Source: a virus
Taxonomy: Duplodnaviria; Caudoviricetes
Reading direction: 5' to 3' (one strand)
Length of the DNA stretch: 30,182 nt
Virus record (IMG/VR): IMGVR_UViG_3300042199_000240
Location: 1 to 30,182 of that record
The notes under the pieces are model-generated. The model saw nothing but the letters and a program-made list of their open reading frames with translations, was not told where the DNA came from and ran no database searches. Positions 1 through 30,182 of this stretch are shown one piece after another. How positions within the stretch are numbered: the first letter of the stretch is position 1; each line of letters opens with the position of its first letter. A program made the translations under genes and the position numbers.

Positions 1-10
1 GGGGTAGGAC

Positions 11-39
11 TTGACAACTGCCCCCCACCTATGTAATAA
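11..39 (+). promoter_or_regulatory. sigma70-type promoter
   Basis: TTGACA 11-16, 17-bp spacer, imperfect -10 TAATAA 34-39; AGGAG SD before ATG at 70. Confidence 0.6.
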
Positions 40-69
40 TAAAATCACTTCCTAGAGACAGGAGACAAA

Positions 70-537
70 ATGCTAAACAAGGAAGCGAAAGTTCAAGGCG
101 TAGCAATCTACGCTGAATTTCGTAAGCCGGGGCAAACAATGCAAATCATTGTGACACCTGATGCTTACACAACTTCAGGAACTCTAGTTCCTATGAACTT
201 AGTTCGTAGGGTAGTTACACCTGAAACACCTAAAAAACAATGGCGCAATAGCGTTCTCAGTAGTTCGGCACTAAAAGAAGTTATGGGTGAGGGAGAAGTT
301 CCTAACCAACTTCCTGATGCTGACAAAGAAGTATTTACTGAAAAGCGTATGCGTCACGCAGTAACTTACTTTGAGACAATCTTAAATGGTGGTTGGACTA
401 TTGAGCAAAAACCAATACTCCTAGAAGTATCTCGCCATGACGCTGACGACCTTGCTAAAGGTAAGACACCTAATAAACTAATTTATCGTGTGGGGATTTC
501 TCGTTTCGCACAAGGCTTCCCTGAGAAACTAATCTAA
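70..537 (+). CDS. hypothetical phage protein (155 aa)
   Basis: ORF with promoter and SD; first gene of the operon with the AAA ATPase. Confidence 0.85.
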   Translation: MLNKEAKVQGVAIYAEFRKPGQTMQIIVTPDAYTTSGTLVPMNLVRRVVTPETPKKQWRNSVLSSSALKEVMGEGEVPNQLPDADKEVFTEKRMRHAVTYFETILNGGWTIEQKPILLEVSRHDADDLAKGKTPNKLIYRVGISRFAQGFPEKLI

Positions 538-551
538 GGGGGAGACAGAAA

Positions 552-1604
552 ATGGAAAATCTAAAAGAGCGTTATGCTTCAATCACGCCAAATCAAACTC
601 CGACAATGTGGGAGATGATTATAGATGTAGCGTCACAGGGTCTAAATGAAGGTGCTTCACTTTCACTAAACTCAAAGGTTGCGCCACAAGGTCGCTATGT
701 TGAAAGAGCAGTTGGGTCAGAGCGTGCGCCACGCAAATCCAAAATGGAAGGATTGTTGAAAGTGGAAGGACTAGCAGGTGACGAAACTTATGTTCGTCCA
801 AATGGTTCTATCTATCACGCTCGTATGTGGGGAGAACATAAAGATGTTGAAACTCTCCGCAAAGCGAGAGAAGCAACTAAGCAATCAGTTCTTACAGGTG
901 TGGGTTCGGCTATGTTCCCACTTCTTTATGGTGTGCCGGGGTGCGGTAAAACTGCGCTAGTTGAAGCGTCTTTCGGTGCTGATGTTGAAACCCTTATGGG
1001 TAATGGAGATGTTGAAGCGTCTGACCTTCTTGGTTCTTATGTCCAAACTCCAAGTGGAAACTTTGAGTGGATTGACGGAGGACTTATTCGTGCTATGGAA
1101 CAAGGTAAAGTTTATTTCATAGATGAGATTGGTCTGATTGACCCAAAGGTTCTAGCACTTGTTTATGGTGCTATGGACGGACGCCGAGAAGTTGTTGTTA
1201 CTACAAATCCCGAACGAGGTGTTGTCAAATCACACCCGAACTTCTTTGTAGTTGGTGCGACAAATCCAAATGCTCCCGGAGTTCGTCTTTCGGAAGCGTT
1301 GATTTCTCGTTTCACACTTCAAGCAGAAATGACTACTGATTGGGCTTTGGCTCGTAAGTTAGGTGTTCCTGCTTTGCTCGTCACCGCTTCTCAAAATCTT
1401 TATCGCAAGCAAATGGCTAAGGAAGGAATTTCTTGGTCGCCACAAATGCGTGAGTTGCTTGCTTTCAGAGACATAGCAACAACTTTCGGAACTTCGTTCG
1501 CTTTACAAAACTTGATTGCGAGCGCACCTGAAAGTGATAGACCTGATGTTGCTGATGTTCTTTCAAGAGCCTTCGGTGAGGAAATCAAACCTGCCAAAAT
1601 CTAA
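552..1604 (+). CDS. MoxR/CobS-CbbQ-like AAA+ ATPase
   Basis: Walker A GVPGCGKT, Walker B YFIDE, sensor-1 ATNP, LSEALISRF arginine-finger region; adjacent VWA gene. Confidence 0.9.
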   Translation: MENLKERYASITPNQTPTMWEMIIDVASQGLNEGASLSLNSKVAPQGRYVERAVGSERAPRKSKMEGLLKVEGLAGDETYVRPNGSIYHARMWGEHKDVETLRKAREATKQSVLTGVGSAMFPLLYGVPGCGKTALVEASFGADVETLMGNGDVEASDLLGSYVQTPSGNFEWIDGGLIRAMEQGKVYFIDEIGLIDPKVLALVYGAMDGRREVVVTTNPERGVVKSHPNFFVVGATNPNAPGVRLSEALISRFTLQAEMTTDWALARKLGVPALLVTASQNLYRKQMAKEGISWSPQMRELLAFRDIATTFGTSFALQNLIASAPESDRPDVADVLSRAFGEEIKPAKI

Positions 1605-1672
1605 ACCTGTCTCTTAGGTTTTGGCTTCTAGGGGGTGGGTCGCAGTTCTTGGGTGTCCTGCGACCTACTTCC
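1593..1672 (+). ncRNA. two-hairpin 3' RNA element after the ATPase gene
   Basis: Stems 1593-1604/1614-1625 (loop ACCTGTCTC) and 1631-1645/1658-1672; mismatches are G-U pairs only on the + strand; no U-tract. Confidence 0.55.
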
Positions 1673-1678
1673 ACCCAC

Positions 1679-1706
1679 TTGACAAATGACAGAAAAACGC
1701 TAGACT
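1679..1706 (+). promoter_or_regulatory. sigma70-type promoter
   Basis: TTGACA-N16-TAGACT; leader hairpin TTATCAGG/CCTGATAA; SD AAAAGGGG. Confidence 0.7.
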
Positions 1707-1751
1707 TGGATTATCAGGTTGGAAGCCTGATAACTAGAAAAGGGGAAATAA

Positions 1752-3530
1752 ATGGCTCACTTACGATTTAGTGGCACAAAGACAGGGGCTACTCCTAAAG
1801 AGTGGCTCAAAGTAGGACGAGACATAGGTTACTTGGCAAACAAGTGGTCTATTCGCAACGACCTTGTTGCGTATGTTGGTCCGGGTGCTGGTGGTCCGGC
1901 ACCTGCTTGTTATTCGCCCACAGAGGCAGAGATTGAAGTAAATGTTGAAGTTGCTTTCGGTGCTGGTGTTACTCCCGAAAAGATTGGCGACATAACACTT
2001 CGCAAAACACAATACGAGTTTCCAAAAGCCACAGGTGCGATTATGCACGAAGCGTTCCACGCTCGCTTCTCACAATGGTCTATGCCGAAAGCGTTTGAGG
2101 ATTTAGCAAGAGATGAATACGAAGCCCTAATGTTGTTAGAGGAAAGTCGTATTGAGTATCAGGGTTTGAGGTCAATGCCTAATGCTCGTCCTTTCCTACG
2201 CTCTTGCGCTATGGACATAGTTCTTGGCGATACAAAGAAAGACGCAGAAACAACAACACAAACACACTCGCTAACTAACTTAGTTGGTTTAGTGTTCGCT
2301 CGTATTGACGCAGGTATCTTAGATGAATACGAAGTTGAACCTATTACTTCACAAATTGTTCGTGAGTTAGGTGTTGATGTTGTTGAGCAACTTCGTCAGA
2401 TTGCTCGCTCTGCTCAATTACACGATAAGCACAATGACGCAACTGACTTGTATCCACTAGCAAAAGAGTGGGCAAGAATTGTTCGTGAGTTAGCAAAAGA
2501 GCGTGGAGATGATAAGCCACAGAAACCTGAGGGTGGTATTCCTTCTCCTATCATTGAAGCGATTATTGAAACAATGTCTGAGATAGCCCAAGAGATTGAG
2601 GCTAATAACTGCGGAGATTTAGCAGAGCAGGAACAACGAGAGGATTGGAAAGAGCAAGTTCAAGCGAAAGCGTCTGACGCTAAAGAGCAGGCAGAAAATC
2701 GTGAGATTGCTAAACAAATCTTTTCTAAGTCGTCAGGTCCGGGTAGCGCACGAACAAGTAGCAAGTTGCTAGAAAAGCGCAACCCAACTACTGACGAACT
2801 TATCGCAAGCACTCGTATTGGACAATACTTAGACAAAGCAAAGTATCGTGAGCGAGATGAGAAAGAAGTTTCTAGTATCTTGCCACCCGGCAGACTTCGC
2901 ACTAAAGCAATACTCCAAAATCGTGCGTTGCGTTCTAAAGGTGTAATGACACAAGTAGAACCTTTCCGTAAAACAATGCGTAAGCACACAGACGACCCAA
3001 CTCTCAATGTAGGTGTCATGGTCGACATAAGTGGTTCAATGGGTTCTGCTATGAAGCCAATGGCTACAACTGCGTGGGTTATGTCAGAGGCAGTAAATCG
3101 TATTCAGGGAAACTGCGCTATGGTCTATTATGGAAATGATGTGTTCCCAACTCTCAAAGTTGGACAACGACTAAAAGAAGTTCATGTTTATTCCGCAGAG
3201 GACGGAACTGAAAAGTTTGCTAAAGCGTTCTCCGCTTTGGACGGAACTCTCAACTTACTTCATGGACAAGGCGCAAAATTGTTAGTGATTGTTTCGGACG
3301 GACAATACACACATGACGAAACTCGTAAATGTAAGGAAATTGTTGCTAAATGTAAAGAAGCAGGTGTCGCTATTTTGTGGCTTCCTTTTGATAGAGGAAC
3401 TAGCGCAGTAGAACTTGGTGGCGACTACGCCGAAGTTATGTCAGATGTTTCTGACCCACTTAGCGCAGTAGAAGCGATTGGTCGTGCGTGTGAGCGTGTC
3501 CTTACGAAAGTAGGAAAGCGTAATGCGTAA
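1752..3530 (+). CDS. VWA (MIDAS) domain protein with N-terminal HEXXH metallopeptidase-like motif; CobT-like partner of the MoxR ATPase
   Basis: MHEAFH...LLEESRIE at the N-terminus; MIDAS DISGS, GT and VSDG at the C-terminus. Confidence 0.85.
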   Translation: MAHLRFSGTKTGATPKEWLKVGRDIGYLANKWSIRNDLVAYVGPGAGGPAPACYSPTEAEIEVNVEVAFGAGVTPEKIGDITLRKTQYEFPKATGAIMHEAFHARFSQWSMPKAFEDLARDEYEALMLLEESRIEYQGLRSMPNARPFLRSCAMDIVLGDTKKDAETTTQTHSLTNLVGLVFARIDAGILDEYEVEPITSQIVRELGVDVVEQLRQIARSAQLHDKHNDATDLYPLAKEWARIVRELAKERGDDKPQKPEGGIPSPIIEAIIETMSEIAQEIEANNCGDLAEQEQREDWKEQVQAKASDAKEQAENREIAKQIFSKSSGPGSARTSSKLLEKRNPTTDELIASTRIGQYLDKAKYRERDEKEVSSILPPGRLRTKAILQNRALRSKGVMTQVEPFRKTMRKHTDDPTLNVGVMVDISGSMGSAMKPMATTAWVMSEAVNRIQGNCAMVYYGNDVFPTLKVGQRLKEVHVYSAEDGTEKFAKAFSALDGTLNLLHGQGAKLLVIVSDGQYTHDETRKCKEIVAKCKEAGVAILWLPFDRGTSAVELGGDYAEVMSDVSDPLSAVEAIGRACERVLTKVGKRNA

Positions 3531-3540
3531 TAATAAGAAT

Positions 3541-3639
3541 TCCTTTGGTTTAGGTGCGTCCTTCCAACGCAACTCTCACCATAGAACTAAATCAAAGGAT
3601 AAGAGTGAAGCCCCTACCCCCTTTTCGGGGGCTTCGCTC
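3541..3639 (+). ncRNA. structured 3' RNA element with C/U-rich loops
   Basis: Stem 3541-3553/3587-3599 enclosing TGCGT-CCTTCCA-ACGCA; stem 3603-3614/3628-3639 with loop TACCCCCTTTTCG. Confidence 0.6.
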
Positions 3640-3668
3640 GCTATCCAAAAAGTAAAAGTGGTTCGGTA

Positions 3669-4115
3669 ATGAAACCACTAAAACCAAAGCCTGTCGTAAA
3701 TCCTGAACTATTTGTTGTTGAGTATCACTTAGGTTTTGACCCACACCCTGCTCAACAAGATGCAATTTTTTATACAGGTATGAATTGCATAGCCACAGTT
3801 AAATACGAAGGCTTTTCCGTAGATGTTTATTGTGATGGTGAGACAAGAGCAAATCTTTTGGACGCACCACAAGGGCAAGTTGTTTCTACTTTGTATTCGC
3901 CTTCAGATTTTATTGACGCTGGTTTAGATACAGATGATGCTTTGCGATTAGCAAACGAACAACAACTTCTTTATTGGGAAAATAATTCTTGGTTTGATTT
4001 GTATTGCGAAGGCGAACACTTGGATTGTGTTTCTCACGAATTAGATGAAGCGATTACCTTTGCCAAAACCTATGTAGGTGATGAGTGGGTAAGTGCGGAA
4101 ATCTTTATGTCGTAA
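3669..4115 (+). CDS. hypothetical acidic phage protein
   Basis: 148-aa ORF filling the gap between genes. Confidence 0.8.
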   Translation: MKPLKPKPVVNPELFVVEYHLGFDPHPAQQDAIFYTGMNCIATVKYEGFSVDVYCDGETRANLLDAPQGQVVSTLYSPSDFIDAGLDTDDALRLANEQQLLYWENNSWFDLYCEGEHLDCVSHELDEAITFAKTYVGDEWVSAEIFMS

Positions 4116-4118
4116 TAC

Positions 4119-4147
4119 TTGACAAAGTATTTTTTATGTGATTTACT
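4119..4147 (+). promoter_or_regulatory. promoter within an inverted repeat
   Basis: TTGACA-N17-TTTACT with TG extension; same TGATTTACTT as at 7351. Confidence 0.55.
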
Positions 4148-4180
4148 TTGACAAGACAAGTGAAAGGGGAAAAAGTAAAA

Positions 4181-4708
4181 ATGCATACTTGTCAGATTAT
4201 GTTGATTGAGGCAGATAGCGCAGAGGAAGCGATTGACTACGCCAAATCAACTATTACTTATGCGGAAGAAAGATACCCCGCTTGGTCTGATTGGCACGGC
4301 GGGTTAGACGAAGGTCTGGCTGGACGCTGGTCAGGATTATTTCAAGGCTGGGAAGAAGATAGAGATGTTCTCGGCTACACGGAGAACCCTGCGCTCGCAG
4401 AGGACATTATCAAAGAGTTTGTTTCTTATCGGACGGGAGAAATAAATCGTTCATTAGAACAAATAACGGCAGAGGACTTTGACATAAAGAAACTTGTCGT
4501 TGAATACAATCCTGAAAAAGCAGACTACGGAAGTCAGATGAACGCTTGGACTTTGGCACGGCTAGGCAAACTTCTTTCTAATTATTGGACTTCTGATACG
4601 GGCGTGTATGACCTAACGGCTCATACGGCGAACCTAGAGTTCTTTAGAGAACGGCTCGCAAAAGAACCGCACAGGCAATACCTAGTGCCAATAGATTTTC
4701 ACTTCTAA
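4181..4708 (+). CDS. hypothetical phage protein
   Basis: Start moved to ATG 4181 after SD GAAAGGGG; contains W-rich WSDW..GG...GRWSG motif and ends IDFHF. Confidence 0.8.
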   Translation: MHTCQIMLIEADSAEEAIDYAKSTITYAEERYPAWSDWHGGLDEGLAGRWSGLFQGWEEDRDVLGYTENPALAEDIIKEFVSYRTGEINRSLEQITAEDFDIKKLVVEYNPEKADYGSQMNAWTLARLGKLLSNYWTSDTGVYDLTAHTANLEFFRERLAKEPHRQYLVPIDFHF

Positions 4709-4732
4709 CAAACGGACGAAAGGAAAAAGTAA

Positions 4733-4897
4733 ATGACAACCTGCAAACATTGTGGTTGGGAAATAAAGCAAGACTTCGGGGCTTGGGTAGATGCGTGGGA
4801 ACACGCCGTCTGCTGGTGGCAAGGAGATACGGCTATGCCACACGAACCGCTGAAGCAAAAAGTAAAAACGGCAAGAGATAAATCTTTTGCTGCATAA
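4733..4897 (+). CDS. small Zn-binding-like protein (54 aa; not in ORF track)
   Basis: MTTCKHCG...C...HEP; SD GAAAGGA. Confidence 0.7.
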   Translation: MTTCKHCGWEIKQDFGAWVDAWEHAVCWWQGDTAMPHEPLKQKVKTARDKSFAA

Positions 4898-4916
4898 AAA
4901 CTAAACGGAGGGGACA

Positions 4917-5144
4917 ATGCAAGTAAAAGAGTTGTTAGCGCAGTTGGAGGAGTATGACCCTGAAACGGAACTCATAGTTGCGTATTGGGATAAGGAAACC
5001 ATAGAAGGTTATGGAAATCCGAAACTCACAGATGACCAATGGTCAGATGTTGTATTCAAATACGAAAACGGAGAGTGGTATTGGCAAAGTCTGGCTTCAG
5101 AAGATTTCGAGGGCATAGTTGCAGAAGTTGTTGATAGAACTTAA
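4917..5144 (+). CDS. hypothetical protein
   Basis: SD GGAGGGG; MxVKELxxxLxxYDP N-terminus common in phage small proteins. Confidence 0.8.
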   Translation: MQVKELLAQLEEYDPETELIVAYWDKETIEGYGNPKLTDDQWSDVVFKYENGEWYWQSLASEDFEGIVAEVVDRT

Positions 5145-5187
5145 TACAGAACCGGTCGAATAGCCAAAAAGTAAAAAGGAGGATTTA

Positions 5188-5349
5188 ATGAAACGCTGGA
5201 AGGCGACCTTCATCTCCCACTTCGGAACAGAGGTGGAAGCAGATACACAGAGGGAAGCAGAGGCTAAAGCCCTTGCTTGGCTACAAGAGGAGTATGGCTA
5301 CGACCTTGCTCGCTCTACTGAGTTTGATGTGGAACTTGACGAGGGCTAA
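5188..5349 (+). CDS. hypothetical protein (53 aa; not in ORF track)
   Basis: SD AAGGAGG; MKRWKATF...EVEADTQREA. Confidence 0.75.
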   Translation: MKRWKATFISHFGTEVEADTQREAEAKALAWLQEEYGYDLARSTEFDVELDEG

Positions 5350-5389
5350 ATGTGTGATACAAAACACACAAAATAATCCCTACCTTGAC

Positions 5390-5418
5390 TTGACACGCCT
5401 AGCCTATGCGTGTAATGT
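5390..5418 (+). promoter_or_regulatory. sigma70-type promoter
   Basis: TTGACA-N17-TAATGT. Confidence 0.7.
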
Positions 5419-5481
5419 TGGGTTTGTTAGGTCAGATACCTAATGAACGACAAAAGACAAAAGATGAAAGGAATTAGGCAA

Positions 5482-5868
5482 ATGCCTAGAACTGAAATCA
5501 AAACTGAAGTAGTCAGAAAAGTGATTACTGAAGTAGCAACAACTGAAGTTGCGCTAGACGCAACAGAAGCAAGCGACCTTATTGCTGAACTTTCAGCAAC
5601 AAGAGACGCCATTGACACCGCCACCGCAAAAGCAGAGGCTATCAAAGCCAAACTTTATGAACTTATGGGCTACGAGTTAGTCAATAAGAAGTGGGTTGGA
5701 GACGCCGAACTCGGCACTATTGGGGGAAATGTAGTAGTGAAGGTTGCTACTATCAACAACACCAAGTTTGATAAGGACGCCCTACTTACAGATAAGCCTG
5801 AACTAGCACCTGTGCTAGAGGCTTACACAAAGCCAGCACCATACAAGGCTCTCAAAATCGTAAAGTAA
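5482..5868 (+). CDS. hypothetical phage protein
   Basis: Start moved to ATG 5482 after SD GAAAGGA; followed by a terminator. Confidence 0.8.
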   Translation: MPRTEIKTEVVRKVITEVATTEVALDATEASDLIAELSATRDAIDTATAKAEAIKAKLYELMGYELVNKKWVGDAELGTIGGNVVVKVATINNTKFDKDALLTDKPELAPVLEAYTKPAPYKALKIVK

Positions 5869-5876
5869 TTTACGAG

Positions 5877-5908
5877 GAAGCCCCCACCGAAAGGTGGGGG
5901 TTTTCTTT
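5877..5908 (+). terminator. intrinsic terminator
   Basis: CCCCCACC-GAAA-GGTGGGGG followed by TTTTCTTT. Confidence 0.85.
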
Positions 5909-5910
5909 AC

Positions 5911-5939
5911 TTGACTTTTTTAGAATAAAGCATTAGGAT
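5911..5939 (+). promoter_or_regulatory. leaderless promoter
   Basis: TTGACT-N17-TAGGAT; ATG 6 nt after the -10. Confidence 0.75.
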
Positions 5940-5945
5940 AGAGAC

Positions 5946-7016
5946 ATGAAACCAACAGACGCCCTAGAAATACAAAGAGACTACAAGTTTAAGTGTCAAG
6001 ACGCTTACTTCTGTTCCGTCATAAATAACATGATGTTGTCAGGTTCAGGTATTAGACATTACGAACAAGTAAAAAAATTATCTGCTGAGAAAATAGTAAA
6101 TGCTTATTTAGATAGTGCGGTAAAAGTAGGTCTTGAAAAAACTCCTTGCTATTTTGTAAAAGATGAAATGACAGACTTGATTATGTTTGCTTCACAAAAA
6201 CTTGATGATACAGATTTGTTTGACGCTAGTTTTGTGCCGTCTGATAAAGGATTTGTTTATTTTGAGAAACCAATAGAAATTAGAGATGTTAGAAATAGAA
6301 AACTTTTAGGAAATGTTATTGTTTGGGAAAAAGGATTTTCTCATGGAAAGCACGGAATTATAGCAACTTTATACAATGACGCACACAGAACTCCTGATGA
6401 TGTAGCAAGTCTTATGATAAATGATAAAAACAAAGAAAAACATGTAGAAAAAAACTTACTTAAAATTGGTCGTTTTCATTGGATACACTCCTTAAATCTT
6501 GTTCATGGAGACATTATTGGAGAAGCAGTAAAGGTTGCTGACGAAGAAGAAAAAGAAGAAATGCGAGATTTTATCTTTAGTGAAGATGGAAATGAACTTA
6601 TCTCTCTTGATGATGAGGCGTGGGAAAAATACAAAGAAGAAAAAATTACTCCATACACAAACATAAAAAGAATTATTCACACCTACTTTTTGATTATGAG
6701 CCAAACGCTTACCGCAAAAGCACCTGAGCGTGGCGATAGAGCGCAAAGACGCCGACTAGAGCGAGAGAACTTGCCTAGCGAGGTTCTTGTTATTCAATTC
6801 CGTAAAACACGCTACACAAGTGCGGAAGGTGGCGAGGAACGCTCTGTAAATTGGTCGCACAGGTGGATAGTTGGTGGGCATTGGCGTTGGCAACCATACA
6901 AAGACCCCGCAAGTGGTGGCGAAATCAAAAAGCGTATTTGGATTAGCCCCTATGTAAAAGGGCCGGACGACAAACCACTAAAGACCAAAGAAAGGGTTTA
7001 TGTTCTCGCTAAGTAA
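5946..7016 (+). CDS. conserved phage protein of unknown function
   Basis: C-terminal HRWIVGGHWRWQ...IWISPYVKGP motif, which recurs in phage hypothetical proteins. Confidence 0.8.
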   Translation: MKPTDALEIQRDYKFKCQDAYFCSVINNMMLSGSGIRHYEQVKKLSAEKIVNAYLDSAVKVGLEKTPCYFVKDEMTDLIMFASQKLDDTDLFDASFVPSDKGFVYFEKPIEIRDVRNRKLLGNVIVWEKGFSHGKHGIIATLYNDAHRTPDDVASLMINDKNKEKHVEKNLLKIGRFHWIHSLNLVHGDIIGEAVKVADEEEKEEMRDFIFSEDGNELISLDDEAWEKYKEEKITPYTNIKRIIHTYFLIMSQTLTAKAPERGDRAQRRRLERENLPSEVLVIQFRKTRYTSAEGGEERSVNWSHRWIVGGHWRWQPYKDPASGGEIKKRIWISPYVKGPDDKPLKTKERVYVLAK

Positions 7017-7338
7017 TCTTGTTGTTCATACTTTCGAGCCACGCACCGAAAAAGTAAATGGTGATGAATTAATCGTTGATGACGAAACTATGTGGGTTGC
7101 GACTTGCCAACAAGATGACCCCAAAGCACCAAAACTCTCAAATAAAATGTATGAAAGATTATTTCAGTTGTATGGTCTGGCAGAAGCAAAAAGTAAAAAT
7201 CCTAAGATGTGCGTCGAGTGTGCGGTGATTAATTTCCAAGAACAACTTGAGTTGTTGGACTTCATGCCCCTAACTGAAGTGCTATTCGCAGATGCGGATA
7301 CTCACCCTGACGACACACCTGAAGAAGAACTTGACTAA
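7000..7338 (+). CDS. hypothetical protein
   Basis: Overlaps the end of the upstream gene; contains CVEC. Confidence 0.7.
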   Translation: MFSLSNLVVHTFEPRTEKVNGDELIVDDETMWVATCQQDDPKAPKLSNKMYERLFQLYGLAEAKSKNPKMCVECAVINFQEQLELLDFMPLTEVLFADADTHPDDTPEEELD

Positions 7339-7359
7339 ACTACAAAACTATGATTTACT
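7331..7359 (+). promoter_or_regulatory. promoter within an inverted repeat
   Basis: TTGACT-N17-TTTACT, flanked by CTTGAC...GTCAAG. Confidence 0.55.
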
Positions 7360-7384
7360 TAGGTCAAGAAAAGGGGGTTAGCAA

Positions 7385-7642
7385 ATGGCTAACGAAGATA
7401 CAACAACATTAGAAGTTACCGCCGAAGAAGGCGCATTTATCAACATGGGCTTAGCATTGTTGCTACAAATGCTAGGTGATGACATTGACAGAGTGGCAAA
7501 TCTAAAGAAAGAACACCATATGGAAAAGTTATTCTTTCTAATGGATACCAAAATGGGAGTAGGTAGTTTGTGGCGCAAGGTATTGGTAACTATGGGTGCT
7601 GACCCTGACGACATAGCAAACCACCTACGAGAGCAGGAATAA
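7385..7642 (+). CDS. hypothetical protein
   Basis: SD GAAAAGGGGG; 85 aa. Confidence 0.8.
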   Translation: MANEDTTTLEVTAEEGAFINMGLALLLQMLGDDIDRVANLKKEHHMEKLFFLMDTKMGVGSLWRKVLVTMGADPDDIANHLREQE

Positions 7643-7875
7643 TGGACGAAATACAACCAACACGAACTATTATGTTTGTGGGCGATTACTTTACGCTAAT
7701 GACTACCATAGTCTTAGACGAAAGCCTTAGAAACCTTGATGAAGATGATGATAGGGATTTTGCGGTAAGACTTGGCTCAGAGTTTATCAAGTCTTACTAT
7801 GGATTTGATGTAAAGAAAGTTTCTAATAGCATTGGCGTCATTGACGAAATGGGAGAAGAAATAGATGAAAACTAA
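7642..7875 (+). CDS. hypothetical acidic protein
   Basis: TAATG translational coupling to the upstream gene. Confidence 0.8.
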   Translation: MDEIQPTRTIMFVGDYFTLMTTIVLDESLRNLDEDDDRDFAVRLGSEFIKSYYGFDVKKVSNSIGVIDEMGEEIDEN

Positions 7876-8212
7876 TCTTGATGATTTTGTTGCGGTAATC
7901 TCCAACATTGAGTTAGGCGAGTTTGACGGAAAACTTGATTTGTTAGAGAAGGCGGTGCTGGAACGAAAAAGTAAAATCAGAGCCAACACCACCATTGACG
8001 ACTTTGTTGTTGGTGATGCGGTGACTATCAACGACAGATGCGGAACTCGCTACCTACGAGGTGAAACAGGTGTGGTCGCTGGGATACGCCGAACCAAACT
8101 TGTAATCCACTTTGACGACCCAAAGGGACGCTTTGCTCGCAAGAACGCAGACGGAAGTATTTATTCTTCTGATGTTATTGTCCCAATAGAAATCGTAGAT
8201 AAGAAAAACTAA
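7865..8212 (+). CDS. hypothetical protein, possible SH3/KOW-like beta-barrel
   Basis: FVVGDAVTI...GETGVV pattern; SD GGAG. Confidence 0.7.
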   Translation: MKTNLDDFVAVISNIELGEFDGKLDLLEKAVLERKSKIRANTTIDDFVVGDAVTINDRCGTRYLRGETGVVAGIRRTKLVIHFDDPKGRFARKNADGSIYSSDVIVPIEIVDKKN

Positions 8213-8230
8213 AACAAAAAACAACTTCCG

Positions 8231-8267
8231 AAACTCGGCATCTTTTGGTGTCGAGTTTTTACTTTTT
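8231..8267 (+). terminator. intrinsic terminator
   Basis: AAACTCGGCATC-TTTT-GGTGTCGAGTTT followed by TTACTTTTT. Confidence 0.75.
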
Positions 8268-8357
8268 GGCTAGGCACGCCGGCGCTGTCTGGTCATGCAT
8301 TAGAAACAACTTTCGTAGTCTTCCTTCAGCAAGAGGTTGAACAACCTATGAACAACC

Positions 8358-8386
8358 TTGACTTTCAAGAACGCTAGTGATAGAGT
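8358..8386 (+). promoter_or_regulatory. sigma70-type promoter
   Basis: TTGACT-N17-TAGAGT with TGn extension; TGAACAACCT direct repeat immediately upstream. Confidence 0.75.
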
Positions 8387-8409
8387 GCGGTTAATGAAAG
8401 GGGGATTTC

Positions 8410-8646
8410 ATGGCAACTGAAACTTCTATGGCTTATCACTTGCGAGGAAACTTCTATCCGCCACTTCCGCTTGACTACACACAACCAGCGTTGGAAGCGT
8501 TGGCTCATTGTGAAGCAGAAGATTTTGATGCGGTAGTGGTTCTTCCAGCAGACATAGAGCCACACCCGGCTTGCGCTACTAAGACAGAGCGTGGTTGGGA
8601 AGTAAGTGCGAGTGACCTTGTTCGCATCTTACGACTTGATAGATAA
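8410..8646 (+). CDS. hypothetical phage protein
   Basis: SD GAAAGGGGG; HLRGNFYPP motif. Confidence 0.8.
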   Translation: MATETSMAYHLRGNFYPPLPLDYTQPALEALAHCEAEDFDAVVVLPADIEPHPACATKTERGWEVSASDLVRILRLDR

Positions 8647-8649
8647 TGC

Positions 8650-8678
8650 TTGACTTTAGGTGGGGAGAGTGTTATGCT
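8650..8678 (+). promoter_or_regulatory. sigma70-type promoter
   Basis: TTGACT-N17-TATGCT with TGn extension. Confidence 0.8.
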
Positions 8679-8708
8679 CTCCCTATCTACTAAAGAAAGG
8701 GGAAGTTT

Positions 8709-9014
8709 GTGTTTGATTTGGTAGAAAAAAGAGTAGGCGAAGCAAAGGCTATCGCTTGGGACACTTGCCACAAGATTTACTTGCTAATGGATAACGAGCA
8801 GGTAGAACTAATGCGTGGCTACGGATACGAACCACTTATTACCGCAGATGAAATGAAGCCAGCAGAGATGTTGGAAACTCTTAAGTATTGGTATGAAAAC
8901 TCTTGCTTTCTTAGATTTATCGATGCGGTAAGCACTAATCACGAAGACCCTAATGCTGGATTCGAAACTTTGATAGGTCAGTTCGATGGCGTAGATGAGG
9001 ACGAAGATGAGTAA
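8709..9014 (+). CDS. hypothetical phage protein
   Basis: GTG start after GAAAGGGG; WDTCHKIY and WYENSCFLRFI motifs. Confidence 0.8.
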   Translation: MFDLVEKRVGEAKAIAWDTCHKIYLLMDNEQVELMRGYGYEPLITADEMKPAEMLETLKYWYENSCFLRFIDAVSTNHEDPNAGFETLIGQFDGVDEDEDE

Positions 9015-9165
9015 GCCATTACACCCCAGCCCATACAAGCCCAACTTAGCATCTTGCGAAGTTTGTTGGGCAGATAGTAGCGAAACTACTATCTATCGCT
9101 ACAAAGGAACTACTTATTGCGGTTATGATTTAGAACGAGCCAAGAAAGAAGGTTGGCACAAATGA
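9007..9165 (+). CDS. small Zn-ribbon-like protein (52 aa; not in ORF track)
   Basis: CEVC...YCGYD; overlaps both neighbours (ATGA at 9162). Confidence 0.7.
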   Translation: MSKPLHPSPYKPNLASCEVCWADSSETTIYRYKGTTYCGYDLERAKKEGWHK

Positions 9166-9362
9166 AACTAAAAGTAAAAAATGTTCGATTTGATTTCGAG
9201 TATGAAGGAGGAAAGTATCCCCCACGCAAGAAACAAGATGCCATTGTTCGTGCGGTCATAGGAAAAGTCTATGAAGTAGAGAACGAGGACTTCCTTGCTG
9301 ATGCTATTTCAGACGATACAGGTTGGTGCATCTACGAACTCGATTACGAGGAAGTAGGATAA
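9162..9362 (+). CDS. hypothetical phage protein
   Basis: ATGA coupling; LADAISDDTGWC motif. Confidence 0.8.
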   Translation: MKLKVKNVRFDFEYEGGKYPPRKKQDAIVRAVIGKVYEVENEDFLADAISDDTGWCIYELDYEEVG

Positions 9363-9373
9363 GAAGTAAAAGT

Positions 9374-9401
9374 TCCCCCGCTTTGTGCGGGGGATTTTTT
9401 T
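9374..9401 (+). terminator. intrinsic terminator
   Basis: TCCCCCGC-TTTGT-GCGGGGGA followed by T7. Confidence 0.85.
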
Positions 9402-9588
9402 GCCTATACAGCGATAGCCAGAAAAGTGTAAAGGCTGAACTACAAATAACTTTGATGCGGTTAATCCAGGCATTAATCCCGTAGCCAAAAAGTAAAAATT
9501 GCCAGATGCGGATTAACAGCAATAACCAGTAGTGCATACTGAAGTTGTTTGTAGTTTTGCCAGCCACCAAAATCGCCAGTGCGGTGTA

Positions 9589-9618
9589 TTGACAAAAGGC
9601 AGGAAGGTTTGATAGAGT
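9589..9618 (+). promoter_or_regulatory. leaderless promoter with operator-like spacer
   Basis: TTGACA-N18-TAGAGT; ATG at 9626. Confidence 0.7.
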
Positions 9619-9625
9619 GTGCGGT

Positions 9626-9826
9626 ATGACGAAAAAGAAAAAGAAACCAGCACCCAGAAAACCTGTTCAACCCAAAAAGAAGTTAAAAGTAAAAAAGTGG
9701 TTGATGTGGGGATTTCTATTCGTGCTAGGTTCTGTATTACTAACTGAGAACGCACCCGTGTTTATTGTCTCAACTATCTTTGGTTGGCACTTACACAAGC
9801 GTTATGAAATCCATAAGAAGGTCTGA
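9626..9826 (+). CDS. small membrane protein with basic N-terminus
   Basis: Lys-rich N-terminus followed by two hydrophobic segments. Confidence 0.7.
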   Translation: MTKKKKKPAPRKPVQPKKKLKVKKWLMWGFLFVLGSVLLTENAPVFIVSTIFGWHLHKRYEIHKKV

Positions 9827-9827
9827 T

Positions 9828-9856
9828 TTGACAAAAGACAAAGAAAATGCTAAGAT
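9828..9856 (+). promoter_or_regulatory. sigma70-type promoter
   Basis: TTGACA-N17-TAAGAT with TGn extension. Confidence 0.8.
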
Positions 9857-9884
9857 GTTTTTAGAGATGTTGGAAGGAGGAGAA

Positions 9885-10391
9885 ATGTCAAAGATAATGA
9901 CACCAGCATACGCTCCCGATTATGGTTTGGAGTTAGACAGAGAGTTATGGTCTGAAGTCCTACCCGGCCTATGGCAAGGTGGAACTGACGACTTAGATAC
10001 GATTTGGGAACTTGATAGACCACAGGTTGCGGAGATAACAAAGAAAGAGTTTGACACAGTTATTACCGCCTACGCTTGGGCGAACCCTTGCGACTGGTTG
10101 GTAAAAGAAGTTCGTTTTCCGTTCTATGACGGAAGGATAGAGGACATTGACTTAGTAGAACTTTACCAAGTCGTTCGTATCGCCCATGACGACTGGAAGC
10201 GTGGTAAGAAGGTTCTTATCCGTTGCCAAGCAGGTTGGAATAGGTCAGGGCTTATTACGGCTCTAGTCCTAATGCGTGAAGGTTATACGGCAGATGAAGC
10301 AATAACACTTATTCGCCAAAAGAGAAGCCCACACGCCTTGTGTAATACAGCGTTTGATAAATGGTTGCGTAGCCTTCCTGCCCAAGAATAA
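9885..10391 (+). CDS. dual-specificity/tyrosine protein phosphatase
   Basis: CX5R loop VLIRCQAGWNRSG; FYDG general-acid loop; AITLIRQKR; start moved to ATG 9885 after GGAGG. Confidence 0.9.
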   Translation: MSKIMTPAYAPDYGLELDRELWSEVLPGLWQGGTDDLDTIWELDRPQVAEITKKEFDTVITAYAWANPCDWLVKEVRFPFYDGRIEDIDLVELYQVVRIAHDDWKRGKKVLIRCQAGWNRSGLITALVLMREGYTADEAITLIRQKRSPHALCNTAFDKWLRSLPAQE

Positions 10392-10417
10392 TCCGACACG
10401 CCGAAAGGCAGGAAGGT

Positions 10418-10446
10418 TTGACAAAAGGCAGGAAGGTCTGTAATCT
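10418..10446 (+). promoter_or_regulatory. promoter with tandem AAAGGCAGGAAGGT boxes
   Basis: TTGACA-N17-TAATCT; boxes at 10404-10417 and 10424-10437. Confidence 0.8.
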
Positions 10447-10490
10447 AAGGGTATTGGCTAAATAGTCAATAGAAAAGGGGTAAGGACAAA

Positions 10491-10646
10491 ATGAGAACAG
10501 AAGCGAAATACAAAAGACGCAGACTTGCGGTAGTTATTGTTTTTGTCGCACTTGTTGTTTGGGCTATGGACGCTACCACACCAGAGATGTGTAAAGTGCC
10601 AACAGAACAAATGAACCAATTTTGTTTAGACCTGTTGTATCCATAA
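10491..10646 (+). CDS. small membrane-anchored protein (51 aa; not in ORF track)
   Basis: YKRRRL followed by a TM helix and a C-terminal Cys pair; SD AAGGA. Confidence 0.75.
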   Translation: MRTEAKYKRRRLAVVIVFVALVVWAMDATTPEMCKVPTEQMNQFCLDLLYP

Positions 10647-10667
10647 TAACTAAAGGGGGTAGTAATA

Positions 10668-10919
10668 ATGTCAGGTTGGAGAACTAAAAAAGCAAATGCT
10701 TTAGCAAAAAGAGAAGCCTCTTTTATCAAAAGCAGAGAAAGACTTAGCACACCTCGTGCGGAGTTTTTACTAAAGTTTGCTTTTATGAGTGATGAGCAGT
10801 TTGAGAAATGGTCTGAACTAAAGACAAGTGCCGAAGCAAGAGCCTTTATGGAAGCACTACCAATGCCTCAAACAAAAACAAATGAAGTGTTTATCAAACT
10901 AGACAAAGAAGAAAGATAG
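10668..10919 (+). CDS. hypothetical protein
   Basis: SD AAAGGGGG. Confidence 0.75.
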   Translation: MSGWRTKKANALAKREASFIKSRERLSTPRAEFLLKFAFMSDEQFEKWSELKTSAEARAFMEALPMPQTKTNEVFIKLDKEER

Positions 10920-10931
10920 GGAAAAAGTAAA

Positions 10932-11099
10932 ATGGTCTTAGACACAGGAACAATGCTCGCAATAGTTATTGCGCTTGCGGGTTCGTGCTTTGTTATGGTT
11001 GTAGGTATTAGAGCGCAAGGTAAGTTGATACGGGAAAACAACAGACTTCGCAAAGAACTAACTGAACTTCACTACGACAAAGTGAGAGGAGGAATCTAA
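10932..11099 (+). CDS. small TM + coiled-coil protein (55 aa; not in ORF track)
   Basis: MVLDTGTMLAIVIALAG...LIRENNRLRKEL; TAATG coupling. Confidence 0.75.
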   Translation: MVLDTGTMLAIVIALAGSCFVMVVGIRAQGKLIRENNRLRKELTELHYDKVRGGI

Positions 11100-11281
11100 T
11101 GGAAGGAACTAATGTGATGCTTGACCCTATGGACTGCGACTTAGCGTGTCAGTTTGAGTGGATTGAGATTTCATCTAACTTCTTCAGCGTTGCGGTTTAT
11201 ACTCCAGCGTTGATTATTGGTTTAGGTGCTTACTTTATTTACAAAGGTTTCAAGAAAGCCAAATCAAAGAAGAAGGTTTAG
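11099..11281 (+). CDS. small membrane protein
   Basis: SD GGAGG; C-terminal TM helix and basic tail. Confidence 0.75.
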   Translation: MEGTNVMLDPMDCDLACQFEWIEISSNFFSVAVYTPALIIGLGAYFIYKGFKKAKSKKKV

Positions 11282-11289
11282 GTCGAGTA

Positions 11290-11493
11290 ATGGCAAAAAG
11301 TAAAAAACTAGAGCCAACAGCGTCCCAGATGTATCAGTCTGGATTGTCGATAGATGCGGTTGCTAAAGAACTTGGCATCACTTATCGAACTGCTCGCAAA
11401 GCAATTAGAGGTGGAGGGGTCATCTTGCGTGACCCGTCTGCTCGTCTGCGAGGTAGAACTCGCCCCGACAAAAGAAAGAGGTCATCAAGTTGA
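11290..11493 (+). CDS. helix-turn-helix DNA-binding protein
   Basis: YQSGLSIDAVAKELGITYRTARKAI..GGVILR, typical of small actinobacterial HTH proteins. Confidence 0.85.
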   Translation: MAKSKKLEPTASQMYQSGLSIDAVAKELGITYRTARKAIRGGGVILRDPSARLRGRTRPDKRKRSSS

Positions 11494-11645
11494 AGAACTT
11501 GAACATTATTTGGACAGCAGTAGTTTCCAGCCTGACTGGTGCGCTCGCAGTCTTGGTTGCTCTCTGGGGTGACCCAGATGTGGCTTTGGCTTTAGGTGCG
11601 GTATCTATTGCCTCAGCCATACTCTCTTTGAGAGAGAACCAATGA
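11490..11645 (+). CDS. two-TM microprotein (51 aa; not in ORF track)
   Basis: TTG start overlapping the upstream TGA; two hydrophobic helices split by GDPD. Confidence 0.65.
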   Translation: MKNLNIIWTAVVSSLTGALAVLVALWGDPDVALALGAVSIASAILSLRENQ

Positions 11646-11646
11646 T

Positions 11647-11675
11647 TTGACTTTCCTGCCCTGCTATGACAGGAT
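11647..11675 (+). promoter_or_regulatory. promoter for a putative small RNA
   Basis: TTGACT-N17-CAGGAT with TGn extension; no credible ORF before the next promoter. Confidence 0.6.
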
Positions 11676-11681
11676 AGGGAT

Positions 11682-11738
11682 AACACAAGGGGCTCTCCGA
11701 CATACCTTCCCCCGTCCGAGAGCCTCTTGTCCTTTATT
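11682..11738 (+). ncRNA. putative ~55-nt hairpin small RNA with C-rich loop
   Basis: 13-bp stem 11685-11697/11718-11730 plus GAC/GTC; loop ATACCTTCCCCC; T-rich tail. Confidence 0.6.
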
Positions 11739-11751
11739 GGCGTGTCGCTAC

Positions 11752-11780
11752 TTGACTTGTAGATTAGAGTGCGGTATTGT
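11752..11780 (+). promoter_or_regulatory. sigma70-type promoter
   Basis: TTGACT-N17-TATTGT. Confidence 0.75.
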
Positions 11781-11807
11781 ATGGTTATGTTCCAAAAGGG
11801 GGATAAA

Positions 11808-11921
11808 ATGGCAAAATCACAGAAAATCCAAATCATTTACATAAACTGCTGGAAGTGCGGAAAAGCGATTTCTATGCCTGAAAGCGACTATTATCACGGC
11901 GCAAGTTGCGGAAAGTGCTAG
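11808..11921 (+). CDS. Zn-finger microprotein (37 aa; not in ORF track)
   Basis: CWKC...CGKC; SD AAAAGGGGG. Confidence 0.75.
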   Translation: MAKSQKIQIIYINCWKCGKAISMPESDYYHGASCGKC

Positions 11922-12109
11922 TCAAATACCACCTTCCTGCTCTTTTTATGCTAGGCTAGATACCTAGAAAGACGCACGACCTAACGACTAACACGAAAGG
12001 TAAGCAATACCTAGTCTCCCCAAAGAGGGTGGCAAGGGTGGCTAAGTCAGCACCCGACCTGCGGTAAGCGATACGCAGGGTGTCCATGTCCCCTAACAAA
12101 GGAAAGTGA

Positions 12110-12739
12110 ATGCAAAAACCTAGTAGAGCCATCGAAAAATCTATAAGCGTTGTTTTATCTGTTGCGGTAATTTCGATGTTTTCGACCTATGTTCAAGCGT
12201 CTAGCGCAGAAGAACAAAAAGTAAAAAATGAAGTGCAGTTGCAGGAAGAAATCCAGAAAGAGAAAACCTACGAACAACTCGTCGAAGATGAGATTGCTCG
12301 CCACAAGGAAACTATCAAAGCCCTACAACTAGAACGCTTCGCAAATCAAAGAACCCCTTTCACTAACGAAGAACTCGCTCAACTACTTTACGCGGTTGGG
12401 TTTGAGGGCAAAGCCCTGAAGGTTGCTTGGGCAGTTGTGAAGAAGGAAAGTAATGGTCGCCCTTTAGCCTTCAATGGCAATAAAAGAACTGGTGACTCGT
12501 CATACGGCATCTTCCAAATCAACATGATTGGTGGATTAGGCGTAGATAGACGCGAGAAGTATGACCTAAAAACAAATACCGAACTATTCAACCCTGTCGT
12601 CAATGCCGAGATTGCTTTTCACATGAGTAATCAAGGAGAAGATTGGACATCATGGAAGGTTGGTGGAGGCTATAATGGTGTCGACCAAGAACGCTTTCTT
12701 TCTTGGTATTCCAAGTTTCCCGAAGGAGTTGTCCCTTGA
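12110..12739 (+). CDS. secreted lytic transglycosylase (lysozyme-like/SLT fold)
   Basis: N-terminal signal/TM; catalytic KESNG, SYGIFQIN, LFNPVVNAEIA and WTSW motifs. Confidence 0.85.
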   Translation: MQKPSRAIEKSISVVLSVAVISMFSTYVQASSAEEQKVKNEVQLQEEIQKEKTYEQLVEDEIARHKETIKALQLERFANQRTPFTNEELAQLLYAVGFEGKALKVAWAVVKKESNGRPLAFNGNKRTGDSSYGIFQINMIGGLGVDRREKYDLKTNTELFNPVVNAEIAFHMSNQGEDWTSWKVGGGYNGVDQERFLSWYSKFPEGVVP

Positions 12740-13197
12740 TTGAAGAAACCCCAGAGGCATTAGCCCCAGAACCAACTCCTGCGGTAGTAATACCTGAAGT
12801 TGTTGCGCCTGTATTTGCTGTCGAGCCAGAACCTGAACTGGTCAAAGAACCTGAAGTTGTTGTTAGTGCACCTGCTGCGGCTGCTGTCGAAGAGCCAAAA
12901 AGTAAAAATAATGCAGCGGCGGCGTCGAAGTTAAGTGGAAGTAAGAAAGTTGTTCGTTTGTCGAAACTTGTTTTCGAGGCACCTGAACGAAACTCTTCTT
13001 CAGTTGGTCTGTTCCAATTCCGTTTAGTTGAGCGAGGTTTTCATCTTGCTGGAACTGATAAGTTTGGCTGGATTAGCGAAGGAACTAAAAAGGCTTTTGC
13101 CGAGTTCGCTGGAGTGAAAGAAGATAAAGTAAATTTCCAAGATGCGGTTCTAGTCAAGCGTTTGTTTGAAGGAACTAGCATTGAGGTAGTTGATTAG
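12736..13197 (+). CDS. Pro/Glu/Ala-rich linker plus peptidoglycan-binding-like domain
   Basis: TTG start after AAGGAG overlapping TGA; SSVGLFQFRLVERGF...DKFGWISEGTKKAF resembles PG_binding_1. Confidence 0.6.
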   Translation: MIEETPEALAPEPTPAVVIPEVVAPVFAVEPEPELVKEPEVVVSAPAAAAVEEPKSKNNAAAASKLSGSKKVVRLSKLVFEAPERNSSSVGLFQFRLVERGFHLAGTDKFGWISEGTKKAFAEFAGVKEDKVNFQDAVLVKRLFEGTSIEVVD

Positions 13198-13203
13198 TTA
13201 GTA

Positions 13204-13246
13204 AAAGAAATAACCCCCTAGTTATTCGCTAGGGGGCTTTCTTTTT
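13204..13246. terminator. bidirectional terminator between convergent gene blocks
   Basis: A-rich flank, CCCCCTAG/CTAGGGGG stem, TTTCTTTTT. Confidence 0.8.
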
Positions 13247-13272
13247 GTTGGGCAACCACTTGCCAACAAAAC

Positions 13273-13947
13273 TTATTTTGTTTTTCTATTGCTCTCTGTT
13301 ATTGAGCGATACGCTGGTGACTTTCCGTGTTCTGTTGTGCGGTAGCCATAGCGAACTAGTCTAAAGGCTATCGCTGAAGTAGTCACGCCTAAAAGTTTTG
13401 CTAAGCGATAAAGAGTGACACCTTGCTCTTTGTGTGCTTGGTTTAGGAGATAAGTGTATTCCTCTGCCTCTGCTCTATAACGCGGTGAGTTTGAGCGAAC
13501 CTGTTGAGCATAAGGTTGTAGTTCCTTTAGCCTTTCCAATAACTCTGGAGTTGGCATAACATAGCGAGAAGTTCCAACCTTTTCTGCGTGGCGTGGAACA
13601 TCTGGTATCAAAAGAGTTGCTGGTGCTGGATTAGGTTTATGACTTGTCATAATCACTCTAATCATCTGTGCGGATAATCCTGACGCCCTTGCTACTGACG
13701 CCTGTGACCAACCTGCTTTGACTAACGCAATAATGTAATCGTTGCGTTGGTCTTTGTCCGCCTTTGTTGCTTTTGTGTCTAAAACTCTAAACAAGTCATA
13801 AACTTGTTGCGGTAGTTCTAGGTTTGATTTCTTTGGTAATCCTGCTCTCTTGTAGAAAGTAGGTCTTTCTTTGGGTAGTGCGTAGCGTGCGTTGTGCGCT
13901 CGCTCTAACTGACCCGGATTTGTTTTGAAGTTTATTGCCGTTGTCAT
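13273..13947 (-). CDS. double helix-turn-helix protein
   Basis: GWSQASVARASGLSAQMIR and GVTLYRLAKLLGVTTSAIAFRL. Confidence 0.8.
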   Translation of the reverse strand: MTTAINFKTNPGQLERAHNARYALPKERPTFYKRAGLPKKSNLELPQQVYDLFRVLDTKATKADKDQRNDYIIALVKAGWSQASVARASGLSAQMIRVIMTSHKPNPAPATLLIPDVPRHAEKVGTSRYVMPTPELLERLKELQPYAQQVRSNSPRYRAEAEEYTYLLNQAHKEQGVTLYRLAKLLGVTTSAIAFRLVRYGYRTTEHGKSPAYRSITESNRKTK

Positions 13948-13976
13948 TTTGTCCTTTCGTCTAACTTCTAAACAAC

Positions 13977-14005
13977 ATACTACACAAGTAGCATTTGTTT
14001 GTCAA
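13977..14005 (-). promoter_or_regulatory. sigma70-type promoter
   Basis: TTGACA-N17-TAGTAT on the minus strand. Confidence 0.8.
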
Positions 14006-14051
14006 ATCAAATCTTATCTAACTTTTTACTTTTTCGCTACTGCTGTAAAGT

Positions 14052-14080
14052 GAAAAACCCCGCCTGCTGGCGGGGCTTTC
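14052..14080 (-). terminator. intrinsic terminator
   Basis: CCCCGCC/GGCGGGG stem with T-tract on the minus strand. Confidence 0.8.
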
Positions 14081-14094
14081 CTATGAAGTTGTTT

Positions 14095-14430
14095 TTAGTT
14101 CATGCGTAGGAAGTTGCGTAGTTCTTGTGCGGTTTCCTCATTTAGTCCGAGAGTTTCTCCCTCGTCACCTGTGCCACCTGTGAAAATAACATTTCCACAA
14201 ATAACATCTGTCAAGCCGAAGTATTTTTCCCATAGGAAAGTAGCCATTGGGTTGATAGGAAGTCCGTGTAGTTTGCCTTCCTCATTACACCATAGCGTTA
14301 GGTTTGGCGTAAAATCTACGGCTTGAACCCAACCACCTACGGCGTCTTGTAAAACTTTTAGTTGGCTCTCGCCCTCTGTAAGTTCTATCTCTTTTGCTAC
14401 GCCTTCTGCGTCTAGTGTTATCGCTAGCAT
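14095..14430 (-). CDS. DUF3846-like protein
   Basis: LQDAVGGWVQ...WCNEEGKL.GLPINPMAT...ICGNVIFTG. Confidence 0.85.
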   Translation of the reverse strand: MLAITLDAEGVAKEIELTEGESQLKVLQDAVGGWVQAVDFTPNLTLWCNEEGKLHGLPINPMATFLWEKYFGLTDVICGNVIFTGGTGDEGETLGLNEETAQELRNFLRMN

Positions 14431-14457
14431 TTTGATAGCACCCCCTTTCTTTGTATA

Positions 14458-14486
14458 AGGCTAACCTATACGGCTAGCATTGTCAA
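14458..14486 (-). promoter_or_regulatory. sigma70-type promoter
   Basis: TTGACA-N17-TAGCCT. Confidence 0.7.
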
Positions 14487-14491
14487 GCATT

Positions 14492-14662
14492 TTAGAAACA
14501 CGACACGCATAGGTAGTTATTAGTTCCACCCTCGTTATAGACCTCTGAGCCGAAAGGCACTTTCTCCTCGCACTCTAGGCACTCTATACCCCCGAAGTAT
14601 TCTCGCCAATGGTCGTTATGAGTTCCTTTATCCCACTCGCTTGTGCGGGTTGCTTTTGTCAT
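14492..14662 (-). CDS. Zn-finger microprotein (56 aa; not in ORF track)
   Basis: CLEC...CVSC; SD AGGGGG. Confidence 0.7.
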   Translation of the reverse strand: MTKATRTSEWDKGTHNDHWREYFGGIECLECEEKVPFGSEVYNEGGTNNYLCVSCF

Positions 14663-14693
14663 TTTACTTTTTCCCCCTACTCTTTGCGGTCTT

Positions 14694-14879
14694 TTATTGA
14701 AAACTTTTTACTACTTTTGCTATTGGCTTTAGGATAGTTGCCAACACTCTGAAACTGCCTTCAATACCTGCGCCTAAGTTTTGTAGGTTTTCCTCGTGGG
14801 TGGCATAGTGCTTGCGCTTTGGCTTGCGGTGTAGTCGCTTGTAAGTTCCTACTATCGCACTATCAGGTAGTCCTCGCAT
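14694..14879 (-). CDS. small basic hypothetical protein
   Basis: Own promoter and SD AAAGGAAAG. Confidence 0.65.
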   Translation of the reverse strand: MRGLPDSAIVGTYKRLHRKPKRKHYATHEENLQNLGAGIEGSFRVLATILKPIAKVVKSFQ

Positions 14880-14907
14880 TTTCTTTCCTTTCCTTTGTTA
14901 TGCCCTA

Positions 14908-14936
14908 ATACTATGCCCTAGTTTTACGCTTGTCAA
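14908..14936 (-). promoter_or_regulatory. sigma70-type promoter (near-duplicate of 15320-15348)
   Basis: TTGACA-N17-TAGTAT. Confidence 0.8.
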
Positions 14937-14975
14937 GCCCTGCGGGTGTGTTTCTCGCCACATTTTTAGGGGGGT

Positions 14976-15140
14976 CTAAAACTCTTTAGGGGGTAGCCCT
15001 CGCCACTCTCTCATAGCCTCGTCTGTGCCACACCTAGAGCAGATAGCGGTCTTGTTATCCCTGCGGGATAGTGCGGGGTAGCCTGTGTAGTAGTCCTTAC
15101 ATCTAGGACATTGTTTTAGGTCTGTCATTTCGTCTGCCAT
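14976..15140 (-). CDS. Zn-finger microprotein (54 aa; not in ORF track)
   Basis: CPRC...PALSRRDNKTAICSRCGTDEA, a recurrent phage Zn-finger pattern. Confidence 0.8.
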   Translation of the reverse strand: MADEMTDLKQCPRCKDYYTGYPALSRRDNKTAICSRCGTDEAMREWRGLPPKEF

Positions 15141-15153
15141 TTTTACTTTTTCC

Positions 15154-15279
15154 TTAGCCTAGAAGTCCAAGTGCGCCAAGTATTGAGAGAGTAAAAACTA
15201 CAACCATAGCCCCACCCACTCCGAGAAGTTGAGCGTCTGCGGTATCAAACCACTCTGCGATTTCGTCTAGCAAGTTCAT
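15154..15279 (-). CDS. small membrane protein (41 aa; not in ORF track)
   Basis: SD AAGGAG; C-terminal hydrophobic helix. Confidence 0.7.
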   Translation of the reverse strand: MNLLDEIAEWFDTADAQLLGVGGAMVVVFTLSILGALGLLG

Positions 15280-15319
15280 TGTTCTGTCTCCTTTTAGCAC
15301 TCCTTGTGCTTATGGGTGA

Positions 15320-15348
15320 ATACTATGCCCTAAACTTACGCTTGTCAA
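15320..15348 (-). promoter_or_regulatory. sigma70-type promoter
   Basis: TTGACA-N17-TAGTAT. Confidence 0.8.
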
Positions 15349-15384
15349 GTCTTTACTATACGGCGTGTCTATGATTTAGGCAAC

Positions 15385-15411
15385 AAAAAACCCCCCTATG
15401 CGGGGGGTCTT
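15385..15411 (-). terminator. intrinsic terminator
   Basis: C6/G6 stem with T-tract on the minus strand. Confidence 0.75.
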
Positions 15412-15423
15412 TGTCAAGCCTTT

Positions 15424-15660
15424 TTAGGCTAGGGATAGAACCTGTCTTGGGTGATTTAGAACAATCCCTAAGATTTCCTCTGCGGTTAGCATACGGGCTT
15501 CCTTTCCGTAGGCTTCCTCTGTGACGATTACCTCTGTAATCGGTGCGGTGGTCTTTAGGAGTAGTTCCCTAACCTGTGCGGTGGTATCTACTACGAAAGA
15601 GTAGTTAGTTGGGTATCCCTTGCCCTCATCTACCGAAATCATTACTCCGTGTTGAGCCAT
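15424..15660 (-). CDS. hypothetical protein
   Basis: Own promoter, SD GGAAAGGGA and terminator. Confidence 0.8.
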   Translation of the reverse strand: MAQHGVMISVDEGKGYPTNYSFVVDTTAQVRELLLKTTAPITEVIVTEEAYGKEARMLTAEEILGIVLNHPRQVLSLA

Positions 15661-15710
15661 TTTCTTTTGCTTCCCTTTCCTTAGTTGTAGTCGCTTTGAC
15701 TACATAGATA

Positions 15711-15739
15711 ACACTAGAACATAGTCTAGCCTTTGTCAA
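15711..15739 (-). promoter_or_regulatory. sigma70-type promoter
   Basis: TTGACA-N17-TAGTGT; leader hairpin TGTAGTC/GACTACA. Confidence 0.75.
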
Positions 15740-15844
15740 GTAAAGACTAGGCGTGTCTTTTTTGTTATCAAATTGTTATAAAAAACCTTCACATTTTTGA
15801 CACCAAGCAAGAGGGTGTATCTGAGTTGTTTGTAGTTTCCTAGC

Positions 15845-15871
15845 CCAGACATGACCAGACATGACCAGACA
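15845..15871. repeat. 10-bp tandem repeat CCAGACATGA x2.7 in AT-rich non-coding block
   Basis: CCAGACATGA CCAGACATGA CCAGACA. Confidence 0.9.
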
Positions 15872-16206
15872 CTACTAGTCAGTAGCATAAGTATCAAGTA
15901 AAAGTTTATAGTTGAATAAAGATTTATAACAAGCCTTAGAAAAATAAAAAACACATAGGCAACCAAAAAACATTTTATACAAGTAAAAAGTAAAACAAAA
16001 AGCCCAAAAGACTTTGCTTGGAACGATTTTTTAGAAAACTAAAAACATTATTCTTTGTAAGTCATTTATTTCCGGAAACGATTTCGACGAAGGCTAAAAA
16101 CAAGCGTACCCGTCTCACAGGTCAAAACCAAAATATGGAAAGGTTCATATATTTTAGTCTATCGTCCAATACTCTTGCTGCTCCAGTTATATGTTAAAGT
16201 TGTAGT

Positions 16207-16312
16207 ACCTCAGTTGGTGAAGTCATCCCCCTTTCAACACCACTGAGATGAGAGCGGCTCACCCTTCCGCTCCGCCAACTCCTTTCTACCTGTCTTGATT
16301 GGAGTTGGTGTA
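16207..16312 (+). ncRNA. putative ~105-nt three-hairpin small RNA with C/U-rich loops
   Basis: Extended -10 TGnTAAAGT 16192-16200; stems 16209-19/16238-47, 16252-57/16267-72 and 16273-82/16301-10; no ORF. Confidence 0.65.
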
Positions 16313-16321
16313 ACGAGTGAC

Positions 16322-16349
16322 TTGACAAATAAAACAAATAGCATAGTCT
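16322..16349 (+). promoter_or_regulatory. sigma70-type promoter
   Basis: TTGACA-N16-TAGTCT. Confidence 0.6.
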
Positions 16350-16372
16350 AAATACCCCTTAGTCTTTTTCGT

Positions 16373-16615
16373 ATGGAAATAGTTGCTAAGGATTATCACC
16401 CAAATGGTTCTGCTCAGCCGTTCATGGCTGCCATTGTGGACGACCCAGCAGATGGCGACACAAAACTAGTTATTATGTTTGAAGATACTGATTTTATTGC
16501 TGTTCTATCACTAGACTCTCTTCAAAGAGATGAAGATATTTCTAATAGAGGAAATGGTTATCACGGAGAGAAGTACGAAAAACTCCGTAGCGACTTGTGG
16601 GACGGCTTAGTCTAA
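16373..16615 (+). CDS. hypothetical phage protein
   Basis: 80-aa ORF with DYHPNG motif. Confidence 0.75.
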   Translation: MEIVAKDYHPNGSAQPFMAAIVDDPADGDTKLVIMFEDTDFIAVLSLDSLQRDEDISNRGNGYHGEKYEKLRSDLWDGLV

Positions 16616-16645
16616 AATCTAACAAAAGGTAAGGGTGTACAAGGC

Positions 16646-17215
16646 ATGACAACGATTGCGGCTATTCAGGGCGAGAACTGGGCTGTCGTTGGCTATGACT
16701 CACGAGTCACAGAAGATAACTCACGCATTTATACGCTTCCAAAGGACAACGGCAAACTAATTAAGAATGGGCAATACCTTTTAGGTGCTGCTGGAGACTT
16801 GCGTGCTGTAAACCTTATTTCATACGTTTTCAAACCACCAACAATAAATCCGACCTCTTACGGGACAAAACTAGATAAATTTATTACTACTCACTTTATC
16901 CCAGACCTCAAGCGATGCTTTGAGGAGAACTCTTACTCTAAAGATGGCGAACACGATAGCCAACTGTTAGTAATTGTCAATTCAACTATTTATGAGATTG
17001 GTGAGGATTATTCTTGGGCACATGATGAAAGCGGGATATACGCTGTTGGTTCTGGAGCACATTACGCTCTAGGCGCTATGCACTCTGCTTTGGAAAGTAG
17101 AAAGCGAACTTTATCCAGCGCTAAAACAATAGTTCGTCAAGCATTAACAATTGCATCAAAACTGGACCCAAGTACTGGTGGTCCTTTTGTAGTAAACGTT
17201 CAACACTTCAGTTGA
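16646..17215 (+). CDS. Ntn-hydrolase, proteasome-beta/HslV-like peptidase
   Basis: N-terminal (M)TTI nucleophile, DSR, K, GAAGD, AVGSGA.YALGA, DPSTGG. Confidence 0.85.
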   Translation: MTTIAAIQGENWAVVGYDSRVTEDNSRIYTLPKDNGKLIKNGQYLLGAAGDLRAVNLISYVFKPPTINPTSYGTKLDKFITTHFIPDLKRCFEENSYSKDGEHDSQLLVIVNSTIYEIGEDYSWAHDESGIYAVGSGAHYALGAMHSALESRKRTLSSAKTIVRQALTIASKLDPSTGGPFVVNVQHFS

Positions 17216-17219
17216 GTCT

Positions 17220-17249
17220 TTGTACGGGTAGTAAAAAATCCTGTACAAT
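17220..17249 (+). promoter_or_regulatory. leaderless promoter
   Basis: TTGTAC-N18-TACAAT; ATG 6 nt downstream. Confidence 0.65.
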
Positions 17250-17255
17250 AAATCT

Positions 17256-17756
17256 ATGAAGAAAAAGACCAGACTTCCAGAAGACGAAGTTCGTTTTCTT
17301 TCTGGTTTATCAGAACAACTTCTCAAGGAACGCATCAGAGCGTTGTGGGAAACAGGTTGGTCGTTAGCAGTTATTGCTAATTCACTCAAACCAGTTCGCC
17401 CTAAGTCCACAGTTCACTTCTGGGTTCAGAATACGACTGCTACACCTCAAAGAAGACCAGTCCCACCAACTCCACCTAAGTCCTTGACCGTTACAGCACC
17501 GCTTTCAGACGCTCCAATAACTCGTTCCATATCTCCAGGTGTCCCACCAGAGTTGAAACCGCGTCTAAAGCAACTTGCAGACCTATCTAGACGCTACAGA
17601 GCAAAGACAGCACCTAATAGTCCGCTTGCTGAAGCCAACAGAGAACTAACAGTTCTCGCTAAGGACTTATATGACCGCGGAATACCTGCCGCAGCCGTAG
17701 CAGAAGCGGCTGGAGTCACTTACAGAGCGATGGCGAGGAGATTGAGTAATGGCTAG
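17256..17756 (+). CDS. double helix-turn-helix protein, paralogue of 13273-13947
   Basis: GWSLAVIANSL and GIPAAAVAEAAGVTYRAMARRL. Confidence 0.8.
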   Translation: MKKKTRLPEDEVRFLSGLSEQLLKERIRALWETGWSLAVIANSLKPVRPKSTVHFWVQNTTATPQRRPVPPTPPKSLTVTAPLSDAPITRSISPGVPPELKPRLKQLADLSRRYRAKTAPNSPLAEANRELTVLAKDLYDRGIPAAAVAEAAGVTYRAMARRLSNG

Positions 17757-18096
17757 GACATATAAAAACAACACAGGGACCTACTCTGAAGATGATTTGG
17801 TTGTTGCTGTTTGGTTCAACGCTAAGAAAAACACTTCAAGACCAAACGCAAGGCGCCTTGAGACCTTTACAACCGAGTATTCTCCCCACCCAATTGCTTT
17901 TCCACTAGAAACACTTCAAGAGACAGACTCTTGGATGTACTGCCCTGTTGCTAAGGTGCCACAGGACCTCAACAATATGCTTGAACCAAACAAAGCAACC
18001 CGTGAGAAGCCTCTTTTAGTGCCTCTCCCGCTTGCTAAGTCCCACTTGGGGTGGAATGAGTTCTATGTACCTAACGAATACACGAGTACCCGATGA
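17749..18096 (+). CDS. hypothetical protein
   Basis: SD GAGGAG; overlaps neighbours. Confidence 0.75.
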   Translation: MARTYKNNTGTYSEDDLVVAVWFNAKKNTSRPNARRLETFTTEYSPHPIAFPLETLQETDSWMYCPVAKVPQDLNNMLEPNKATREKPLLVPLPLAKSHLGWNEFYVPNEYTSTR

Positions 18097-18452
18097 GAAT
18101 TCAAGCAGATGTCTTTCCAGCAGTCGTTACATTGGCTGACCCAGACTCTCTAGAGGATATAGAAACACTTTTACCTCGTGGTGGAGCCCCTAAAGGCTCT
18201 AGAAAGGTTGATGCTTGCCGAGTTACAGTGCTTGATGGGCTTCTGCTGATAGCAGTTGACTCTCCATCAGGCCCAAGACTTGTTTTCAAGGAAAAAGTAG
18301 AGTTTTATAGCAAAAAAGACCGCATTCATAGAGTGAAAACAGAAACAGGCAAGTATGTAGCCTTTAGTAAAGACAATAACTGCGGTTGCGGGTCAAAACT
18401 AAGGACTTGGAACCCATACAAGAACATAGTTACGACAGGAAGTGAACAATGA
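18093..18452 (+). CDS. hypothetical protein with CGCGS motif
   Basis: ATGA coupling at both ends. Confidence 0.75.
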   Translation: MRIQADVFPAVVTLADPDSLEDIETLLPRGGAPKGSRKVDACRVTVLDGLLLIAVDSPSGPRLVFKEKVEFYSKKDRIHRVKTETGKYVAFSKDNNCGCGSKLRTWNPYKNIVTTGSEQ

Positions 18453-18742
18453 CCATAGATTTTTTAGAGTTTTTTATCTATGGACTAGCGGTATATCGCT
18501 TTTCTAGGCTCATAGTTAGAGACGAGGTACTTTCTACCCCTAGAGAGTGGCTTTGGAAGAAGTTTCCACCAGAAAGCACTAAAACAGGCTATTTACTAAC
18601 TTGTGTGTGGTGTACAAGCATTTGGTCCGCCTCATTATTCGCAATATCCCGTATCATTATTCCTGAAGCCACATACATAGTCGCATTTGTATTAGCACTT
18701 TCGGCTGTTGCTGGCCTGTTAACTGCGTATGAGGACAAGTAG
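18449..18742 (+). CDS. DUF1360-like membrane protein
   Basis: AVYRFSRLIVRD...PR...GYLLTCVWCTSIW. Confidence 0.8.
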   Translation: MTIDFLEFFIYGLAVYRFSRLIVRDEVLSTPREWLWKKFPPESTKTGYLLTCVWCTSIWSASLFAISRIIIPEATYIVAFVLALSAVAGLLTAYEDK

Positions 18743-18779
18743 TCTTGATACTCCGTAACAATGACGAGGAGTTTTATCT

Positions 18780-20519
18780 GTGAGCGTATTCAAACGCGAA
18801 GAAACACCTAAAGATGGCGAAGTTACGCCTGTTTCTAAGAAGAAATCTACTTCTCGTAAGTCAAAGTCTTCAAAGACTAATCGCTCTCGTCAAATCGTTT
18901 TAAAACAAAAACCACAGCAAGTCACAGGGCCTGCTTCTATCTTTGTTTCTCCTTCATCAGCAGTATCTCTTCCTTTTTCTGCTCCTAGAACTCTTACAGC
19001 AGCGGCTGTTCAAATAAAAATAAATGACAGGGGAGAATTTGAGCAGTTTAAGCAACGTCGTGCTGCTGGTTCATCTTCATGGCAAGCCGAAGCATGGGAA
19101 TACTACGATGCTATTGGCGAAATCAAATATGCTTTCAATTTAGTTGCTTCTGTTGTTTCAAGAATTCGTATTTATGCAGCATCTGTTGATAATCCGTCTG
19201 AAACACCAACATCTGTTCGCAACTCTTCAATTATTGACCCACGTCTTGGCGCAGCAGCAGAGCGAGCACTTGCTCGTTTAGATTCTGCATACGGTGGACA
19301 AGCAGGACTACTTCGTGATGCTGCTTTAAATCTTTCTGTTGCTGGTGAATGTTATTTAGTACAAGTTCCAGCGAAAAAAGGAAGTGGAATTCCAGAGTCT
19401 TGGGATATTCGCTCTGTAGATGAAGTTATGGCAGATGCTCGTGGTGGTTATAACATTATTGGTCGTCGTGAGCAGAACACTGGTAACAATACTCAAGGTG
19501 TAAACAAACTTGGCAACAATGCTTTTGTTGGTCGTATCTGGCGTTCACATCCTCGTTATTCAGATGAAGCAGATTCTTCGCTTCGTGGATTGTTAGACCT
19601 TTGTGCTGAACTTCTTCTCCTCAACAGAACATTCCGTGCAACTGCACGCTCTCGCCTCAATGCTGGTGCGTTGTATTTGCCTGATGGACTTTCTGTTGCT
19701 GCACAAGGTGACCCAGATTATCCATACGATGAGGCAGATAGTGAACTAAATCCAGCCTTTACTGCTGAAGAGGCAGAAGATGAATTTGAGGACCAACTCA
19801 TTGATGCAATGACAACTCCAATTCGTGATGAAGAGTCAGCATCAGCAGTTGTTCCACTTATCATTCGCGGTCCAGCAGAACTTGGTGACCGCATTAAACA
19901 ATTCAAGTTTGAGCGTTCGTTCGACCCTGCATTGGCTCAACGTGCAGACCGAGTACTAGAACGTATCCTTCAGGGTCTAGATGTTCCAAAGGATGTAGTG
20001 ACAGGTCTTGCTAATGTGAAATACTCGAACGCTCTACAAATTGATGAAGCGCTATACAAGGCTCACATTGAGCCTTTGATGTTGCTGATTGCTGACGCAC
20101 TAACAATTGTTTACTTGCGTCCTTATCTAATCGCACAAGGCTACTCACCATCTGAAGTTGACCGCATTGTTGTTTGGTATGACCCAAGCGCAGTTTCAAC
20201 CCGCAATGACCGTGCTGCTGATGCAGATTCTGGTTATGACCGTGGTGTTATTTCACAAGAAACATGGCGTCGTGCTCACGGCTTCTCTCAATCAGACGCT
20301 CCTACAGCAAATGAAGTTGCAATTCGTATGTTGTATGAGAAGGGCGCAATTACTCCAGAGTTATCAGAGCAAATGCTTGCATCTATTGCTCCAGATTTTA
20401 TGGACAAAGTCCGTCAAACTCAGCAAGAGTCTTCAGTTGCTCCGCTTCCAGAAAGCGTTGAGCAAATTCTAAAAGGCGCTACCGCTGAACCAGCAGTAGA
20501 GGGACAGGAAAATGTCTGA
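18780..20519 (+). CDS. phage portal protein (actinophage cluster-B-like)
   Basis: RTLTAA...WQAEAWEYYDAIGEIKY...SRIRIYA, IWRSHP...ADS and ARSRL..G motifs; size and position. Confidence 0.8.
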   Translation: MSVFKREETPKDGEVTPVSKKKSTSRKSKSSKTNRSRQIVLKQKPQQVTGPASIFVSPSSAVSLPFSAPRTLTAAAVQIKINDRGEFEQFKQRRAAGSSSWQAEAWEYYDAIGEIKYAFNLVASVVSRIRIYAASVDNPSETPTSVRNSSIIDPRLGAAAERALARLDSAYGGQAGLLRDAALNLSVAGECYLVQVPAKKGSGIPESWDIRSVDEVMADARGGYNIIGRREQNTGNNTQGVNKLGNNAFVGRIWRSHPRYSDEADSSLRGLLDLCAELLLLNRTFRATARSRLNAGALYLPDGLSVAAQGDPDYPYDEADSELNPAFTAEEAEDEFEDQLIDAMTTPIRDEESASAVVPLIIRGPAELGDRIKQFKFERSFDPALAQRADRVLERILQGLDVPKDVVTGLANVKYSNALQIDEALYKAHIEPLMLLIADALTIVYLRPYLIAQGYSPSEVDRIVVWYDPSAVSTRNDRAADADSGYDRGVISQETWRRAHGFSQSDAPTANEVAIRMLYEKGAITPELSEQMLASIAPDFMDKVRQTQQESSVAPLPESVEQILKGATAEPAVEGQENV

Positions 20520-21645
20520 AGAGTCTTTTGACATTTTAGTTTCTTCTGATTCTGCTGTAACTGCTGGCAGTGGTCCTTGCTGGGAAGGTTACAAACAAGT
20601 AGGAATGAAAAAAGGTAAAGACGGAAAAATGGTTCCTAATTGTGTTCCTGTTGATGCTTCAGATAATTCAAACTTTGCAGCAAAAGGTAAAAGAACAATC
20701 TCTCAAACTCCTGCTCCAGCAAAAGACAGAATTAAAGGTTCTTCAAAAAATAAAAAGGGCAGTGCCAAAGGAACCAAGGCAGCACGCAAAGTAAACTTCT
20801 CTGCTGCTATAGAAAAATCTTTGAAAGAAAAAGTTGCTAAGCACAATGAGAAGGCTTCTCCAGGTCGCAAGGCTTCATTAGGAATGCTCAAGGCTGTTTA
20901 TCGTCGTGGTGCAGGTGCGTTTTCTGTCTCACATCGTCCTGGAATGACTCGTAATCAATGGGCTATGGGTCGCGTCAATGCTTTTTTACGTTTACTAAAG
21001 TCTGGCAAGCCTTCTAATTCTGCTTACACAACAGATAACGATTTACTTCCAGCATCTCATCCTCGTTCAACAAAGAAATCAAACTCCATCACTGCCGCAG
21101 GTTTAGTTCCAGAAGAACAAGATTTAGCAGCAGCGCTTATTGAAATTGCTACTAAGTATGGAAAATTCAACGAAGATGAAACAGGTATTTGGGCGGGATA
21201 CACACCAGCAGCAGAAAACAAAGATGCTTCTATTGGAGTTATCTGTGGAAACTGCGTTTTGTATCAAGGCGGAGACCAATGCCAAATCATTGCTTTGCCA
21301 GTAGAAGCAAATGGAAAGTGTCGTTTTGCTGTTCTTCCAGAAGGCGCTGTAAAAGTATCTGAGAAGCCAACAATGGAAGAACTAGAAGAGTTTATGTATG
21401 ACCAAGAACTAACAATAGAACTAAAGAATAAAGAAGATTACTTTTATCCAGAAGACGCTATCCTTGCTATGGCAGAGTATTCAGGTTTCGGTTATGAAGC
21501 AGAGCCAGCGATTCGTGCTTCATGGCTTCGTGGTGTAAGAAATGGCGATGACCCGTTTGTTCGCGCTTCGCTTTTAGCATCGTTGGGACATGAAAGTCTT
21601 GATGGAGATTTACTCCCAGTAGTTGAGGAAGGTACTGAAGAGTGA
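20512..21645 (+). CDS. modular head-associated protein (CWxGY...VPNCV, DUF5824-like and HiPIP-like Cys4 modules)
   Basis: PCWEGYKQVGMK..VPNCVP; LKAVYRRGAGA...QWAMGRVNAF; CGNC-x8-C-x12-C. Confidence 0.65.
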   Translation: MSEESFDILVSSDSAVTAGSGPCWEGYKQVGMKKGKDGKMVPNCVPVDASDNSNFAAKGKRTISQTPAPAKDRIKGSSKNKKGSAKGTKAARKVNFSAAIEKSLKEKVAKHNEKASPGRKASLGMLKAVYRRGAGAFSVSHRPGMTRNQWAMGRVNAFLRLLKSGKPSNSAYTTDNDLLPASHPRSTKKSNSITAAGLVPEEQDLAAALIEIATKYGKFNEDETGIWAGYTPAAENKDASIGVICGNCVLYQGGDQCQIIALPVEANGKCRFAVLPEGAVKVSEKPTMEELEEFMYDQELTIELKNKEDYFYPEDAILAMAEYSGFGYEAEPAIRASWLRGVRNGDDPFVRASLLASLGHESLDGDLLPVVEEGTEE

Positions 21646-24600
21646 GCAGAATTCGTCGTATAAGTTACGCCATTTCACAAGATGGTCGTCGTGCTACTTC
21701 ACTAAACCAAGCAAGACGGATTAGAGAGTCTGTACTTTCTCTTGTAGAAGAGGCAAATCTAAACTCAAATCCTTCTCGCCGTATTACTAAGAAGGCTGCT
21801 TTCTCTGTAGTTCTTCGTTCACTTCAAGCAACACGCCATCTTCCATTCTCACTTCGTGAGCATATGGCTCTCAAAGAACTTTCTAACTACATCAACCTTG
21901 CCAAGCACAATAAAACTACTGCTCTTGTTTATAGTCACACTGACTTACTTCCAATCTCACATCCACGCTCTACTCGTGAGCACTCGATGACTGCTTCTGC
22001 TTTGGCAGATGCTCGTGCTCGTTGGATTGTTGATGATGAAAGAATTACTAACGATACTGCTAAAACTATTTTGGCTTCTGCTCTAACAGCAGAGGTAGAT
22101 TCTGTAGAACACGCTTATTACATCTCAGCCTTATCTGCTCTTCCACAAGGAACTATTCCAGCAGATGTATTGATTGCTGCAATTGGAGACGGAAACTCTC
22201 CACTTGCTCGTTCTCTTCGTGCGCAACTACAGCGTCGTGACCGCAAGGGACGATTCGCTTTCCAGGGTGGCGGAGTCAAGGCACTTATTCGTCGTGGCGG
22301 AAAAGTATTCAGTCTTGTTGGTAGAACTCTTATGGATGCTCCAGATGGAAAAGTTCTTATGGAACTTCCAGATGGCCGCATCGCAAAAATTACTCCAGAA
22401 AAAGGCGAGTATATCAAGGCTGTTCTCAATCCAACAAAAGATGGTTTTAGCCCTAAGCCAGTTCGCTTCTCTGCAACTGACGACATTATTGATGAAGCAG
22501 ATTTAGAGTTTGTTGATTCTCCAGAAGGCTGGACAAAAGAAGGAAATTACACCTGGAAAAACGAAAACTGGGTCGTAACTAAAGATGATTTTGGAAACTT
22601 TAGAGCAAGTGATGGCAAGGGCGGAAACGTCGAAGGTAAATCTTGGGCAGATATTCTTGATGGAATTGATGATGTTGATAAGCCTTCTCAAAAAGCCGTT
22701 CTTCCTGAAAAAGAAAAAGCAGAGAAAAAGTCCTTTGAGTTTGATTATCCTGCTGGCGCTTTCAAACTAAAAGTTGGACAAGAGTACGAACCTCAAGGTC
22801 GTCAAGAAGAAGACCAACCAAATGATTTTACAGATGACCCTGTAGAACTTGCTCAAAAATTTGACCCTAGAGATTTAGTTCAAGCACTAGAAGAAGCAGT
22901 TATTCCTCAAGGTGAAAACGAAAACGCTTTCGGGTACGGCAATCTATCTTTTGAAGATGGGGATGGCCTTGTAGAAGCAGACGCTATCTATAACGCTCTT
23001 AAAGAGGCTGGAGAAGATGCGGACCTTGAGTTAGCAAAAATTTATGACAAAGCAAATCAAAACAACAACAACGAACAAGCACTTTTAGATTCTCGTAAGG
23101 GTCCAGAAGTTGTTCGTACTTCGGAGCCAGATGTTGCTGAAGCCTTTGAACGTGTAACTGAAGAAGGAACTTCAGATGTTGCTCCAGCAGCAGAAGAGCC
23201 AGAGTTTGTTGAAGAAAAACGCGACGAGACTCCACTTCCTCCACTTCTTAAAGGTCTAACAGAAAACGAACTTGCTCGTTTTATGGAGAGCAAAGACCAC
23301 ACTCCACATCTACCTAAGAATGAAGATTTGAATGTTCCAGAGGGCTACAACAAATTAGACCCAGCACCATTCAACAATTGGCGTGAAGTAACTCCTGACA
23401 ATCCAGACCCTGTTTTGCCAGAAGGTTTTAGTGATAATCCAGTATTTCTTGCTCAGAATGTTTCTGAAGATGATTTGAAGAAAGAATTACGTCGTGCTGT
23501 CGAGCCAGGAAATGAAGCACCAGGATATGGCGCTATCAAACTCAAGACCGAAGATGGTGAAGACTTCGTAGCAAATGTTCCTGGCGAAGCAATTCGTGAT
23601 GCTCTACAACTTCAAGGCGTAGACACTAACGATGAACTAAACAAGATTTACATGGAAGGACGCACTCCACAAAAGCAAGGCATTACTGATGGCGAGGCTG
23701 GAGACATCCTTGCTCAGATTGAGGCTGATGATGCTGGTGAAGCATTAGCACCTGCTGAAAAGAAAACAATTCGTCCAGAAATACCAGAAGATTTTGAAGT
23801 AAACGCTGTTGAAGAAATTCCAGATGGAATTGCTGAATATCCAAAGCCAGCAGACGTTGCTCCTGCTGCTCCTGGCGGTCCTGGCGGTCCTGGCGGTCCT
23901 GGAGATGGAGATGGAGAAGGAGAAAGTCCTAAAGGTCCTTATCGCATTGTTTCTAAAGTAACTGGTCTACAGCCAGGAGACATTACAGTTGGTGACCATT
24001 TTGTTATTACTGAAATTGGCGAGAAGGTTCCTGGAACTGACCGCGTAAAAATTAAGGGTTACTACCCAGGACACGTTGAACAAGATACAAAGCAATGGAA
24101 CGAATGGCGTGAGATTGAAGTTATTCGTGGTGCAGAGGCACCTGCTCAAGGCGACCTACCTGTTTTATCTAAACCAAAAGAAAAAGATTTTGGAAGACGC
24201 AAAAAAGATGCTGATGGTAACTGGGGCTTTGCTAATCCAGAAGACCAAGCACGTTTTGATGCTGCTATGGCTGAATACAATGTTCAACTTGATGCTGCAA
24301 AAAAACGTTTTGCTGACCCAACAGAACCAAAGAACCAACCACACCGCGCTTTAGTTCGTGCTGCTGATGTAAAGCCTGGCGATATAACTACTGACCCTAA
24401 GAAGGGCCACTTTGTTATTGAGCGAGTATTTACAGATGAAAATACTAAACCAGGATTTGTTAGCGTTGAAGGCTACTACCCAGGACACGTTACACAACGT
24501 AAAGAATGGAAAGTAGATACTCAGATTGATGTTATTCGTAACGTTGAAGCACCTGCAAAAGGAGAACTTCCAGAATTACATCAGCCACACCAAGTTGTTG

Positions 24601-27600
24601 ATGGTAAGTGGCGTCCAGATAAAGACCCGGCAAAGCGTGCAGAGCATCAGAAGATGCTTAACGAGGCTGCTGGTCGCTGGCAAGCACCGCAAGACCTACC
24701 TGTAATTGATTACAAGGCTGGCGCTGCTGAAGATGATAAAGATATTCCTAACGCAGTTGTTGTTGCTCGTCCTACACCTCCCCGCATGATTGAGATGCCA
24801 GCATTCCAAGGAGAGATGGCAAATATTGCTCGTGAAGCAGGTGGAGACTGGAATAAGTTCCGTCAACTAATTGGTGAACGCGATATTGTTTTCTTTGATT
24901 TTGAAACAACAGGTGTTCAATTAGAAGATGGAAACGAACCTTGGCAGGTAGCCGCAGTTCGTATGCGTGGTGGAAAAATTGTTGACCGCATAAATATATT
25001 TATGAATCCAGGTCGTTCCATCAGGGACACATACGCTGGACGTGATACTGATGGTGTTCCAAATGCTGTTGACGCAGATGGAAATAAACTTACAGATGAA
25101 TTTTTAGCGCAGCAACCAAACCAAGAAGAAGCAATGAAACAACTTCTTGAGTGGGCTGGGCCAGATGCAATATTTGGCGCACAGAATATGGCTTTTGATG
25201 AAGAAGTTGCTCGTCGTATGGCAGACCGTTATGGTCTTGATTGGGCTCCAGCAGGTCTTTTAGATGTTCTTCCAATGGCTAAAGACATTTACAAGGACCA
25301 ACCAAAAGAAAACCGTCCTAAGACTCCTAAAGGACGTGAGAGTTATGCTCTAGGTAATCTTGCTAAACATCTTGGTATCGACCTTGATAATTGGCACGCA
25401 GCAGATGCTGACGCGGAAGCAGCAGCAAAGATATTTGATGCTCTTGTTGATAAAGGTATTGAGTTTGACGCTGGTAAAGATTTGTTTGATGTTGATGCTC
25501 GTAATGACGAGTATGTGGCAAAAATGGCAGATTACAACGCTGCTCTGGCTGACTATGATGTAAAACTTGGAGAATATGTTGCTGCTAAGGCACTAAATGA
25601 TGCTCTTGCTGGCAAACCTGTAAATATTGATGATGTTGTAAAGGCTGCCACCCCAAATAAGGCAGAAGGACAAGAAGTTGATGCTGGTCCAGTTGGTCTT
25701 GAGCCCGAGCCTATTCGCGCTAATCCAGAACCAGTAGTTCTTGATTTCACACCTAACGCGGACTTCCCTCGTGGCAAGATGATTATGAAAGACCGCGACT
25801 GGGTTCTCAACGATGACAATACAGTGCTTCTACCTCGTGAAAATATTCGTATGCGTGATTTGCTTCCTGGTGATTTTATGCAGTCAAAAGATGGAAACAC
25901 CATTTGGCAAGTAGTTGCTGTTCGTGGTGGAGAAGAGTTTGGTCTTGCTCCAGGACGTGTAAAAGTTTATCGTCGCAATATTGATAATGGTGAAGTTTCA
26001 ACATACGAACATTTCCATGGAGTATTTCTTGATGGTGTTCGTCGTCCAATCAACCCTCGTGACCTTGATGCTCCAGACACAGTAGTTGAAGGAGAGAAGG
26101 CTCCATTTATTGTCAACAAAGAAGAAAACGTAGAAGCGATTGAAAAAGAGTCAAAGCCAAACGATGTTGTCTACAAAGATGTTAGACCTATTGGTGACTT
26201 TGCTGAAGGCGTTATAAAAATAACTAAAGAAGAAGACGGACGCTACAAAGCATCTGTAACTATCTATGACGAAAACTATCAAAATCAATTCTACTTTAGC
26301 GAAACTTACAGAACTTATGAAGGAGCAAAAGCAGAGGCAGAGGCTGCCTTTGATGAAAGAGCAAAAGAACTCATTGCTGAGCGTCGTCAGGCTGTTCCTG
26401 AACCAGAAGAAGCAAGAGCAAAAGATGTTCCAGTCTCTCGCGGTAGTGTTCCTGGAGATGCGCAAGACGCTCCTCAAATCATAGAGGTAGAGAATCTTCC
26501 TAACAATATTATGGGAGATATTAAGATTGAAAATGTTGGAGACGAGAAGCCAGATTTCAAAGCAGACGCTATTGTAAAAGATGTTGACGGTGATGTAATA
26601 GCGAACCAAACAACAAACCATGAGAGCAAACGTGATGCTGAAAAAGAAGGACGCGATTTCGTCAATCGTGTTGTTGACGCAATTCAAAATCCAGAAAAAC
26701 CAACAGAAGAAAAACCAAAACGTGAACGTGCAAAGAAACCTCTTACAGAAGAGCAAATCAAGGCTGCTGAAGAGCAAGAAGCAAAAGACAAGGACAATGC
26801 TTGGGTAGAAGCCAATGCTGGTCGTCTTGCTCCTATTGAAGCACAAGATGTAAAGGCTGGAGATTTCTTCTGGGAACCATTCTGGGGCAACTATGCAGAA
26901 ATTATTGAAGTTAAGTATGTTGGCGGTCCACTAAATCGTGTCCGTTATAAAGTTCTAAATAGAGTAAATGGACAAACAGAATTACGTTATTTTGAAGCAA
27001 CTTCTCCTCTAAGAAATATGCGTCGTCCTGGAATTGCTGATGAAGAGTTTGAAATTGAAAAACCAAAAGATGGAACAAATAGAGGCGCTAAACGTGGAGA
27101 AATTAAACGTCTTCCTTTAGAAGAAAGAATTGTTGCTAAAGAAGGTCGCCCTATGGGTGGAAAGTTTGAAAAAGAAGGCTTTTATAAAGATGCCAATGGT
27201 TATTCTCTAAAACCTGGTGATGTTGTTATTGACCCTAAGAAACCAGAATTGGGTCGTGGCGTTGTCAAGCGACGCGAAGGTGCACAGGTTGAAGAAGGTA
27301 AAAAAGCGGGTGGTCTAGGTCGAAAAGGAAAGATGTACTTAGACTATGTCGTTGTTCAATGGGAAAATGAGCAACCTAAAGAGTTTAAGTTCCCTGGCGC
27401 TAAACGTAAAGCAAAAAATCTTGTTGCTCTATTTGAGATTGATGAGCCAATTAATCTTCCAGACTTCTTCCAAGGTGGAAAAGCAGTTCCAAATATTATT
27501 CCTGGTGAAAAACTTGCAGACTGGGAGAGAGAACTCTTAGGAGTGCCTGCCCAGGGGGCAGAACCTAAAGGTGCTCCAGAAGCAGAACAAAGAATAGAAG

Positions 27601-29810
27601 TACCACAGCCTGGTAAGGAAGATAAGTGGGCTGTGCCACTTATGGAACCTATCGAGCCAAAAGACAAAGGTAAAGATTTACAAGACCAAATTCAACGTGC
27701 TATTGATGCGAAAGATGATATTTCTTTCAACTACAATGGAAAAACACGCTATGTAAGTCCGTTAGCAATTTGGGTAAACCCTCAGAATGGAAATATAAAT
27801 CTTCGTGCTATTGAAAATGGTGACCTAAAGAACTTTACCATTGGCAAGATGGATTACATAGAAAATCCAGAAGGTGTCGTAAGACCTAAACCTGCTGACA
27901 ATGCAGAACCAATAGATATTAACTTTGAGTTAAATAACGACAACATCAAAGATGGTCTTGAAAAACTTCGTCAAGGAATTAGGGCTCTAAAGAAAAAGAA
28001 GGGTGGGCGAGATACCACTCTAACTAACGCTGAGAGAGCACTTGATAATTTCTTATCTAATCTTGACGTTAGTGATTACAGAAAAATAAATACATCTGAA
28101 TTAGATGCTCTCATACGTCGTCTTGGTAGAACCAATGGAGCAGAAAATCTTGCTCTTGCTGCTGAAAAACTAAGAAACATAGTTCTTCCAGAGAAGCAAC
28201 GTCTTGAGGTTGAATTCAATAAGAATATGTTTGATAATTTAAATAAGCCTTTAGCAGTTTCTGTTGGCGATGTAGATAATATTAATGCTGTAAATGTAAA
28301 AGATGTTGTAAAAGAAATTGTTGACAGACTTCCAGACAATGGAAGAGACGGTGCTGCTTACAGACTAAGTCTTGCTCGCAATTATCTTGAGAGATTTGGT
28401 AGCAACATATCTACCGATGATGATTTGATGATGTCAGAGTTTTCTGACCTAAATGAGGCAATCAATTACTTAGATGGATTGCCAGTTGATGCTACTGCTA
28501 TAAAAAATCAATTAGAAGCACTAAAGAATTCTGTAAAAGCATATGCTAAGAAGAATAAGAAACCTTTTGGCAAAGCAAATATGCCATTTATTGACCCTGT
28601 TGCTCTTCAAGAGAAAAGAGTTGCTGATGGAGTAAATAAATTTGATTTAGCAAAAGCAGATAATCTAAAAGCGCTTATTGCTGATGACCAAGTATTTGCC
28701 AATAACGCTTTCCTTGCTCCATATAAAGATGAACTACAAAAATTCTTTGCTCAAGATGGAGAAGTTCCTCTTGCTGCTCTAAGTCCAGATGCTCGTCAGG
28801 CTCTATCTCAATTAGTAAGCGATGAGGTAAGAAAACCTGGAACTGGAAGCACAGATGCTAAGAAAATTCGTGCTAACGAACTTGCTCGCATGATTATGGG
28901 ACTTCACGAAGAAAAACTTGCTCTTAATCCTAACCGTGATGACTTAGGACCTGCTGGAGAAGAACTCAAGGATATTGATTTCAATGCTGTCTTTAATTTT
29001 GGTCAGAATTTGAATGGTCGTAGAGCAGTTAACCTTGAAATCAATGGTCAACCTACAGGATTCAAAATTCAAGCAGTTGGTGACGGAATCAACGCTTCTT
29101 ATAACTATCGTTTGATTCATAAAGCATCTGGTCAAATTTTCTACTTCAAGCGTGAGCGTAGTTTAGAGTCTGCTGATGCAGAATATGCTTCAAACCAAGT
29201 TGCTCGTGCTTTGAATATTGCTGGCACTCCTGTTGTAGTAAGACACAACAATGATGCAAGAGTTTTGATTATGACAAATGCTGGAGACTCTCTAGACTTT
29301 GAAAAAGACCCAACTATTGCTGGAAATTCTGGTAAAAACTATGACGATGTTGCAGCAAGAGCAGCAATTGCTGATTTAGTTGCTTTTGGTGTTCTCGATG
29401 CTGTTATCGTCAACACAGACCGACACACTCATAACTTCCTTCTTGGAGATTTTGATAGAGGAAATGTAGATGGAAATGGTCGTGAAGAAATTCAAATCCT
29501 TCCTATTGACCACGGATTTGCTCAGTTGTTCCAAAATAAATATAGAGTTAATGACCCTCTTGACTACATGACTGGTGGAGATGGTCGTGATGGCGGAAAA
29601 ATTAACAAGGCTCTTGCTAGAGATATTGGCGCTGCTACTTATAAAGAACTTGTTGATATGACCATACAACAAGCAATCCAAGCAATCGAGCGCGGAGACT
29701 TTTTAGCAGATTTGAAGCCGTCAGATAAACAAGAAATTATAGACAGACTACTTCGTCTAAAGGGAATTGATGTAGACAAGTGGAAATCTAGTTTAGCGAA
29801 GAAACTATAA
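21642..29810 (+). CDS. giant 2722-aa multidomain protein, probably virion-associated: internal repeats, DEDDh exonuclease, WYL-like domain, C-terminal HipA/PI3K-like kinase
   Basis: FFDFETTG/AQNMAFD/HAADAD; IQRAID..ISFNY..RYVSP..NFTIGKM; YFK...NTDRHTHN...IDHG. Confidence 0.8.
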   Translation: MSRIRRISYAISQDGRRATSLNQARRIRESVLSLVEEANLNSNPSRRITKKAAFSVVLRSLQATRHLPFSLREHMALKELSNYINLAKHNKTTALVYSHTDLLPISHPRSTREHSMTASALADARARWIVDDERITNDTAKTILASALTAEVDSVEHAYYISALSALPQGTIPADVLIAAIGDGNSPLARSLRAQLQRRDRKGRFAFQGGGVKALIRRGGKVFSLVGRTLMDAPDGKVLMELPDGRIAKITPEKGEYIKAVLNPTKDGFSPKPVRFSATDDIIDEADLEFVDSPEGWTKEGNYTWKNENWVVTKDDFGNFRASDGKGGNVEGKSWADILDGIDDVDKPSQKAVLPEKEKAEKKSFEFDYPAGAFKLKVGQEYEPQGRQEEDQPNDFTDDPVELAQKFDPRDLVQALEEAVIPQGENENAFGYGNLSFEDGDGLVEADAIYNALKEAGEDADLELAKIYDKANQNNNNEQALLDSRKGPEVVRTSEPDVAEAFERVTEEGTSDVAPAAEEPEFVEEKRDETPLPPLLKGLTENELARFMESKDHTPHLPKNEDLNVPEGYNKLDPAPFNNWREVTPDNPDPVLPEGFSDNPVFLAQNVSEDDLKKELRRAVEPGNEAPGYGAIKLKTEDGEDFVANVPGEAIRDALQLQGVDTNDELNKIYMEGRTPQKQGITDGEAGDILAQIEADDAGEALAPAEKKTIRPEIPEDFEVNAVEEIPDGIAEYPKPADVAPAAPGGPGGPGGPGDGDGEGESPKGPYRIVSKVTGLQPGDITVGDHFVITEIGEKVPGTDRVKIKGYYPGHVEQDTKQWNEWREIEVIRGAEAPAQGDLPVLSKPKEKDFGRRKKDADGNWGFANPEDQARFDAAMAEYNVQLDAAKKRFADPTEPKNQPHRALVRAADVKPGDITTDPKKGHFVIERVFTDENTKPGFVSVEGYYPGHVTQRKEWKVDTQIDVIRNVEAPAKGELPELHQPHQVVDGKWRPDKDPAKRAEHQKMLNEAAGRWQAPQDLPVIDYKAGAAEDDKDIPNAVVVARPTPPRMIEMPAFQGEMANIAREAGGDWNKFRQLIGERDIVFFDFETTGVQLEDGNEPWQVAAVRMRGGKIVDRINIFMNPGRSIRDTYAGRDTDGVPNAVDADGNKLTDEFLAQQPNQEEAMKQLLEWAGPDAIFGAQNMAFDEEVARRMADRYGLDWAPAGLLDVLPMAKDIYKDQPKENRPKTPKGRESYALGNLAKHLGIDLDNWHAADADAEAAAKIFDALVDKGIEFDAGKDLFDVDARNDEYVAKMADYNAALADYDVKLGEYVAAKALNDALAGKPVNIDDVVKAATPNKAEGQEVDAGPVGLEPEPIRANPEPVVLDFTPNADFPRGKMIMKDRDWVLNDDNTVLLPRENIRMRDLLPGDFMQSKDGNTIWQVVAVRGGEEFGLAPGRVKVYRRNIDNGEVSTYEHFHGVFLDGVRRPINPRDLDAPDTVVEGEKAPFIVNKEENVEAIEKESKPNDVVYKDVRPIGDFAEGVIKITKEEDGRYKASVTIYDENYQNQFYFSETYRTYEGAKAEAEAAFDERAKELIAERRQAVPEPEEARAKDVPVSRGSVPGDAQDAPQIIEVENLPNNIMGDIKIENVGDEKPDFKADAIVKDVDGDVIANQTTNHESKRDAEKEGRDFVNRVVDAIQNPEKPTEEKPKRERAKKPLTEEQIKAAEEQEAKDKDNAWVEANAGRLAPIEAQDVKAGDFFWEPFWGNYAEIIEVKYVGGPLNRVRYKVLNRVNGQTELRYFEATSPLRNMRRPGIADEEFEIEKPKDGTNRGAKRGEIKRLPLEERIVAKEGRPMGGKFEKEGFYKDANGYSLKPGDVVIDPKKPELGRGVVKRREGAQVEEGKKAGGLGRKGKMYLDYVVVQWENEQPKEFKFPGAKRKAKNLVALFEIDEPINLPDFFQGGKAVPNIIPGEKLADWERELLGVPAQGAEPKGAPEAEQRIEVPQPGKEDKWAVPLMEPIEPKDKGKDLQDQIQRAIDAKDDISFNYNGKTRYVSPLAIWVNPQNGNINLRAIENGDLKNFTIGKMDYIENPEGVVRPKPADNAEPIDINFELNNDNIKDGLEKLRQGIRALKKKKGGRDTTLTNAERALDNFLSNLDVSDYRKINTSELDALIRRLGRTNGAENLALAAEKLRNIVLPEKQRLEVEFNKNMFDNLNKPLAVSVGDVDNINAVNVKDVVKEIVDRLPDNGRDGAAYRLSLARNYLERFGSNISTDDDLMMSEFSDLNEAINYLDGLPVDATAIKNQLEALKNSVKAYAKKNKKPFGKANMPFIDPVALQEKRVADGVNKFDLAKADNLKALIADDQVFANNAFLAPYKDELQKFFAQDGEVPLAALSPDARQALSQLVSDEVRKPGTGSTDAKKIRANELARMIMGLHEEKLALNPNRDDLGPAGEELKDIDFNAVFNFGQNLNGRRAVNLEINGQPTGFKIQAVGDGINASYNYRLIHKASGQIFYFKRERSLESADAEYASNQVARALNIAGTPVVVRHNNDARVLIMTNAGDSLDFEKDPTIAGNSGKNYDDVAARAAIADLVAFGVLDAVIVNTDRHTHNFLLGDFDRGNVDGNGREEIQILPIDHGFAQLFQNKYRVNDPLDYMTGGDGRDGGKINKALARDIGAATYKELVDMTIQQAIQAIERGDFLADLKPSDKQEIIDRLLRLKGIDVDKWKSSLAKKL
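23871..23924 (+). repeat. in-frame low-complexity repeat (CCTGGCGGT)x3 plus GGAGAT/GGAGAA, a PGG/GD linker
   Basis: Read directly from the sequence. Confidence 0.9.
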
Positions 29811-29822
29811 GGAGAAAATGAC

Positions 29823-30182
29823 ATGGCACTAAATGTATACAGAGTTTATAACGTAGATAATGTTCTCCCAGAAGATGCTGCTCATTTATTTTCTATAGTC
29901 ACCACCGAGAATAGTGCTGCCTATGCTATTCCTAGTAATCCAGACATCACTGATTTTGAAGGTTTTGACGAGAAAAGAATAGAATTCCTTCTTTCTCGTG
30001 AAGAAAATCCTCCAACAACACCAGAAGAGTGGGCACTAGTTGCTTCACAAAATATGTCTATGCTTGATGTAATACCTGTTTCTGATGTTGAATATGAAAC
30101 AGTAGAAGAAGCAATTCTTGAAGAGGGATACCTAGCAGAAGATGCTTGGTATTTTAGAAATCCAGATAGAGCAACTCCTGTT
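29823..30182 (+). CDS. acidic hypothetical protein, truncated by the window end
   Basis: SD AAGGAG; MALNVYRVYN... open to the end of the window. Confidence 0.75.
   Translation, partial: MALNVYRVYNVDNVLPEDAAHLFSIVTTENSAAYAIPSNPDITDFEGFDEKRIEFLLSREENPPTTPEEWALVASQNMSMLDVIPVSDVEYETVEEAILEEGYLAEDAWYFRNPDRATPV

Follow-up and report, generated by a model that had tools for sequence, protein, structure and literature searches.

A strand-polarised TGCGG zone near the predicted right end of a lake actinophage repeat, with a possible Chi-like role

Why would a short word crowd one strand of a phage genome over more than 8 kb, in genes of either direction and in the DNA between them? The window (the whole stretch of DNA that was analysed, 30,182 nucleotides) is a portion of a large freshwater actinophage, a lake virus placed by its portal protein (18780..20519, plus strand). 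This portal is 75% identical to that of DSL-LC01 and 57–61% identical to those of the Microbacterium phages Pumpernickel, Cece, A3Wally and Zooman. An earlier note on the sequence had reported 30 plus-strand copies of TGCGGT between 7221 and 15582 against a single ACCGCA (8841), and few copies elsewhere. Our recount confirmed all of these positions, including the only other plus-strand copies in the window (942, 6116 and 18381), but added nine minus-strand copies (ACCGCA) beyond the zone that had been left unlisted.

The motif unit and its excess over chance

The unit of the pattern is the pentamer TGCGG rather than the six-base word originally described. Between 7221 and 15581 it occurs 46 times on the plus strand and once on the minus strand, compared with 10 plus and 18 minus copies in the rest of the window. 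Within the zone TGCGG is followed by T in 30 copies, A in nine, G in six and C in one; a motif of six bases or longer was dropped, as the flanking bases were uninformative. The best two-rate segment spans 6821–15581, with a sharp right edge and a gradual fade to the left, and includes 47 plus-strand TGCGG (30 of them TGCGGT) at a mean spacing of about 186 bp. The copies are spaced only a little more evenly than expected at random (P about 0.05); helical phasing was looked for and none was seen. TACGG exhibits a weak co-polarisation with TGCGG in the pooled relatives.

The note had expected one or two copies of TGCGGT by chance. A first-order Markov model agrees with this (1.1–1.6 in the zone), but a codon shuffle raises the expectation to 2.9–4.1 for the coding copies, of which 23 were observed. 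For the pentamer, 35 coding copies were found, while 1000 codon-preserving shuffles gave 9.0 ± 2.5 and never more than 16, and TGCGG was the strongest outlier among the 1024 5-mers under this null in the zone. The excess thus survives a codon-aware null, in line with the note's claim that codon bias does not explain it.

The zone crosses a rightward block of small genes (7000..13197, plus strand), which includes a dual-specificity phosphatase (9882–10391), a small HTH protein (11290–11493) and an SLT_3 lysozyme-like protein (12110–12739), followed by a leftward block (13273..15660, minus strand) where TGCGG is still found on the plus strand. TGCGG ranks first of the 1024 5-mers under the codon null in both plus genes (24 copies against 8.0 expected) and minus genes (11 against 1.5), and the non-coding part of the zone holds 11 copies in 1,809 bases. 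The polarity is thus independent of gene direction, in agreement with the note; Chi sites are likewise short asymmetric words that are active whatever the direction of the gene. Pooled counts were 233 against 90 expected in plus genes and 75 against 17 in minus genes, and gene inversion left the polarity unchanged (L010, Atuin gp4, Racecar gp5). The minus-gene counts may be inflated by a sense-strand excess of CCGCA that is frequent in these genomes (12 against 4.6 in the right part of the window; 48 against 25.7 in the minus genes of DSL). A bidirectional-origin reading was rejected: the CCGCA excess right of the edge fits this general bias and was left uncounted.

The predicted right end and the terminal repeat

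As the note had observed, the zone stops at an AT-rich block: the last motif lies at about 15581 and the block (15,880–16,075, 26% GC) follows. Short tandem copies of AGACATGACC (starting at 15847 and 15857) also lie between this last motif and the predicted right end. A conserved non-coding element, GGAAACGATT (16074..16108, plus strand), is present at 18 of the 25 loci examined, some of which belong to the same contig. In five cultured genomes GAAAC starts 34 nucleotides ahead of the final base, and in a sixth AAAAC does so; from this distance the right end of the window phage is predicted near 16,108. Four cultured Microbacterium phages have homologs of the leftward HTH protein (13273..13947, minus strand), at 0.6–1.8 kb from their physical right ends. 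Contig depth is 1.5–2 times higher left of about 16.3 kb in all four runs (left to right ratios of 1.75, 1.45, 1.54 and 2.03), and contigs terminate at 16279–16512; these depths are contig means and not raw reads, so that pac-type redundancy may apply instead.

Taken together, the depth step, the synteny and the conserved end motif assign the zone to the right end of a predicted repeat, and the relation to the genome termini that the note proposed to check is thus one of close association. An approximately twofold depth, a fixed border, an end motif and synteny, as in phages with long direct terminal repeats, were all found. Positions 1..16108, which carry small convergent early genes, would form the right three quarters of a direct terminal repeat of a predicted 22 kb or so. 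Its left border probably lies some 5.5 kb beyond the left edge of the window, judging by two relatives (G002 and G001) in which a gene-1 homolog is located 5.5–5.65 kb to the left of the counterpart of window gene 70–537. This predicted layout resembles that of Atuin and Racecar. The final 530 bases before the predicted end have no TGCGG site. Contig starts cluster before a second HTH gene (17256..17756, plus strand); trimming could explain them and they were not used as evidence.

Spread and turnover of the zone among relatives

Of 20 further lake relatives, 14 have a polarised zone of TGCGG, with or without TGCCG; so do DSL-LC01 and five of the six cultured Microbacterium and Arthrobacter relatives with sequenced repeats, and the zone is oriented toward the right end in every relative that bears it. 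TGCGG is among the top five polarised 5-mers in 14 of the 20 IMG/VR relatives and first in ten; a top-five TGCGG zone is absent from six of these lake relatives. Wherever the second HTH gene is located in lake relatives, the zone stops in the gap before it, and in IMG/VR relatives the edge tracks this end gap even when shifted by about 4–8 kb further from the portal. Under the codon null TGCGG ranks first to third in Atuin, Racecar, A3Wally, Pumpernickel and DSL-LC01; Zooman has 19 copies against 5.7 and 19 against 6.5 expected, and in Cece the signal is weak and unpolarised (24:21). TGCGG also occurs about 50–110 bases from the physical right end in five of the six cultured genomes, and the main zone of the cultured kin starts 7–15 kb inward of that end. 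A similar density throughout the genome, which the note held would speak against a signal, was not what we found: in complete relatives the excess is confined to part of the genome.

The zone was not seen in four Microbacterium phages with distantly related portals, in Gordonia kin with short repeats (1.6, 1.7 and 7.6 kb) or in the initial 11 kb of Jay2Jay. By the Markov test alone (best 6-kb observed to expected ratio ≤2.9), no clear zone was seen in Cressida, RobsFeet, Rowlf, Cantare, Forza, Sixama and GodonK. Kurnik (79 against 49.9, rank 3) was counted neither way, since all of its genes are on the minus strand and its excess is indistinguishable from sense-strand bias; with the same caveat, RubyRalph is negative for TGCGG (78 against 64.8, rank 128) and has 76 TGCCG against 51.7 (rank 23).

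As to conservation in relatives, which the note had suggested checking, density is kept and single sites turn over. In aligned genes, ten coding sites are common to the window and G002, 17 are found only in the window and ten only in G002; the comparison with G001 gave six, 15 and 11, respectively. ACACGG is polarised in G009, G017 and G019, and GCTCG in G011; these candidate replacement words are mostly intergenic, among almost only plus genes, and are thus possibly promoter elements. A literature search on the motif and the phage family, with most subscription papers outside its reach, found nothing.

A Chi-like reading and its rivals

The note's proposal of a DNA-level directional signal is supported, and of its candidates a Chi-like end signal gives the best fit; neither a primase site acting genome-wide nor a KOPS- or Chi-like architecture signal of acI hosts was seen. 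We consider the chances evenly balanced that the TGCGG zone acts as a series of Chi-like brakes for a host end-resection nuclease, as in P1 and LLS. The enzyme, presumably AdnAB, which is assumed to be present in Micrococcales and acI, would enter at the right genome end and travel leftward on the 3'-ended plus strand, recognising each TGCGG with modest probability. Recognition would turn down its nuclease activity and, with repeat homology still left, produce a 3' tail, so that the end would be protected and repeat-to-repeat circularisation or concatemer formation favoured. Such probabilistic stopping would account for many copies, an abrupt edge on the entry side and a fade beyond it. More tentatively, TGC(G/C)G may be the Chi of actinobacterial AdnAB, with which a lake-to-soil phage family loads its repeats, and long-repeat phages including SPO1 may in general guard and join their ends via the host Chi.

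An enzyme entering from the end would meet the motif from its 3' side at the sequenced right ends of the cultured kin, as at the predicted end of the window phage. Read 5' to 3', the word on the plus strand is directed at the right end, as described for active Chi in LLS (PMC12315714). TGCGG is one base from the B. subtilis Chi, AGCGG (PMC4824097), and it overlaps with GCGGTGGT, a putative Chi of Caulobacter (PMC5443536). Chi is also clustered near the packaging end in phages that have a recombinase and no inhibitor (PMC3784561). As a positive control, the terminal redundancy of SPO1 has 29 AGCGG against 6.8 expected (rank 2 among 5-mers), 21 plus to nine minus outside hairpins; the T5 repeat is also NGCGG-rich (AGCGG 23 against 8.1 expected; TGCGG 16:5), so the SPO1 result may partly reflect something common to long repeats.

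DNA of acI type gave no Chi signature. It came from 42 contig flanks oriented by rRNA (355,516 bases; 42 of 78 loci had enough flank), which are partly homologous and stand in for a host that may not be acI; TGCGG was found at 445:336 (0.57) and ranked 14th among 20 words of equal composition, with an observed to expected ratio of 0.97–1.01 against about 2.3 for E. coli Chi. The inward start of the main zone in the cultured kin, the weak signal of Cece, the relatives without a zone and the site-free 530 bases before the predicted end also speak against the Chi-like reading. A search through the phage WhiB found no usable host genome. No Chi has been reported for AdnAB, which one paper calls putatively Chi-independent, and papers of 2016 and 2026 leave unsettled whether it obeys a Chi-like signal (PMC5314763; PMC12848934).

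A phage enzyme may instead read the word, which would suit the missing host signature. The HTH protein at 13273–13947, one of the phage HTH proteins with which the note suggested binding assays, is unlikely to be that reader because Atuin has the zone and no match to the protein. It is also unlikely, in our view, that minus-strand 5'-CCGCA/CGGCA is the priming site of a phage Prim-Pol/D5 primase-helicase during repeat duplication, a fork or nick-driven displacement running leftward from the right border and exposing the minus strand. This would account for the one-strand polarity, the confinement to the repeat and the Gordonia kin that have short repeats and no zone; the family has a Prim-Pol (PF09250) and a D5-type helicase (11 of 23 records), and triplet-specific priming is known from pRN1 Prim-Pol (GTG) and SP6 primase (GCA) (PMC2034472). 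The whole-genome strand skew of lagging-strand primase sites was, however, not found beyond the zone in six genomes, and the zone spans only part of the repeat or, in A3Wally, extends 9 kb past it. One site per 186 bp is far denser than Okazaki spacing. G009 and G011 are sisters in the primase tree and yet have different top words, which suggests that the primase domain does not track the motif, as far as a weakly resolved tree and words that may be other features allow. A T7/SP6-type primase was excluded, the family primase being Prim-Pol/D5.

Less likely again is a reading in which the word guides or gates a DNA motor in KOPS-like fashion, during T5-like two-step entry or during packaging, and leads it to the repeat border. 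Density in Atuin climbs to a sharp edge (8, 11, 14, 26, 25, 11 and then 1, 0, 2 per kb), often peaks in the last kb among lake relatives, and in Arthrobacter phages the zone occupies the first 5.7 kb from the left end. Yet the edge lies at the repeat border in lake phages and inside the repeat in soil phages, where no shared landmark was seen; no motor candidate was identified, and TGCGG is not among the top 12 words of the T5 repeat. KOPS-like guides converge from two sides and skew the host chromosome, whereas a comparable opposite-facing zone beyond the edge and a skew in acI DNA were not seen. We regard it as improbable that the word pauses a phage Cas4-like exonuclease and thereby keeps resection for annealing of the repeats within homologous sequence. 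PDDEXK_1, AAA_24 and DUF669 genes are adjacent in the family, and a phage reader would require no host signature, but the Gordonia kin have the nuclease (39–42% identical) without the zone, and we know of no sequence-specific pausing in this exonuclease family. That the pattern is a side effect of codon-pair bias, of avoided restriction sites or of a transcription-linked repeat, as the common CCGCA excess could suggest, is very improbable: the same-strand excess in plus genes, minus genes and intergenic DNA, its survival of gene inversion and the use of one word across hosts of different genera largely refute it.

For the Chi-like reading, candidate word and orientation can be taken to cultured phages whose hosts are harmless laboratory strains, namely Atuin or Racecar with Arthrobacter globiformis and A3Wally or Zooman with Microbacterium foliorum. 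Should a phage protein be the reader, the motif would be a handle on the copying or delivery of 15–25 kb terminal repeats, which to our knowledge is poorly understood.

Like KOPS and other architecture-imparting sequences, the word is strand-polarised, independent of gene direction and rises in density to a fixed point; unlike them, it forms a one-sided zone within 6–15 kb of a phage repeat, with no opposite zone and no host skew. Its minus-strand form contains GCA, the triplet used by SP6 primase, and the family has a Prim-Pol, the type of primase known from pRN1 (PMC2034472), but a lagging-strand pattern along the genome was not seen and the weakly resolved primase tree does not seem to track the changes of word. 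With the AddAB Chi of B. subtilis (PMC4824097) and its excess in SPO1, as computed here, it shares a pentamer with GCGG, enrichment in a long repeat with convergent early genes and a favoured orientation toward the right end. It differs in its first base (T and not A), in a second form, TGCCG, in soil phages, in a stricter polarity (46:1 against 29:17) and in the host-chromosome over-representation, which was not found in acI DNA. The terminal Chi clusters of LLS and P1 (PMC12315714; PMC3784561) are similar in that a short asymmetric word recurs many times, predominantly in one orientation, at or within the terminal region and facing the right end. Theirs is a tested RecBCD octamer in enterobacterial phages largely without recombinases, whereas here a 5-mer with candidate recognition is found in a phage of actinobacterial hosts without a known Chi, which carries recombination genes of its own.

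The polarised motif in the window

The portal gene (18780-20519) shows 75% identity to that of DSL-LC01, a lake phage; its identity to the portals of large Microbacterium phages is 57-61%. The accessible part of the DSL-LC01 paper (PMC10611076) predicts an actinobacterial host and does not mention the motif described here. After the portal, 21642-29810 encodes a 2722-aa protein that carries a DEDD-type exonuclease domain and weakly matches PI3/4-kinase-like proteins. The genes of the motif zone (7221-15582) are small and of early type, running rightward up to 13197 and leftward from 15660.

An earlier note had listed 30 TGCGGT on the plus strand and a single ACCGCA in this zone, and a recount found every one at its claimed position. 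The motif unit is the pentamer TGCGG, with 46 plus and one minus copies in the zone and 10 plus and 18 minus in the other 21.8 kb of the window. The best-fitting segment, 6821-15581, has a sharp right edge and a fading left edge. Codon usage does not account for the surplus, as the note had supposed: with synonymous codons shuffled within the zone, and genes taken from our own selection among predicted ORFs, coding TGCGG numbered 35 vs 9.0±2.5 expected (maximum 16 in 1000 shuffles), the strongest outlier among 1024 pentamers. Its claim that orientation is independent of gene direction also held, since TGCGG ranked first both in plus genes (24 vs 8.0) and in minus genes (11 vs 1.5); 11 copies are intergenic.

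Other words were seen in the same region. Between 3649 and 15987, AAAGTAAA occurs 18 times on the plus and five times on the minus strand, mostly along the gene direction and often immediately before start codons, and is likely a leader or translation element. GACACGCC boxes lie close to promoter-like sequences at 5392 and 10395 (plus) and at 11739, 15362 and 15750 (minus). GATC is absent from the window (1-30182).

Lake and cultured relatives

The zone is a genuine feature, shared across the family and linked to the genome end. It is local, with no similar density genome-wide, in the 122.9-kb record of the IMG/VR relative G001 and in the complete DSL-LC01, where a second TGCGG peak falls within collagen-like genes at 122-126 kb. 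All ten loci found with the HTH gene carry the surplus on the same side, including one (L010) in which that gene is inverted. In lake relatives the zone edge tracks the gap that precedes the second HTH gene (17256-17756, plus), even where this gap has shifted away from the portal by about 4-8 kb. An HslV-like gene and its neighbour (16373-17215) are outside the zone here and inside it in G001, G002 and DSL-LC01; this region holds five TGCGG in DSL-LC01 vs one in the window.

Among 20 further IMG/VR relatives, a set including two near-identical pairs, TGCGG was one of the top five polarised pentamers in 14 and the first in 10. The remaining six comprise two GC-rich relatives with a weak signal and four of one clade, in which TGCCG, ACACGG or GCTCG is polarised instead. 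TACGG is a weaker companion word in 12 pooled lake loci (103 vs 64 and 27 vs 9). In the relatives G019 (L336) and G009 (L339), TGCGG and CGCGG are nearly absent from both strands over 20 kb and ACACGG is polarised 27:3 and 18:0; TGCGG was possibly lost or replaced under restriction pressure. A link is possible between the GACACGCC boxes and the word ACACGG in G009, G017 and G019.

In six cultured relatives the direct terminal repeats measure between 15,503 and 20,468 bases. Under the codon null, with GenBank gene calls and zones delimited after the counts were seen, TGCGG was in excess in Atuin (27 vs 9.2), Racecar (29 vs 10.8), A3Wally (33 vs 13.6), Pumpernickel (21 vs 5.2) and DSL-LC01 (69 vs 26.2), as was TGCCG in Atuin (45 vs 12.1), Racecar (50 vs 9.2) and A3Wally (29 vs 10.1). 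With our own gene calls, Zooman was positive and Cece weak, in zones likewise set after counting. In the soil phages the main zone occupies the left portion of the repeat, at a distance of 7-15 kb or more to the right end. A small extra cluster lies near that end, and five of six have sites no more than about 50-110 bases away from it. Single TGCGG sites are for the most part not common to relatives. The last 140 bases of Pumpernickel (L040) contain five CCGCA, the opposite orientation, directly before the right end, which is not so in the other five. Atuin (L197:15670, 16194) and Racecar (L199:20314) carry perfect palindromes near the right end, which we take to be parS-type, together with a ParB-like gene that falls within the zone.

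The predicted repeat border

Depth, HTH synteny, end layout and end motif together put a predicted border of the repeat just to the right of the zone. Contig depth drops 1.45-2.03 fold near 16.2-17.5 kb in four of four runs, these being contig means from runs chosen for containing 6500-16400, three of which may be the window's own source; contigs end at 16279-16512. In four Microbacterium phages, homologs of the HTH gene at 13273-13947 (minus) are found 0.6-1.8 kb away from the physical right end. In Atuin and Racecar the genome continues for about 300-360 bases beyond the last leftward gene and then stops, a layout like that of the window. Read by eye, GAAAC begins 34 bases ahead of the final base in five of the cultured genomes (AAAAC in Cece). 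This spacing, applied to the conserved GGAAACGATT at 16074 (present in 18 of 25 loci), gives a predicted end near 16,108.

At 16074-16175 lies a conserved non-coding stretch of some 100 bases (GGAAACGATT ... TCACAGG ... TTCATAT ... CGTCCAAT), which the window shares with G001 and G002; it is a candidate terminase cutting region. In both relatives the homolog of the cultured genomes' first gene is located about 5.5 kb to the left of where the window begins, which would make the repeat about 22 kb long; redundancy of pac type is a possible alternative to a fixed terminal repeat. Left of 16.3 kb, GCNGC (9 vs 50), CGCG (3 vs 18) and AATT (33 vs 89) are rarer than on the other side, which suggests restriction avoidance within the repeat.

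Possible readers of the motif and known Chi systems

The literature searched yielded no report of this motif. What stays constant is its geometry: it lies on the plus strand, reads 5' to 3' toward the right end and stops abruptly on that side. PMC12315714 describes this arrangement as the active one for Chi in phage LLS. We give even chances to TGCGG being a brake for a host nuclease. A reader encoded by the phage itself, a primase or an exonuclease, is a less probable explanation; a primase would fit the GCA triplet described in the accessible part of PMC2034472 and the Prim-Pol gene of the family, but no genome-wide skew was found and the primase tree, which is weakly resolved, does not seem to track the motif. 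That TGCGG serves as a cue for entry or packaging seems improbable.

The host nuclease reading makes TGCGG a candidate Chi, and the one host group examined, acI, lacks its signature. A probe from the accessible part of PMC3699509 gave 78 acI-type loci, and the 42 of these with sufficient flank showed no over-representation of TGCGG and no greater skew than for other words of equal composition. This counts against Chi only for an acI host; Microbacteriaceae and Micrococcaceae are the hosts of the nearest cultured kin. The most skewed word of the acI-type contigs (L119-L196) in rRNA orientation was GGTGG/TGGTGG (720:220; 262:49), which could reflect codon usage or be an architecture word of the host. 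For the actinobacterial helicase-nuclease AdnAB, the accessible parts of PMC5314763, PMC4824097 and PMC12848934 give no known Chi, and that of PMC13000450 has Chi in its reference list only.

AGCGG is the B. subtilis Chi (PMC4824097, accessible part). It is the top non-homopolymer pentamer of the 13.2-kb terminal redundancy of SPO1 (L353:1-13200), at 29 vs 6.8, about fourfold, with 21 plus and 9 minus copies once hairpin pairs are set aside; the next 12.7 kb has 9 to 2. A literature search found no prior report of this enrichment. In the first 1.5 kb, AGCGG faces the left end 5 vs 3, and elsewhere mostly the right end. SPO1 is not a clean control, because the T5 repeat, with two Chi octamers, abounds in AGCGG and TGCGG as well. 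According to the accessible part of PMC3784561, Chi over-representation is highest in T5-like and P1-like phages, and phages that have recombinases and no RecBCD inhibitor likewise concentrate Chi close to the packaging end; the recombination genes of this phage family are therefore no argument against Chi. The TGCGG zone would work like terminally clustered Chi.

Follow-up and report, generated by a model that had tools for sequence, protein, structure and literature searches.

A giant head-module protein of freshwater actinophages carries an exchangeable C-terminal kinase that travels with a predicted immunity domain

The window, the whole stretch of DNA that was analysed, is a 30-kb linear IMG/VR fragment (IMGVR_UViG_3300042199_000240, 30,182 nucleotides, 23% complete). 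On its plus strand, which also encodes all domains of the giant protein described below, a portal protein (18780..20519; phrog_776, E 9e-109) is followed by head-module gene A, encoding a DUF5824-like protein of 377 aa (20512..21645; Pfam DUF5824, E 1e-8), by a giant polyvalent protein (21642..29810) and by a predicted immunity domain (29823..30182), which is cut by the window end and comprises 120 aa with 25 acidic versus 6 basic residues. The reading frame of the giant has a GTG start and a stop-free translation of 2722 aa, giving a protein of 302 kDa with a pI of 4.9 and no cysteine. An ORF of this length two genes downstream of the portal, with gene A in between, had been described in the original prediction, which was made from the sequence alone; both frame and portal were found, and every motif that it named is present where it had been placed. 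The 3' part of the window occurs in 20 runs among the matches listed, all of them lake or freshwater metagenomes and four of them possible sources of the fragment. Across 20500-30182, contigs of four further public runs (four studies) reach each of the 30 bins and show zero listed differences, indels or joints; no single piece spans the whole stretch, and one public-run contig bridges the WYL segment, the kinase and the start of the downstream gene. An assembly chimera is ruled out by full-length homologues and by the absence of joints in the four runs. No RNA run containing the window sequence was present among the runs listed.

In related contigs the order of genes is portal, gene A, giant, a partner gene of 116-271 aa, a gene of ~100 aa, a head-protease polyprotein of 1,570-1,780 aa, major head, phrog_779 and major tail, and this portal-to-major-head order bears out the head-module location proposed for the giant. 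The same order is found in phage DSL-LC01 (OQ999401). The head-protease polyprotein is a second giant of 1,570-1,840 aa, with two RDxxGxF and several TAA motifs in one example (L044:12009-17201). In WhiB-bearing freshwater actinophages of ~120-130 kb the giant studied here is a constant member of the head module; the presence of WhiB in all five large contigs (103-133 kb) indicates that the host is actinobacterial. None of these five contains a tyrosine integrase (PF00589), and three have partial, weak matches to the PF07508 Recombinase family (model positions 3-49 of 102). The matching frames (G001, G002, G005) have 222-227 aa and are thus near in size to the 224-aa HTH gene of the window (13273-13947). 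DSL-LC01 was predicted to be lysogenic by its authors, according to the accessible text (PMC10611076). In some relatives a Dps/ferritin-like-looking gene (phrog_3636, "DNA binding protein"; L044:3156-3611, L072:5286-5759) lies between portal and gene A. Furthermore, the window encodes a MoxR-type AAA ATPase and a VWA/CoxE-like protein as a pair (552-3530), a dual-specificity phosphatase (9765-10391; Pfam DSPc, E 1e-11) that could reverse or tune phosphorylation, an SLT/lysozyme-like protein with a signal-like N-terminal segment (12110-12739) and, upstream of the portal cluster, an HslV/proteasome-subunit-like peptidase (16646-17215), of which DSL-LC01 has one too.

A search with aa 1-300 of the giant retrieved 219 proteins, and the best 120 of these 219 were analysed. 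All 120 share the N-terminal chassis, which consists of N1, N2 and an unnamed repeat. N1 is a helical leader (21687..22211), found by profile match in each of the 120 and also seen in the structure model, and it carries two candidate prohead-protease sites, MTAS (aa 116-119) and IAA-x-GDGNS (aa 178-186), whose motifs recur in 95 and 85 of the best 120 of 219 homologues, respectively; cleavage at these sites is suggested by sequence. It is followed by the RDxxGxF motif, in the window QRRDRKGRF (22230-22256), and the N2 beta-domain (together 22230..22637), the motif being present in 120 of the best 120 of 219, and by two copies of an alpha/beta repeat (22743..23678; aa 368-481 and 564-679), which was defined by local profiles and the model and has no match in Pfam, PHROGs or the ESM Atlas. 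The model of aa 1-1075 (pLDDT 71.7) comprises the helical leader, a beta-domain after RDxxGxF, the two alpha/beta repeats and two SH3/KOW-like barrels; fold searches with it left N1, N2 and the repeats without a clear match and gave nothing above Z 7.3.

Parts of this chassis are shared with other head proteins. N1 is homologous to the helical domain of gene A (tblastn E 8.5e-9; hhalign probability 89.8), and both end in a TA[AS] motif; RDxxGxF and N2 recur in the head-protease polyprotein of the same phage, just after an "AA" site, as N2 does in the polyproteins of related contigs. The giant and the protease polyprotein have RDxxGxF ~15-30 residues after an AA site, and so do two distant phages. 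Head proteins contain the pattern [LIVM]TA[AS] 13 times in 8494 aa, placed at domain borders, versus once in 3858 aa of other window proteins, an enrichment with p 0.04 for a pattern picked after the fact. Since the giant has its TA[AS] motif in the leader and nowhere else, cleavage would shorten this leader and not separate the enzymes. Moreover, the best 120 of 219 homologues contain 29 cysteines in 329,026 residues compared with 34 in 3,694 residues of non-head genes, a depletion of about 100-fold. We infer that the sharing of N1 and N2, the site motifs and the cysteine depletion are signs of head association, and that RDxxGxF with N2 is a candidate packaging or ejection tag. The original prediction had linked the RDxxGRF-type motif to MuF proteins, a link that found no support, as no MuF profile matched by Pfam or PHROGs: MuF1 and MuF2 (PF04233, PF06152) gave no match in the protein, its fragments or ten N-terminal homologues at E up to 5, nor in PHROGs.

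The chassis is followed by two SH3/KOW-like barrels (23937..24593) that resemble EF-P domain I with a middling score (Z 7.3, rmsd 2.1, 61 aligned) and co-occur with the nuclease in 73 of the best 120 of 219 homologues. The nuclease itself is a DEDDh 3'-5' exonuclease (24888..25436; Pfam RNase_T at aa 1083-1265, E 5e-16), and the intact DEDDh set assigned to it in the original prediction was confirmed by this match and by the full catalytic D-E-D-D-h set, including the motifs NMAFD (25185-25199) and HAADAD (25395-25412). D1086, E1088, H1252 and D1257 are conserved in 74 of 74 aligned domains and D1186 in 73, with one exchange of D to E; a regular-expression count that had suggested degenerate nucleases in 39 of 73 homologues proved to be an artefact, since the alignment shows the catalytic residues to be intact. 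An NCBIfam search returned DEDD matches and nothing further. Five small unnamed modules come next (25752..27449; aa 1371-1478, 1517-1600, 1610-1687, 1721-1805 and 1826-1936, from local profiles), the last two of which are beta-barrels in a model that spans aa 1700 onward. They precede a stand-alone WYL-like barrel (27675..27860), which matches PADLOC WYL models (E 1.1e-5 and 1.2e-4). The Pfam scan of the window protein and its fragments gave no WYL match; a local WYL profile matches, with E 7e-26, the stretch of homologue P0077 that passes the Pfam WYL cut-off. The WYL fold of this segment is thus supported by PADLOC and, transitively, by P0077, while the sensor role once attached to it is not: the barrel is optional, shifts in position and occurs in 0-3 copies, which leaves "sensor" without evidence and argues against a fixed coupling to a linked effector. 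Helical repeats and a helical pre-kinase domain (27990..28952; local profiles and model) already belong to the block that is swapped together with the kinase.

The comparison of domain cargo in related phages, which had been suggested along with the original prediction, revealed shuffled cargo behind the conserved N-terminus. Among the best 120 of 219 homologues the nuclease is present in 73, WYL in 65 and a terminal DRH-type kinase in 85, and 20 contain another internal kinase-like domain by partial profile matches. ArdC-N together with MPTase-PolyVal, the hallmark that speaks for the polyvalent nature proposed for the giant, occurs in 10 of these 120 by precomputed Pfam matches, with 14 homologues rescanned; the same 120 include UvrD helicase in six, NUDIX in three, DUF3626 in two and Sigma70_r4 in two. 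DEDDh, WYL and terminal kinase are combined in only 5 of the best 120 of 219, and therefore the combination seen in the window is one draw from a pool; a fixed circuit of nuclease, sensor and kinase is ruled out by the homologue architectures. The nuclease, SH3 and WYL modules are best described as accessory cargo that a giant can lack; they may serve to bind or trim nucleic acid. A divergent subfamily (P0084, P0086, P0100, P0106 and L069:19986-29855) has NUDIX and a second kinase-like subfamily in the middle of the protein, followed by a different C-terminal domain, DUF3626-like in some, and by its own small downstream gene, which together probably represent another toxin-immunity type.

The C-terminus of the giant is a kinase of the HipA/CotH/PI3K fold (28959..29807), with a G-loop (29079-29105), YFK (29142), DRHxxN (29418-29435) and IDHG (29505-29516). 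Pfam PI3_PI4_kinase matches it weakly and below the cut-off (E 2e-4). In the AlphaFold model of aa 1700-2722 (pLDDT 83.6) the kinase aligns best with CotH (Z 13.3, rmsd 4.2, 252 aligned) and HipA (Z 11.2, rmsd 5.0, 232 aligned), followed by PI4K II (Z 10.1), CtkA (9.7) and HipT (9.6), whereas Foldseek ranks Vps34/PI3K on top by E-value (E 2e-5). K2503, E2514, D2593, R2594, H2595, N2598, D2623 and G2625 are invariant in 61 of 61 rows, and the catalytic D-x-H-x-x-N and the metal-binding D are both kept in all 85 terminal kinases of the best 120 of 219 homologues, so that the HipA/PI3K-like kinase named in the original prediction is well founded in structure match and catalytic residues. A tblastn search with the kinase against 50,697 GenBank phages returned no match. 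Kinases differ even between phages with near-identical chassis. Three loci (L011, L012, L016) are 97-98% identical over their first 295 aa and have kinases that are 28-39% identical; among the matches listed, 86 terminal kinases form 14 types when grouped at 50% identity, and of 303 pairs whose N-termini share at least 85% identity, 147 have kinases below 50%. The sequences suggest a C-terminal warhead that is exchanged along with a partner encoded at 29823, a point that the original prediction had missed.

By a profile built from 23 of the rows concerned, the partner gene comes directly after the kinase in 29 of 33 distinct contigs; the remaining four belong to unrelated phages, in which other small ORFs lie downstream. 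Of the 29 partners, 7 are free-standing and 22 are fused via a TAA motif to a conserved Cys-rich domain. Because of this fusion to a head-type domain the partner may itself be packaged. The Cys-rich domain, usually beside a TAA motif and annotated as "high potential iron-sulfur protein" in DSL-LC01, shifts between the C-terminus of the partner and the N-terminus of gene A (L004:14151-14552, L028:8481-10001, L069:30237-30971). The partner is absent from five of five loci whose giant is without a kinase of the terminal type: it is missing in three loci whose giant ends in ArdC-N and MPTase, and another small gene takes its place in L074 and DSL-LC01. Phages without kinase and partner retain the rest of the head module. 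All five large contigs have a single kinase and a single partner gene, and none of the five contains orphan immunity arrays. The interval before the partner gene has 3 candidate internal promoter sites versus 3.6 expected. A family search collected 39 proteins, which are 63-249 aa long and all devoid of Pfam domains; the partner matched no Pfam, PHROG or PADLOC family, and its matches in the ESM Atlas were confined to unnamed viral clusters, with values of 0.84 or lower. Related head-module kinases also occur in unrelated phages (L060:5882-10684, L065:1688-3292, L066:2128-5030), each followed by an ORF of 70-100 aa, L066 having two such kinase genes in tandem; kinase-plus-small-partner pairs may be widespread.

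Kinase and partner are exchanged between phages as one block. In ~90%-identical phages the DNA homology is lost before the kinase and comes back at about codon 106-128 of the partner. Trees were built for the window and 17 loci with both ends, chosen to limit redundancy, with long branches flagged in both trees; kinase and partner trees contain the same supported groups while the N-terminal tree differs, and the Mantel rho between kinase and partner is 0.86 (p 0.0005) compared with 0.12 and 0.17 against the N-terminus (18 rows), although such congruence of adjacent genes is also expected from linkage alone. What is new, judging from these comparisons, is that the acidic 120-aa domain of the next gene travels with the kinase.

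A complex prediction that paired kinase aa 2308-2722 and the 120-aa domain gave a score of 0.76 (0.76, 0.52 and 0.76 in the single runs; best control 0.00). Of 157 solved complexes 116 attain the mark on this scale, as do 2 of 215 mismatched pairs; user alignments lie outside this calibration, and the score separates neither inhibitor from substrate nor cognate from cousin. The runs share at least 93% of contacts, with a partner pLDDT of at least 83. A search for a solved relative close in sequence found none (best E 0.007). The predicted interface involves the G-loop (2479-2485), K2503, the catalytic loop (2592-2598) and the DHG loop (2622-2628), with N77 of the partner set against D2593, and the partner is thus predicted to plug the active site of the kinase across the ATP and catalytic loops. 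Across 23 rows of the partner, position 77 is N in 20, whereas S75 and S79 are found in 11 and 12 rows, respectively, and no Ser/Thr/Tyr at the predicted interface is conserved. The conservation of N77 and the lack of a conserved Ser/Thr/Tyr favour an inhibitor over a substrate, and a kinase-immunity pairing is very probable.

Since the kinase is swapped together with a neighbour that is predicted to plug its active site, and since both are located among head genes, the giant is likely a capsid-packaged, injected toxin with an antidote. It is best read as a probable virion effector, both polyvalent and polymorphic, that comes with a cognate immunity protein. Packaging and injection, as proposed in the original prediction, would be in keeping with the genomic context. 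The conserved N-terminus would load the giant into the procapsid, where the prohead protease may trim it at the TA[AS]/AA motifs and thereby expose the RDxxGxF segment. The cargo including the HipA/CotH-fold kinase would then be injected with the DNA and disarm or reprogramme the freshwater actinobacterial host; by analogy to T7 kinase and T4 Alt, the kinase may have host defence or expression proteins as early targets, while the late-made acidic domain would plug its active site inside the producing cell. To this whole sequence of a packaged, protease-trimmed and injected effector that is silenced in the producer we assign a probability of roughly 0.5; packaging of the giant as such is fairly probable. 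Several considerations count against it, the possible packaging of the partner itself among them. Ejection must involve the unfolding of a 302-kDa multidomain protein, for which there are precedents of large ejected proteins, e.g., the N4 virion RNA polymerase (cited in the accessible text of Iyer 2017, PMC5512222). As the partner belongs to the late head operon, it would offer no protection from the kinase at the start of an infection, before the late genes are expressed, and an unneutralised toxic kinase could harm the early phase of the phage itself. Finally, Benler et al. considered a HipA-like kinase between portal and capsid genes unlikely to act early, as far as the available text goes (PMC8008677).

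The same packaged pair might serve mainly as a weapon of phage against phage, which is compatible with the preferred reading and to which we give fairly low odds. The kinase would be neutralised in cells of a phage with the same immunity and would poison cells of other types, driving the many kinase types. The 14 types among the matches listed, swapped on near-identical chassis with their cognate partners, speak for it, as do the resemblance to polymorphic toxin systems (as described in the main text of PMC5576092) and the one kind of habitat shared by the homologues, judged from the habitat data of the window phage. However, one partner and one kinase per genome without extra immunity arrays in five of five large contigs is not what this would lead one to expect, the lack of a tyrosine integrase in all five makes standing lysogen immunity doubtful, and co-transfer of kinase and partner is needed under any model.

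It is unlikely that the pair is instead an unpackaged, late intracellular toxin-antitoxin or superinfection-exclusion device in which WYL, SH3 and nuclease sense foreign nucleic acid. Such a role was suggested for the HipA-family kinases that "Gratiaviridae" encode between their portal and capsid genes (by the available text of PMC8008677), the WYL and DEDDh profiles that match come from a defence context, and a kinase with a predicted bound inhibitor recalls TA pairs; but the invariant part of the giant is the N-terminus common to head proteins with its candidate protease sites, WYL and nuclease are dispensable, ArdC-N and MPTase in the cargo of relatives are typical of DNA-accompanying proteins, and the cysteine depletion is extreme. 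The predicted docking of the partner at the catalytic loop and its frequent fusion to a head-type domain would also fit a kinase substrate or head-assembly partner next to a structural or decorating giant whose enzymes modify the virion, which is very unlikely given that the predicted interface has no conserved phosphoacceptor in 23 rows and that the rest of the head module is kept where kinase and partner are missing. Most improbable is an anti-grazer "Trojan horse" whose PI3K/CtkA-like kinase hits protists eating infected cells or virions, an idea suggested by Vps34/PI3K at the top of the Foldseek ranking and proposed for freshwater-phage ADP-ribosyltransferases (in the available part of bioRxiv 670067), because bacterial CotH and HipA score above lipid kinases in full alignment (Z 13.3 and 11.2 versus 10.1 or less), a dedicated predicted active-site plug implies toxicity inside the bacterial host, and the kinase is interchangeable with ArdC-N and MPTase cargo.

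If the reading of a packaged effector with its immunity protein is right, viruses of freshwater Actinobacteria would have a further broad mechanism for early anti-defence or for competition between phages, and a candidate capsid-loading tag for very large cargo would come with it. Near-identical phages that differ only in the cassette make cognate specificity, targets and the purpose of the polymorphism testable with short synthetic domains. Going further, one may speculate, at rather low odds, about a MuF-independent, capsid-delivered polymorphic toxin system in abundant freshwater actinophages that are not necessarily temperate, in which an effector array of 300 kDa would be loaded by way of an RDxxGxF tag that the protease exposes, and at least 14 types of exchangeable HipA-like kinase/immunity cassettes would enable co-occurring phages to tell kin from non-kin and to sabotage rivals in a shared host cell.

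Among known systems, HipA/HipT, CotH and CtkA have the same fold and catalytic residues as the kinase of the giant at 10-16% identity, but the latter is the C-terminal domain of a phage polyprotein with its inhibitor downstream. In HipBA and HipBST modules the HTH antitoxin HipB (and HipS) is encoded upstream. Here, in contrast, the upstream gene is head gene A, and the partner lies downstream and belongs to no Pfam, PHROG or PADLOC family. T7 kinase is an early-expressed kinase. It has nucleic-acid-binding accessory parts and acts against host defences (by the available text of PMC13645617), which is a functional analogy only, as the giant is a head-module protein with an immunity gene. The predicted plug resembles IapK of the MuF-type pair Apk2/IapK, which occludes the active site of its toxin (as the accessible text of PMC12226406 has it). 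A HipA-like kinase between portal and major capsid is also found in the "Gratiaviridae" (Benler 2021, PMC8008677); in the system as its available text describes it, the kinase belongs to Bacteroides gut phages, is linked to an ATPase and a glycosyltransferase, and comes with no giant chassis, polymorphism or immunity partner.

Like the polyvalent proteins (Iyer 2017, PMC5512222, in its accessible text), which are defined as large, with several conflict domains and in a late-gene context, the giant has over 2,000 aa, many domains, a late-gene context and shuffled cargo, and its relatives share ArdC-N, MPTase-PolyVal and helicases with them. The window protein itself is without the hallmark Pfam domains MPTase, ArdC-N, ART and LPDs. 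The kinase family described in the same text lacks the C-terminal subdomain and occurs mainly in phages of Verrucomicrobia-Chlamydia and Bacteroidetes; "DEDD" does not occur in the main text, and the available text names no cognate immunity gene. A published description of the giant's family was not found in the mostly open literature, and the supplements of Iyer 2017 and Zhang 2012 may hold such proteins; the available texts of PMC7824862 and bioRxiv 670067 do not describe it. A named relative is that of Actinomycetia phage DSL-LC01 of the proposed "Nanparkviridae" (OQ999401; 129 kb), which shares WhiB and the chassis (36% identity over aa 9-263). Its "hypothetical" copy of 3,289 aa, which the accessible text of PMC10611076 does not discuss, has neither DEDDh nor a terminal DRH kinase by local profiles, and an unrelated small gene follows it.

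The MuF toxins (Jamet 2017, PMC5576092; Zhang 2012, PMC3482391, both by their accessible text) come close to the giant in their working, with a near-portal gene in the head and packaging module, a constant N-terminus, a variable C-terminal enzyme and a small downstream immunity ORF, the last three being assigned to the giant from sequence and model. They are reported only in temperate phages in the accessible text of PMC5576092; the word "kinase" has no occurrence in the main text of Jamet 2017, nor "HipA" in the accessible text of Zhang 2012. Since no MuF1/MuF2 profile matches, the giant is not classed as MuF, though it would be MuF-like in its working, and it further differs by a length of 2,000-4,600 aa in the family, by its many internal domains, by the kinase warhead and by an immunity domain that is often fused to a head-type domain. 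MuF toxin-immunity pairs are known from temperate phages; the giant's family has a different chassis, a kinase as its warhead and an undescribed family of predicted inhibitors.
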